Assembly: GCA_008632985.1 (NCBI GenBank)
Contig: QPGO01000011.1
Coordinates: 558,001-622,000, forward strand
Origin: Psammoneis japonica
Taxonomy: Eukaryota
DNA length: 64,000 nt
Direction of reading: 5' to 3'
Positions within the stretch are counted from its first letter, which is position 1; each line of letters starts with the position of its first letter. The notes below the pieces were generated by a model. It was not told the DNA's origin. It worked only from the letters and a program-made list of their open reading frames with translations, and ran no database searches. A program made the translations under genes and the position numbers. Of the stretch, positions 1-64,000 are shown one piece after another.

Positions 1-1288
1 ACTGCGCAGGAGCGCTTCCGTCTATCATCTCTGGAGACCCGACGCGACCTTCAAACAAAACCAAGTCTTCCATGGAATCGTAGAGGAAAAACTGAAAGCT
101 GTGATCCGCCATGAACAAAACAGGTACATCTGCGATGGGTCTCACACCAGTTTTTGCGAGCGCTCCCAATGTCACAGCCGCGGCAATTGTACCGATTTCA
201 TTTACTTCAATCAATGTCTTCTGGATAATCAATTCCAACCATTCGCAACCGTCAGAAAAAATGCCACAGAATCCCCCGCCATTTCGCAATCGAAACGGGG
301 CAACGAGCCCAATTCGCTTGAGAGCTTTCTTGAGGCTGCCTTTATACTTGGACTCAAATCGGAATCGTGGCAACGCCAACGCCACACGTTGTGAGTCAAG
401 GAAGGGTATCGATTCCAAGACATCTTCAGATGTCAAGGCATCAAGCCCGTCATCGGTAGGTAGCACCACCACCATGGAGAGTGAACTTGCCGCATACTTC
501 AATTGAATAATCTGGTATCCAGTAATGGCATCATGAGAGTAGGGGAAGAATTCTACCTGGTGCATAAAGTTGACAGGATCCGGTAGCTCTTCGGTTCTTG
601 AGGGGTTCATGAAGAACTTGTCTGCGTTTGTCAAGCGTTCCTTAAAAGGAGACTGCCAATTGGCCTTTAAGTAGATGGAATTGAGTGCCAAGAGAACAAA
701 AGGAGGATAGATGGGACCATCGTCCACAATCGAATCAATCAGTCCTCGTGTTGAAGCATTGACCCATTCATTCACTACCACCCCGGCTTTGGGTGAAGTG
801 AATTTAGTTTCTTGAAGGAATTCTCCCACTATCGATTCGTACTCTGGAGAAAGATTTAGGCCTAAATCAATGGGCACCCATACACTGCTTGCAATTTCGA
901 CTGTCGGAGCTCGAACAAAACACTTCTTCTTTCTGCCACTGACACACCACCCGTCATACTCAGCCGTCAGTCGAGAGACGGTATCTTTCCAATGGAGTGT
1001 AGAAGATCCATTCTTTGCCGGTGAGTTACAGAGCGCCAGGACGGTGCACATCTCATCTCTTGTTTTGGCTGTGCCGCCGGGGTGTAATAGATCAAACATC
1101 AACGATACACCCAAAGAGGAGGAACACTCGTTGTCGTTTTCATAGAGCTCGTTGGTGAGAGAATCCGCGAAACGACGTTGCCCCTCCCTCGAAACTTCTT
1201 CCGTTTCACGTGACAGTGTCAATGGGAGTCTCCCAGTTAAGAAAAGTCCAAAGATGATGAAAGCCTTCAGCTTTTTAGTCGATGACAT
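1..1288 (-). CDS. Serpin (serine protease inhibitor), secreted; 3' end runs off the window
   Basis: Manual translation from ATG at 1288 gives MSSTKKLKAFIIFGLFLTG (signal-like), EWVNASTRGLIDSIV, LALNSIYLKANWQSPF, hinge/RCL IDVNEIGTIAAAVT and the signature FMADHSFQFFLYDS..VLFEGRV. It is missing from the ORF track because no stop lies in the window. Confidence 0.9.
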   Translation of the reverse strand, partial: MSSTKKLKAFIIFGLFLTGRLPLTLSRETEEVSREGQRRFADSLTNELYENDNECSSSLGVSLMFDLLHPGGTAKTRDEMCTVLALCNSPAKNGSSTLHWKDTVSRLTAEYDGWCVSGRKKKCFVRAPTVEIASSVWVPIDLGLNLSPEYESIVGEFLQETKFTSPKAGVVVNEWVNASTRGLIDSIVDDGPIYPPFVLLALNSIYLKANWQSPFKERLTNADKFFMNPSRTEELPDPVNFMHQVEFFPYSHDAITGYQIIQLKYAASSLSMVVVLPTDDGLDALTSEDVLESIPFLDSQRVALALPRFRFESKYKGSLKKALKRIGLVAPFRLRNGGGFCGIFSDGCEWLELIIQKTLIEVNEIGTIAAAVTLGALAKTGVRPIADVPVLFMADHSFQFFLYDSMEDLVLFEGRVGSPEMIDGSAPAQ

Positions 1289-1559
1289 GGTGTTGATTGC
1301 TTTTGTTGATTGATGTTCTCATTTTGTGAAACCCTCAAAGAAGTCGCGACCGCGAGATAGAGGACCAACGCCTCCGATCAACTGCATTTTCAGTTTCAAA
1401 TTTTATTTCCCGAACCCTCCACGATCCACGACCAAAAACATTTCTTGTCGCCGGGACCCGGAGTCGCGACCTCCAACAACGCGCGCGCACCTGCCTCCAC
1501 TCGTACTCGCTCGCTCACTCCTGGCCAGAGAGGTCCATGCTTCCACTCTGCCGTTTTAG

Positions 1560-4500
1560 AGGACCGCTTGTGCTGAATGTCCCTCATCCGTCCATGTTGA
1601 GAGTCTCCAACGTCACAGGACTCTGTCCAACCCAGATCTAGCCAGCGTGTGTCTTGGCTCCACTGTGCCAAGAAAGAAAACACTTGGCACAGCTCTTTTC
1701 CACAGCAAAAACACTGCCTGCGCAGTGCGCAATGCGCAAGCTCGCAAGCTGCTTTTCTTCATGTGCACAAGGCAATGTTTGCAAAGTTCACAGTGGCCAG
1801 TGCCATGTGATGTTGGCTTTGAGTGCAGATGGTGATGGACAGGGACCAGAGTGATGCAAGTGGCAAGCGGGGCAGGTTTGGAAACCCCAGCCACCCCACC
1901 ACCCCAGTCATGGGCGTGGGGCCAGCTGGGCCAGTCTCAAGTTTTCCTTTGGCACTTGCTGCTGAGCAGGTCAGCATGTCATGTGACCCCTGGCAGCAAG
2001 GACACTGCACAGGTGGAAGTTTCAGTTGACTGTGGGGCTGAGAAGCTGGCAAGAAGACCCAAGCTGCCAGTTGCTCAAACAAAAGAGAGTTTTTGATGAG
2101 GTGTCGCTGGACAGAACCAGCCCATTGTTTCAACAGACACATGCCAGCTCTTTTCAAAAGATTCCTGGAGATTGGAGAAGTGCATCCAAATGGTGTGTGC
2201 TTTTCTCAATTGCAAGCACTTGCACAACTGCTTTTGTCAAAATCATCTTCAGAGAGCACCTGACCAGTGACCAGCAAGACAGCCAAATTTGGGGGCCTTG
2301 TGAAATCAGTGGGCTTGCCATGGTTGGCACAACAAAAAGCAGTGGATTTGTTTGACAACGCGCACTTGCTGTCACTGAAAATAAATTCTTGCCCTCAACA
2401 CTGAGGCTGGTGGGTGCAAAAAACTTGGATTCTTGATGTGGAGACATGGGAAGACACCAGCAAGCATGACACAAAACATGAGCACAGCTGCGCATCTTGA
2501 AATGAAAGAAGACTTTGCACAATGAAATTGCCAGAGGCTCTGGAGGTGTGGTGCAGCAAGCAATGAGACAGCAGAGCAGCTGAGAAACAAGCAAGCACAG
2601 AAAAAAACAGTGCGTCAATGAAGACATCTTTTGTCCCCAACATGTGGCCACCACGTTGGTTGCTCTGGAGAAAAGAAGCTTTTGCTCATCAGCAACCACA
2701 CCACCAGAGAACTGTTGCACAGAAGCTTGGTGCCCAGGAAAGTCATGAGGAATTCTGAAGCAAAATTGAGGAAACAACAAAGAAAAGAAAAGCTGGCATG
2801 TGGAGGAAAAGAACCAACAAGCAGGAGGCATTCTCTGCAAAAAAGGGCCAGTGCATCAGTTTTGCTTTCTCTGTTGGCTTGGCTGTGTCAAACAATTTTT
2901 TTCATGCTGAGACCTGTGAACTGCTTCCAGAAAGTCATGCAGAATTTCAGCGTTTGTTGCTCTTCATGCATTTCTGGTTGCAGAATTTAAAGAAGGTGAG
3001 TGTCCTTCACATGTTGCCTGCATGGCCATCATGGGTGGACACATGATGTCAACCAGACTGTTTGCTGTGTGGCCACAGCCATCCAATGTTGAATCGCACA
3101 GAGTGCCAAGAGAGTGCATGGAGAACAAATGTCTTCATGCCAGCAAATGGATCTCTGTTTGTCACTGCCATTGACACAGCATTGAGGAGCAAAATCAACA
3201 AATTTGTCAACTGCACTTTGACTGCTTTGGTTTGACAAGCGCATGCCACAAGACAATGGAGCACCAGGAAGTGTGCTTTCTGAACAAAACAACACTCTCT
3301 CTCACTCTTTGAAAATGGTTTTTCTCTCCTTGCTTTTCAACAAAGTGTTTTTGACACAGATTGGTTGTTTGTGCAATGATGTGTGTTGCTCTGTGCCATT
3401 TCACAAGTTGACATCTCCTCCCTGACATTTCCTGAGACAGCAGCGTCGTTGTGTTTTCTCCAGCGCACTTGGCTGGCACAATCTCATGCATGTTCTCAAA
3501 AGAGAAAGTGACACACTGTTTCATGTTTCCAGTGCTGAAAGTGATGCTGTTTTGTGTTTCCAGTGCTCTCAATGAGAAGAAGGCAGTCTGAAAAAAAGTG
3601 TGCTCTCAAGTGAACGACGATGTGGATGTGGAGGCTCCACACCACCAGAGAGGACATCTCCTCGCAGCACTCGCACCATCCTCACAAGACGCTTTCCAGC
3701 CCTCTCTGTGACAGGTGGGACTCCGTGTGACATTGGGCCCGCAGAATTCTACGTGCGAGCTCCGCAGTGCGAGAATTAAATTGATGGACATGTTTGTCTT
3801 CAACATCAAATGAACGGCCAAGTTTGTGGTGCAATTGTGACTCTTGCCACTTGACGTTTTCGCAAATGCGCCTGCCCCACGTGATTCTTAAAAGACACCA
3901 TAGAATCGCGCTGCAACAAAAAATGTCAAAAGTTGTTGGACGGATCGCTCAACAAGTGCACCGTAAAATGAGACAAAACATCGAAAAAATCACGTGGAAA
4001 TCTACGTGCGCGACATGCGACGTGATTCAAAAAACTGTCGATGTCACAGTTCAGCAGTGCAGTGCGAGGTCCCACCCACCTGGACCTGGAGCGCGTCACA
4101 AGAAGTCACTGCACACAGGTGCACATCAGGATCCACCAGCATTGATGGCTCCGGCACTTTTCAAAGTGTTCAGCAGCACCTGTGAAACAGTCAAAGTGTG
4201 CTCTGTTTGAGATGGATGCTGGCTTTGACCAAGCAAACAATGAGTCAAAGAGCCCAGTCAGCAAGGATGAAGGAGAGGCAGCAACAAGAGGAGGTGCGGA
4301 AAATGCTGTGTGATGGGAGCAAAGAAGGGGCATGCAAGACACAGTGCATGGGGCCTTTCAAAGAAATGATGTGGGAAGCATTGGTGTGAAGAGAGCAGAG
4401 AGGAGCTGAGGGGCATTTGCGGAGAGATGATGAACGACGTTGTGTGCACCTCCCAGTTTGTGTGTGGCCCACCACACTGGGAGGGGTCTGGTGGAAGAGT

Positions 4501-4600
4501 GATGAGAGCTGCCAAAATGGTCAGCAGCAAGTTGGCACCAGGCAAAGTCAGCGAAGGAAAGAAGGGTAGATGGCGAAGCAAGGGCGTGACAAAAGGCGGT
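1560..4600. mobile_element. Block A: hypermutated (TpA/CpG-depleted, TpG/CpA-rich) repeat-derived DNA, family unidentified
   Basis: Near-absence of TA and low CG by eye; many overlapping Cys/His/Gln/Trp-rich, Tyr-poor ORFs; contains a MITE-like copy shared with block D. Boundaries approximate. Confidence 0.7.
3714..4076. mobile_element. MITE-like element copy 1 (363 bp), termini GGTGGGAC...GTCCCACC, flanked by CA on both sides
   Basis: 3712-3767 matches 59273-59328 at 53/56 nt; ~3991-4078 matches ~59562-59644; perfect 8-bp terminal inverted repeat. Confidence 0.8.
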
Positions 4601-4760
4601 GTGCCAGCAGGAACAAGCGTCGGACTTTTTCTCAGAGCTTACGTATCGGCTTTAGTCCCCCATGCTCACTTTCTTGGGCGGGCGGCGCGCGCGCTGCGCG
4701 CAGAGCGCGGCGGAAACTTCAAAGTGCGTGATCGATCAAGGCGGCACATTGAACATCACC

Positions 4761-5864
4761 ATGTCGTTGTTGCCCAACAAGAAGCGCTCTCGTAACGACG
4801 CCAACGACTTGTTTGGGGATACCTCCAGCAGCAGCCTTACGGCTAGTATCTTTGGTGACAATGTCAATTCTACAGAACCGTCATCCTTGTTTGATAGCAG
4901 CAACCAAGACCAGCAATTGCAAGCCACCCGTGCAATGATTCAACGCAATACACAAGCCTATGATACCAGTCCAAAGCAAGAAACAAACGTCAACACAAAA
5001 CTAACAACGAATATGGAGTCTTTGATAACTGTAGCTTTTGAGGATTATTATAAAGGCTCGACGGATAATGTGGAAGAGGATGAATTGCGTTTGCTGTTGG
5101 GAAAGTGTCATTCCGTAATGATGAGCGAAGGTGTCTTGCTCTTGACCAGTCACAATCACTCTATTTTGGATTCAGCGTTATTGCAAGAAATGTCGGAAAA
5201 GGCCAAGAAAATTGAGATGCAAGTCGATAAAGCCTTGGAAAAGAGGCACGGCACTGAAACCGCCTCGACAAAAAAGGAACAATCCTTTCGCTATGCCGAG
5301 GTGGCCTCTCGGTGTACAGGTCGGTACGACATTCGATACAAAATGAACGAGCCACCTTTTTCGCTGTTGCAAGAGAATGTGTATCTCCAATCTCTCATGT
5401 CCAAGTTTTTGGGTGAGACATTCAAGCTAGTGTATATTGGATTGATTGTTTCCAAACCCAACTCCACAAATCAACCATGGCATCAAGATGGCGAGCCTCT
5501 CTTTGGAAATGAGCTGGCGGATATCGAATTGCCGCCTCACGCCATGAATGTATTTATTCCTTTGATTGACATTACGCAAGAGCTCGGTCCGACTGAATTT
5601 GTGTTGCACAGTCAGCATGCTACCAAGCAAGATCCCATTGTCGAAAACGACATTGTTCTAGACACAGAAAGCATTGTCGCGCCGCTCCTCAAGCTGGGAG
5701 ACGTTTTGGTTTATGATTACCGAGCCTGCCATCGTGGAACCGCCAACCTTTCTGCTTCAACGACAAGGCCCATGGTGTACATGATTTATGCCAAACCGTG
5801 GTTTCAAGAGCACTTGAATTTTGGAGACAAAAAATTGTTTCAACACGAGAACGATGAGACGTAG
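4761..5864 (+). CDS. Phytanoyl-CoA dioxygenase (PhyH)-family 2OG-Fe(II) oxygenase
   Basis: QPWHQDG (HxD), NVFIPLIDITQELGPTEF and GDVLVYDYRACHRGTAN..RP; ATG at 4761 is in frame with ORF 4662..5864. Confidence 0.85.
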   Translation: MSLLPNKKRSRNDANDLFGDTSSSSLTASIFGDNVNSTEPSSLFDSSNQDQQLQATRAMIQRNTQAYDTSPKQETNVNTKLTTNMESLITVAFEDYYKGSTDNVEEDELRLLLGKCHSVMMSEGVLLLTSHNHSILDSALLQEMSEKAKKIEMQVDKALEKRHGTETASTKKEQSFRYAEVASRCTGRYDIRYKMNEPPFSLLQENVYLQSLMSKFLGETFKLVYIGLIVSKPNSTNQPWHQDGEPLFGNELADIELPPHAMNVFIPLIDITQELGPTEFVLHSQHATKQDPIVENDIVLDTESIVAPLLKLGDVLVYDYRACHRGTANLSASTTRPMVYMIYAKPWFQEHLNFGDKKLFQHENDET

Positions 5865-6753
5865 CGAATACAGACATTCATAGAACTGGGTGTCTTGCAG
5901 CCATTTTGATTTCCCAAGCACGAGTGCAAGCGTCATGTTTACGATGACAGCGACGGGAAGATGTTTTCTGTCGATGTGCTTCATGATGTTTTTTGTTTCT
6001 TGGAGGGATTATACTCGAACTGCATCAAAGAGCTAGAAAAATTGCGAACTCATGCGAAATTTGGAGAGTGTACGAGGTAAGAAGACATTTTTTTAAGTAG
6101 GCCCTCGATCAGGACAAGATATAGACTTTACCAGGGTACTATGTCTTTATTTTTCGGGCGGCTTCTTTTGACTTCTCGTAAATGCGGCGGTTTTGCAGTG
6201 TTTCAACACGTTAGGACGCTTTGTTGGAATAGCCGACAAGAGAGGCCTGTACAACGCTTGCAGTAGCCTTGTCCTCGTAGGGCGGTGTGGTACCAATGGC
6301 GACTTGACGACAAAGCTCTAGTTAGTTTCTGATGCGTCGAAACCCGGGTGTTCATCATGTAAGAATTCAGGACAGCTGCAAACAAGTAATCCTCTCTGCA
6401 TCATGTAATCTGGACGTAGCCAGCTAGTTCACTGCTACGATGCATCGTCCGCACTGATAACAACGGCGCGGCCCAAACGAGGATGGCAGAGGTACTTCTA
6501 CTACCGGTAGGTCTAGTGCCAGTGGCTAGTTAGTAGGCGGGTCCAGTGGGTTGAAAGCATGGATGATTAGACCTCTGAATATGCATTGAATATCAATTGA
6601 ATCCTCTCTTGTTTCCTCTCTAGAGTGGCAGTGCCCCCAGCAATAATGCACTCATTATTACAAATCCCCGATCCACCATAGTCGGATCATTTTACTCTCA
6701 GTTGACAATTTCCGTAGTCAACGTAGTCAATGGTTTTGTCCACGAGAACAAAA

Positions 6754-9700
6754 TCATCGCTTCTTTCCACCCTTTTTCCCATAATGAGTGCCCCCCTTCT
6801 TTCCGTAGCCTGTTGAATGGCGTCGGTACGGCTTGGGTGGATGTTGTGAGTTTCGTGGTGGTCTACCATTGTACGAGTGCTTTCCACCATAGTAGTGCGA
6901 GGTATGGTAGCCAACCGGTTTTCCTCCATTTTTCACCGGCGTTGGCTTGTAGAAATAGGGATTTTTTTTGTTAGGAGGAACCAATGATGACGATGGAGTA
7001 GCGACGGACTTTTTCAGTTCGGTATTTCCTTGTAAAGGATTTTTCAGTTTGGCGCCTCCTTCCCAAGGCTTTTGTACGTTGGCGCCTCCTTGTGAAGGCT
7101 TCTTCAGTCTGACGCCTCCTTCCCAAGGCTTCTTTGGCTTTGCACCTCCCTGCAAGGGCTTTTTCACGTTGGCGCCTACTTGTGAAGGCTTCTTCAGTCT
7201 TGCACCTCCTTCCCAAGGTTTTTTCGGCTTTGCACCTCCTTGCAAAGGTTTTTTCACGTTGGCACCTCCTTGTGTGGGCTTCTTCAATCTTGCATCTCCT
7301 TCCCAAGGTTTTTTCGGCTTTGCACCTCCCGCCTGCAAGGGCTTTTTCACTTTGGCGCCTCCTTGTGAAGGCTTCTTCAGTCTTGCACCTCCTTCCCAAG
7401 GTTTTTTCGGCTTTGCACCTCCTTGCAAAGGTTTTTTAACGTTGGCACCTCCTTGTGTGGGCTTCTTCAGTCTGGCACCTTCTTCCCAAGGTTTTTCTGG
7501 CTTTGCACCACCCTGGAAAGGCTTTTTCAGTTTGGCCCCTACTTCCCAAGGCTTTTTTGGTTTGGAATTAGGTGCAATGTATTTGTATCCCTTCACTTTA
7601 TTTCCTTTGGGCATTGCATGTTTGCGCATCAAGTGAGCATACGTCCACTTGGCATTGTCTTTCTTTGGTTGCTTTTTCGGGTAGTTACGAATCCCATGAG
7701 AATAGCCGTATGATTGCTTGTTGACTTTGTGTTTGTACACAGGGTGGTATATTTGATGTGGCCTTGAAAATTTTCCTTTCTTAACGTATCCGCCCTTCTT
7801 ACCTTTCTTGCCGTACCCACCCTTCTTGCCCTGAGGTACGTAGTAGTAGTAGTAACCTGGGTTGTAATTGTAACCACCCTTATTCTGCTTCTTGCTGGGT
7901 CCTTTCAACCACGATACAGGTGTAGAAGGCTTCTTAGTAACTGGACGCCGAGTTGGTGTCGTCGGCACCGAAGGTGGTGTTGGTACGCCTGCGTCTGTTC
8001 CTGTAGGTGGTGGTAGGGAGGGTGGAATAATGGGTGCTGGTGTAACAGTCGGTGGGACAATAGGTGCAGGGGTAACAGTCGGCGGGACAATCGTTGGTGT
8101 CGGTGGTGAAATTGTCGGTGAGATTACAGGTGCCTGTGTTATAGTCGGCGGGCTATCCGTCGGGGGTGTAGTAGTCGGAGGGCTAGCTGTTGGTGGTACA
8201 ATTGTCGGAGGGCTAGCTGTTGGGGGTACGACGGTCGGAGGGGTCACTGTCGGTGAGACAACTGGCGGTGGTGTTGCAGTCGGTGGGTTCGGATCAGGGC
8301 TAGCAACAGTAGGAGGGCTTACTGTCGGTGAGTTTGTACTGCTCGGGGGGACCGATTCACGCCCTGTTACAATTCCGGGGATAGATGGGTCGATGTCTTG
8401 TTGGCATGATCTGGCTGCCCCAAAGAACTGACAAGCTCCCGTACACTCGCCTCCCATGAAACATCCACCCCCATCAAACTCTTGAAACAAGCGCAGACCA
8501 CGTCCATTGCATTCGCCAGAAATCTGGTTTTCGACGTAATTATCTGATCGTTGAAGAGATGCGTCATCGCCCACAAAAACCGTTGACTTCGTATCGAACC
8601 CATTGACAAAACAAGACCGTCTAACCGAAACGCTACTCCGCCAAATGGCAAATATGGTTGACTAGCAAAGAAGAAGCAGGTAAGAGAATAGCGATAGTGA
8701 CAATCAATGAGATTTTTTTCAGTCCAGGTTGAATGTCGTGTGGTCTGCTCGAGATTGTCAATCAAAGTACTCACCGTGTAGAAGTTGTTCAATTCGAAAT
8801 TGATATCGACCATTTCGACTACGGCGTCGCCTACTGCAAAAACAAGAGCTCCAATATCGTGCGGATACGGCTGATAGGGAAAAAAATCAGCATGAGGGTT
8901 TTTGAGGAAAGCAGAGAATAACATAAGACCAGGACAACAATCAATGCTACTTACAGATCCTTCGTTGCCAGCAAAAGTGATGTCTTCGAGATACGCAAAG
9001 CCACCATCACCAACGTCAACACCGGTCTAAAGCAGGAAAGGAAATTGTTCGTTTAAGAAGGAGAAACGCATGAAACATGGCAAGCAGATTCTTCGCAACG
9101 TACCCTTAGGTTCTTGTTGTTTTTTATTCTAGCATCAAACAACGTAGCAGAACTCTCGTCGTGAACAAAAACGACGGACCAATCAAAAGGAAAGTCGTGA
9201 TCGAGAACGTCGATTGAAGACAGGTCTGTCTCACTTGTCTTTCCTTCAGTGTAGAAGACTTCCTGTATTTACAGATAGGAGGAAAAGGTACAATGAGCAA
9301 ACCGCGGTAGAGTCCGTTGTTGAGAGAGAAACACGCAACGCTCGGCGCATCCCCATCACATACCATCAAGCTGTCGTTCTCTTTGACGACAACGTCGTGG
9401 GCTCGAACGTAGCCACCACTGGTTGCAAAGGACACGGACTGACAAAAGAGCCAGAGGTGATACAAACTATTTTGAGAGACATTGTCATTACTATTCAACG
9501 AAAGATGGAGGGAAAGTAATACTTACATCCATGTCACAACGTGTAATGGTCGCGTTCAGGAGACTCGATTTGCCTTCATTTCCTGTTGCAATAAACGCCT
9601 TGCATATAACAAAAATCAACAAGAATGAGAAAGACTCCTTCCATCAAATGCAGCCGAGTGCCCGTATCTAAGTAACACTCACCGTTGCGCTGACCCGTTC

Positions 9701-10539
9701 AGCAGTGACGTCTCTAACGACCACCGCGCCGTTGTCATTGTCGAGCCAGATCCCTCCGCGTCCGTCCTGTTTCAAAAGGTTACAAGTACATGATGTGAGA
9801 CTTGTCTTCTGCAAAATGCTGTGTTTCAGAATGGCACCAGACCAACGGGTATACTTACCGTGACGTTTGCTGTCGTTATCTCCAGGGTCATTGCTTCTTG
9901 GCTCATTCCATTTGGACGTCTCACCTCAATTGCAAAGGTTGTATCCCAATTCTAGGCAGAAGATAAAAAAGAGAGTCAGTGACGGTGTTTTGGTCATAAA
10001 TTTGTTTCAAAATTTCACAAATGACGTACCGTCCAACGACAATCAATGAACTTCGCCGAAGTGCTCCGGGTAGCCGCTGCCACAATGCTTGCGTACCCGA
10101 ATGATTCAAAGGTGAGGCCATGAAATTGCAAGTTGTCAAATACATAGCCATCAACATCGGTTAGCTCTGTAATTTCAATTTGTCGGCTCCCTTGTGTGAA
10201 TTTACAGTTGTCGGACGCAAGACCATATGCACCGCAGACAAAGTTAGCGTTGTTCAACAGAGGTTTCAACGCAAACCGTATCCTAAACTCGGTGTTTGGA
10301 CAGAGAGTAAAAGTGTACGCCTGAGCAACATTTTGCTTCTCTACTCTAATCCTCTGGTACTCATCTTCCATGTCCATGTTGATGTCGCGTACGCTCAGGT
10401 ATCCCTGAAGGCCCAAATTGCTGGGACATGGTCTTATTCGAGGTTTCACAATTTGACAATTTGCTGTCCATTGATTGAAAGTGATAATGCCCAAAAGCAG
10501 TCGAAAAGAATTGCTAGTGAGCATTGCAAGACTTTTCAT
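6754..10539 (-). CDS. Large secreted multi-exon protein: Cys-containing N-terminal domain, Pro/Thr-rich stalk, Lys/Gly/Tyr-rich region and Lys-Pro decapeptide repeats (cell-wall/adhesive candidate)
   Basis: Signal-like N-terminus in ORF 10015..10539; first intron checked (donor GTACGT at 10029, acceptor at 9952, frame continues NWDTTFAIEV); further GTAAGT-type donors downstream; terminal exon is ORF 6754..8574. Middle exons not fully resolved. Confidence 0.7.
7025..7570 (-). repeat. Coding tandem repeat, 30-nt unit (~18 decapeptides GGAxxKKPx[Q/E]) with a higher-order 90-nt period
   Basis: Units GGAKPKKPWE / GGARLKKPSQ / GGANVKKPLQ cycle in the translation. Confidence 0.95.
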
Positions 10540-10964
10540 CTTGGTTGTTTGACAGGTTGCGGTCTTTCGAGAGTTCTTGGTTTGATTCTTGAATTCATGT
10601 CCTGTGAGCCATTTTGTGAGCGTTGGAGGCTCTCCTTCCGTTGAGATGTGACAATTTTCAAATTAATCCAATATTCGCATTTGTAGCAGTAGCATTTGTA
10701 TCATCAATATCATGATCATAGTTGTCAATTACCATAAGGAAATTTTCAGCAAGTACTCAAATTTGATAGAAAAACGAGGCAAAATGTCCTGCAGTCGCAT
10801 GAGTCAATTTCTTCTGCGCGGCCTTTCTTCGCGCGTGGCTCTTCGCGCTTGCTGCGCGTCATCAGGCGGCGCGCGCGTTGCAGACAAGATTTTCTGCAAC
10901 GTGAGAACATGAGAAAACAAAAATGACATTACATGTACAACATATAAAATAAGAGCCAGCAACC

Positions 10965-11840
10965 ATGATGCCACGACCGAAAAGAAAAAAGAACCTGTTG
11001 CGTCAGTTGCTAATGCTACCGTTGACGCTTAGTCATTTCGGTGTAGCACTCAGTTCAATGGCCGTTCCCAAGTCTGTCCGAATCCATGCAACAAAAGCAG
11101 TTTCTCAGCGTGTAGCGGTGCCTCCTTGTGGTTCCAACCCGTTGCATGAATATATGCAGCTGCCAGCTGCACAATATGCCTGTGTACCCATGCCATTAAA
11201 TTCTTCTTTAACAAGAGTCGAGGGAAGCACTGACGAATTCTGTCTGGAAGTTCCAAAGATGCGTTTCAATATCCCGGGAGTACAATCAGTTCATGTCATC
11301 CCGCACGTTATGGCGAGGGTGTCGGTGCTAGAAGACCACGTGAGTGTGTGTTCAAACGAATGTACCATTCGAGGCTCACCTATTATCGAAAAGCTGAGGC
11401 TTAATGATCGTTTCGATTTTACGTGCGTTACGAAAATTAACTGGGATTCGAAAAACGCCCGAGACAAACGCAAGGACGAACCGTCCTCGGTGCCTGACAA
11501 CGAGAAATTCAATACCATTCGCGCCACTTCTGAAATAACGGTAGATTTTTATCCCACAGGGATATTTGCTCGGGTACCACGTCGCCTTCAACGGGGTGTT
11601 GGAAATGTTGCCATGTACTTGACACTAAGCGCCCTGTTGAGCAAGTTCATGCGAAGTTTGGGCCGTGACTACGAGAAGTGGTCAACCGATTCGGACTACA
11701 GGGATCAAAGACGACAATTGGAGCTGGAACTTGAGCAAGAGCTATCGACGTTTGGGCCACACCGACGCCTACAGAAGGCTGACAAGATCAAAAATGACAC
11801 TGTACGAAAAAGAGCGCTATTTCGATTAGACAAAAAATAG
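10965..11840 (+). CDS. DUF1997-like protein
   Basis: 291-aa intact ORF with LHEYMQLPAAQYACVPMP..FCLEVPKMRF and KFMRSLGRDYEKW; family assigned from recalled resemblance only. Confidence 0.65.
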   Translation: MMPRPKRKKNLLRQLLMLPLTLSHFGVALSSMAVPKSVRIHATKAVSQRVAVPPCGSNPLHEYMQLPAAQYACVPMPLNSSLTRVEGSTDEFCLEVPKMRFNIPGVQSVHVIPHVMARVSVLEDHVSVCSNECTIRGSPIIEKLRLNDRFDFTCVTKINWDSKNARDKRKDEPSSVPDNEKFNTIRATSEITVDFYPTGIFARVPRRLQRGVGNVAMYLTLSALLSKFMRSLGRDYEKWSTDSDYRDQRRQLELELEQELSTFGPHRRLQKADKIKNDTVRKRALFRLDKK

Positions 11841-11976
11841 ACAGAAGGCTGAAGACTGTCTGTAGAGTTCGCAAATGCTACTGGACGAAAAAGAGCTCCA
11901 TTTCGGTTGGACAAAATCTATGGTTCTAGGTGAGAGATAAGCTCCAGAGCAAAAATAGACTGCAACCTCTAGAAAA

Positions 11977-14526
11977 CTAAAAATTCTTCTTTCCTCGTCC
12001 AAACAAACGAAAAATCTTCTTCTTTTGCTTTGGCGGAGGCTGTTGGCCCGCCGGTGGTACAACTTTGACTTTCCTTGATTTCTTCCAAACGCTTTCTCTC
12101 CTGCTTTTCGATTTCTTTTCAACGACCGGATCATGCACCTCGTATCCTTCGTCCTCTCCGAGTTTCGGTTTCATGGGTCCAGTGTACCTCACAAAAGTCA
12201 ATTCGACATAACCACCTTTTGGGACCCTTGAAACGAGAGAGCAAACCTTGTCCACTTTGAGTTCAACAGCACTAGTACCATCAATTGCTGCTAACTGGTC
12301 ACCGGCTTCCACTGTGCCACCTATTGGGTTCTGTGCTGCATTACCAGAAGGAAACACCTTGGCAGCCCAACACCCGCCGGGATTTTCTTGAAACAAAATA
12401 CCCATTGGAAGCATCACATTCACAACAGAAAATTGGATCTCAGTTACAATGTCAACCTCCTTGGACTCATCGTATTCATAACCAGAAGCTTCGTGCTTGG
12501 CCTGTGCGGCATACAGTGCCAACTTTGCTAGAACTTCTTCATCTTCCGAACTTGTGGACGGAGCCTTCGTGAGAATTTTTGGATCGTCGTCTATAGGATC
12601 ACCCATTAGAAAGCCTGAAGCCATCTGAAACATGTCATCAAAAGCAGAATTTTGGCTGTCTTCAGTAGCAGTCGTGTCTAGGCTCCTCATTGCCTCGCCT
12701 TTGTCCTTCTCGATGCTTGGAGAAACGGCACGTGGTTTGCTCGACGGCGACACGGCACGAGGCTGGCTCGGTGGCGACATGGCACGAGGCTGGCTCGGTG
12801 GCGACACGGCACGAGGCTGGCTCGGTGGCGACACGGCACGAGGCTGGCTCGGTGGCGACACGGCACGAGGCTGGCTCGGTGGCGACATGGCATGAGGCTG
12901 GCTCACTGGCTGTGGCTTCGGTTTCGTTTTCCTTTCTTTTTTGTCAGATAGATCATCAGATACATCATCACCATCTCCAGTCACACCTAGCGCTGCACCA
13001 ACAGCACTTACGCCTCCCTGCATCATGTTCCACATGGAAGTGAACGGATCTTCATCGGATATATCTGATGACCGAATCGTCATGGTCCTTGTTTCGTAGG
13101 TGCTCTCGTCGTAGGTTCGCGTGTCTGCAAAGGTGCTCTCATCGTAGGTCCGCGTGTCTGCAAAGGTGCTTTCATCATAGGTGTTCAAATCATCATGGGT
13201 GTTTAGGGTAAGGTCTTCTTCGTACGTTTCGAGAGTGGTCGAGTCATCTAACGTGTCGTCGTCATCCTCTTCCGATCGACGTCGGTCACTCGATCGGTCC
13301 CGTGAACGACGTCGTCTATCGTTGTTGGATCGCCGACGTCCCGGGTTGCGAGGTTCACCAATAAAGAAGAAATCTCTCCACATGTCTTCCACTTCGCTCT
13401 CAATACTTTTGCTGTATCCCGAGGTGACAGATGATGCGCCAGTGTAACCAGAGTAATAAGAATTGTCTTCCTCTTCTTGTTCGTAGCGGTGCACTCGGTT
13501 TTGCTTGTTAAACGAAACACCTCGATTTTCGTTTTCGGTAGAAGACGACTTTCTTCTAGTCTTTTCTCGTCTAGTAAAGGCTTGCTTGCTCTGACGCCGT
13601 GGGCTTTCCCTCGAAACACCTTCGTCAATTCCCGAGTCCCATCGGCTCTTGCGCTCTCCACCATTTCTCAATGCTGGCTCCGAGTCACGAGACTTGTTCC
13701 TGTCACGATCGTTACCCTCATGTGACGCAAACGCCGATTCATCCGCATCACTGTCACTGTAGTAATTGTGACGCTTGAGAATGGACCGGGGTTTCGCTTG
13801 CGTTGGCGAAACATCTGTTCTGGAAAGGTCGTCAAATGAGCTAGATCGGAGATATTCGGAGGGCGGCTGAACTCGATTGGAGGCACGTTGGTCGTGCAGA
13901 AAGGAATCATAATGATTTTCTGACTGGTCTGGTGTTGCCCACCCTCCATCTGTGTCTGAATACAATTGATTGGGATACACCACTCCTTGTGTTGCAGTCA
14001 GACTTAGGTTCGTCGCGCTATCGGCAAGTTGAAAACTCTCTTCGTTGGAGTGATCAAGGTTTCCGCTGAGGTTCATCGCTTCTCGATGTCGCACGGCGTC
14101 ATTTAGCGCTATACTGTCATCAAATTCACTATCATAAACCTCATGAGGTCCTAGCAGATTCCGATCGGAGTCACCCAAGTCAGTTTCTTGATAGCTGGGA
14201 AGAGTTGTGTTGTCGTCTGAGGTCAGGGTAGCACCTGTTCCTTCATCAAAAGACGGAGCAGCAAGCTCAGAAACATAAGAGCTCTGCTGATCAAACGGAA
14301 CGTCATCCTCGTGATAAGCCTGATACGGTTTCAACATTCCTGTCTGAGAGTTCAGACTGGGTGTGGCTGAGCTGGCATGACTTAGAAAGGAGGAATCGCC
14401 GTCCATCATCGTTGTTGGTTTCATGATTGAATTTACAGGCTCACTCGAGCCACGAGAAGAGCCAGAAATTTCGGATCCTTCGTATTCATGGGCGCTCCGA
14501 GGTCTCATGGTTCTGCTGTTGTACAT
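11977..14526 (-). CDS. Low-complexity Ser/Asp/Arg-rich protein with a C-terminal PDZ-like domain
   Basis: 849-aa ORF; LPMGILFQENPGGCWAAKVFPSGNAAQ..VEAGDQLAAIDG..VELTFVR fits a PDZ fold. Confidence 0.75.
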   Translation of the reverse strand: MYNSRTMRPRSAHEYEGSEISGSSRGSSEPVNSIMKPTTMMDGDSSFLSHASSATPSLNSQTGMLKPYQAYHEDDVPFDQQSSYVSELAAPSFDEGTGATLTSDDNTTLPSYQETDLGDSDRNLLGPHEVYDSEFDDSIALNDAVRHREAMNLSGNLDHSNEESFQLADSATNLSLTATQGVVYPNQLYSDTDGGWATPDQSENHYDSFLHDQRASNRVQPPSEYLRSSSFDDLSRTDVSPTQAKPRSILKRHNYYSDSDADESAFASHEGNDRDRNKSRDSEPALRNGGERKSRWDSGIDEGVSRESPRRQSKQAFTRREKTRRKSSSTENENRGVSFNKQNRVHRYEQEEEDNSYYSGYTGASSVTSGYSKSIESEVEDMWRDFFFIGEPRNPGRRRSNNDRRRRSRDRSSDRRRSEEDDDDTLDDSTTLETYEEDLTLNTHDDLNTYDESTFADTRTYDESTFADTRTYDESTYETRTMTIRSSDISDEDPFTSMWNMMQGGVSAVGAALGVTGDGDDVSDDLSDKKERKTKPKPQPVSQPHAMSPPSQPRAVSPPSQPRAVSPPSQPRAVSPPSQPRAMSPPSQPRAVSPSSKPRAVSPSIEKDKGEAMRSLDTTATEDSQNSAFDDMFQMASGFLMGDPIDDDPKILTKAPSTSSEDEEVLAKLALYAAQAKHEASGYEYDESKEVDIVTEIQFSVVNVMLPMGILFQENPGGCWAAKVFPSGNAAQNPIGGTVEAGDQLAAIDGTSAVELKVDKVCSLVSRVPKGGYVELTFVRYTGPMKPKLGEDEGYEVHDPVVEKKSKSRRESVWKKSRKVKVVPPAGQQPPPKQKKKIFRLFGRGKKNF
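12718..12910 (-). repeat. Coding tandem repeat, 27-nt unit (SPPSQPRAV), ~7 copies
   Basis: ggcacgaggctggctcggtggcgacac repeated; a 33-nt unit (TYDESTFADTR) also repeats at ~13095-13185. Confidence 0.95.
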
Positions 14527-15368
14527 GACAAAAAACTGCTTCGAAGTAGGTTATTCGTTTAACGGTACCACGCTTTTCAACGGAAACAAAGCAGCGCGAT
14601 GACGACAAACTGAGAAGCATGCAAACTCGAACAAGATCGTTTCAGAGCTGTGGTGGAAGCGTAACGACGAAAAAAAAACCTCGAGTAGTGAATGCATCAA
14701 ACAGGCAGAAGGTAGTCTAGGAGAAGCGTAAGGTAACTTTATTGACCAATCAATCTTCCGTTGCTCTCACAACCGATATGGGTGAGGTGTGAGACTTTCC
14801 TCTTCTTCAACACGACTGTCGATGCGCAACGCCGCCTCCTCGGCGGGCGGCGCCACGAAATTTGTCCTGGCGGACTTGCTTCCAATGAGGTGTCGGGCGC
14901 ACAAGCGAATGCTCTTAAAAGGCGATACTCCAGATTGATAGTACTCCATTTATTAATAAGTATAAAATTCAAATCCTTCATAATTGAACCGTTGAAAACC
15001 AAATGACTATCACAATATCAGATTTAAGTCGCAAAAATATTCTTCTAAATATTATGTATGTGCTTCCCGCCAAAAGATCATTGAATTTTATTCATACACT
15101 TGTTTCTGACGTGGACAGACGCGTGGATCAAAATTTCAAATTGATACATGAACAGGACAAGGAAGGATCAATGGTGAAAGATGATTCCTCATATAGCATT
15201 GATTATGTGAAAACATTACTTACGGGTAGTAGTATGAGTTGCGCTTAGAATGGGGGTCGACTGCGTCCCTGCAAGAAGCGTTGCAAGTAGACCGTCTTCG
15301 CTGGGAAAAGAGAGAGAAAGTACAATGCTACGGTAGTAATCTCTCAAGTCCAAAAAGTGACTTTAAAA

Positions 15369-16706
15369 TTAAGCTTTGTCTTCTTTTGACTTGTTTCGAT
15401 CCGCCAAACCTCTCCAGATAACCGTGAATACTACGGACTGTAAAGCGTTGGCACCTATTCTTGTTCTCAACCCTCTCCCAAATAAGCCTTTCCATCCGCC
15501 CGCCGCGAGAATCACGCTAACCGTTTCTCCATAGCTAACCGTATTCTTGGACCCCAGACTTTGTTTGGTGGTCTTAACCACACGTATAGCATTCACGACA
15601 ACATCACTTACAATACTGGCAACGAATCCAATGGATGCGTTCCGTATCAACGTGGAAGAAATGAGATTTGTGACCCAAGCGCTCGACGCCAAGAGGTTGT
15701 AAGTGTAGAACCTGTACGGGTCACGCAGCATGGTGAGTTGATACGCAAAGAGGGAATATGCAAGATGCCAAACACACTTACCAAGGATAATGCGAAACAA
15801 ATGCAGCCATGGCAGTAGCGATAGAACCTGGAATCAAAAATAGCATAATGAGCAGAGTTTAGCACTACTATTCCGCATTTCTCGAGTCTGTCATGACTCC
15901 TTACCTTGATAAAGAACACCAATATGACCCGAACGAACTTTTCGCATCAGACTACGAAAGCCCTCTGCAGAATTGACTTGCAACACTGTCTTGCATGTAT
16001 CGATTGGCATGAGCAGAATTCGGGCAAAACCAACAACAAAGCTAGCCACCAACGTGGTTCGTTCCGGGCCCCACGACTTGGTGGCTTCCATGGATGCCAT
16101 GAGCAGATTGATACCATCATTGGCAGCAGTGGATACAAATCTGGATATCGGAGCTTGAATCAACGCAAAGAACAGGCCCTGATAAAACCGTCTCAGTCCC
16201 CCGTCGTTTTTCAATGAGACAAAGGCTTGCGCAAAGGTCACGCCGTAACGGATCTGATAATTTATGATAGTTCGAAGCCACATGAGCCCAAGAACTTGCA
16301 CGATACCCGCAAAAGCACCGGGCAGTCCACCACCCAATCCGCGTTTCGCCGCCTTTACAAGAATTTGTTGCGTTGTGGCTGATGTGGTGGTGTTTTTCGT
16401 GGCGTTGGCTGAAGTCGATTCGATGGGGCGAACTTTGACAGCACCAAGTCTACCCGATTTCGTTGTTTTCGTATCCTCATCCTGTTCGACTGCGCTGCTA
16501 GTTGCGGCAGTCATGGCGCATGCCATTCCGACAATTTGGTGTGAACCGGGAGCAGCACTCGAGAGTTGCCCACAAGAAGAATCTCCTTTCTTTGTCCAGC
16601 CTCCAACTGTTGCGAAAACCAGTGTTATCCATACTACCCAGCCACTACTCCTTCGCCTTGTCTGTACTCGTTGATGTCTTCGATGCATCTTTCCTTTGGC
16701 CGCCAT
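15369..16706 (-). CDS. Mitochondrial carrier family (SLC25-like) protein, two introns
   Basis: MWLRTIINYQ and MPIDTCKTVLQV carrier-like motifs, GGWKGLFGRGLRTR; introns ~15904-15828 and ~15781-15712 restore the frame (GSIATAMAAFVSHYPW|FYTYN). Confidence 0.8.
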
Positions 16707-17120
16707 GGTCGCCGCTGTCACAAGTGTATCGGTTGCATGTATGTTGCATGCGTTATGCTCGTTAGACTACGTTGACACGTCAGCCACAGTCTGTCTGGCG
16801 TCTACAAAATGTAGGTATGTCCGTCGGGAGGAGTAGTCGCTCTTGCTACTTACTGATAGAGAGCTCTTTTTCGCTCTAGAGAGTAGAAGGCCCTCAGTAG
16901 GGGATCAGTTCAACCGCTAACTAGAAAAAAAAGCAGGAGGTGTTGTCGCCTCCACAGCCCTGTTACGGAAGCAAGTGTAAAACTAACTTGTCCATCGTTT
17001 TGGCTTCTCCGGTTCTAAATTTTCCATTTTTATTAAAAAACGTTCACAGTCGGTGTTTGTTTGGATGTGTGCTCCGTTGGCTCGCGGTATCCAATCAAGC
17101 GAAGAACCGCTATTTTACGC

Positions 17121-19860
17121 CTACGGAACGCCAGCATTGTCCAATCGACTGTGAGCACCAGCAATAGCACTTGAGAATGCGCTCTTTTCACCTCGTGCTC
17201 TTGCTGCTGGTGGGTTCACAGGAGATGGTGGCGCAGGTTCATCGTTGTGTGTCGTCTGCTTCTGAAGACGTGATATGAGTCGATCGAGTTCAGCGTACGG
17301 TTCTTCTTCGTCGAGAGTGGCTACTAGGTCGTCAACGCTTGGATCGCCTTTCACGAGGGATGCGTACTGCGGGATAATGGCAACGTCGATGAGATGGGAA
17401 ACTATAGCGGGAACAACCGAATGCGGGTCCAGAAGCAGAGTAGAAGCATCGACGGGTGTCAGAATTGCTTCGTTCATGCTGGTCATGAGCGCGACCCGAG
17501 CTTCTATTACTCCCTTGCGGCTGAGCTTGGTTTTTTCGTGTGCTTTTTGTAGCAACAAACTTCTGTTGTTCTCATCAGTTTTGCCTTGCTCTTCGTCAGC
17601 GCTTTCGTTACCATCGGCATTGTTGACGGATCGAATAAGAAAATGCTCTTCCTTGACATCCTGTGCATAAAGTTTGATAGCTCGGACCATGGCGATCAGT
17701 TTCTCCGGAATGTCGTATTCTGATTTGGGAGGATAAACGTAAGTTACGACGACGACAAGTGCAGCCGCCGCCAATGTCCACATTACTCTGTATAATATCG
17801 TCACCCCAACTTTGGCCCCCGTCCCAACCGTTGCCTACGGACAACAAGGAGATGTTTTGAGGGATAAGTAAGTCTGCACACCATCAAGGTTCTATCGTAA
17901 GCAGCGAAAACAGGAGACTTACACAAAATACCCATCCAGTGATGAAAAATGAAAAGCCCACGTAGCTTGGTTGGAGTAGCACACAAACGGCGTACGTGTT
18001 GAGACCAAGCAGAATAATTAGAATCGCAGGATAAGAAAAGAGAGGGTAAAGAGCTGATCCCAGGCCGATGCCCAGCAAAGTCCCAATGGTTCGGTGAGCA
18101 ATCTTGTCTAGCGTCGTGGCGCCCGTCGGACCCATGATGAGTGCGACCGTCATTGGGAACCAGTGGCCTGAGGTTCCTTCAAGATAAATGTCCGGTATTG
18201 ACGCCAGACAAAACGCAATGCCGAAACGAAGTGCATAAATTCTGATTGCACCGCCGGGATCTTCTCGTATCTCAAAAATCCTGGACGGGGGCGACGGGAA
18301 TGCGGCCAACAGCCGCCTGGGTAGGCTCCAAAGCGACGAGTAAGGCGGCCATCCCATCTGCTCGGGCTGAATTTCCTCTTGATCAGCAGTATTGAGCGCC
18401 ATTTTTACAGCCTCCTCAATTGTGTTTACTAGCAAATCGACCAGGGAAGGTAACCAGGCCATATTGATGCATCGGTTCTCATTGACAAAGGTGTTATCCC
18501 CGACGTTCCTACAGCTCTGGCAGCAGCAGCAGTTGCTCAGCTCTATTGAAGTGGCTTTGGCCTTGAGCACTGCCGCGGCTTGTTTGACGGCTCTCGGGGC
18601 CTTTACCTCTAGGTGCTTTCGAACAAATGGGGTGTACCTTACAATCCAAGGAAACTGAAACGCCTCTGCGATTCTCCGGCAGGCATAACCCACTGCGAGG
18701 AACAGTTCATGGATTTCCTTTTCATTGCCTTCATAGTTATCGCCAGACTCCTCTTTATTTCTAGTCATGTCATTATTTTCGTCAGCACTGTCATGATTAT
18801 CATCCTCAGGAATCTTGATATGGACGCAATGTTGTATTTGTTGTTGTCGTCTCCGCAACGCGTTCATTTCATACAGGTGCGAGAGACAAAAGGCTGCGGT
18901 TCTGAGGGCGTCGGCTTTATCCATAATCCTCAGCAGCCACTCTCGAGCGTATGAGTCCTCGGTCTTATCGTGGTATATGGCGTCCTGCGTTCTGACAATG
19001 GAGAGAGTCACTCGAGGCACCGGGTACTTTTCTACATGCTTCAGCGTCCCAAAGTGGGCTGCAAAACGCTTCAGATACATCCCAAAGCCATTGTATACTT
19101 TATAGAGGTCCGTTCTGACGGCATCCCTGGTTCCAACCACCTCTGGCAGCAGTGCAAACGCGAGCGACGACGAGGCCCCGGCAAGCGTCCAACTAATGCT
19201 TGTTGCCAGTCCTCCGTACCCGTTTGTGTTGCGATTTACAGCAATGTTGATGGCAAAGAGAGCTGTACCCAGCTTCATTGACAAAAATAGCGTGGGCTCA
19301 CGGGAAAGAGGGGCAAGACCAGACAGAAAGGCCACGAGAAAGGCAAAAATCAAGTTGACTGCTGGGTGCAAATCCCAAATTAACCCGGGCAAGAGTGTCC
19401 CCATAAGCATCACAGTGATGACAGTCAATCCCATGCTTCTAAATCTACGAGAGGCGTTCCCATTGGGATCTGACAGTCCAACGTAAAGGCAACCGAGTTG
19501 AAAGGCGGTAGTGGTTGGATTTCCGATTCCAAGCAAAGACCACTCGAGAATGAGCAAAATCGCCGTGCGGATTCCGGGGACAAACGCTAATTGCGTGTAA
19601 TCAACTTCCCATAACGATCTCCAAAAGGCACGTACGGTTTTTCTGATGAAGGGTCGAATCAATCTCCTTTTCTTTGGTAACAATTCTGCCGAAGTCCGAG
19701 CAGACGACTCGTGCTGTTCTGCATCTGCTTGGGCTTCCTCTGAGCTTTTGCCCGGTACCTTCACCGAACTTGCATTGCTGGTACTGTTCTCGTCGATTTT
19801 CTTCTCTTCGCACATTGTATTTGTTGTGTTTGTTTCATCGTCTCCTGCTGCGGCGGCCAT
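17121..19860 (-). CDS. FUSC/aromatic-acid-exporter-like multi-pass membrane protein, one intron
   Basis: GHWFPMTVALIMGP..KIAHRTIGTLLGIGLG motif; a GTAAGT...CCGTAG intron (~17922-17835) joins ORFs 17884..19860 and 17121..17804. Confidence 0.8.
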
Positions 19861-20608
19861 TGTCCATCGTTTGGGTTTTTACTGATTGGAGGTTTTTATT
19901 ACAGTAAGTACAGAGTTAAAGAGTTTATGTAGAGCGGAAGGGAACAGCAGAAGGAGGCACGGAAGTACAGTAGCTGTAGTGGCGGCAGAGTAGAACGGGC
20001 GCAAAACGCAGGACGTAGGGCGTTTGGCAGAGGGAGTGGGAGATGAAGGGGCGGGGCGAGCGGGGAGAGAAGTAAAATCGGAGAGCGTGCATGGAGAGCG
20101 AGATGGAGAACAATGCTCTGCGTCGTGTTACCGGTATGGGTTTGAGTTCGTCTTCAAAGCGCGTTTTTGACGCGAGCATGCAAGACGATGGGCGCAGTCT
20201 CACCACAGGCTCAGGTCTCACGATCGCGATGAGCGAGCGATTGGGACGAATGATGAATGATGCCATCACTTTTAAGATTTGTTTCATTCATTTGAGTGCA
20301 AGCGTGATGACAACACTGAACAACATTGCAACACACACTCAATGAAATGCATCGATTGACAACACATTTCATTGATGCTTTGTTGTTGGGCTTGCACATT
20401 GGCTGGCGCACTGCCTGGAGTTGCTTTTGTGCTGTTGCTTCAGAAAACAAACATTGGGGCAGAGAGTGGGGAGCAGGAAGCAAGGGGAGGGGGGGGAGAG
20501 AAGCCAATGGGGGTGTTTCCCCTGGCCCACCCTGTGGACAAATCACCCTTGTTTCGTGCTGGTTTTTCTGCTGTCAAATGGCCTGTGTTTTGGTTGTCTG
20601 CCGACTTG

Positions 20609-20610
<2 letters not shown>

Positions 20611-20643
<33 letters not shown>
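20611..20643. repeat. (CTG)11 microsatellite
   Basis: Directly visible. Confidence 0.95.
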
Positions 20644-20644
<1 letters not shown>

Positions 20645-23524
20645 GCACCAAGGGCCATTCTTCTTGTGGGCCAAGCTGGTTGGAACACAGACAGATGTGG
20701 CAGGTGAGGATGGCCCAGGTCAAAAACACAGGACCCCTGCATTGTCACAACTTGTCGGCAGCCAGCTGAGCTTGTTTCCTTTGTTCTTTTTTTGCACCAG
20801 ATGCATCATGTGGAAATTTGCACAACTTTCTTCTTGTTGTGCACTGGGTGCTTTGCACACAACAAAATGGTTAGAGGGCTTCTGTTGCAGCAGTGGGTGT
20901 GCCTCTGGAACAGATCGTGGCCTCAGAGAAAAAGGCAAGATGTGGGTGGCCAGTGTGCTGAGAAACTTGGGGTGGAGAGAGAGCAACAAGAAGGAGCGCA
21001 GCCAGCACACCAGAGCAGCAGATCACAAAAACACAAACATGAGCTCCATTTGATGCTGAGCTTTGAAGATGACATTTGTGGCATTTCCATTGTGTGCATT
21101 TGGAAACTTTTGTTTTTGCTGCGCCAGCAACCCACACTGCCACCAGATTTTTTTGTTTTCAGTGAGACACAAAAACAAGGCAGAATCTCACAACAAACAA
21201 AAATTTGGGCAAGAGCTGGGTGGCAACACATTTCAATCTCTTTTACAATGATTTTTGTCAGTCAATCTTCATGCTGCTCAACGCAGTTGACAACGTTGTT
21301 TGAGTGCCACATCCACAGAGCAAAAGACAAAATGAAACATGACAGCTTGTGTGCAGAGTCTCCAACAATGCAGATTGCTTGCAAGGCAAACATTGTGCTT
21401 GTTTTGTGCCATCCTTACAAATGCAAGCCACAAAGCATCCAGAGCAACAAAGGCAGTGGCAAATGCAGAGCCAGCGATGTTTGCTCTTTCTTTTTTCTGG
21501 TCTGTGGTGAGGGGCAGCTGCTGTGGCCAATGTTTGCAAGAATTCACACTCCTGTGCCTGCCTGCAATCAAGCACAAGTCAACCACAAGTGCTCTTCATT
21601 CCTAAAAGCAGCAACACCCACATGTTGTTGTCAAGCACGCACCTTCTGTTTTGCAAACATCCTCATTCTCATCACCACAAGGCAACAACAGTTGAGCCAT
21701 CGTGGGCATTGAAAATGTCATGGTCATGGTGGTTTGGTGCATCCTCAGATTCACACAAATTTGTCTCAATTGTGCACAAAGCCAAAAATGTTGAAAACAC
21801 AAAGTGACCTTTTGGCTTTGTTTTGGGAGCCACCTGGCGAGAACCCAGCAGTGGATGCAAGCAAAAATCTAGACACCAGTTGATGATTGAATGGACAGCT
21901 GTTGGCAATGTCACAAGTGTGAGCAAGGTCAACAGCACACATTTGATTTGTTTGAGGTGAGCAGCGCATGCTGCAGTGGCAGCACAGAACAACCTTTGAG
22001 CCAATTTCACTGTCAGTGTGAGATGCAGAGGCTCCATGTGGCAAAATCCATGCTCTTGTTTCACACAGGTTTTCCTGCTTTGAAAGACAATTTCATGTTT
22101 TTTGTGGTGTTGCACCAGCACTGCCACCACCACTTTCTGTGTGGGGCTTGCAGCAGGTCATCTGAACACTCTCCTCTCCTTGCATGTCTCTCCTGTTCTG
22201 AGAGCAATTGGGGGCTTGCAGCCAAATTTTTGGCAAGTGGTTTTTGGACAGACAACTGCTGCTTCTCCTTGCCCTCAAATTGACAATTTTTCAGAGCTGT
22301 GTTGCCAACTTGTGAGCGCTCCTCCTGCTGCTGCTGCTGCTGCTTCTGCACCAAGGGGGCATTTCTGTCAACCAAGCCAGCCACAGTGCACAAGTTGCAG
22401 TGGCTGGCCATGTGGCAGTGCAACAAGCAAGCAAGACAGCCAATGACCGAAACAAACAAGACAACCACCAAATGAGAGCATGACAACCAAGACAGAAGAA
22501 GCACAATTTTTGGCTGCTTGCAGCAGCACGCAAGGAATGTTTTGGGGCACTTGTGATTGAAAAATGTGAGAGCAAGGTTGCTGAGCACTGCATGGGCAAT
22601 GCTGCGCGGCCCGCCCGTGTGTGGCTGGAAACATGATGGAAGACAAAATTTGGAAACATTTGAGTGCTGTCAAATTGTCCGCCAGTGCAGCACCAGTCAC
22701 CTGCTGATGCCATGCATGGGTTGGCACACAAACAGCCAGAAATGGTGCTGGCTCAGGGGCAATGGCTTAAATGCAGTGTTTTTCTACATTGGCGGGACAA
22801 ATTGCCAGCTGGCTGAGCACTTTCAGCTTTCCCTTTGCACTTCATTTTGTGCCAGACATGATGCATGGGGAAATCTGCATGCCATCAACAACTTTCCTGC
22901 ACACACACCCTTGCAAACTACAAGAAATGCAGTGCTGATGTGCTGCCAAAATCAACTGCCACATGAGGTGATTGCTGCACACCAGCACAGCAGCCGCACC
23001 AGCCAAAACATGTGACAACAGATGCAAAGCACAGCAGCAGTGTGTGGAAGGACCCACAAGGGACTTTGTGGCACAGCAGCACATCTGGGACACCAACAAT
23101 CCAGGTGTCGCACTGGCCATCAAGATTTCTTGAAATGAAGCCCGACATTTTCTCCCTTCAATCCAAGATCGTGCTGATTTGACAAGTCAGCTTTTCTGAA
23201 ATGTTCAACAACAAACATCCATGTTCCTCAATTTGACCATTTGCCCCCCCATCCGACAAGCCTCATGTGTGTGTTTAATTCTGTTTTAATTTCTGGATTG
23301 TGTGTTAATCAACTTTCTGGATCAAAATCGCCGCCCACATCCGTCAATCTAGATTCTAATTGTTTTCTCAATTTTCTCTCCCTGCCCATTCCATCCTTCC
23401 TCCCCGTCCATCCGCACATTGCATCTCTGTGTTTCTGCCCTCACCACATCCCCAAGTGATTGTTGCTGCACCCACTGTTTGCTTTCGATTCTCTTCTCAA
23501 CTCCTTTGTCTGTGTACATCGGCC

Positions 23525-24436
23525 ATGTCGTCCGATGGTCTTGTTTGTCCATGGTGCAAACAAACCGGTTTCTTTTCCGAACGTGGCCTCAGCAGGCACA
23601 TCGCAACTGGCTGCCTCCGTTCCGCCGTTTCCACCAAGTCTTTCAGTTGTCCTCATTGTGGACAACATGGATTTGACTCTGAAAACAACGTGCAGTGTCA
23701 CCTGTCTCGGCACTGCACCGCAGCATCTGGTCTCCATCCCCCATTGACACAGTTGCGCCGCACAACCCAATCATCTTCTTCATCCGGCGGAACATCTCTT
23801 TCCTCTCATCCTCTGGATTCTGCCTCCGTCGGCTCCCTTGGATCCAACACCAACAAACCCAAATGTCCCCATTGCCGTGTTCCCTTTTCCAACATCGCCC
23901 TTCATCTACAGAAGTGCTTGCCCTGCCATGAAAAAGAGGAAATGTCCCTTTGCCTGCATGCCGCATCTTCTGCTGCCGCCCATGCACTTCCCCCTCCAGA
24001 CGATGACCATGATGAATCACTGGACGACCATGATGATCCTGCTGGGTTTGGTTTCTCCGATGACGAACCCCCTCCTCCCCTCCCCAAAGTCCTTTGGAAT
24101 CCAGCTCCATCTCCTCCCACACCAACGGACAATTCTTCTCCAGCTTGTCCTCCCTCTGCGGAAGTGGACTGCGCCCACCCTCCGTCAGATGCTCTGGTCG
24201 ATTGCGCTCAGCTGCCAACTTTGCTGCCGCTGGTGCAGCCTCCCAAAATGTCCGCAGATTTGTTTTGTTTGCAGATGATGGTGTGTCCGCCCTTGGAGAG
24301 GACAGTCGTGTGGATGTTCCAAAGTTCATTGGAGCCGACCGTCGCGATGGCAGTTGTGGCCCCCCCTCAATTTCCCATCCGATGGAAGATCCTGTTTCCT
24401 CCCTCGATCAACCAGCCTCCTTCAAAGCCAATCTAA
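23525..24436 (+). pseudogene. Element-borne multi-zinc-finger protein (C2H2/C2HC-like) with acidic/Pro-rich tail, probably truncated
   Basis: CPWCKQTGFFSERGLSRHIATGC, CPHCGQHGFDSENNVQCHLSRHC and CPHCRVPFSNIALHLQKC; no Tyr in the 358-aa ORF. Confidence 0.65.
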
Positions 24437-25102
24437 TGTAGCTTGGGTGTACCGGCCATTTTGCAAATTCACCAAGGTGGTTTGGGTTGTGTGCATTGCT
24501 CTTCCCACTGCTCTCGAACATGAAGATTTTCGCATCAAACATCATCAGCATGATGCCACGGATTGAGTGATCTGTCAAACCACTTTTTTTGAGTGACAAA
24601 CAAACATGACCGCGCTCATTTGCCCAACATGTGGGAGAACAACAGAGCCTAATTTGGTGTCAAGGCTGTTTTCTATGCCAAACGGGGCCAGATGCACCGG
24701 CGGGGGACAACGCCCAGATGGATCATTGGTCAACACTGCAGATTGAGTCGGGTGGAATGCCATCGGGAGAGAAGCACGATGTGTCAGACGGAAAAGAGAT
24801 TCGTTGGTTCCATTTCAGCAATGTGGCCTAACAGGCAAGGGATTTGGCATGATTCTTTGGGGTGGGATCATTTTGAGGTTGTTGTTCTGCAAAGGGAATG
24901 ACAAGGCTGTGGAAGACAAGAAACAGAGTCACCCAAACAATGTCTGTTGCTGCTCAACATGAGTTGATCAGCAACTTGGACAAGATTCAGGAGAATGTGG
25001 TTTGCTGTGGGAGATGCACTTTGTGTCACATGCTGTGCAGGCCAGCACCAAGTGCACAAGTAAAAAAGTGGTGCCAAAGGCATGCACTGCCATGTGTGTG
25101 TG

Positions 25103-25240
25103 TTGACAAAAAACTGATGCCAAATTCTTCTGTGACAAATGTGTTTGACAACAGAAAAGTGATGCCGAATTACTTTGTTAACAAATGGTTCTAATGACAA
25201 AAAAGTGATGCCAAATTACTCTGTCAACAGATGGGTGCAT
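25103..25240. repeat. Three imperfect ~45-bp tandem repeats inside the TIR element
   Basis: tgacaa..aa[c/g]tgatgcc[a/g]aatt..tgt..aca[a/g]atg occurs three times. Confidence 0.8.
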
Positions 25241-25455
25241 CACCAAAAAAGCAACAGTTTGTTTGTGGTGCGGAATGTACGGTGGATGGAAGCTTTTGCT
25301 TTGTGTCTGCCGCTGTGGTGATGTGAAAATATCTCACATCATCACTGACAGAATTGTGAGCAACAAAATTGTTTTCTGTGCTTTTGAGATGGCTAGGATG
25401 ACCGATTTAATGAGATCATTCAGCAAACAGGATCGACGAAGATCACATCACACGT

Positions 25456-25592
25456 GACCATTTGCAAAAAAAACGTCTGTGATGCACCCGACAGACAGAC
25501 TGCCGTTGTCAAAACATCACATGGGACCATTTACGAAAAAAACACCCGTGGTGCCCACAACAGATGGACTGCCATTGGCAACACACATTTGG
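25456..25592. repeat. Two imperfect 69-bp tandem repeats inside the TIR element
   Basis: Units start gaccattt at 25456 and 25525. Confidence 0.8.
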
Positions 25593-26089
25593 CGAGAAAG
25601 CCGTTTTCATTGCAAAGCAATGGGTGCAGACTTTCGCTGCATTGGGTCTGTTCCACTCAGAGAAAAAGACCAGGTGCCATTTGATTTGGCAGAACAGGCA
25701 ACTTCAGAGAATGGCACGGAAGTGTTCTGTGAACGGATGCCGGAAATTTGCCCGTTGGCCAATGACGTCATGCCAGAAACATGGCAAGTTGCTGGCACGC
25801 CCGGGCGAAATGAAATCTCATGTCGTCAAGAGCAAGAAGGTGGGGTCCAAAGAAAGAGAGCACCAGGAAAGAAAAAAAGGCTGCTTGCAAAAATTCAAAA
25901 CACCACCACCCCTGCTCAACAAGACAACAACGCTTGCAAACAAGGCACCAAGTGGGAAGGGAGAAAAGGAATGACACTGTTTTGTCGGTGAGTTCGCCAT
26001 CAACAAAAAGGAAAAGGCGGAAGGTGTTGGGTTGGCAGAAAAAATGTTGGAGCCCAATTCCTGGCTTTCCCCTGGCAGGTGATTTAAGC

Positions 26090-26570
26090 AGAAAGACATC
26101 CCGGCACACAGCAGCAAACGCTCCTGCTTCAAGTTCAAGATCCAACTTCTGGTCAAAGGGGGAAATTCATTGCGATTGCGTGGAAACAAAATCATCACCT
26201 GGTGACAAAATTTTCACCATGTTTCTGTTCCTTGATGACACGACGGAGCATGATGGTGCAGTGGAGATGTGGCCGGACAGTTGTGAGGCAACATTGAATG
26301 AGAAGGAACTCAAAAAGACAATTGGTCAGGTTGGGTTTGGAAAAACAATTGCTGGTTGGAGAAGCAGGCACTGCATTTGTTTTTGATGCAAGAATGTTGC
26401 ACCGAGCTTTGCCCAACAAAATGAATTCGGATCGAAGGAACATGGCATGTCCAGTCCACAATTTCGACATGGCAAGCATGCGAACATGGCAAGCGTGTGA
26501 ACAAGCATGTGTTGGAATGCAAAACCAGCGAAGCAGTGAGTTGACATGGGCACAAAGTGGGTTTGTGTAA
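26090..26570 (+). pseudogene. Element-borne PhyH-type 2OG-Fe(II) dioxygenase, frameshifted and mutated
   Basis: GEIHCD (HxD)..IFTMFLFLDDTTEHDGAVEMWPDS in ORF 25820..26386 continues after a frameshift as GEAGTAFVFDARMLHRALPNKMNSDRR in ORF 26298..26570; same motif layout as the host PhyH gene at 4761. Confidence 0.75.
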
Positions 26571-26638
26571 AGGGCCAATTGACAATGCATTGCTTGCACA
26601 GACGACAGTTACATCACAAACAAAGTGAAATTGCAAAG

Positions 26639-27604
26639 TCACCCTCTTTTGGCAGGCTTGAATTTGCGTTTGATGTCAGACCCCAGGTCGTTCCTAGTGG
26701 AATGCCCAGTCTCCACGGCATCATCTCTTTTCTTGGTGTGCTTGTGAAGTGGGTGCCTGTCGACACTGCCTCCCCATGACAGATCGTCTGGACAGGCAGG
26801 AACAAAGAATGCTTCGTGCCTCCATTTGTGCATGTGAACACAAAACATCATGTCCAGTGAAATGACAATGGCACCTTCAGGACACTCGTTGGACAGCATC
26901 TCCTCGAGTTGGTTCTGTGTCGCATTGTTGTCAAAAAGCATTCGCCCATTGCAGTTGTTGAAGAAAATCTTTAAGTTGTTCAGACGGCACAACCGACGAA
27001 CAGCATCGTCTTTGGAGAGGAAGTCCTGATTGATCAGGGTCGGGAAGCGACTGGCATTGTTGTGCCATGTGGCATCACACCACTGAGAGCCAAGATCATG
27101 ACGGGGATGGTGGAACTCAATGCTGTGGGCATTGCAGGCAGGAACAAGCAGACGACAGGCAATCACAAAACCGCCAACACCACCACCAACGTCGAGGAAA
27201 TTAAAACGGCTTCGAATTTGTGCCGCAAAGAGAGAGGGGTTACAAACAACCTTGGTGGAGAAGGCAAAGCTTGCCGCACCACCGTGTGATTCCACACCAC
27301 CACCAGCAAAACGACCAATTTGATCATCAATTGGCGGCATGTGATTGCAACAGAGGGAACACACGCTCCTGTGACGGGAACGACTCACAACAACCATGTC
27401 TTGGTGACAATGACACACTTCAGTGGACATTAAAGTGGATTGGAAAATTTGGGCAACAGAGAGAGCAACTGGACAAACATGGCATCGGGGAAGCAGAGGG
27501 AATGACCCATTGAGACAGGGACAAGAAATGGGATGTTTGACACGACTTGACACACCAAAGGAAGCAGATGTTGCATCAATGAGGAAGCGCAATGCATGCA
27601 CCAA
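26639..27604 (-). pseudogene. Element-borne class I SAM-dependent methyltransferase, DOT1 (H3K79)-like
   Basis: FLDVGGGVG (motif I), SIE..R, QDFL, IFFNN and PEGAIVISL appear in DOT1 order (DLGSGVG, GIE, DF, IFVNN, GxRI[V/I]S); no Tyr in 321 aa. Confidence 0.65.
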
Positions 27605-27916
27605 TTAAGGAGATACAACACATTGTTTGGCATTGATTTGAATGACATGGCAATCTTCATTGGTGCATTGGATTGGCTAAAAAAGGTGCACAATTCAAAA
27701 CAGCAAAACGTTGATAGAAATGCAAACATGGGGTTGGGAATGAGAACTCAAAAATGACACAAAGACCTGTTTGAATCAAGAGAGGACACGCGAGCAATGA
27801 CAAAACCGAGAAAATCACATGCAAAAGTGCGTTCTTTTTGCAACTTACCTTTCATAAAGCGACAGGAAAGGATGGAAGTTCCAAAAAAGAGGAAGCCATT
27901 GGGAAGGTAAAAAAAA

Positions 27917-29211
27917 ATGGAGGATGCGGTTCTCACAGGAGCGACGGAGGGAGGAAGTGTGACTTCCAGTGGCAAGTGAGATTGAGAAAGGACATGACAA
28001 AGAATTGCTGATGAACTGACACAATTGTTGGATTGATCTGTGTGGTGTCACATGAAGTCACCATGAGTCCTGCGGTGGTGGCCTTGTTGCATGCACAAAG
28101 AAATGAACATGGGGAATTGAACAGATTCCAGCATGCAGGTGGCGACTCAATTTCAGTGGTGACTCCCACAGAGGGATGTCTTGTGTTGGATCGTGCACCG
28201 GCAGTGAGCAAGAAATTGATGGCATCGATGTTGACTGAGGTTGTCAATGAGAGTGTTTGGCCATGTCGCAAGTTCACAATCTTCGATCATGAACTCACCG
28301 TGGGAGGAGCTTGCATGAAATTGGTTCTGCAGGAGCCAAGGAGCATGGTGTCTTCACTGGAGAAGTTCTGGGAAGAATGCAAAGAGGTGTTCAGGACCAA
28401 ACTCAACCGAAAGAGGAATGATGTGCAGGACAACATTGGGAGGAGAATGACAGGTGAGCAGATGTGTGCGTGCCAGTGATTGTGTTGGAGGCGATTGTCC
28501 AACGGGATGAGTGTCTCTTCCTTTGCCATTGTCTGTGCAGTTGCTGCTTTAGAGGGATCACTGGTGGCTTACGAAGACTTGACAAAGGAAAGAAATGAGA
28601 AGGACACATGCGTGTGGTTCTTGGAAACTGTGGCGCCGACGGTGGTGGGACAAGCGCAGTTTGGTGGAAGCACAACCGACATGCTTCAGGAATGGCTTTC
28701 AGTTTCGTCGGAGGTGTTTGCTCTGCCAGTGTGCTTGAACTGCTGCAACAAGGTGAAGGACACGGCAGAGAAATTGGAAAAGGAAGAAAACATTGCAAGG
28801 AGAAGAAAGCCAACTGTGAAAGATGCTGCTCCTGCAAAGCACACAGCACAGGCAGCGGGGGAATCAGCAAAGAGGAACCAAGGATGGAGCAAGGAGGGGA
28901 TCGAGAAGTGCAATGATCTGCATCAGTGGGTGGTGAAAGACAGAGAGAACAACCAGGGATTCGGTGCATGGTTCAAGGAGAGAAGGCGAGAGAAGACAAA
29001 CTTGTCTCAGGAGGAAAACAAGAAACGCAAGAGAGAGGAAAAAAGAAAGGAGAGAGAGGAAGGATGGGCGGCGCCAATGGGAGAGGACCTGCCATTGCAG
29101 GCGGTGGCTGCAGGCAACGGAGCGGCAGCAAATGCTGCAATGGCCACCAACCAAACTGGTGTGCAAACTCAATTTGAGACAAACAATGATGTCTGGACAA
29201 GTGAAAATTAA
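27917..29211 (+). pseudogene. Element-borne hypothetical protein resembling accessory ORFs of diatom DNA transposons
   Basis: ORFs 28033..28479 and 28480..29211 are joinable through an intron-like GTGAGCA...TGTGCAG; motifs LSVSSEVFAL and GWSKEGIEKCNDLHQWVVKDRE, with C/H where Tyr is expected. Family recall unverified. Confidence 0.5.
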
Positions 29212-30047
29212 AAAAAACATTCTGCGACATGGTTCAGATGCAACAACGTGTGGCAATTGGGAGTTGGATTTGAAAACGGCGCAGCAATGAGATAAAATGT
29301 AGGACGAGTTAGTGGAAAAGGAGGGTGGATTGCAAGCAGCAACATTTGTGTCAAAAGAACGAGAAACCCCAAATGTCAATTGGGGTGCAGGTCTGCATTG
29401 TGTGAAAGGAATGATCGCGCTTAAAAGTGAGAAGCGATTTGGGTTTTAGAAGCTTATAAACTCATGCAGTTCTCATGTCACATTCAAGGAGAGAATTGGC
29501 TCATGAGTTGACAAAAATCTGGCATTGAAGTCAAGAAATGCCCAGATTGTGGCAGACGGTCAGACCCAGATCATTGGCGTCCCAGATGCAGATGTGCCTC
29601 TTTTGAAATGGAGGCAACGGCATTCAAGCTCTCTGTTGATTTTTTGTTGAAACAATCAGGAGGCACGTGGCATTCACCCTACAGCAGCCTAAACGGCTCG
29701 CAGTGAGCGAGAACTCAACGGACACATAGGACACAAGCGAATTTGCTTCACATATTTTAATTGATGGATGCATAGATAAATGTTGGTGATTATATTGAAT
29801 GTCCATTTTCAATATCCCGCATTTTGGATTTTGAGAGAAGCCTTGAATTCTCGTCACAAAATCACAGCGATCGCACAATCTTTTGGCGGTTTCTGGGTTC
29901 TCTTTTGTTACTCTAGCTAGGGCCATACCCTCTTGGTTGTACCGATACCTTTTAGCTCTGTCAATAGCTGTCTCATCAGTGAGTATAGCATCCAGATTCA
30001 TTGTTACCCGCGACAAGCAAAGGCCTTGTTTTCCAGCACCGCTGCTC

Positions 30048-31874
30048 ATGTACGTCGTGCAGATGACTTCTCGCTACGTTTACGCGCTTGCTTTCCTTCT
30101 CGCCTTGGTACTTGTGTTGCTTGCTTTCGACGGGGTGTTTCCCCCCGCCGTTTCCGTCAAGCTTCGAACCCGGTCGCGTGAGACGCGTCGATCTCTTCAA
30201 GGATGTCAGGATAGTCCATCAAGGAAACTGATTTCTGAAGCGGGTTTCGTATCCTGTCACGCTTTCTCGCAGCTCCCGGCTTCCACAATAGCAAAAACCT
30301 GCGAATCCCAGGCTCAAGCCCTCCAGAGTTGTCCCAGAACGTGCGGTGTGTGCGACCGCGTCCTATCGTCGGTTCCAAACGATTCACTTGGAACATGGGG
30401 CGAAAAGTTCGACATGGAAATCATCCCAATTCACGTAATGATTCTACCCGATGGAAAAGTACTTTCGTTTGGGGCCAACAAGGCAGGAAGCAGCAGGAAT
30501 CCCGAAAATTATTATGAAATCTGGGACACAACCACGGGCGAACATGCGCTTGGAGTCAATCACGTCCGGTACTCACACGAAACAGAAGTCAATATCTTTT
30601 GCTCGACGCTGTCCATTGATGTGACAACAGGCAATGTTCTGATCATTGGTGGCACTGGAGACATTATCAACGTTGTCGGTAGTGAGTTTGAATCCAATGG
30701 CTCAAACGGAGTTTTGGAGTTTGATGTCACAACGTACGAGATGCGAAAACACCCCCTGGGGGACATGCGGTATGCGCGTTGGTACGCCACCAGTATCAAC
30801 ATGCCAGATGGACAGATCTTTGTTGCGGGTGGAAAAGACGAGCGACTCCTTCCATTCGCTAGTTCCATCCCTGAAATCTGGAATCCCACAACGGGGTGGC
30901 GCATTTTGTCGGATGCGGATGTTCCTGCCATGAAATCAATGCTCTCATATTTTCTCTTTGGACAGACTGCATGGTGGTATCCTCATGTGTTTGTCAACTC
31001 AAGCGGGGACATCTTTCTCATGATTGCCGACAAGATTAATGCCGACGTGTACTGCGTAGGCGTGGAAGGACTTGGATCGATTAAAAGGGTGGCAACCCGA
31101 CCATTCGACTCTCACAAACTTGGACCGTCCATAATGTACGATGTGGATCAGGTTGTTGTGTTGGACATGTATGCCAATCTCTGGACTGTGGATATTTTTG
31201 ATGCATCCCAGCCGGTTTTTACAAAAAGGGCGCGTCTCTCCAAAAAACGAATCAATCCCACCATGTACCTCCTGCCGGATGGTCGCGTCATGATCAACGG
31301 TGGCTCAGAAGAGGAGACTCATGACGATGTGGGCTCCACTGAATTTTCATTAGAACGGGCCGTGCGCTTCGTTGAAATATGGGATCCGGTTGAAGACACG
31401 GTGTTTAAGGGACCAGAACAAGAAACAGCGCGCCTCTACCATTCATCTGGTCTCATCCTGCCCGATGGGAAAATATTTTCGGCGGGCGGAGGAGCACCAG
31501 GCCCCATACAGAATTCGAATGGACAGATGTACTATCCCGGCTTCTTGTATGATCCCGAAACTGGCGAAGAGGCATCACGTCCTCTGATTGAAACATGGCC
31601 CGAGACAATTCTAGCTGGCGACACATTCATCATCACTGTCGCTGATCCGTCAGTTATTGCCAAGGTGACTGCCACGAAGCCTGGTTCGATGACGCACGCA
31701 CGTAATGCCGACGCTCGGTGGCTCAATCTAGACTTCCAGATTGATGGAACGAGCATCACTGTGTCCACTCCTGGTCCGAACATCATGATCGTTGGTGTAT
31801 GGTATTTGAACGTGATCGACACCAGTGGAGTTCCATCTCCTGCACGTCTCTTTATGGTACCCCTACCGGAATAA
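30048..31874 (+). CDS. Copper radical oxidase (galactose/glyoxal oxidase, CAZy AA5-like) with kelch repeats and C-terminal DUF1929-like domain
   Basis: N-terminal hydrophobic anchor; NIFCS (Cys), ARWYAT, WWYP (Tyr), RLYHSS (Tyr-His) and GSMTHA (His). Start at 30048 or 30063. Confidence 0.88.
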   Translation: MYVVQMTSRYVYALAFLLALVLVLLAFDGVFPPAVSVKLRTRSRETRRSLQGCQDSPSRKLISEAGFVSCHAFSQLPASTIAKTCESQAQALQSCPRTCGVCDRVLSSVPNDSLGTWGEKFDMEIIPIHVMILPDGKVLSFGANKAGSSRNPENYYEIWDTTTGEHALGVNHVRYSHETEVNIFCSTLSIDVTTGNVLIIGGTGDIINVVGSEFESNGSNGVLEFDVTTYEMRKHPLGDMRYARWYATSINMPDGQIFVAGGKDERLLPFASSIPEIWNPTTGWRILSDADVPAMKSMLSYFLFGQTAWWYPHVFVNSSGDIFLMIADKINADVYCVGVEGLGSIKRVATRPFDSHKLGPSIMYDVDQVVVLDMYANLWTVDIFDASQPVFTKRARLSKKRINPTMYLLPDGRVMINGGSEEETHDDVGSTEFSLERAVRFVEIWDPVEDTVFKGPEQETARLYHSSGLILPDGKIFSAGGGAPGPIQNSNGQMYYPGFLYDPETGEEASRPLIETWPETILAGDTFIITVADPSVIAKVTATKPGSMTHARNADARWLNLDFQIDGTSITVSTPGPNIMIVGVWYLNVIDTSGVPSPARLFMVPLPE

Positions 31875-32226
31875 GCCAGAAGCTAGCTGGATGAAAAATA
31901 GAACAGTAGAGATACTTTATAATAAGCCGACTTGTTGGTTATTAACTTGGGACCTATTCATAGTCATGAAAAGCTAGCGTAGTCGTCATGAGCTGTACCT
32001 GGTACGGCCGTCTTCAGGTTTGCTCTGCTCCGCCTGTGAGCTATTGGAAGATTGGTGTATTCGCCAACAAAGACAAGCTTGTGAGTATTCACAGCTGTGT
32101 CATCACCGTGACTACGCGGTTCATTCTTTTGTCGACCCCAGCCTGCAGCTTTCTCTAGCTACAGTATGTGTCCATCTTCAAATCTACCTCGTCTAACGTG
32201 CGGGAGCCGTGCAAGACAACAAAGCT

Positions 32227-33015
32227 CTACCATTTAGGCTGACGCTTGTCTAAGAATGCATCTATTCCCTCAATACAATCTTCTGTCAAAGCATGTTCGC
32301 ACATTGCCTGTGATGCAATTGAATAGGCGTCATCTAACGATGGCTCTTCCATTTGTCTTGCAAAGACGGACTTTCCCCTAGATATAGCTGACTGAGACTT
32401 GCTTGCAATGGTATCCGCTACATGATCAACGATACTGTCGAGTTCTTGCTCGGAAACGGCGCGGTTTATTAAACCAATGTCCTGTGCATGTCGAGCCGAA
32501 ATTGGATTCCCCGTAAGCAACATTTCCATGACGTGCTTGCGTGACGACACGCTTCGCCCCACTGCAACCGCAGGCGTCGAACAAAACAATCCCAGATTGA
32601 CACCAGGAGTTGCAAACTTTGATCTTGTCGATGCATACGCCAAGTCACACGACGCTACCAATTGACAACCTGCCGCTGTAGCAACGCCATCTACCTTTGC
32701 AACAACCGGAGTGTTTGACTTAACTATTGACATCATGGTTTGACTGCATACATCAAACAAGTGCTGTAAGGACTTTCCTCCCTCTTTTTGGTACTGTCGT
32801 ATTTCGTTCAAATCATGTCCCGAAGAAAAGACGGGACTCTCCGCTTGAAGGACAATTACGCAAACACATGGATCCGACTCGAATCGAGAAAGGCCACGCT
32901 GCAGCTGTTGCAACATTTCAAGCGAAAGGGCATTTCGATTTTTCGGACTATTGAGTTCCAAAACTCCAACATTTGAGTTTCGAATCCAGAGTTTCAACAG
33001 TGTCTTTGAAGCCAT
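32227..33015 (-). CDS. Enoyl-CoA hydratase/crotonase family (ECHDC3-like)
   Basis: LNSPKNRNALS, FSSGHDL, AKVDGVATAAGCQLVASCDLA, FATPGVNLGLFCSTP and EGIDAFLDKRQPKW. Confidence 0.92.
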   Translation of the reverse strand: MASKTLLKLWIRNSNVGVLELNSPKNRNALSLEMLQQLQRGLSRFESDPCVCVIVLQAESPVFSSGHDLNEIRQYQKEGGKSLQHLFDVCSQTMMSIVKSNTPVVAKVDGVATAAGCQLVASCDLAYASTRSKFATPGVNLGLFCSTPAVAVGRSVSSRKHVMEMLLTGNPISARHAQDIGLINRAVSEQELDSIVDHVADTIASKSQSAISRGKSVFARQMEEPSLDDAYSIASQAMCEHALTEDCIEGIDAFLDKRQPKW

Positions 33016-33825
33016 GGTCAATGCCGATTGACGATGATAGATGTATAGATGTGAATAAACAAAAATTGAAAATTGAAAATTGAAAATCCAAAATGTTCGA
33101 GATACAGTACGAACGGGTTACAGCCAGACGGACAACACGCCACAACCAGTCTGTCCGTGCTCAGACACAAATCTTCTACGTAGAAGCAATACTATTTTTC
33201 TCGTAGAAATTCTCATGGTCGCGTTCGCCGTCAAAGGCTCGCCGCTCTCCGTCGCATGCAACGGAAGCAAACAGGCTTTCACGCCATGACGCAAAAAATG
33301 TCTTACGTGAGGCTTGGTACGAAATCAACGAGACCCAGCTTCGCATGCGCAAATGCCTGGCGAAATCGTTCACTTTCGACACCGTCAGCGATGCAACACA
33401 GCCCCACTACTCTTGCTACTCGTTCTCCCTCGGATAGACTCCCTCCAGAAAGCACGGTAGAGACGTGGTGAAAGGTAAGAATGAACGAGAGAAAAGGAGA
33501 AAACTGAAATCGACATGATGAATTATGTGCGGTCGGAGGGCGTCGAGACAGTCACCATGACGAACCGAAGACCGTGCGTACGCTTCTTTCGTACTCTGCA
33601 GCATTTGATATGAAACGTACATACTGTATTGGAGGGAAGATTGCTTGACGTCCAATGCTGAGTGTTTTCTACAGAACAAAATGCTCTCTGTTGCATCAGT
33701 CGGCCTGAAAGATATAATTTCTGATACCCTCTCACGATTCGCTTGTATTCTCTTCTCCTTTCCCTATTGATAGTTCGTGCGTAAGAATCTCCGTGCGTCC
33801 GTCTTGAAAGCGACCGTGATTTCGC

Positions 33826-36800
33826 ATGGATCCGAACAACCGCTCTTCCTCGTCCAATGATCGAGGCAAAGTTCCGCTTCCAATGAATGCTGCAATTCCT
33901 CGGAGAGTACCGCCCAGCCAGCCAGCTCGGTCACCCCCTGCTGCTAGCCAAAACCCTCCACCTATGAATGCTGCGATTCCAAGGAGAGTATCACATCAGG
34001 CGCCTCCACCACCCTCCTTCGTCTTATGCTCAACACCGCCCAATGCCGCCTCAGCAGCACCGTCCACATCCATATGCGCACCAATCCAGGCACCTCCCGC
34101 CTACTCATGGATATCATAATCCACCGCCTCAGCAACCTTCAAGGGCACCAGCTAGACTTCCACCGGTACAGCCTCCGCCAGGCTCATCCAGGAAGGGCAG
34201 TATTCCCCGAAAGTCCAATGCCTCCCGGGCTCCTTCACTGCCGCTTTCGCGCAAGGCAAAAGAGAAGAAATCTCACATTACAATGATTAGCGAACGTCCA
34301 GTGGTGATTCGAATTAAGATGGCAGGGATTCCTCTTGATGGCGAAGGCATTCCACGACTTCGATCGTCTGGACGCGCTACCAAACGAAAGCGCCAGACCT
34401 ACGAAGAGATGGACCTTACCGACTCGGACGATTTCATGTCCGAGGACGAAACTCATGAGGAAGAACGGAAGCGGTTGAAAAAGGCAAAGGCCAGAAAGTC
34501 TTCAATGTCACCGCCCACATCGGAAGGGCTCATGTCCACCACCACGGCAGGCACCGATGTGGATGTCTTGACGACTGACCAAATGTATGGTTCCGCGCCC
34601 GTTCTGGCTGCAGACGGCATTGAAGCTCCTCCGCCAGGCGTTTTGTCAAACCTTTGGTATTCTCGTGAATGCGTCCTTCATTTGTTTGTGGTTGACAAGA
34701 TTCTGGGTTGGAAGACGCGTCCTATAGTCAAACTTAACTTTTCCGAAGAAGCGGGTATCAAATTCTTGGACCCGGCAGAAGCCAATACTATCAGTACCAA
34801 GGCACTGACGACTCAAGATATTTGGAAGAATTCTCATAAACGCATGGAGATATCAAGGACTAACCCTACGCAATGTCCCGTGGTCCTGCCCATTGCTGCA
34901 GCGAGGGAAGCGGCAGCGTCCAAGAAACGCGGCCCTGAGGAGAACCAAACCCCGCGATACACACTTGCACCAAGCAAGGAGAACGAACGGGAGGAAGTGC
35001 TGTTGGTCAAGTGGAGAGGACGATCATATCTTCACTGCTCATGGGAACGTCGAAGAGATTTGGAAAAGTTTGATCCTTCCAACAGCACGGCCCGGCACAA
35101 AATTCGTCGGTACCTACAAAACCAAGAGATCGCCTTGGGACCGGACTGGAAGAAAGCCTTGGAGGTGTCACGCTCTTCTATCCCTGATCTTCATCCTCAT
35201 CAGCCTACCGACCCGAACTCAGCTGATGACCTTCAAAAGCCTGAAGCAGCTTCCCTTGACGTCGTTGAGGAAGAAGAGTTATTTTCTCCAGAATACTTGG
35301 AGGTCGAGCGGATTTTAGCTTGCGATGAAAATGAAATGGATGGCAAGGTACTGTCACGTCAACGCGCGCTCAACATCAAAGCAGAACAGGATGCGCAGCT
35401 TCAAAGGGAGGAAGAGGAAGCGAAGGAAGCACTACTCCTTGTATCCCAACCTCCGGGTAGTAGGGACGATACGAAGCCGCCTGCGTTGAATCCAGGCGCC
35501 ACTGACAAGACCAACCCTACTCTGACCGCTCTTTCTTCCTTTATAGAGAACGAGAAAGAAGAACCGTGGGATCCTGAAGACAACGTTCGTTATGTTGTCA
35601 AGTGGAAGGGTCTTCAGTATTCAGAGTTGACGTGGGAATACTGGAGAGACATAAAGCGTGATGCCGTAGACCAAGCAGAAGACTTTTGGGGTCGACAGCG
35701 TGCGCCTGAGTGGGAGACGATTAAACGCGTTGTAAATAGGCCGCATCCGCACATTCGTGATTTCAAGAAGCTTACCGAATCTCCCAAGTATGGCATTTCG
35801 AAGCGAACCAGGCCCGTTGCTGATTTGGATGGCGTCTCGGTAACGCCAGAGGAAGAGGAAAATGACAAGGAGGTTGATGCCGGGTTCCGCCTTCGAAGCT
35901 ACCAGCTCGAGGGAGTCAACTGGTTGTTGTTTAATTGGTGGAATCGGCGCTCTTGCATCCTTGCGGATGAAATGGGTGAGTCGTCGTCCTTTGTTGTATC
36001 CTTTACATCTTTGCTATGTGGTTTCTGAATCTCACCCTCATTATTTAATGTTTTTTAGGGCTCGGAAAGACCATCCAGACGGTGGGATTTCTTCATCAGC
36101 TTCATGAGCTACCTGCCTCGAACGTCCGGGGGCCGTTTCTTATCGTCGCGCCACTGTCCCTTATTGGGCAATGGCAATCTGAAAGTCAAATGTGGGCTCC
36201 TGATATGAACGTTGTATTCTACCATGGCTCGGCGGATGCCAGAGACTTTTTTGGCAAAGCAGGAATTTTACTACACCGATCAGTTTACTTCCAAGCAGAA
36301 TGCTATGAAGCTGAGAAAGCAGCACGTGACCAAGTTCCACATTCTCATCACTACGTATGAGGTCGTCTTGAAAGATGTTGCAGTTTTATCGAAGATCAGG
36401 TGGAAGGCGTTAGTCGTGGATGAAGCGCACAGACTCAGGAACCCCAAGGCAAGACTTTTCGAAGAGCTGGCGTCAGTCCCTCGGGAGTTTTGCCTTTTGT
36501 TGACTGGAACTCCATTGCAGAACTCAACCGAAGAGCTATGGGCGCTTTTACACTTCTCAGATCCCGTCGCTTTCGCATCAAAGGACGCTTTCGTGGAGAA
36601 GTTTGGCCAGCTTACAGATTCGAAGCAGGTCAGCGATCTCCACTCGGTCCTTAGGCCTTATCTGCTAAGGAGAGTAAAGGAAGACGTCGAAAAGTCGTTG
36701 CCGCCAAAGGAAGAAACGATTGTCGAGGTGGCGCTAACCCCTATCCAGAAAACGTTCTACAAAGCGATCTACGAGCGCAACACTGCGTTCTTGTATAAGG

Positions 36801-39800
36801 GATCGAAGCCCAGCAATGCACCAAGCCTTATGAACGTCATGATGGAGTTGAGAAAGTGTTGCAACCATCCCTTCTTGGTACGCTCCGCTGAAGAACGCAT
36901 TCTGTTGGATGCAGCCGCTCCGCTCAAAGATAAGAAAGACGACCAGGGACGCGATATACCGATCGACTACCTAAAGCTTTTTGGAGAGCATCTGGTCAAG
37001 TCATCTGGAAGATGGTACTTTTGGCAAAGGTAAGCTTTGTCCTGTGCGATTCTTGCGCCGTTTAAACGTCTTCAGCATGTCTCAACGTCACGACGATTGT
37101 GTCTATAGCTTCTTCCCAAGCTCCAGTCAGGTGGGCACAAGGTTCTTATCTTTAGTCAGATGGTTCGTGTTCTGGATCTGCTGGAAGAGCTTTTGAAGAT
37201 GAAGCGGTATCGATACGAGCGACTGGATGGGGCAACTGCAGCCGGTGCCAGAGCAGCAGCAGTTGATCGATTTCATAGAAAATCTTGCCAACGCTTTGTG
37301 ATGCTGCTTAGCACAAGAGCTGGGGGGCTTGGATTGAACCTAACCGCAGCCGACACTGTCATAATTTTCGATAGTGATTGGAACCCCCAAAATGACCTAC
37401 AAGCAATGGCTCGTGCTCATCGAATTGGTATGTACGGATTCTTTGCGTTTTTGCAGAGCACGCCCGGCTTTTTTCTTCTGATATCAACCTCGACTCATGA
37501 TCACTTTTCGTATCCTTGTCGACCCACAGGACAAACAAGATCCGTTCGGGTGTATCGTCTCTTAACTGCGAAGACTTATGAAATGCACATGTTTCACAGC
37601 GCAAGCATGAAGCTTGGACTGGATCGAGCAGTTCTAGCGCACCAAAGACAGCAAGGTGGCGAAGAGGCGGATGACAGCAAATCCAAAGCAAAGAGCGACA
37701 AGCAGCTGCAGGCAAAAGAGATTGATGAATTACTAAAGAAAGGGGCGTATGATGTGTTTCGCGACGACGACGACAAGGAAGCACAGAAATTCATGGAAAC
37801 GGACATTGACCAGTTGCTTGAAAGCAGTTCCAGAAAAGTCACTTACGGCAGTACGAATACTTCGATCAGCAGTGGTCTTGGAAGTTTCAGCAAGGCCAGT
37901 TTCGTTGCTGATACCGGCGAGGGAGAGCAGGACGTTGACTTAGATGACCCGAATTTCTGGGAAAAGGCAGTCGGGCTGGAAGCACCTGTGGAGACTCCTG
38001 AGGAGGTTGCCGCCATGATCGACGACGGTGTGAAACGCAGTCGTAAGCAGGTACAACAGTTTGATCCATACGCGGAGTTTGCTCAAGCGGAACAGAAGAA
38101 AAAGGATAAAATCGCTATGAAGGTCAAGGAGGAAAGGAAGAAAAACGGCGCCGCAAACAGGAGAAAAAACAGAGAAAGTTAGAAGAGAAAGAACGGAAGC
38201 GACGCGACCGTGATGAGGCAAGAGGGCGCCTATTCCAGAGCTCGAAGCTCCAGAAAACAGTGGACGACAAGTCCCCGAAAGAAGGAAAGCGTAGCAAGTC
38301 AAAGAAAAAGAAGAAATCCGAAAAGAAAAAGGCGACAAAAAGAATTGAAAATGAGGACCCTATGCTGGAACGTCTGAAGCAGGCATGGGAGATCCCACAA
38401 AGGAATCGAGCCACAAGTGCGATGCTTCGAATTGGATTTGGTCGCTTCTGCAAAATCCGCAACGAAGCTAATTTGACCAGTCTTCCTGTTCAGGATTTGG
38501 AGGTTTTCTTTCGTCAATATGTGTACCAATTGTCATTGCAAGCAAGTGTGCCCCTTCTTGCGCTGTTGCGGTCCGGGATCGACGGAAACAAGTCAGTCTG
38601 CGAATCACCCGACGGAGCCCTGCGTCCAATAATAAAGATGTGGCTTGGTGGTAGTTCAGAACGAGAAATTGACTGGATTTGTCAATCCATTGCCTCTGTT
38701 GTCACAATGCATCTTGAAGTACAGAGTGGACGTCGATTCCTTCGCATGCCACTAGTGCTGGCCGAACCGTCATATGTTGCCGATCTCCGAAGAGGTGCAG
38801 GCTTAAGGGCTTTGCGACGAACTTCACTGTTGTGTCGCCTCAATATTGTGGTCGAGGAAGCCGTTGACAACATCTTGCACTCACTTGGTTACGAAGAGCT
38901 CGGTAAACGTGGATGTACGACAAAGGACTTGTCAACGTTGGACGTCGACCTCAAAGCCCGCTACATCACGTCAGAAGAGTTCTCGCTTGCTCTGAGTTCG
39001 AAGATGTGTGGGAAAGACGTTCGTCTTACTGCCCCAGCATTGTGGTGGGACCGTCGCTGTGATCTTGCCCTTATTATTGGAACATTCGTTCACGGTTTCG
39101 GGAATTATGAATCGATGAGAAACGACGAAGATCTCCCTTTCGCCAGTCTTATTCGTCGCCATTCAGATAGAAACGATGAATGCTGCCGTTCGTTTTTGTG
39201 TTTCGAGGCAGCCGCAAGAGCGGCAAGAAAGGTGTTCGACCGCGCTCTTGATTCGGCAAAAGCGAAGGCGCAAGAAGAAGCACACGAAGCAGTTGCTGCA
39301 GCTGTAGCGGCAATAAAACAGAATCCGCAAGCAACGAATGGAGATGGTCATCCGATGCCCGACACAGAAAGATCAATGGATTCTAGTTCCGCTTTGTCAG
39401 ACAAGGTTTCCTCCGAGATTCAAGCGCTGTTTGACAGAGATGATACTCACTTCGTTACCCTTTTGAGACTCTCAGCTTCCACAAGGAGTGCCTTTCGAGC
39501 AGAAGCCATCTCAACCCATGACCAGGCTAGCCTCGAACTTGAGCATAGTGTCGACAAAGTGAAGACGGAAGACCCAGATGGCAAACGCACAGACAGCGAC
39601 GAGGAAGAGATTAGGCTTCCAATTCATCAACGGTTACCCATGCCTGATTCACGAGTACTGGATGACAGACTCTTGACGCTCCTGGAGATCATCGAAGACG
39701 ATCGAACGTTAAAAATCGACGATGACGCTTCAATAGAGTGGCAAACATCGTCGGTAGTCGCCGTTAATGAAAAGGTACGCTCGAACGCCTTACAAACGCT

Positions 39801-41214
39801 CGGATCATCTACCGAAAGGTCTGAAGAGCAGCGACGGTGTTACAAAGGCATTGGGTTCAGTGGTTACCAATGTGGGTCGAACCACCGCAATCTTGACGAC
39901 GGAACTGATTTTTGCGTGGGTGCGGCGTGTTCTGCTCTGGTACATGTCGCTTCCGGTACTGACGCACCTCGCTACCTCCGTGCTATTGGAGTGCCGATGA
40001 ACGTAACAAGATATTGCGTTTCCGGGCTCGTGTATGCTGACCTGCCGGTGTTGAACGAGCTTCTCTCGTGCGAGAACAGAAATAGTGCCGCTTCGAATGA
40101 ACCAGACGTGACACAGAGCACGGGATTGTCCTCTCCGGACTTGAAAAAAGCTGCACCAGAAAAAGAGAGCTCCCCCAACACAGACGAAGGAAGCGATATG
40201 TCGACGCAAGAGCCTACTAGAGTGGAAACAGCAAAAGCGTCTTCTCGATTGTTTTCGGACAACGTAACCCTTCGAGCTGGTGTATGCGCTGCTGCTCTTC
40301 ACTATGGATTTCCAACGCCAAAGAAACAAGATTATGCTGACGGTGCAATGGTGGCAGCGTACAGAAAAGGCAACTTGGCGGATCCCTCGATTCGGGAAGC
40401 TTTGTTTTCGACAGAAACATTCTTGTCTGTTGCCGAAAGCTTGAGTGGAAGTAGTGATTCTATGAACCCAGTACCCGAGCAGGACACTCTCAATCGGTAC
40501 ATGGAGTCAGTATTTTTACCATTTTGCGTCAAGTTATGTGTCATGGGAAACGGACCCACCACTCGAAATGCGCGTGGTAGCAAGGGCGTATACGAGACGG
40601 CGTTTGGAGTGTCTCTTGAACCTGAGCCAACCCTCCCGAAGCAAAGCCCCATTCCTGATCCAACCATGCCGCTCTCAGAGAACTCAGTCGAGGCAGTTGC
40701 TTGTGCCTCCGCCATACTTCGTCGGGTGCGTCTGCTGCGGTCCATCCACTACATCACCAGAAGTGGAAGTGTATCCTACGATGCTCTAGTGAGTTTCTTG
40801 AAGGGCCCGATGATGCGTCAACAAGATCTGATGAGCACTCTACCCTGTTGGTGGTGTCCTTGGATCCATGACTTGGGGTTGCTGGTTCATGCCGCCGCTC
40901 ATGGTCTTTTCAGCATTCTACGAGATCGTCGCGACGGCACACTTGTCCGCGGCACGGTCTTTGATTGTGAAGTCATTCGCAAACACATTCACGATACTTA
41001 TGTGGTTGGAAGAAGATTACCAAAAACGTTGTTGGAGAATCCGGTTGAGCTTGAAAAGTGGATCAAGCTCCAGGCAACGAGGTTTCCTAGTGAACGTGTC
41101 ATTGAGCGACGACTTGCAGTCTTGTGCGCTGAGCTCTCGGTCGGGGCCACGGATGATGCTGACCGTTATGATAATCTTCCCATGTTTGATCATGGCGGGT
41201 GGCCACGAAGTTAA
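33826..41214 (+). CDS. Chromodomain-helicase-DNA-binding (CHD7/Kismet-like) SNF2 chromatin remodeller; introns plus several 1-nt frameshifts
   Basis: Two chromodomains ([31 protein letters not shown]), ILADEMG|LGKT across an intron (~35977-36058), [39 protein letters not shown] and [20 protein letters not shown]. Confidence 0.9.
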
Positions 41215-41399
41215 TTTAATATTTAATAGGAACTGTGGCATAGCAAACCAAACAACAAGTACAGCAAGTTGTAGAAGATTATTTTTCCTAATTAGCCTAT
41301 GCAATCTTCGAGGCATCCATTCCCAATTCAGTCAATTCACCAACCCCAACGCCCACGGCAACTATTCTTCTTGACCGCCCAGAGAGCGCCTACTCAGCA

Positions 41400-42838
<1,439 letters not shown>

Positions 42839-43459
42839 TTATGATCAGCAATGTGAATGGGGTTGGTTAGGTACACCACTCTATCTTCGCTCTCGTTTTA
42901 TTTCAATGTGCGAAAACACAAATCATCCCATCCAAAATCGAAGATGCTGACGTGGTGTGGCGGCGGACGACGAACGAACTAACATTAAATCGGTTGGTGG
43001 CCAGACGATTGCTCGTATCGAATCATACATGTACTGTATCTACCGGTATCTATCTATCTATTTTATGTATACGTGGTTCAATACTAACATTCTATGGCGT
43101 GTATCTGTAGCGAGACTGTAGACTTTTTGAAATTTCGGTTGGCATATGTCAAGATAATGTCCCCTAACAATCGGATCGTGACCGTGCTATGTTCTTATTA
43201 GAGTTGTATATTGATAATTGCAGTATTGTATTCTGTGAAACCTACGTGATTGGGATAGATTCGTGACTCGGTCATCCGTCATCCTGCCAATCAATCCGCA
43301 CAACGAATCGTGGGAGGGGATATCTTGGATGCGAATCACGCACCTCCTTCACTTCAACGCTTGTTCCGCTTCTCATCAACACTCTCACAATCCAACACAA
43401 CAAAACGAACAAGAACACGACACTCAAAGGTGATTCTATCCCTCTTTGACAAAGTAACG

Positions 43460-44287
43460 ATGGCTCTTAGTGATAAAGGACAAAATATTGCAAGGTGAGA
43501 TCTAGAGAAATGATTGTGTGGAGACCGGGGTTTGCTTTGTTATCGTTTCCTCATGATATCTGTTTGTTTCTGAATCGCGGGTTTGAATTCTGTCTACCAG
43601 GTGGTTCATCCTTGGTCTTACCGTACTATCATGGATCTTTATCATCGTCACTCTCTCCGACTGCTCCTTCATGAAGGATGATTCTATCGGCATTTCGGGG
43701 TTCGAAGTCTCCTTTGGACTTTTCAGCGGTCAAGCCGGCGGCAGCAGCTGCGAAAAGTACACGAGCACCGGATTGGATGCATTGGGCTCAGCCTTTAAAA
43801 CGGGAAGGGCCTTTGGAGTCTTGGCGTCTCTAGCCATTAGCTTTGCCATGGTCATCATCATTTGCGTCCAGGTGGTCACCATCACGAATGAAAATTGAAG
43901 AACATGCTATGGTTGGCGCTCAAGGTTCTCTTTGCCATTGGACTTCTTTGCCTCTTGCTGACGTTTGTGGCGTTTGCCTCGGATATTTGTGACACTATTA
44001 GCTGCGGAGTCGGCGCTGCAAGTGGCTTGGCCATTTTCAATGTGTTTATTCTTATCGCTCTGTGCGCCCTTTCGTGCATGGTCCCTCCTCCCGACAAGGC
44101 TTGCGTGTCTTGCGGCGGTTCTTCTGGCGACGAAGAAACTGGAGGAGTCAAGGATTCTCCAGAGCAAGCTGCTGGCGAATCTACCAAGGTTACAATTACA
44201 AAGAGACCGGATGGATCCAAGGTGACGACCAAGGAAGTTACTCATCCGGATGGGTCCAAAACCATCACGGAAACTATTGAAGAGTAG
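43460..44287 (+). CDS. Small four-TM (claudin-like) membrane protein, one intron and one probable 1-nt frameshift near 43893
   Basis: ATG at 43460, GTGAGA...CTACCAG intron, hydrophobic segments with DCSF, FGLF and KTGRAFGVLA, tail DGSKTITETIEE. Confidence 0.6.
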
Positions 44288-44689
44288 ATCCTCGAGTCAG
44301 TCTGTGTTTTTTGTTACGTGTGTGAGTGAGATTTTAATATGATACTGTGCTCAATCAGAAAGAAGATCGGGAGGGAAGAAGGTGTGCCTTCTTGTAGATG
44401 TCCCATTGTATGGCTGCGTCGAAACTTATGGTAGGAAACTAGCTTTTGAATGTACTATTGAGAAGTCTCGTACGTAGCAGTAGGACTTCAAAGATGCACA
44501 TTGCTTGAGTGGTAGCCACCGAGCTACTAGCTAGGGCGTGCTCTAGAGCTAGATGCTAAAGCTCCTCGTTGCCTCGTTAGTTGTGAGGCGAGCGCGCATC
44601 ATTTACACTACGCACCTTGCAACGCGTTTGTTGACACGAACAAATTTGCATGTAACTCCAGAGTTTCGCATTGTGTGCATTGAGTGAAT

Positions 44690-47600
44690 GGCGGTTGAGA
44701 GTACATCCCAGACAATGGCCACTCTTGAAACTCATTCTGTCAATGAGAGTTGCAGCATGTCATTGCATCAAACTGATGGACAAACCCTGCTTTTGACAGG
44801 GAAACATTCTCAATGCTGGAGCCACTTGAGCTGCTTTGGCTCTTCATGCTTGAGCTGCTCTTTGAGCTGGAGTGACTTCTGTTCTTGGTGCTTGAGACAC
44901 GTTTCTGTTGCTTGAGCCCCTGCTCTCTCCTCAGCACTTGAGCCAATGGCACTGCTCTTGCTGCCAGAGCTGGGGTTGCCAGAGTTGTGACTGGCTGCTG
45001 AAAAGTCACGGCTGTTGGAGCTGCTGCCAGAGCTGTTGCTGGAGCTGTGAGCAAAGCTGTCAGAGCCAATGCTCAAGCAGGAGCTGCTGGATCTGCTGCT
45101 GGAGCCAGAGCTGCTGCTGCTGTTGCTGAGTGGCTTCACATCATGCTCTTGCCACACAACCAAAGCCAGACCAACCTTTTCCGGTGCTTTGGTGTTGACT
45201 TTTGTAAAAAAAAATGTGTCATGGACATCAACATCCTGGTGTGCCAGTGCCCACATTCATCAACTTCCTTGCAAGATTGCTCTTGTTCATCACAGGTCAG
45301 ACTTGACAGCACAATTTTGCTTCCCAACCTTGGTTGGGTGTGATGGATGTGACAGGGAAAACTTTCGCCCAACCAGACCACTGAGTGGCAAATGATTTGA
45401 AATCTGCAAACACCTGCACATTGAACGTTGACAGACCAAAATGGTCTTTTTGTGGGTTCAGTCACAGAAAGTCATTCTCTTGACCCCCACCCACAACAGC
45501 CACAGCAGCACGTCACATCACTTTTTGTTGAGCAGCAGCACTTTGAGCACAAAAGCACCACAGCCAGGCAATGTCAATGTGAAAAGTGCAACGATGTTGT
45601 CTTTTTTGTGGAATTTTCCAAATGTGCTTCCTTGTTGGATCCATGCTCACAATTTTGGCTAGAGCCTCACTGCACTCATGCTGGCAGCATGATGCTGGTG
45701 TGCTGCACTTCAGACAAGGTTGTGCAACAGTGCACCAGCCACACAAAACACTGCCAGCACACCCATGCTGTCGTGTGCTCATTTTTTAAAAGATGTTTCA
45801 GGTGAGTGGAAGGAAATCTTCTTTGCACTTTAACCCCACCACAAAAAAGTTCTCTGCAATGGCACATTTTGCACCAGTGTGCAAAACACATCAGGGCACC
45901 ACTGGTGTGCAGGGTCATCAACCCACCACCATCATCATCTGGGTGTCTCCGTGCATGTTTTGTCATGTTTCTGCTGCTGGTGCAAATTTCAGGCATTGTC
46001 TCCAACCAGCCAGAGCTGGTGTGAGACCCAGGCATTGAGCAGCTGTGCCAGCCAGCATGATGAGCACACACCAGCCCAAGTTCCCTCCAACCTTGCTCCA
46101 ATCTTGTGCTGAGGTGACAACATGGGGAAATGTGGAGAAATTGACAAAAAACCTGCTGGGAGAGCCAACAATGATGTTGACATGGTGCACACAAGAAGTC
46201 CAAACCTTCGCATTGTTGCTTCTTGCTGGGCTGCTGCACAGCAGCAGCTCTGTCAGATCCTTGTTTGTGAGCCATTGCAGCTGTCCAATCTGAGACACGC
46301 AACACTCTGGTGGGAAATTTTGAAACCTGCTGATTTGGCCATTCACAACGCCACATTGCTTGCCAACTCTACACTGACCCACCAAGGGCTGGATTTTTGG
46401 CAGCCCCCTCTGAGTCAAAACTGGCAAAATCATGGAAAGACAAATGACATCAATGAGTGATCAAATTGGCGGCAGTGTGAGACAATCCTGGTGTGCAGGA
46501 GATTTGTGTAGAAGTGGCTGAGAGTGAGAGAGAGTGAAAGATTGCAAGAGGGAGCTGCTGTGGGGGGGCTGCATCTTCAATGAAGCAAAGCACGCTGTTC
46601 CAGGATTTTTCTGTGCAGAGCAACAATTTGGGCCCAAGGAGTCACTCAGAGACTTGTTTGATTTTGGAGAGAGTTGTGTTGGAACATGCTCCAGCTCCAG
46701 GCAGAGTGCTTTTGATCTCTTGAATCACTGAGTTCCTCAACAGCATTTGTGGCAAAGTTGTTCTTGACCTGGATCAGCTGCAGTTTGAAGACAAGAAACG
46801 CACTTGTGCCAAGGTCAGGGCTCATGAGCTCATGCTGAGAGACCACACCTTTCACAAGCTCAGCACCCCACCCAAAATGAGGAGCCCCAAGGATGCAAGA
46901 TGCAACAGCCATTTCATCAATCTCAATGAAAGCTGCTCTCAACATGAAGACCAAAAAGGGCGGCAACTCCACACCACCTCACCTCTCCTCAAGACAGATG
47001 CTTGAGCAGAAGATCCAACTTGCTGTCCAAAAGCTGGTGAAATGACAGTGTGAGCTGCAGTTGGAGTGCAGAGCACATGTGCCTCAACCCCTGACATGTG
47101 GTGGCAGAGTACACCATGGGCTGGAATGTGAGTTTTCACTTGTGCTGCAGCAAGCATCAAACAAAAGGCCCCATCTCATCCACCATCATTGGACAAATGT
47201 TTTCCCATCATTTTGCATGTCCAATGTTGTCACAGACTTGTGCGAGGATGTGCCAAGCCCTTCATCATCTCACATGACACCCAGTGGGTGTTTTAGAGAT
47301 GCTTCTGTGTCTGTGTGTCAAAGAATGTGCTGCATGCCACTGGCCTGCACTTGTGTCTCCTCCAGTGAGGAACACAAATTCCACATTGCCGCATGTTGAC
47401 AATCTTGCCATGGCATCACACGGCTCCTCATCAGGCCCTGCATTGCCCACTGTGGCTGCCAGCATCATGTTTTTTGAAGGTTCCCTCGTGTTTGTTGCAT
47501 CTGCAGATCAAGGTGCAACTTCTGCCACCAGCCAATGCCAGTGGGAAAGTTCAAATTGGCAGGTGTCATGTTTGGATCTAAGATCCTGGTCACCACCATG

Positions 47601-48960
47601 CCAAGTTGTGCCCCAACTCCAAGGAGGACTTTTTCCTTGGCCATTTGTCTGATGCCACCAAGCACATTTTTGGCACATCTTAAGAAACATCTCAGGTCCA
47701 GATTGCCGCACAAAAGTGCATTTGGACAAGGGTGTGGATGATGTCTGTCATGCAAAGGATTGGTGCAGCAACCAAGACACTTTGTCTCTTCCAGCAGCCA
47801 TGATGACAGAGATGTGGAACAGCTTCTTTGTCTCCTGTCTTGCCTGCTGCAACCTCTTCTTCTACAAGTCACAATGGGTTTCCAAGAGTTGAAGTTGGGT
47901 TGGTTTCCCACATCTGCTGCCAGTGGCTGCAAAATGCTGCTGCCCTGTCTCATGTTGAAGGTGTGCTTGCTGTGAACACCCAGATGGATCTTCAGCTGCA
48001 GACACCATTTTGTTGAGTGTTGCCTGTGCTGCCATGCCTGCAATCTCTGATGTGGTGCTGCAGGTGAGCTGTCTGCAGTTGCTGGCACTGGCTCCCTCAC
48101 ACTGCTGCCTGCCACACTGGCGGCACTTCCCACTGCCATCTGTTGCTTCCTGCCTGCTCCAGACCCCAAAGTTTTTGTTTCTGATGACCCCACTGTTTTC
48201 TGCACAATGGTGGCCACACATTTGTCCCATGGATGAGCCGCCCTCTGTTGCCAAGGTCACACCCAAGCTGCTTGCTGTGTGTGTGATGTGCCATTGTCCA
48301 ATGCTTGTGGACACAGAGCCACTGCTTTTTGTTGATTTTGGATGTGCACTGTTGTCATTCCTTTGATGAGCAAAACCACGCAGAAGCAGGCAACTCTGGG
48401 TGAGGGCTGCTGAGTGTTTTGTTGCCTTCTGCTGTGCAACCTCTTTCATCCACTGCTCCAGCTGTTGCTGCATCACAGACTCCACAATCACCACACATTT
48501 TCTGATCAAAGGAAGGCTCACTGTGGCAAAGAGGAAGTGGCACAACTGTCGAGCATGATTGCAAAGAGTCCTTTTTCGGCAACCAAGTTTTGTGCATCAT
48601 GTGGCACTCACTTGCCATGATGCATCCAGTCTCTTCTGATGGTGAGTTGTCCAAGAAAACACATTCTTTTTCCAATGTCTCACATGACCACAGGACAGGC
48701 AGGCACCATCCATGGCATCAGACATTTGAAAATGCAGCCAACTTTCAATGGAGCACATGCCTTTGTTGCGCTGCATGGGCAAGTGAGACAGAGTCAACTT
48801 CAATGGTTGACCAGCAGTGGCCAATGTTGACATCCATTCTAGGCTGCCGAAGAAGGTGTGCTCAATTATTTTTACACGTGGCATCACGAAGCTGGGCGGA
48901 ACAAGTAAGCCAGCAGCATGATTTGGAGCAATCTGCCTTGTTAATTGTCAATGGAGTGAG
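44690..48960. mobile_element. Block C: hypermutated repeat-derived DNA, family unidentified
   Basis: Nearly free of TA and CG over ~4 kb by eye; no recognisable protein domain. Confidence 0.65.
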
Positions 48961-49094
48961 CAGTCAATCGTCAATCCGTAAAAACTGAAAACAGGCAGGA
49001 AACATCATGCTGTATTCGCCGCGCGCGCTGATGTCCGCTATATGCCGCTGTGGTCTGCAATGAACTTTTGGGTTTCTTCTGCTTTTCGTGAAAG

Positions 49095-50694
49095 ATGGAG
49101 GCAGCAAGTTATGGCTCTATAGGATTACCGCAAGAGCTGAGTAAGGAATCCTCAGGGGTGAAGAGGAATAGAAATGACAATACTGACGAACATGGGTCTT
49201 CCGCAAAAGGCGCCACCTTGAACTTTGTCAATAGCATTGTCGGAGCAGGCGCAATCGGAATGGGGGGAGCAATTGCATCGTCAGGAGGAATAATAGGGAT
49301 ACTGTGCGTTGTCTTTTTCGCGTTCTTGACAAAATTGTCATTTGACGTGGTTATTGATTTGACTGTCGTAAAAACTGCACCCGGAAGCCAATCCTACGAG
49401 GAACTTGGCAGAGTTGCTTACGGGGCTCATGGACACCATGCTGTCCTTTTCTGCAGGTTTCTGTATTCTTTCGGATGCCTCGTTGCATATGTTGTCATCG
49501 TGAAGGACAACGCTGCGTCCACACTTCTTCAATTTCTAAACGACAACGAGGCAACCCGAGGCGAGGACTTGATCACGTGGATTTTGAGCGCAATGATTGT
49601 ACTCCCGCTCTGTTTGCTGAGGCACATGGCATTGCTAGAAAAGGCTTCAATCATCAACTTCTTTGTTCTGCTATTTATTCTTGGCATTGTTGTCTATGTG
49701 CTCTGTGCGAACCCCGATGGGGAGGAGCGAGTAACAGAGGGGACGGCATATGAACATTGGTTTCAGATTCGGCCAGGTCTGTTTGAAAGGTGAGTTTATT
49801 CCAGGTATCTAAGCGCTAGGCCCCCTACCTACTTCTCGTCTATTGTGAATCTACTACATTTGATTGCTCGTAATTGTCTCATGATTTTGTGGCCTGTCTG
49901 GCTTTCTTATTCACTGCAGCCTGGGAACGTTTGTGTTCACATTCGTATCGCAGCACAACATCCATCAAATATACCATTCCTTGCGCTCAGACATTCGCAA
50001 CCCTAAGAACTTTCACAGAGTTTCATCATGGGCCGTTTCCTTTTCAGCATTGTTCACCCTTGGCTTAGGATTGTCGGTCTACATGACATTTTGGGAAAGT
50101 ACAACAAGTGACATGTTTGCAGGGTATAGGAAGACAAGATTGCATGTTATCGATGCCGCCAAGCTGTTGCTCAGCATCGAAATGATGCTCACATTCCCAT
50201 TGCCATTCTTTGTTTGTCGAGAGCTCATAATTCTGTCCGTGCTGCATGTAACGTCCCCCGGAGATACTCGTCAAGATGTTCAGAAGGATGAAGAGACACT
50301 CTTGCAGAAGCAGGACCACATGCTCGACGAACACAAGGATGCCTTGGCTCCAGAACCATCACCTCCTTTTCCTGAAGACCGCTGGTGGCTATTGAAAACA
50401 CACGGACGACATGACCTTCAATTGATCCTTCCGTATCATGTGCTTGTGACTGTAGTGCTCTGGGTTGCCCCAACGTTTCTGGCCATCGCGGCACCGTCTT
50501 TGGGTGACGTTCTCAATTTGGTCGGAGCCGCGACGGGCACTCTCATTGCGTTTATCCTTCCAGCTCTCTTCCTCTTCCGATTGCATGGACAGACATTAGT
50601 GGGCTGGCTAATTCTGGTGGTTGGCGGTGTCGTTGGCTTGGTCGGTACGGTTTACAGTACTAAGAAGCTCTTTCAGGACGCTTCAATCGAGTGA
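49095..50694 (+). CDS. Amino acid transporter (Aa_trans / SLC38-like), one intron
   Basis: NFVNSIVGAGAIG, SYEELGRVAYG, FTFVSQHN, TFPLPFFVCRE and LNLVGAATGTLIAFILPA; intron GTGAGT (~49790) to CTGCAG (~49919). Confidence 0.9.
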
Positions 50695-50714
50695 CACTTA
50701 TACAGGAAAACTTA

Positions 50715-52243
50715 TCATGTTTCGATTGTCGCTGCAACCTCGCATATCGTTTGACCAATCTTGGCGACATGGTCTCGCGTCAAGTCTGGACAATTGAAGG
50801 TTGGCATGGTGTACAGCAGTTTCCCAAAAGGTCGCAGCCACACACCGCGATCCACGCACTCCTTTTGAACAGTGGCCATGTCCTTGATTGGTTCGTTCAA
50901 CTCGCACACGCCAATACCACCCAAGACTCTCACCTCGTGGACAGACTCCAAGCTAGCAGCGGGAGCCAAGGACGATATCAAAGTCTTCTCCACGGACTGA
51001 ATTCGGTCTTGCCATGGTGAACTGGATAGCAAGTCGAGGGATGCCAAAGCTGCGGAGCACGCCAGGGGATTGCCCATGAAGGTTGGGCCATGCATAAAGA
51101 CTCCACCATTGTTAGATATACCTTGTGCGACCTTTTCAGTGGTGAGGGTCGCACCGAGCGTCATGTAGCCACCAGTCAAGGCCTTACCGACGCACATTAT
51201 GTCAGGAACGATAGCGTCTGTTGTCTCCTCAATAGATTGGACTGTAGTGCTTGAACGCGACGACAAGGAAGATGAAGAATACCACGGATTGTAAGTATGG
51301 TCGGTTTGTTGGCATGCAAACAATGTCCCGGTTCTCCCAAACCCTGTCGCGATTTCATCAAAGATGAGCAACACATTGTACGAGTCACACAGACGCCTCA
51401 ACTCCCGCAACAAGACTGGGTGATAAAATCTCATCCCACCCGCTCCCTGCACAACTGGTTCCAAAATGATACCCGCGATGTGTTCATGATTTGTCTGCAT
51501 CATGCTTTCTATTTTTTGTACGCAATCCATTGCTTGCTCTTTCGTGGGGCCCCGGGGAGATTCGACAAAGAGTTGTTCCGCCAAAACACCAGAAAACAAC
51601 GAGTGCATACCGTTGATTGGATCACATACCGACATGGCACCAAACGTATCGCCATGGTATCCATTGGTTAAGGAAATCAACTTTGTTTTTCTTTTTCCTT
51701 CTTTTTGTTGATTATACCAATACTGAATAGACATTTTCATCGCCACTTCGACCGAGACACTCCCAGAATCACAGAGAAAGACTTTTGTCAAATCTGGAGG
51801 TGTCATGTCAACCAAACGCTTTCCCAGAGTCGCAGCTGGTCGATGAGTCATTCCTCCAAACATGACATGAGACATGGAGTCTTGTAATTGCCGACGAATC
51901 GCCTCGTCCATGACGGCATGTCGGTAGCCATGAACGGCACACCACCATGATGACATGCCATCAATCAGCTTACGGTTGTCCTCCAACGTAATGTGTACTC
52001 CCTTTGCCGACTGAACTGGATATACCGGCAATGGATTCGTCATGCTGGAATAAGGGTGTATGACGTGGTTCGATCCCATTGCAAATAATCGGGTGGTGCC
52101 TGGGGCACCGAGTAGTCTTCTGCTATGCTGCCGCTCTCGGTGCTTGCTAGGGACGAAGATGCACGCTTCGCCAGGCCAGAACTACCACGGCGTTGACATA
52201 GAAGTAACACTCTCTGAACTGAAGTGTAGCATTGCCGATTCAT
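50715..52243 (-). CDS. bioA: Adenosylmethionine-8-amino-7-oxononanoate (DAPA) aminotransferase with putative transit peptide; 1-nt frameshift near 52070
   Basis: HPYSSM, IDGMSSWWCAVHG, SGSVSVEVAMK, GYHGDTFG, LIFDEIATGFGRTG, GKALTGGY and HGPTFMGNPLAC; adding one A gives LQWDRNHVIHPY, joining ORF 52040..52243. Confidence 0.92.
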
Positions 52244-52465
52244 GATCTCGATCTACCGTAGAGAAGCACCTCACTCTTAAAGCTTTAAGTGCCGATGTCG
52301 TACCGTATATACTGTGTAGAGGTTATTAGAGGTCGGAGGGAGAAATTGGAGGCAGGGAAGATCTCTGTACAATTCTACGTGGCTCAATATGGAGGTCGCT
52401 GCTCACTCTAACAGACTTCACACAACACACAACACATCTTTCTTCACATCGCACATACCCTAAAG

Positions 52466-53302
52466 ATGAGTGAGAATCCTGTTGTTTTCTTTGACATTAC
52501 AATTGGTGGTTCACCAAAGGGGCGCATTGAAATGCAGCTTCGTGCCGATGTCGTCCCCAAGACGGCTGAAAATTTCCGTTGTCTGTGTACAGGAGAAAAA
52601 ATGGGGCGTTCTGGCAAGCCGCTGCATTTCAAGACGTCGCCGTTTCATAGGGTTAGTATAGCCATGAGTTTAATTGTTGTGCAGTGTTTGTAGACAAACT
52701 CATGTGATAGTCCATACATGGACAACGAGTAAAGCTTTCGCCGCTGTTGCAGTATGCTTCCGTATGATTCATGAATTCGGTTACGTCAGAGCTCTTCCCA
52801 AATTCAACTTCTCTCATTAAAGAAAGCTTTGCTTTTGATGTGAATTTCGTAGGTTATACCGGGTTTTATGTGTCAGGGAGGAGACATAACTCGTGGTGAC
52901 GGAACGGGTGGTGATTCTATTTATGGAGAACGCTTTGCCGACGAGAACTTCAACCTAAAGCATGAAGGCCCCGGCACACTAAGCATGGCAAACGCCGGCG
53001 TAAACACCAATAGTAAGGACGAATGATGAATGCTATTTGCTTTTTAAAAGACAGATTGTTGGTAGTGGGCTCACTTACTAACTCTCAATTGCTCTGCTCT
53101 TTGCTCTTGGCCCGCTCTTTTACCTTTAGGTTCGCAATTCTTTCTTTGCACTGGCGAAACTCCTTGGCTGGACGGAAAACACGTTGTATTTGGAAAGGTA
53201 ATTTCAGGCATGGATGTCGTTTCGGCCATTGAGCAGGTTGGGTCGGAACAAGGGAGGACCCGAGTACCGGTCGTTATTTCAGACTCTGGCCAATTGAGAT
53301 GA
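52466..53302 (+). CDS. Cyclophilin-type peptidyl-prolyl isomerase, two introns
   Basis: [45 protein letters not shown] and [13 protein letters not shown] at 53300-53302. Confidence 0.95.
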
Positions 53303-53406
53303 GAATATGTAGCTCGAACTAATAGAATAGTGATTATTGCTAAAGTGCTACCTCCGTCGCGAGCTTTCCTCTCAACGAGAACGGGGACTACACAAGACCT
53401 ACTCTT

Positions 53407-54003
53407 CTAAAGCTGCTTGCCCAATCCGGAGTTTTCCGATTCTCTCTTATCCTTCCGGGGAGGCCCCTCGAGAATTGGAATCCTCGTTGTTGTGCTCTGC
53501 TTCTTCTTCTTTTTGGGAGCCGTCACTGAGAGAACCCCGTCGACGAAGTGTGCCTCTATCTGAGACGTATCGACATTGTGTTCCAGCGTAATGCGATAGT
53601 CGAACGTACTAGTCTCTTCCGCAGAGGACTCTATATCGCTGTTATTTCTTTTCTTGGTAATGAGCTTGTGTTCTCCTCCCGAGACATGAAGCACCCGATT
53701 GTCATCTTCGAGTTCAACTTCAATTTGACTCGCTTTTTGAATGTTCGGCGGCATGATCATGACAACCCGAAAGGAGTCTTTGTCACTTTGAATTTTCGTT
53801 CCGGGTGGCGACAGGTCCATGGACATCAAGTCACCAGCTAAGAGACGATCAATCTTGGCAACGTCGTCAAAGAGCCGCATCAAAGAATTTCTATCAGCAA
53901 CGCCGGGATCACGATGCCTGGGATGGAAAAAGGCCGCATGTACAGGAAAGAGTTCATCTAACCCTGCAAAGGGGTGGGTGTGGTTGTATTTGTTCAACGC
54001 CAT
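53407..54003 (-). CDS. Small heat-shock protein (HSP20/alpha-crystallin domain)
   Basis: ATG at 54003; IEVELEDDNRVLHVSG..VDTSQIEAHFVDGVLSVTAPKK. Confidence 0.82.
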   Translation of the reverse strand: MALNKYNHTHPFAGLDELFPVHAAFFHPRHRDPGVADRNSLMRLFDDVAKIDRLLAGDLMSMDLSPPGTKIQSDKDSFRVVMIMPPNIQKASQIEVELEDDNRVLHVSGGEHKLITKKRNNSDIESSAEETSTFDYRITLEHNVDTSQIEAHFVDGVLSVTAPKKKKKQSTTTRIPILEGPPRKDKRESENSGLGKQL

Positions 54004-54175
54004 GGTCTGCGTTTGATGTCGTCGACTTTCTGAGAAGAGATCACGAAAAGAAAACGCGAACCCTGGTGTCAACCGAAATACGCAAACGCCACACGCACGC
54101 AACAAGGACAAGAGAACAAAGAATCCGCATTTCCATGTTTTCACATGCATCCGTCTAAAGGATGTTTCTTCATTA

Positions 54176-55348
54176 TTATTTGTACTCGAACATGCACAAT
54201 CTAAATATGATCGAGAATAAGAATAGCGCAGCTTCATCATCAGGGATACCAGGCATGCAAGGATGGACGTCTGGAGGTTCAGTGATCCAAGGGTTGTCAG
54301 CTCCAAAATATCTTCCTACGTCTCGTTGCTGAATCCTTTGCAGCTGATTCTTGAGAGCACTGTAGTTATGCCAACACGACTGATCCTTCGCAAATCTTCT
54401 CAGTTTCTTGATAGCGCCAATGACATAGCAACTATAGCTTAGATCGGAAACGTTCAGTCCAACCATGGCCTTGTAGCTTTCAGACGTGTTGCCTAGTGTC
54501 CACGGGTGAAAGCTGAAATAGACCCGAAGCGCGCTATTGTACTCCATCATTGCCAGATTATCATAGCATGGGCCTCCAAGATGATCTGTGGTCATTGATA
54601 CACCTGGTTCAAAGAACTGTTGGTGATCCTCAGGCACACCAACACATAGGGGAATAGGTCGTTTGTCAAGTGGAAGGGGAACAATCTTCCCGTACTCATT
54701 CATTTGGTATGGCTTGTGGTGACGCTGTTTCAGAGCTTCGATACTGATATTCGCCCCGTCCTTCAACACAAGAGCCTTTGTAAGTTGGTTGTGATACTTA
54801 CAAGCTAACGCCTCAAATATTTGTCGAAGAAATGAATTACCGAAGAGCCCAACTTGCATGTACCGACTGCCATCTTTCTGTTTGGTGCGATGGCTGCCGG
54901 TCCGCCCAAATCATCAACTACCGCCATGACATCACAGAGAGTACTCTCATCATCAGGGTCAGATTGTAGGACGAATTTCCATTCGTAAGCTTTGGCTTTC
55001 GTTTTGTTCGTGTTTCGCAGTTGTATCTCGGTTTCATAATGAAGCATGAGTTGTGGTTGTAAAACGGCTTGCGTCCTGGTATTCGAATGTATCTACCGTG
55101 CTTCAAACTCAGTGTTCTACCCCGAACATATTGTCGGCATTCTTCAGGAAGTATTGGTGGCGATAATGCACCATTTACTTTGTCAGCAAGCAGGATCGTG
55201 TCTGTATGTGACGCACCAATAGGATTGGAAATGACTGAATCTCGGAATTTGGTCCCAACTATAACAAGACATCCGACGACTAATAACGATAAACTTTTGG
55301 TATAATCCTACATTCAGGATGATTATTTTGCATCATTAGGGAAGCCAT
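54176..55348 (-). CDS. Putative SGNH/TBL-like (PC-esterase) polysaccharide O-acyltransferase/esterase, several frameshifts
   Basis: GNSFLRQ and DVHPCMPG resemble the GDS and DxxHxCxPG motifs; the N-terminal TM and Cys region are spread over three frames. Confidence 0.5.
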
Positions 55349-56196
55349 TGCCGCAAGCAAAATGATGGTCTCGCACGTCTTTCTCTCGCTTGTTGCGAAG
55401 AGTTGCGATTTTGATTTTGGCGATGAAAAGAAGTGAGACGAACGCTAATTAAAATTTTAATCTACGTTTCTGTATGAAAGTGAATAAGTTCCGAGTCGTG
55501 AGTCGTCATGCGGGCATGAGCTGAATGAAATACATGATAGGTCATACATCATAGTGCTACACTGGAGATAGTCTAGAAGTAGCATAGCTAAGCTATTCTC
55601 TCTAACGGTAGCTCTACTAGCTCTAGTAGCTCTCTCTCTCTTAGCGAGCTCTAGAGGGTAGAGCACTGAGCACAGCTCCAGAGCTAGCACTATCAAGCTA
55701 GACCTACAGCTATAACGCTACTTCCCTTTCACTACTCTCCTTTCTTAATCGTCGCCTCAGGTCAAATCAAGTCCGAGCTCCAGGCGGCACGGAATTTTTG
55801 CCTTGCTTGGAACTGATAGTGACACCATAACGCATTTTTCGAAGTTCCTGCACAGCGACCTCTACTAGAGACCAACAACTCAAGTGGCCACCGCAACGGA
55901 ATAGGGCACATGGTGGCTGGCTGCTGTACGATTGCTTCAATAATTTTAAAATTGGATAAGACCGAATGGAGTAAGGGAATGGAGACAAGCGCGAAGTCTA
56001 CCACCAGGCGTTTTGCTGCTAATGCTCCGAACACCTAGCTCTCCAGATATTTTAACATTCTTTGTAAAGGCAATTTCTGTAGAAAGCCGTTTTAAATGCC
56101 TGGTTCTAGCCTATCTTACACTACAGCAAGTTCTCCATTCAATGCTCGCTGCACTGAACAATCGCTGCCAACAACACAATCATGTCAATTTCCTCT

Positions 56197-58547
56197 TTAT
56201 CCCGCCATGGCTGGAAGGATAAAGTGAAACATTCCAAGCTTGGCCTGCAACGGGTTGGAACTGAGCGGAGTGCTACCATCGTCACCGAGCTGCACAAAGT
56301 TGTACTCTCCTTGCATTCGTGCCACAACGGGTGTCTTTTCCAACATGGGGCGGACCGACAGAGGCGCGGTACTGGTGTATTCAAAGCTCTCGCCAGGCTT
56401 TAGAATGGGCTGTCGTCCCGTCACGCCGGGTCCCTGCACCACGTCCTTGTTAGCACTGCCAATGGTTTGGATTTCAAACCGACGAGACACGAGCTGAATG
56501 GACTTGTCGGATTCATTCGTGATGCGAATGTTGTAGGCAAAGCAGTGCTTTTCCTGCGCCTCATCCGAGCGTTCCGGCTTGTACGAGGAAGAGACATTGA
56601 CGCGCACGTCGTCCGTAACGGTTTCCGACGAATCCTCAAGCTTTACTTTAATATCGCCCGTTTTCATATCATCATCACCAGGAAGAGTTGAAGCGGGCGT
56701 GGCGGACGGAGTCGACTTGGTAGGAGTCTTTGTCTTGCTGGCGGCGGGGCTCTCGTCCTCCTTCTTCTTCTTCTTCCTCCTCGTCCTCATCATCTTCATC
56801 CTCGGTAGTGCTACGGAATGGTTTGACACGCTGGTCTTCGGGAAAGATGAAGTGAAACATCCCCAACTCGGCGCTCTCGTTTCCACCCTCGGACACTTGC
56901 TCTGGCGTGGCGGTCTCTTGTCCCTCATCCAGTTTAATGTATCGGTACTCACCCTTCATGCGTGCTGCAATAATCGTGGTTCCAATCGGTCGGACACTCA
57001 GGGGCGCCGTCGACGTGTACTCGAATACTTCGCCGGGTTTGAGGATGGGCTGACGTCCCGTGACACCTTCTCCCGACACGACATCCTTCATACTGCTTCC
57101 GACCGTCTGGATTTCAAAGCGACGACCTAAAAGCTGCATGGTATCTGTCTTGGAGTTGTTGGTGATGCGGATCGTGTACTGAAAGCAATGCTTGCGCATG
57201 GCTGGATCCGACTGTTCCTTGTTGTAAGTCGAGGTGACTTCCACCTCCAGAGGCCCGTGACTGTCTTGGAGGAATCCTTGATTTCTAAGTCATCAGGAAG
57301 TTCTCCTCGGGTCACGTCCGTGTCTCCCGGAAGACGGGGGCGTCCACCCGATGCTTCAGCGGCGGCTGCCTCGCGGGCACGATCGGCACTGGACTTGCGC
57401 TTGCTCTTATCCGCGGTATCGGGAGTATCCATCGATGACGACAAGCTCTCGGCAGCTTTACCGAGTTTCTTGTTGCGCTTCATCCTCAAAACCTCCTCCT
57501 TGGCCTCCTTCATGGCCTTTTCAAGTGACTCAGTACGAGACATGGGAGTGTCGGGCATATCTCCCAAAATCTCCTTGGCTCGCTCTCTCTTCTTCTTATT
57601 GTCTTCTTCAATTTCACCCTGAAGACGCCTCATGAGTCGCTCTCGGCGTTCCCTCGCTTCCTTGTCTTCTCGCACACCCGGATTGCGCATGTCTTCCTCA
57701 AACTGTCTCTTTTCGTTTTCGATATTTTTTTGCCGCTCCGCCATCATGGCTCTGCCTCGTGCTGCTCGTTCCTTGCGCACTGGCGTTCCATCATGGCTGT
57801 GGCACGAGTCGGTGAAATGCCAATATCGAAAATTTCAGTGTGCACCGCATATCCACGGGGATGTTCGGGAACACCCGGAGGCGGACCACCTAGTTTTTTA
57901 ATCAACTTTTCGAGATACTCCACGTCTTCTTGTGGCTTGCCCAACTGAATAGCTTCTTGCAAACGCTCATTGAGTCGAAACCACGGATCCGACTTGGTAC
58001 GGCGCTTCAATCGTTATTGGCTTCAACCCATCCGCGTGATCACGTCTCATGCGCAAATCGGGCAAATCGTTCTTTTTGATTTGACGCATCACGTTGAGAT
58101 TCTCCTTGCGCTCGTCCTGAGACATTTTCTGTACGAGCTGATCGTCGGGAATTTCATCCTTGTTTTCCTTGAAGTACCGAGACGGACGGGGCTTGATTAC
58201 GGGATTGGGATCATTAGGATCCAGCGTGAGACCTGAAAACGGTGAAGCCGCCCTCGAGTAGCTGCGAGTCGCTGACAAATCTATATCGTCGTCATCGTCG
58301 TCGTCTTCATCCTCATCTTCATCTCCTCATCGTCATCTTCCTTATCATCGTCCATTCCAAGAAAGCCTGCATACAATCGACTGCTGCTCGTGTTGGAAGC
58401 AGCAGAAGAAATGACGTCGTAGGAAGTGTACTGGATCCTACCAAAAGCCGCCGACCGAACCATACCGACAGGTGTAAAGGCATCACAAAAGGGTGACGAT
58501 GTTGCTGCCGCCACAATCGCACCAAGAGCAAGTGTGCTGGGTTTCAT
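56197..58547 (-). CDS. Plastid-targeted protein with two C-terminal ApaG domains, several frameshifts
   Basis: Signal peptide followed by CDAFTP; two copies of HCF[Q/A]Y.IRITN..QL..RRFEIQT..V.G.GVTGRQPILKPGE.FEYTSTAPL (ORFs 56675..57244 and 56197..56952). Confidence 0.8.
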
Positions 58548-59014
58548 ATTGTAACTGTGCTATAGTAAGAGAAAGATTGAGCAACAAATATCCCTTTCAC
58601 AACAACAGCACCGCTTTCTCGTTGTGAAATGAGGGTGTGCACCAAAATTATGACTTGGTACACGTTCACGTACATTTCTACACGCCGGATCTCTGTCGAT
58701 TTTCGATTTGCTGCGTCAATCACAGCATGTACCAGATCCTCTGTAGATTCTACCGTCGGTAGCCGGAATTCAAATCAAAATTTCGCAGCTGGCAAGGTGA
58801 CGTCACCGCGCAGGCGCTATTCCGATCATCATAAAGCACACGTGCCCATACAAAAAACCCGCTTGCATCCCCCTCAGAGTGCGAACAAAACCCGTCAAGC
58901 ACAGAACTCTTGTCCCATGAGAGCACAGCTCTTCCAAGTGGCAAACTCAAAAGTGTCCTCCACTGCCAAGTTTTAGCAGCTGTGCACAGGTCATGGTGCA
59001 AGGGGCCAGCAAAC

Positions 59015-59115
59015 NNNNNNNNNNNNNNNNNNNNNNNNNNNNNNNNNNNNNNNNNNNNNNNNNNNNNNNNNNNNNNNNNNNNNNNNNNNNNNNNNNNNNN
59101 NNNNNNNNNNNNNNN
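59015..59115. other. Assembly gap (~100 N)
   Basis: Run of n characters. Confidence 1.
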
Positions 59116-59274
59116 GGGGGGGGGCATGTGCATTTGTGTGGTTCTGGTTGGAGCATGTGTGTGTGGAAAAGAAAGCCAGCATGACCACATGGTCAGCAAT
59201 GCACAAGGCAAGCTGTGTGCCAGTCATTGTGAGGCAAGTTGGGCTGTGGCCACAACAGACGGGTTCCAGTCCCA

Positions 59275-59642
59275 GGTGGGACTCCGTGTGACATTGGGCC
59301 CGTAGAATTCTGCGTGCGAGCTCTGCAGCAAATTCATGCTGCAATGAAAATGCAAATGAAATGATCGCCAACAGAAAAAGAGGCAATTTTACCAACGCAT
59401 TTCCTCCTCCATGCTTGAGGTGCATCGTTGATGGTTTGCCCGGGTGCATTCGTCAGACATCAAAGAATGTGCCCAGTGCATTTTCATTGTCACAAATGTT
59501 GAAAATAGAAAGCCTTTGGCTTTGCAAAACAGAGAGTGTGAAACAATTTCGGAGAACACAACACGCAGAAATGTGCGTGCGCGACATGCGACGCGATCCA
59601 AAAAACTGTTGATGTCACAGTGCAGCAGTGCGAGGTCCCACC
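59275..59642. mobile_element. MITE-like element copy 2 (368 bp)
   Basis: Same termini and CA flanks as 3714-4076. Confidence 0.8.
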
Positions 59643-61171
59643 CAGAGCTGGAATGCATCAACATCACAAAGGATGGGGACCAGCGCTGGGGTGCTGGCCC
59701 AAAGCAGCAAGGTGGCATGGGTCTTGTTTGTGATGTGGCATGTTTGGCAGCATGGGTGCAGAAGTTGGCAAAGACTTGGGTGTGATGGGAGCAGGGTTTT
59801 TGAACTCTCTCTTGTGAGGCAGGGCCCAAAGAGTGTTCACCACACAAAAACCTCAACCCGCCACCAGAGTTGCTCTTTGGACAAGTCTTGACAAAACCAA
59901 TGTGGGGTTGCCGAGGGTCTGGGTGGAGGACCTTGTGTGGAGTTGAAGGCAATTTTCATTCTGGCAACAGAGGATTGCTGGCTCTGCCGCTTGCAAGTGG
60001 TGGCTGAAGAGGCCCCTGGCACCTGGGAGGCAGCCAGTGCCATGATGGAGTGGAGCTCACCCTGGTGGGCTGTGTCAATTGGTGTCAATGGCCAATCTCT
60101 TCTGCATCAGCAGAGTGTTGTGGATGAGAGTTCAGAGGCAGTTAGAGCAATGCAGTGTCAATGATTCAGCCAAGGGGAAGCTTTGCCTGAAGTTTGACAT
60201 GCGGTGCTCTTTGGCAGCTTTTTTGCTGAGATGGGAACCCACGCTGACTGGAGTCCTTGGTGTCAAGGACACATCTCATGGTTGGCATGGAGAAGCATGC
60301 ATGACAAACTTGGTTGATGTGACAAGTGCTGCTTTGAGCAACAGCAATGCAGTCATAAAATGTGGCTTTGTGGTGTTTGCCAGTGTGTGGGTTAAATGGT
60401 TTGTCAGGGTGGGACCACACGTTTGTGTGACATTTGCCCATGTTCCTTGTGAAGGTCTGGGAGACAGCAGCAGCTGTGCTGGCATTGGCTGGAGCTGGCA
60501 ACAAGGGCAGTGCAACAGCTGGTGTGACATCAAAGAGTGTGTGGCTTGAGCAGCAGGTGCCATGGCTCATCATGCCAGTTGAGGAGATGCAGTGATTGGC
60601 TTTGTGTGACATCAGTGATGGCTTCAATGGCAGTTGCAAAAATGTGGTGGTGACCACTTGGTCCAGCCAGCTGCCAAAGAAAAGACCATGGAGAGCTGCT
60701 CTCTCTCCAAGAAGGTCTGGCCAAGGCTGGAAAAGAGATGCTGAGCTCTGGAGCATCAGGAGTGTGGGCCTGCACATGGCAAGCTCATCAGCAAGAGGAG
60801 CAATCTTGATGAAGCACACTGTGATCCACAGCAAGAGTCAGCGCAGACCACCTGGGTGATGAGTCACTTGAGCACCTGGCCACAAACTGCACAGCTTTGG
60901 AGGGTGAGAAGCAAAGTGTCTTCTTGTTCAAACCACAGTGGGAGGGGCCAACAATGGCTTGGAGCCACTGCTCACCATGATGTGGCATGATGCCAGCAGG
61001 GCTGGTGGACAGGTTTGGGAGGTGTCACATCCAGATGTGTAGAAAAACCATCCAGAATGCCTTCTGGACCATGTTTGCCATCCAATCATGTGAGAACTCT
61101 TGACACACACAGGTGGGCTTGCAGGAGCCGCCTTGTGCTGCCACTCTGCATCTTTGTGGTGTGCCAAGGAC

Positions 61172-61173
<2 letters not shown>

Positions 61174-61248
<75 letters not shown>
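61174..61248. repeat. (TG)n microsatellite, ~37 units
   Basis: Directly visible. Confidence 0.98.
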
Positions 61249-61249
<1 letters not shown>

Positions 61250-62286
61250 TGTTGATCATGACTGGCATGCCACAGCTGCCTGGCTGATGGACCAGATGTT
61301 TTGTGGGATGGTGCACAAGGTGTTTGCAGTCAGCAAAATCACTGCACCCCTGACATTGATGGAACAATGTGGTCAAAAGTCACATCAGCTGAGCAGCCCA
61401 GCATTGCTTCCTCCTGCAAGCAATGTCACCAGCTGGTTTGTCTGTCACACAGCTTTGGGAGCCAATGGCACAACTCGCCAATGCTTGTTGCCAGAAGCTG
61501 GAGCAGAAATGACTGTGGAGCAGTTGGCACCTGTTCTCACAGGCATCATTGTGATCAACTTTTTGGCTGGTTTTGTGCCATCTGCAAAAGCAGGACATCT
61601 TCTTTGGTGCACAGCCGGTGATTTGCTGCTCAGTTTTTGTTGCATGCCCCCCCCCCCCCCCTTGCACGGCAAGCCAGACATGCAGGGCAGCTGCCAGCTG
61701 CAGTGGAGGCTCACAGGAAGATGCACACTGCTGCAACTGTTGCAAGAAGAATGGGCACAACACCATTGCAATGAGAGCCTCACTCTGGAATGCAGACAAG
61801 GAGAAACTGGAATTGGGTGGTTGCGACCACCTCACACCATCTCACTGTGTCTCCTGGAAAAGCTTGAGTCTGGCACAGCACCTGTCGTACAGAAGCTTTA
61901 TGAGAAGACAGCCCAATCAATGGATTTCACTGAGGAGAAAGCAGACAAACCCAAGTTCCAGACGAGAATCTGGAATTGGCTGGTTGCGACCACCTCGCCA
62001 TCTCACTGGGTCTCCCGGAAAAATGGAGGATGAATGAAGATCCGATGGCAAAAGAGAAGCTTGTGGAAGGTGTTCGCAATTTCCCGAAGCACATTGTCAA
62101 ACTCGAGGACATCGTCAAGTCAAAGATGGCCTAGAGAGCACATGCAAAACATCTCGTGCCAATTGAATAGATTTGATTAGAGTGGATTCATTAAGTCGCA
62201 TCTACACGAACCTCAGTGCCACACAAGTGTGTCATGTGGCAGGACCTGCAGGATGGTCGAGGTGGAAGAAAAAAGCACACTTGAAT

Positions 62287-62883
62287 CTAAATGCAACAGA
62301 AAAGGATGCACTGTTTGCAGTCAAATTGTCGAAGGCGTTCAGCTGAGGATTTTTTCCTAGACTCACTTCTCACCACAGCTTGAAGGGTTGCATTCGAAAT
62401 GTCTACACCACTGGCCACAATCAGAACAGCCTTTCCTTCTTCTAACACTTCTCGGTAGACCGCACCCCAGTCTTGTCCGCTTTTGACATCCGGGATGCCC
62501 GTCCTTTTAACCTTGGGGTCGGCTTTGCGGATCTGCCCTGTAGGAGAAATAGATTCATGCTTCAATCCGTATGTCTCTGCCATTTCATGGACCAGTCGAC
62601 GATAGTATGAGTTCAATGGAGGCGACACATAGTAATCCGGACAGAAGTTTTCCGCAAGTTGCAGACGTCGGCATTGGTTACGGACTTCTCCGATAATTCG
62701 ATCGTGAGTTGCTCGAGCTCGAAGTTGATTGGAGCAGTAGTCTTTTGAGACTTCACCATCGTCGTCACCGCACCCCTCCGCTCTCGAGCACCGCCCAACA
62801 TTCGGATCTAACCCCTCAACACGCTGCTGTGCCAATGCCCAAGCATCCTTAGTATCTTCTGTTGAATCATTCTGTTCTGGCAT
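62287..62883 (-). CDS. R3H-domain protein
   Basis: PPLNSYYRRLVHEMAETYGLKHES is a canonical R3H (RxxxH) motif. Confidence 0.72.
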   Translation of the reverse strand: MPEQNDSTEDTKDAWALAQQRVEGLDPNVGRCSRAEGCGDDDGEVSKDYCSNQLRARATHDRIIGEVRNQCRRLQLAENFCPDYYVSPPLNSYYRRLVHEMAETYGLKHESISPTGQIRKADPKVKRTGIPDVKSGQDWGAVYREVLEEGKAVLIVASGVDISNATLQAVVRSESRKKSSAERLRQFDCKQCILFCCI

Positions 62884-63165
62884 GTCTCCTTCTTGTTGGA
62901 AAACCTCTTTTCACGACTGATAATGCTGGTATAGAGAGTCCACCGCCTTCGTCAAGCTCAATATGCGATCGTACCTTCTGCCGCATCATCGTTTTAGTTA
63001 TTATTGCCTTCGATCGCTACCGTTTACAGTGTATTGTTGCGCTCTGCGATGATTCGTCGTCAGTCCTCTGTGTAATGCGCAACGAAAAGTGCAACGCGAC
63101 GAAGTACCATACGGTAACAACAACAACACTGCTGCTGCTACTGCTGTTATAGGATTTCCAACACC

Positions 63166-64000
63166 ATGAGCAATAATTACAACAACAATACTGCAGATGC
63201 CACTCGTTCTGCGTTTGCAGACATGGATTTAAGCGAGCAACGCCATTACCGAGACATGGTTCAACAGGAAGGCATGCGATGTTCCGATCCAGACATTCCT
63301 TCTTGTGATGCATGTGGAAAAGAGTGGTCCGGTAAACTTGTATGCAGTGGTTGTCAATCGAGTTTCTATTGTTCCAAGCAGTGTTCTAAAGCAGCCTGGA
63401 AAGAAGGAGGACACAAGCAGGCATGCAAGAGCATGGCGGAGACGTGTGCTCGAACGGGAAAACACGTGGTGGAGACCATGATGAAGTATTCAAGTGGTGC
63501 GGGTGCAAAGACCGTAGATTTTGGTATTTTGCTCATGGACTTGGATTTAGCAGGGAATTACAATGTCGCGGTAGACGTGGGGCTTCACAGAGCTACCCTG
63601 GAATTCTTTAAGCAAGAAGCGAATGATGCGGTCTTGTTGCGAAAATGGCGCAACGCATCATCCAGTGCCGGTCTTGGTTTCTCCAACACACGCAACATTG
63701 TGGTTACTTTGTTTCGTGGACAACGCATGGAAGGTCGTGCGCGTGCCAACCGCACTAGCACAACTCGCATTGACAGTCACCGCATCATCAAGTACCTCAA
63801 AAGTAATGAGGAAGCGCTGAATGTTTGGTTGGATGCCAGCATGGCCACGTTTAAAATTCCTTTTCAAAAGTCATTGAATCCTCAACATCAAAAACTGGCG
63901 CATCGACTCGCCCGTGATGTATTGCGTGGATGGAACCAAGTCTTGACCAATGCACGGGCTGCTCGTTATGTTTTGTTGGGTCGCAAAAAGAAGCCGGACG
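63166..64000 (+). CDS. MYND zinc-finger protein, runs off the window
   Basis: Manual translation from ATG at 63166: CDACGKEWSGKLVCSGCQSSFYCSKQCSKAAWKEGGHKQAC. Confidence 0.85.
   Translation, partial: MSNNYNNNTADATRSAFADMDLSEQRHYRDMVQQEGMRCSDPDIPSCDACGKEWSGKLVCSGCQSSFYCSKQCSKAAWKEGGHKQACKSMAETCARTGKHVVETMMKYSSGAGAKTVDFGILLMDLDLAGNYNVAVDVGLHRATLEFFKQEANDAVLLRKWRNASSSAGLGFSNTRNIVVTLFRGQRMEGRARANRTSTTRIDSHRIIKYLKSNEEALNVWLDASMATFKIPFQKSLNPQHQKLAHRLARDVLRGWNQVLTNARAARYVLLGRKKKPD

Follow-up and report, generated by a model that had tools for sequence, protein, structure and literature searches.

Results

Gene content of the element

Within the window, here meaning the whole analysed stretch of 64,000 nucleotides, positions 23082-29588 carry four genes between inverted ends: a triple zinc-finger gene, a PhyH-like dioxygenase gene tagged with a zinc finger and an NLS, a DOT1-superfamily methyltransferase gene and an intron-containing gene. 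The zinc-finger ORF (23525..24436, + strand) encodes 303 aa free of tyrosine and has at its N-terminus three CxxC-x(9-12)-H-x(3-5)-C motifs in one frame, downstream of which the protein is Ser-, Asp/Glu- and Pro-rich. Three such motifs sharing a frame inside 340 nt appeared in only 1 of 300 Markov-1 simulations and are unlikely to be due to chance, in agreement with a previous sequence-only reading of this DNA. Comparison with Pfam zf-C2H2_4 gave an E-value of 0.0073, under the cutoff, and the atlas features of the ORF (0.88-0.90 to C2H2 clusters) provide a weak lead. Contigs of run X1, probably made from the sample that also gave the window, were placed on the window at a likeness of at least 80%, and five of those that represent other copies have an extra C after 24158 (563 of 1501 summed depth). 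The gene is overlapped by an antisense ORF of 254 aa, and the spacer that separates it from the dioxygenase gene contains a tandem array of about four copies of a 46-nt unit (25062..25251); a second array, with two copies of a 69-nt unit, lies at 25445..25585.

The dioxygenase gene (25483..26570, + strand) is broken by one TGA, at 25972, and by two frameshifts, each due to a single extra base (26053 and 26313), and is a pseudogene in the window copy. In run X1, the bases at 26053 and 26313 were absent from the contigs of other copies at 1636 of 1636 and 728 of 850 depth, respectively, and deleting both restores one frame with a single TGA. The N-terminus shows a zinc-finger-like motif, CxxxGC...C..HG (E 0.13 to Pfam Zf_WRKY19), followed by a basic KRKRRK stretch, and these two features suggest a nuclear protein. 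The core motifs IHCD, FLDD..DG...WPDS and H..LPN.....R follow the HxD...H...R pattern of a 2OG-Fe(II) dioxygenase. Pfam returned collinear matches to 2OG-FeII_Oxy_3 (E 0.02) and PhyH (E 0.023), which belong to the same superfamily and are both sub-threshold, and no relative was found by phmmer against the PDB or by a word-based protein search. The PhyH-type assignment made earlier thus draws on two sub-threshold profile matches together with the motif pattern, and is weaker than had been claimed.

The methyltransferase gene (26639..27430, - strand; 263 aa, open, without tyrosine) is convergent with the dioxygenase gene across a gap of 69 nt. The product, METHYLTRANSFERASE, has 26 relatives at E<=1e-3, the best at 3.1e-22 with 36% identity, and these are 26 representatives among 1.84 billion sequences. 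Pfam DOT1 was matched at E<=0.01 by 7 of the 26 relatives and the cutoff was reached by four, while the window protein itself scored 14.9 bits against a cutoff of 23. When a profile built from 22 sequences of the family was compared with the PDB, the best 20 matches were all annotated H3K79 methyltransferases (E 6.4e-10 to 5.6e-7), with the first match outside this group at 1.2e-6. Similarly, the best 48 Foldseek matches listed for an AF2 model of the protein (pLDDT 79) were all DOT1-type, and the VIA fold comparison aligned 210 residues with DOT1L (7xct_K) at Z 19.5 and an rmsd of 2.9, against Z 17.7 over 154-159 residues for the best non-DOT1 match. Only residues 100-326 of DOT1L have a counterpart in the model, the DOT1 N-terminal domain being absent; the motifs GGE.SF, FVDLGSG.GQ, G.E, GDFL and IF.NN align with human DOT1L, including VNN. 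The gene covers the homologous core (residues 31-245 of the relatives) with start and stop present, and 41 of 57 consensus columns are kept.

Relatives, profile, predicted fold and motif alignment thus show that membership of the DOT1 superfamily is real, as the sequence-only reading had proposed from the order of the motifs, and a small-molecule enzyme is not what these comparisons point to. Its motif I, acidic post-I residue and NN motif can be aligned with the chains of human DOT1L in the PDB, and the enzyme would be expected to use SAM for methylating an amine on a protein, the likeliest target being a lysine in a nuclear or chromatin protein. The methyltransferase relatives in metagenomes lie among ordinary algal genes of normal composition at 5 of 5 loci, with one light-harvesting and one LIM/Costars gene among the neighbours. 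The other cargo genes were absent from the 1-8 kb around each of the five relatives, a span so short that this absence is weak evidence. Such host-type surroundings fit the origin of the methyltransferase as a captured host gene.

The further ORF that had been noted on the + strand is also present and consists of two exons (28063..28453 and 28541..29211) separated by an intron of 87 nt in phase 1 (28454..28540), which reads GTGAGC...polypyrimidine...TGCAG and follows the GT-AG rule. Splicing gives a continuous frame of 353 codons, and the single TGA of the unspliced frame lies inside the intron. The protein ends in a Lys/Glu/Arg-rich tail. No family was assigned from Pfam, the word-based protein search was also empty, and the AF2 single-sequence model of exon 1 reached a pLDDT of 55.5; the best atlas value, 0.83, was not counted as evidence.

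Boundaries and repetition of the element

The 25-bp terminal inverted repeats with CA flanks described earlier were found at both ends of the element. The left arm (23082..23106, + strand) and the right arm (29564..29588, - strand) are 25 nt long and 80% complementary, with 20 of 25 positions exact and 25 of 25 matching as purine or pyrimidine; the five mismatches are all transitions, at CA/CG or CA/TG sites. Taken alone, this inverted repeat is unremarkable: an inverted-pair search ranked it second among 46 pairs in 22000-31000, and a 15-mer with up to two mismatches was equalled in 4 of 100 shuffles. Its significance comes from sitting at the edges of an independently defined repeat, and 20 of 25 matches were reached in only 3 of 199568 trials with random position pairs 6.5 kb apart. 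Gapped alignment of both ends revealed a second, subterminal inverted block about 60-90 nt from either end (23141..23169, + strand, with a partner at about 29517-29545; shared CATTT..CTTCAAT.C.AGAT). The CA dinucleotides read directly at 23080..23081 and 29589..29590 are a candidate 2-bp target-site duplication, a weak match because CA is over-represented locally (o/e 1.5-2.0), and could represent decayed TA.

Contig depth and the ends of unique contigs in run X1 define 23082-29588 as a single 6.5-kb unit of a repeated family. Summed depth was 1980-5147 in all bins of 23340-29415 and 36-163 in the flanking bins, with a spike of 826 at 19868-20301 as the lone flank exception; these values reflect repetition within a genome and not independent occurrence, differ from copy number, and may include contigs from other organisms in the sample. 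The left unique flank contig stops at 23109, 28 nt inside the element, the right one (29559-29863) starts 30 nt inside, and six records part from the window just before 23082 (agreement 0.46), where loose ends were seen. Flanks differ among the other copies. These edges coincide with the inverted repeat, which supports the earlier proposal of a bounded transposable element and adds that it is multicopy. Moreover, all internal parts are amplified together, and the high depth over every gene indicates that the genes are part of what was amplified and do not stem from a one-off capture, a possibility that the sequence-only reading had raised against itself.

Two internally deleted derivatives were detected at single-copy depth in run X1, one with a joint at 26951>27367 (415 nt skipped, 13-nt filler) and the other at 26935>28904 (1968 nt skipped). 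The 6.5-kb form is the abundant one, the deletions seen derive from it, and no longer relative was observed among the X1 contigs, so the suggestion that the window copy is itself an internal-deletion derivative was not confirmed. The absence of a recognisable transposase was borne out: no transposase family was found by Pfam in 67 stop-to-stop ORFs of at least 60 aa, in which no match at E<=0.1 pointed to a DDE, HUH, tyrosine- or serine-type recombinase either, and no transposase or other recombinase family was found by NCBIfam in 17 ORFs. Transposition is thus deduced from structure only.

Decay of the window copy

Across 20-30 kb, TpA is depleted to an o/e of 0.08-0.22 and CpG to 0.35-0.54, and in the element copy, where the TpA o/e is about 0.1, both dinucleotides have been converted to TpG/CpA; the arms of the inverted repeat differ at such converted dinucleotides only. 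Variable places among the X1 contigs are dominated by transitions (A>G 186, G>A 179, C>T 165, T>C 159), with transversions far below at 17-38 per type. Tyrosine accounts for 1 of 1252 ORF residues in the element, compared with 3.0-3.3% in two flanking host genes and 1.4-5.6% among the 26 methyltransferase relatives; all tyrosine codons of the window methyltransferase are gone, and the near-invariant Tyr231 is now His (CAC). The window copy is a hypermutated relic that, given the lost tyrosine codons and the TGA and two frameshifts of the dioxygenase gene, encodes nothing functional. In DNA this poor in TA, long ORFs arise easily, so that an open frame is no evidence of function. Both the tyrosine-free relic ORFs and this ready occurrence of long ORFs had been missed in the sequence-only reading.

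Discussion

The explanation that we favour, with moderate confidence, is that 23082-29588 is a copy, now dead, from a family of class II (TIR) DNA transposons present many times in the genome of a eukaryotic alga. The family would have moved by cut and paste, relying on an autonomous relative, itself not seen, whose transposase recognises the same ends and acts in trans, and with a target duplication of possibly 2 bp, derived from TA. Its genes would have been complete and active when the family amplified. Whether the dioxygenase and methyltransferase benefited the element, as an oxidative eraser and a chromatin writer at its own copies, is a separate matter, and we consider such a benefit rather unlikely.

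A different account of the cargo, which we regard as possible although somewhat doubtful, is Pack-type passenger capture, in which a non-autonomous TIR element took host genes by chance and amplified with them, the genes never serving the element. The lack of a transposase, the five metagenome loci in which the methyltransferase sits among algal genes without other cargo nearby, the intron retained by the fourth gene, as expected of capture at the DNA level, and a gene combination seen nowhere else are all consistent with it. Classical Pack elements, however, typically carry gene fragments. The captured units here look whole, the methyltransferase having its full homologous core with start and stop, and the genes come with spacers and tandem arrays of their own; moreover, a nuclear or chromatin-related role seems indicated for three of the four products, a coherence beyond what random capture would lead one to expect, and the short spans inspected around the relatives lend little weight to the missing cargo. 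It is improbable that the element is instead autonomous, with the 353-aa protein or the zinc-finger protein acting as a novel or diverged recombinase. Transposases commonly bind DNA through zinc fingers, two of the four genes are without family assignment, and high copy number was reached as a 6.5-kb unit, but the recombinase searches of the 67 ORFs, the low-complexity C-terminal half of the fourth protein and the mostly Ser/Asp/Pro-rich remainder of the zinc-finger protein argue against a hidden transposase.

Comparably improbable is the self-carried chromatin kit of the sequence-only reading, in which the DOT1-like writer and the dioxygenase would modify chromatin or bases of the element's own copies and so oppose silencing or the mutator of the host. 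The superfamily of the methyltransferase, the HxD...H...R pattern retained by the dioxygenase with its basic stretch and zinc-finger-like motif, the apparent presence of both genes in all copies of run X1, and precedents for epigenetic modifiers borne by transposable elements, namely TET/JBP (PMC12730594) and VANC (PMC5735166), would agree with it. Against it, the DOT1 N-terminal domain is missing, the Pfam matches are to PhyH and 2OG-FeII_Oxy_3 and not to TET/JBP or AlkB, and the family was not protected, as the hypermutated window copy demonstrates. The premise that H3K79 methylation marks active chromatin is not general either, since in brown algae, another stramenopile group, DOT1/H3K79 methylation is described as a repressive pathway (PMC13076208), so that any effect could run in either direction. 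Finally, the locus is very unlikely to be a dispersed segmental repeat or an integrated virus-like fragment with incidental inverted ends. The missing transposase and the ambiguous target duplication would allow this, giant viruses are described as having DOT1 homologues (10.1101/2021.11.30.470311), and a Hyperionvirus DOT1-domain protein ranked fourth in a viral fold library; however, both edges are sharp and fall on the inverted repeat, the deletion derivatives lie inside a constant frame, none of 345 candidate stretches from an IMG/VR search with the methyltransferase alignment was confirmed, and the viral fold matches are generic methyltransferases (E ~1e-6), weaker than the DOT1 matches in the PDB.

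Read as a transposon family, the element resembles several known systems. Like the gene-capturing, non-autonomous Pack-MULE and Pack-CACTA elements (review PMC13317346), it is TIR-bounded, transposase-less and present in many copies with host-derived coding sequence including introns, although its cargo seems to consist of four entire genes and their spacers instead of fragments. Fungal DNA transposons of KDZ/Plavaka and other lineages are reported to encode TET/JBP dioxygenases, so that a class II family co-amplified with a 2OG-Fe(II) dioxygenase besides or instead of a mobility gene has a parallel there; in contrast to those described, the dioxygenase here gives PhyH and 2OG-FeII_Oxy_3 signals, and the element has no transposase, an algal host and a DOT1-like methyltransferase aboard (PMC12730594). 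Orchid Ty3/Gypsy elements, which are described as having acquired an ALKBH-type demethylase domain, likewise illustrate a 2OG-Fe(II) oxygenase module fixed in a transposable element, with the difference that the domain is fused in a retrotransposon polyprotein there and is a separate gene of a DNA transposon here (PMC9289625). The Mutator-like VANDAL21 elements of Arabidopsis, reported to encode the anti-silencing protein VANC (PMC5735166), are also TIR elements, and the extra genes of the present family could, as a conjecture, act on the epigenetic state of their own copies. Unlike VANDAL21, the element carries enzyme genes and no recognisable transposase, and the likeness drawn here is one of analogy. 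VANC is a sequence-specific DNA-binding protein and not an enzyme, and VANDAL elements encode their own transposase.

Expanded DOT1 subfamilies are described in brown algae (PMC13076208). The methyltransferase shares with DOT1/DOT1L the predicted fold and the motif order, GGE, DLGSG.G, the acidic post-I residue, DF and (V/F)NN aligning with human DOT1L, and its best structural matches are DOT1L, yeast Dot1, trypanosome DOT1A and a bacterial DOT1L-like enzyme. It differs in being short, with no counterpart of DOT1L residues 1-99, in its identity of only 15-17% to the DOT1 structures solved, and in belonging to a small separate family that is here borne by a transposon.

Boundaries and copies of the element

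The sequence-only reading had placed 25-bp terminal inverted repeats (TIRs) around the element at 23082-29588, and these are present: positions 23082-23106 and 29564-29588 form an inverted repeat of 25 nt with 20 of 25 positions exact and all 25 agreeing as purine or pyrimidine. By chance, two fixed positions would show such a 20/25 inverted match with a probability of about 1.5e-5, as judged from random pairs (3 of 199568). Taken alone, the TIR proves little: of 46 inverted pairs within 9 kb it ranked second, and two matches to its 15-mer at up to two mismatches also turned up in 4 of 100 shuffles.

The edges of the repeat unit were defined independently by depth. The one public sequencing run containing the stretch, X1, shares 0.40 of the words and probably represents the sample from which the window came; its contigs were placed on 19000-32000 at a likeness of at least 80%. 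The summed contig depth, which is a proxy from a single sample and not a copy number, was 1980-5147 in all 14 bins of 23340-29415 vs 36-163 in the flanks outside one small spike at 19868-20301, so that the whole element stands at ~30-85 times flank depth, with intermediate values in the edge bins, as expected for edges near 23082 and 29588. Besides, contigs of the unique flanks stop at 23109 on the left and start at 29559 on the right and so reach 28 and 30 nt into the element, to points where a k=31 unitig is expected to halt on entering a shared repeat, and six X1 records carry unrelated sequence directly upstream of 23082 (agreement 0.46). Taken together, the depth profile, the contig ends and the diverging records place both edges of the repeat unit at the inverted repeat. 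A second inverted block, CATTT..CTTCAAT.C.AGAT, lies ~60-90 nt inward of each end.

Depth and diverging left flanks also reveal, within this one sample, many copies of the element at different genomic sites. Since depth was high over all four genes, the family was amplified together with them, and a one-off capture, which would have spoken against the original proposal, is not the case. Joints at single-copy depth in X1 correspond to internally deleted derivatives, one skipping 415 nt in the methyltransferase with 13 filler letters and a second skipping 1968 nt; deletion with filler is the kind of trace that abortive gap repair leaves following excision of a DNA transposon, and may have that origin here. 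The element is flanked by CA at both ends and longer direct repeats fail; the CA/CA flanks may represent a duplicated TA that has since decayed, although a match of 2 bp is no evidence in DNA so rich in CA. No further copy was found inside the window by blastn. The TIR 15-mer gave at least 120 single, dispersed matches in IMG/VR, as chance predicts for ~14 specified bases, and these were left unused.

Two further observations concern the surroundings of the ends. In X1, some copies lack ~340-350 nt of the 3' non-coding part at 29163-29526 (joints 29163>29516 and 29189>29526) and five records diverge downstream of 29186 into A-rich sequence, which indicates at least one subfamily with a different 3' region. 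On the other side, a short repeat at 19868-20301, where the TG/CA-rich block adjoins a host gene (17884-19878, minus strand), had a depth of 826 vs ~57 and an opposite-strand joint at 19911/20008 in X1; this repeat may mark one end of a separate, older element, in or beside which the 6.5-kb element was inserted.

The methyltransferase and its relatives

The minus-strand gene at 26639-27430 (263 aa; METHYLTRANSFERASE) had been read as a methyltransferase with DOT1-ordered motifs. Searched alone, the window protein gave a sub-threshold match to Pfam DOT1 (PF08123; 14.9 bits vs a cutoff of 23, E 0.019) and a non-significant top phmmer match to a DOT1-type chain in the PDB (E 0.25), while a word-based protein search, which detects only relatives of similar length sharing 5-residue words, returned 292 candidates and none at E<=0.01. 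An exhaustive HMMER search of 1.84 billion representatives recovered 26 relatives at E<=1e-3, six of them at E<=1e-10, the best with an E value of 3.1e-22 and 36% identity over residues 42-235. Pfam DOT1 was matched by 7 of these 26 at E<=0.01 (4 of 26 at the cutoff); another 4 had only weak matches to other methyltransferase families, and 15 were without a family.

The window protein was aligned with 21 of the 26 relatives, with P0012, P0017, P0019, P0021 and P0026 omitted as partial matches. Residues G82 and N159 were invariant and G50, G84, E105, R110, N158, Q172, W203, W219 and Y231 at least 90% conserved; the window protein retains G82, N158 and N159, and the motif Asn has a catalytic role in DOT1 enzymes. 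When the 22-sequence profile was compared to the PDB, the top 20 distinct sequences were all H3K79 methyltransferases (E 6.4e-10 to 5.6e-7), from trypanosomes (DOT1A), a bacterium (a DOT1L-like enzyme), human (DOT1L) and yeast (Dot1), and the first match to any other protein appeared at E 1.2e-6. The HMMER alignment of the family profile to human DOT1L paired GGE.SF, FVDLGSG.GQ, G.E, GDFL and IF.NN with their DOT1L counterparts, and the family keeps the DOT1 motif set in its order (GE.SF loop, DLGSG.G, acidic post-I, DF, VNN).

The AF2 model built from the alignment (pLDDT 79, pTM 0.77) pointed in the same direction. In Foldseek all matches shown through rank 48 were DOT1-type (E 9e-10 to 1e-7), and VIA-align superposed model residues 7-242 on chain residues 100-326 of DOT1L (Z 19.5, 210 residues, rmsd 2.9 A), a match that takes in the C-terminal strands beyond the Rossmann core. 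The margin over other class I enzymes is modest; the best non-DOT1 methyltransferases reached Z values of up to 17.7 with 154-160 residues aligned. Residues 1-99 of DOT1L have no counterpart, ~45 low-pLDDT residues precede the first motif, and a viral fold library gave generic methyltransferases only. Profile, motif alignment and model thus strengthen the earlier observation of DOT1-ordered motifs, and the protein is a short member of the DOT1 superfamily, belonging to a small and separate family.

Five metagenome loci found with a 6-sequence alignment encode relatives at 30-35% identity, with flanks of 1-8 kb, and a tblastn comparison of all element ORFs of at least 40 aa with these loci matched the methyltransferase alone. 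Their dinucleotide composition is ordinary, and among the genes next to them are one for a chlorophyll a/b-binding-type protein (L001) and one for a LIM/Costars protein (L002), so that the relatives look like normal algal genes and a host family of this kind was probably the source of the element's gene.

Two features of these loci deserve a separate record. Three relatives (P0003, P0004 and P0006; L002 1-1707, L005 327-2264) are ~600 aa long and share a conserved C-terminal extension with a second EFGAGKG Rossmann-type motif and weak matches to other methyltransferase families, which suggests a putative double-methyltransferase tandem architecture in algal metagenome contigs. In L001, a 1141-aa open frame without a Pfam family (3429-6851, minus strand) lies head-to-head with the closest methyltransferase relative.

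The remaining genes and the search for a transposase

The dioxygenase (25483-26570, plus strand) is a broken gene in the window. For two consecutive ORF fragments of it, Pfam gave 2OG-FeII_Oxy_3 over the HxD region (16.3 bits vs a cutoff of 27, E 0.02) and PhyH (PF05721) over the C-terminal His/Arg region (15.4 bits vs 22, E 0.023). About one match is expected by chance at such E values across 67 ORFs, and we reason, with no computed P value, that two collinear matches to one superfamily are unlikely to be accidental. The X1 contigs of other copies have one base fewer at 26053 (1636 of 1636 depth) and at 26313 (728 of 850); with both extra bases removed, 25483-26567 becomes one frame with a lone TGA at 25972, containing in order CxxxGC...C..HG, KRKRRK, IHCD, FLDD..DG...WPDS and LHRALPN.....R. 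The first of these is zinc-finger-like (Zf_WRKY19, E 0.13), and the iron triad HxD...H with the basic 2-oxoglutarate residue was read by eye in the restored frame as IHCD followed by ...LHRALPNKMNSDRR. The fragment matched only cullin in the PDB by phmmer (E >=0.28, meaningless), and 70 candidates from a word-based search included no relative. Nothing pointed to TET/JBP or AlkB, the Pfam signals being PhyH and 2OG-FeII_Oxy_3. The PhyH-type assignment is carried by motifs and two collinear signals, both below their cutoffs. The family probably encoded an intact, nuclear, PhyH-like enzyme, of which the window copy is a pseudogene.

The zinc-finger ORF (23525-24436, 303 aa) has three N-terminal motifs of the form C-x2-C-x(9-12)-H-x(3-5)-C, two of them CPHC, so the triplet claimed earlier is present as a Cys2-His-Cys pattern, with a zf-C2H2_4 score (17.4 bits) below the Pfam cutoff of 27. 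Arg CGY and Tyr TAY codons are converted to TGY and CAY by the mutation bias, which inflates Cys and His, and simulations were therefore run at the dinucleotide content of the element; a triplet of motifs sharing a frame and spanning at most 450 nt arose in 1 of 300, and the zinc fingers are probably real. In the Atlas, this ORF scored 0.88-0.90 to C2H2 clusters and the fourth gene 0.83, values below the level of evidence. The further plus-strand ORF proved to be an intron-containing gene, with a canonical 87-nt intron (GTGAGC...TGCAG, pyrimidine tract) and 353 codons when spliced. Pfam, NCBIfam, the Atlas and a word search (1034 candidates for exon 2) gave it no relatives, and the single-sequence AF2 model of exon 1 was poor (pLDDT 55.5).

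No transposase, integrase or reverse transcriptase (RT) family was matched at E<=0.1 in 67 ORFs by Pfam or in 17 ORFs by NCBIfam, bearing out the statement that no transposase is recognisable, and TET/JBP and KDZ transposase were likewise absent among the Pfam matches of the 67 ORFs at E<=0.1. The element is accordingly filed as non-autonomous or of unknown superfamily.

Mutation process and decay of the window copy

The window is eukaryotic, with ~48% G+C, and contains several blocks of extreme dinucleotide bias (2000-4000, 19900-29600, 44000-50000 and 58000-62000), in which observed/expected (o/e) ratios are 0.10-0.54 for CpG, 0.05-0.36 for TpA and 1.5-2.06 for TpG/CpA. The element sits within the block at ~20-30 kb (CpG 0.35-0.54, TpA 0.08-0.22, TpG/CpA 1.5-2.0); in ordinary parts of the window, CpG is ~1.0 and TpA 0.4-0.75. 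Fungal RIP creates TpA, whereas these blocks are depleted in TpA as well as CpG. Pfam recognised no TE protein domain in 90 ORFs taken from those parts of the blocks that lie beyond the element; its sole match, at one block's edge, was to a host amino-acid transporter.

In the single-copy part at 20344-23014, all 13 listed differences between window and X1 set CG or TA against TG or CA (10 CG, 2 TA and one adjacent TG-vs-CA pair at 23013-23014), and as the changes run in both directions they are no one-way basecalling artefact. This suggests that the TpA/CpG process acted recently or still acts, and that it reaches beyond high-copy repeats. Searches of open-access full text and bioRxiv yielded no account of repeats with such a two-dinucleotide pattern, and the driving of both TpA and CpG to TpG/CpA, polymorphic between assembly and reads, may be the larger finding.

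The consequences for the element are visible in its proteins. Its ORFs contain 1 Tyr in 1252 residues vs 3.0% and 3.3% in two flanking host genes, and Tyr amounts to 1.4-5.6% in the 26 methyltransferase relatives; the window methyltransferase has 6.5% His and 5.3% Cys, against comparison values of 3.3% and 2.2%. In this protein His (CAC) stands in place of the near-invariant Tyr231 (20 of 21 relatives), and Thr (ACA) in place of the consensus Ile121. As 41 of 57 consensus columns are otherwise retained, it was a good family member before the conversion of TA-containing codons. The window copy is a relic. Differences between copies in X1 comprise 689 transition and 224 transversion places, and the TIR arm mismatches are transitions in five of five cases, at three dinucleotide sites (CA/CG once, CA/TG twice). 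CA facing TG at homologous sites is expected where an ancestral TA (or CG) has decayed separately on the two arms, and the ancestral TIR was probably perfect over 25 nt.

TAA and TAG make up 67 of the 337 stop triplets on both strands of the TG/CA-rich block, and owing to their rarity long open frames also occur in non-coding frames, for example one of 254 aa that runs antisense to the zinc-finger gene; ORF length was therefore discounted as evidence. This is a warning for annotation, since TA-poor, TG/CA-rich repeats yield cheap long ORFs and Cys/His-rich "zinc fingers", and the real genes in such DNA shed every tyrosine.

Discussion

The account that we favour, and consider fairly likely, is that of a non-autonomous cut-and-paste element mobilised in trans, carrying four once-functional genes. 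A trans-supplied activity would have moved it by cut-and-paste, and the genes would have been functional earlier and inactivated afterwards by TpA/CpG decay. Repeat edges at the TIR and deletion derivatives with filler are consistent with this account. Passenger capture, in which the cargo was picked up and never served the element, is a possible but less probable explanation; a methyltransferase from a host family agrees with it. A novel transposase hidden within the element seems unlikely: the fourth gene, lacking relatives, would offer room for it, and the domain searches returned no trace of one.

The self-carried chromatin kit of the sequence-only reading is also doubtful. The DOT1 resemblance of the methyltransferase stands, and the dioxygenase signals lead towards PhyH. 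The premise that H3K79 methylation marks active chromatin is contradicted for brown algae by PMC13076208. A more elaborate form, quite improbable in our view, is that of a DNA transposon family of a stramenopile-like alga with its own chromatin module (DOT1-type methyltransferase, nuclear 2OG-Fe(II) dioxygenase and zinc-finger targeting protein), which enabled amplification to dozens of copies before the family was permanently silenced by a host conversion of TpA/CpG to TpG/CpA in repeats; the process would still be active because all differences between assembly and reads in the adjoining single-copy block carry its signature. Such a history, if true, would pit a TE-borne histone writer/eraser pair against a RIP-like mutator in an arms race, and the two-dinucleotide specificity of the mutator would be new. 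That the host is an alga is judged indirectly, from the genes beside the methyltransferase relatives and from a weak lead to diatoms in the Atlas; a diatom is plausible.

Transposons with epigenetic enzymes are rare, TET/JBP in fungal elements being an example, and chromatin readers have been captured by TEs. Such TE-borne enzymes reveal which silencing layers of the host matter to the element. Searches of open-access papers and bioRxiv turned up no published DNA transposon with a DOT1-like gene, and no TIR family in which a DOT1-superfamily methyltransferase and a 2OG dioxygenase move as a set. The TET/JBP-carrying KDZ/Plavaka transposons differ from the element in the window, where neither a TET/JBP-type dioxygenase nor a KDZ transposase was matched. 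The nearest analogues of the element are the fungal TET/JBP elements (PMC12730594), VANDAL21 with VANC (PMC5735166), Pack-type elements (PMC13317346) and the orchid Ty3/Gypsy elements with ALKBH (PMC9289625).

Follow-up and report, generated by a model that had tools for sequence, protein, structure and literature searches.

In the genome of the diatom Psammoneis japonica, TA dinucleotides in integrated transposon DNA are converted to TG or CA, on both strands and independently in each copy, after insertion and within a sequence context wider than the dinucleotide itself, and CpG decay in the same DNA is 5 to 16 times slower. The window analysed here is a stretch of 64,000 bp (positions 558001-622000 of contig QPGO01000011.1, assembly of 91 Mb); for one of its genes, the homologues with a species name all belong to diatoms. 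The genic DNA of the window has observed to expected ratios (O/E) of 0.58 for TA and 0.98 for CG, whereas in the TA-erased blocks the TA ratio drops to 0.04-0.11 and that of TG/CA rises to 1.5-2.0, with CG ranging from 0.53 in a terminal inverted repeat (TIR) element down to 0.11. The features of the window are listed below; 'block C' of the initial annotation came without coordinates and is taken here as 20300-23081 (2,782 bp).

1700..4500, no strand: TA-erased block (TA O/E 0.04, CG O/E 0.34)
20300..23081, no strand: 'block C' as read here, old single-copy relic (TA O/E 0.04, CG O/E 0.16)
23080-23081 and 29589-29590: 2-bp target duplication CA, bordering both ends of the 23082-29588 element
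23082..29588, plus strand: Plavaka-type TIR DNA transposon, internally deleted copy (TA O/E 0.11, CG O/E 0.53)
23082..23095, plus strand: left TIR, the common 5' end of copies
29575..29588, minus strand: right TIR, 13/14 match to the left TIR
23348..23353, no strand: TCTAGA with a protected TA, retained in 14/14 younger copies
23500..24430, plus strand: stretch under study, 5' part of the transposase frame with zinc fingers
23907..23908, no strand: TA in atcTAcag, retained in 14/16 younger copies, one of two left in 23500-24430
25510..26919, plus strand: second-frame region of the element, broken in the window copy
44750..48800, no strand: TA-erased block (TA O/E 0.04, CG O/E 0.11)
59120..62100, no strand: TA-erased block (TA O/E 0.05, CG O/E 0.21)

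The element at 23082-29588 belongs to a family with at least 30 copies in the genome and, judging from its predicted features, fits the Plavaka transposons: it has TIRs and a short target duplication (2-bp duplications also border other two-ended copies, L033/L034, L036, L037, L045 and L049), and the 881-aa frame of the copy at G000:C267 (hereafter C267) combines N-terminal zinc fingers (zf-C2H2 match) with a putative transposase domain, the match to Pfam Plavaka (PF18759) being weak (E 4e-5, 23.4 bits, cut-off 26.3). In the window copy, the transposase frame spans 23360-24436, and homology to most copies ends at 24412. The second frame of the C267 copy resembles, weakly and below the cut-off, a PhyH-like 2OG-Fe(II) oxygenase joined to a WRKY19-type zinc finger; the search for homologues of this frame found none.

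The direction of change follows from the comparison of copies. The C267 Plavaka copy retains 37 TA sites, compared with 2-11 in 29 other copies, and at these 37 sites the other copies read TG 442 times, CA 380 times and TA 150 times, the remaining states being CG (7), other (61) and gap (33). The TG and CA states form a mosaic that is different in each copy and, because TA alone yields both products at one site, the ancestral state was TA. The C267 region also carries TA-rich Gypsy and Copia elements that served as references for these two families, so that a single region, itself slightly converted, polarises all three. Over 81 copies, the products are close to balance (TG 4628 versus CA 4035); the copies scored were the best-scoring 40/71, 26/274 and 40/1010 candidates of the families, and the near-duplicate Plavaka copies L041 and L048 were excluded from the site-retention, context, rate-order and symmetry analyses. 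The change is highly specific: in Gypsy, the rate of A>G is 33% at TA versus 0.59% at AA, 0.26% at GA and 0.21% at CA (singletons alone being counted in the non-TA contexts), with transversions at TA at 0.17% and C>T at CA at 0.18% (singletons).

The polarised copies and the long terminal repeat (LTR) pairs agree that TA conversion outpaces CpG decay, as had been proposed in the initial annotation. The window Plavaka copy has lost 131/154 TA and 35/138 CG at a transversion distance of 0.35%; within 23500-24430, ancestral TA was lost at 13/14 sites and CG at 11/49, with transversions at 3/789 other sites. This stretch now holds 43 CG (O/E 0.66) versus 2 TA (O/E 0.04), and the recount of 23521-23640 gave the same 9 CG and 0 TA as originally reported. 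TA loss exceeds CG loss in 81/81 copies (Plavaka 27/27, Gypsy 25/25, Copia 29/29), the median hazard ratios being 5.1, 10.7 and 8.1, respectively. When Plavaka copies are binned by rising transversion divergence, the lost fraction is 0.86, 0.88, 0.93 and 0.93 for TA, compared with 0.28, 0.32, 0.45 and 0.69 for CG, so that TA loss is ahead even in the youngest copies; in the Gypsy and Copia families, age cannot be read from the transversion distance to C267 (correlation with TA loss of -0.28 and -0.70, respectively). TA vanishes within well under 1% of background divergence while CG decays slowly and, because of this order, old blocks are depleted of both dinucleotides and young ones of TA only.

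Block C illustrates the late stage. The claim that it lacks both dinucleotides holds as strong depletion but not as total absence, given that 8 TA and 26 CG remain. Its greater age relative to the TIR element was borne out: it is single-copy (read depth in run X1 of 34-73 versus 900-2800 over the element) and has only short matches of 68-87% identity elsewhere in the genome. Compared with contigs from run X1, which is possibly the assembly's own sample, block C differs at 14 places, each of them a TA- or CG-type step, and 10/14 are of the CG type, in line with TA being already spent there.

The timing of the change was assessed from the LTRs of 20 whole Gypsy regions, 4/20 of which had no usable pair, leaving 16 pairs. 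The two LTRs differ at 191/380 TA sites and 71/522 CG sites, and at 51/4994 other positions, the majority of which likewise derive from TA or CG. Of the 380 TA pairs, 62 are intact in both LTRs, 107 are changed in one, 84 are changed in opposite directions and 127 in the same direction. Since LTR partners disagree at TA sites, the change came after insertion. The per-site estimates from these pairs are about 70% loss for TA versus about 7% for CG, with a hazard ratio of about 16, and roughly suggest that TA changes some hundreds-fold faster than other sites. The Gypsy LTRs of C267 show 4 differences, all TA versus TG/CA, and CG differences at 0/33 sites; one 4-bp target duplication, that of L113, reads CTAT on one side and CTGT on the other. 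Concordance of TA changes between unrelated copies is 0.60 in a table based on uncorrected Gypsy states (the 3' LTR being mapped twice where the 5' LTR is missing) and, because the ratio of same to opposite changes in the LTR pairs fits this value, inherited changes are not needed to explain them. In Copia, some copies do share inherited changes, with 10/378 pairs above 85% concordance.

The sites that survive are far from a random sample of TA. In four blocks totalling 19,184 bp, TTAA accounts for 20/84 surviving TAs versus 65/1617 in genic DNA, TCTA/TAGA for 25/84 versus 211/1617 and YTAR for 39/84 versus 272/1617 (Fisher p 1e-9), whereas RTAY accounts for 7/84 versus 482/1617. The survivors that had originally been singled out lie in TTAA (2987, 3776, 23275) and TCTAGA (23348), and the comparison of NTAN survival between blocks and genic DNA, proposed as a check, shows clear inequality (chi-square 91.6, df 9, p 8e-16; a few of the cells are small). 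A competing-risk model of context was fitted to 12,530 observations at 635 sites in 81 copies, with local exposure per 500 bp and a site bootstrap; the effects refer to the strand on which A changes and have log standard errors of 0.05-0.09. At position +1, the effects are 1.88 for C, 1.82 for T, 0.65 for G and 0.45 for A, at -1, 1.68 for A and 0.66 for T, at -2, 1.59 for A and 0.55 for T, and at +2, 0.57 for A, with smaller effects at 3-4 bases, so that conversion is favoured by approximately 5'-A-A-T-A-Y-notA on the edited strand. TTAA and TCTA/TAGA survive because they present a slow context on both strands.

With one set of families for training and the other for testing, the complete model gains 578 and 927 log-likelihood units, of which a strand-symmetric model alone captures 337 and 728, and an antisymmetric one 240 and 203. 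The duplex neighbourhood therefore governs most of the rate, and the choice of strand is biased about 2:1, with YTAY going to TG and RTAR to CA, each at about 2:1. Runs of changes on the same strand are absent (observed 0.48-0.54 versus permuted 0.49-0.52, on uncorrected Gypsy states). The idea of a recognition context wider than a dinucleotide is thus upheld, at about 2-4 bases on each side and with prediction of held-out families; the accompanying phrase, that this is how an enzyme would behave, is an inference, because context alone shows neither an enzyme nor whether A or T is the lesioned base.

TA loss is not a by-product of CpG decay, in agreement with the original suggestion: the A>G/T>C changes seen here cannot arise by deamination of 5-methylcytosine, and a nearby CG brings no increase in rate (-0.07 +/- 0.04 for CG within 12 bp and -0.07 +/- 0.07 at 12-50 bp). 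Nevertheless, the two processes occupy the same territory. In four mosaic Gypsy copies, with bins classed by TA loss, CG was lost at 10/286 sites in TA-spared tracts versus 85/562 in hit tracts, whereas other changes are equal (55/2580 spared versus 92/4203 hit); the spared tracts could result from gene conversion by young donors. In 13/91 element flanks, selected for normal TA far out and unpolarised, TA O/E is 0.17, 0.29, 0.45, 0.46 and 0.70 over the first 500 bp, and CG is also reduced over the few hundred bases nearest the element. One TA-lowered flank is single-copy, and at L122, the LTR that adjoins a TA-rich flank is spared; an empty-site allele was sought for one flank to polarise the changes but was not found. 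The tracts and flanks that escape TA loss also escape CG decay, so that a common chromatin state probably underlies the two, and these few cases, with unpolarised flanks, suggest that the limits of erasure are set by the domain rather than by homology.

The explanation that we consider probable is a host adenine deaminase that acts site by site on silenced chromosomal transposon DNA. Under this scheme, an inserted transposon would become part of a silenced and probably CG-methylated domain of chromatin, where the deaminase would convert adenine in TpA to inosine on one strand or the other, acting distributively, and replication would then fix TG or CA. A change on one strand would leave no TpA on either, so that each site would change only once, and junctions of T-runs and A-runs (TTAA, TCTA/TAGA) would resist the deaminase. 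Guidance by chromatin and a role in defence would be parts of the same scheme. Pure transitions and the strict requirement for a 5' T speak for a deaminase, and a TadA-derived editor causes genome-wide A>G/T>C changes at TA (PMC13225742). A simple single-strand deaminase fits less well, given that the symmetric context explains more of the held-out likelihood than the asymmetric one.

This last point bears on a rather unlikely alternative, in which the lesion or mark is on T (5-hydroxymethyl- or 5-formyluracil), or a symmetric TpA mark is involved (methylation of A followed by deamination), and mispairing fixes T>C. In sequence data, A>G and T>C on opposite strands look the same, TpA is palindromic like CpG, the context is largely strand-symmetric, the affected tracts co-vary with CG decay, and enzymes of the TET/JBP class oxidise thymine, with oxidised thymine mispairing. 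However, the asymmetric component is real (favoured C at +1, strand bias at YTAY and RTAR), and the genome yielded 0 matches to the Tet_JBP profile (PF12851), for which no control scored above the cut-off, and 0 to MT-A70 (PF05063), for which the control was likewise undetected. It is less probable still that TA loss is secondary to repair of T:G mismatches from 5-methylcytosine deamination, through error-prone gap-filling by a polymerase-eta-like enzyme (WA to WG). The co-localization of TA loss and CG decay in tracts and an AA>AG rate about twice that at GA or CA would fit, but mutagenesis by polymerase eta at WA gives an AA rate near that of TA and many transversions, and neither feature is seen here: the rate at TA is about 55-fold that at AA, and TA sites undergo few transversions relative to transitions. 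Moreover, neighbouring CG sites bring no increase in rate, same-strand clusters are missing and TA events outnumber CG events several-fold.

Editing of a transposition intermediate before insertion, be it cDNA or RNA (the latter by an enzyme similar to ADAR), is hardly tenable as the main source and is ruled out in that role by the LTR pairs, with their 191 discordant sites, 84 of them in opposite directions. A second editase-domain gene in the genome and the changes shared by some Copia copies could be taken in its favour, as could the preference of ADAR for a 5' U (Mettrop et al., bioRxiv 10.64898/2026.01.13.699255), but changes fall on the two strands in about equal number, erasure also affects a DNA transposon, a target duplication and flanks, and the 3' preference for C/T is unlike the G of the UAG hot spot of ADAR2 (PMC10661471). 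Finally, the polarity could be wrong, with C267 having gained TA by a RIP-like CA>TA change, or the pattern could stem from CpG decay, from selection or from the assembly. The dependence of all families on one slightly converted reference leaves room for this, but we consider it refuted: a given site can read TG in one copy and CA in another, CG sites read TA in 1/1769 cells, the C267 copies retain long open frames, the LTR pairs need no outside polarity, and the X1 contigs, possibly from the assembly's own sample, reproduce the single-copy block with its 14 differences.

For the deaminase that we favour, profile searches of the genome gave 10 matches to PF00383, 5 to PF14437, 4 to PF02137 (two loci), 29 to PF00145 and 2 to PF01429, so that loci for C5-methyltransferases (PF00145) are numerous. 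The predicted deaminase genes include dCMP deaminase, TadA-like, RibD and guanine-deaminase-like members (from reading of motifs), plus ADAT2; within the families searched, the members look ordinary and none is singled out as the enzyme. The candidates, as far as sequence goes, are the ADAT2 homologue (C26), ADAT2 being a universal tRNA enzyme, and the second of two editase-domain genes (C79), which belongs to a family spread across diatoms. The HAE/CAE and PCG catalytic motifs of this family are intact in 120/120 homologues among the matches listed, and no RNA-binding domain was detected in the 27 long members scanned. No chromatin-reading domain was found on the candidates of this genome, the DNA upstream of the C79 gene being covered to 1.5 kb. 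One of the 27 long homologues, P0117 of Nitzschia inconspicua, appears as a fusion of the editase with an MBD (E 9e-4, below the cut-off), but its N-terminal half has no match among the other 119 listed homologues or the editase loci of this genome, so that it may be a merged gene model. A tentative further possibility, doubtful as it is, is that diatoms possess a natural adenine editor of duplex chromosomal DNA, with the C79 editase family as its catalytic part, which would be steered to methylated transposon chromatin, would read the duplex context of TpA and, as a trait common to SAR algae, would mirror RIP in the A:T-to-G:C direction.

The process works like the hypermutation in the alga Bigelowiella natans in the features compared: the changes are almost all TpA to TpG/CpA transitions, they affect both strands of integrated chromosomal DNA, and they are confined to mobile DNA, here of three element families, in contrast to the genic DNA. 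In B. natans, the main text of the preprint reports these changes in integrated NCLDV/virophage DNA at about 6e-7 per site per generation, measured directly by mutation accumulation, about 1000 times the background and episodic among lines; transposase and reverse-transcriptase domains are enriched among TpA-poor coding sequences, and ADAT2 is proposed as the enzyme (Mettrop et al., bioRxiv 10.64898/2026.01.13.699255). That main text contains 0 mentions of 'diatom', 'context', 'flanking' or 'CpG', identifies no enzyme and no motif beyond TA and deals with two hypermutable regions only; Table S2, outside the main text, bears on the motif, and the comparison here rests on the main text (bioRxiv 10.64898/2026.01.13.699255). 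Unlike the B. natans case, the host here is a diatom, Plavaka, Gypsy and Copia are hit near saturation, and the rate relative to CpG decay, the wider motif, the strand symmetry and the spread into flanks are measured. A literature search, with thin coverage of subscription journals, found no report of TA-erasing mutation in a diatom; such a process has so far been reported in one preprint alone, on another alga. What is new at this locus is the rate order, the wider motif and the strand symmetry.

RIP, the activity of the RID/DNMT4 family in ascomycetes, is likewise a dinucleotide-specific transition hypermutation of inserted transposons with some spread into flanks, and in this respect the two processes are alike; diatoms also carry RID-related DNMT4 enzymes (PMC9998398). 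RIP, however, turns C:G into T:A, chiefly at CpA, and thereby generates TpA (PMC2621366), the opposite of the destruction of TpA seen here, where C>T at CA is rare, and the borders here ignore homology, with erasure entering flanks and able to stop inside an LTR (few cases, unpolarised). The process is not RIP. Editing of retroelements by ADAR or APOBEC leaves one-strand clusters shared by both LTRs, and neither feature was found here. The tRNA target of ADAT-type enzymes, UAC, resembles the 3' pyrimidine preference observed here. The genomic A>G/T>C off-targets of TadA/ADAT-type enzymes (engineered ABE8e; ADAT2/3) also prefer TA (PMC13225742); unlike these engineered or tRNA enzymes, which act on single strands, the process here has a largely duplex-symmetric context and is aimed at transposon domains. 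The decay of CpG in transposons, which in diatoms are CG-methylated by DNMT5a (PMC9998398), yields the same products, TG and CA, in the same regions, but alters the other base.

With polarised events in the thousands, a motif expressed in numbers and the pace of TA loss measured relative to that of CpG decay, this genome provides a fingerprint for testing candidate enzymes, in a group for which knockout tools exist. If a deaminase does act naturally on adenine in duplex DNA, it would be a new chemistry of genome defence with direct use in base editing. LTR divergence and copy identity give inflated dates for diatom transposons as long as TA sites are left unmasked, and dead DNA that is free of TA yields long false open frames.

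Erasure of TA (conversion to TG or CA) reaches host gene copies as well: several C5 DNA methyltransferase copies (loci L152, L153, L154, L158 and L161, on contigs C301, C297 and C28) sit in TA-erased DNA. Some of these copies contain stops, and they exist alongside intact paralogues located in normal DNA. Ordinary host genes in the window have normal TA:

29847-31874, galactose-oxidase/kelch protein gene
33968-41214, CHD-type SNF2 remodeller gene
50715-52181, class III aminotransferase gene, BioA-like

Plavaka, Gypsy and Copia elements are nested together at C267:65700-81437 of the assembly (G000; L031, L032, L081). TA conversion is nearly absent from this nest, the elements of which retain long open frames, and the nest may have been spared as young, unmethylated or active. 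Among the Gypsy copies, six (L111, L115, L116, L117, L120 and L121) share a TA-spared patch, which is absent from L113, L118, L119 and L122-L125:

equivalent of about C267:71700-72200, Gypsy TA-spared patch, close to the gag-pol junction

The shared patch may result from site-specific protection or gene conversion.

The second frame of the Plavaka element shows weak matches to a PhyH-like 2OG-Fe(II) oxygenase and a WRKY19-type zinc-finger; the homologue search yielded none of near length. A short mobile element, present in two copies in the window, is also nested inside the Plavaka copies C267, L045 and L044.

L032:5301-6161 (window about 25620-26480), second frame of the Plavaka transposon
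3688-4097, short mobile element
59258-59659, short mobile element

Editase-domain and deaminase genes were found elsewhere in the assembly:

G000:C79:344558-345390 (L143), second editase-domain (PF02137) gene
G000:C151:67565-67717 (L140), deaminase gene fragment, bordering a TA-erased block

Members of the C79 editase-domain family occur across diatoms, and one homologue, P0117 from Nitzschia inconspicua, is fused to an MBD-like domain, a singleton.
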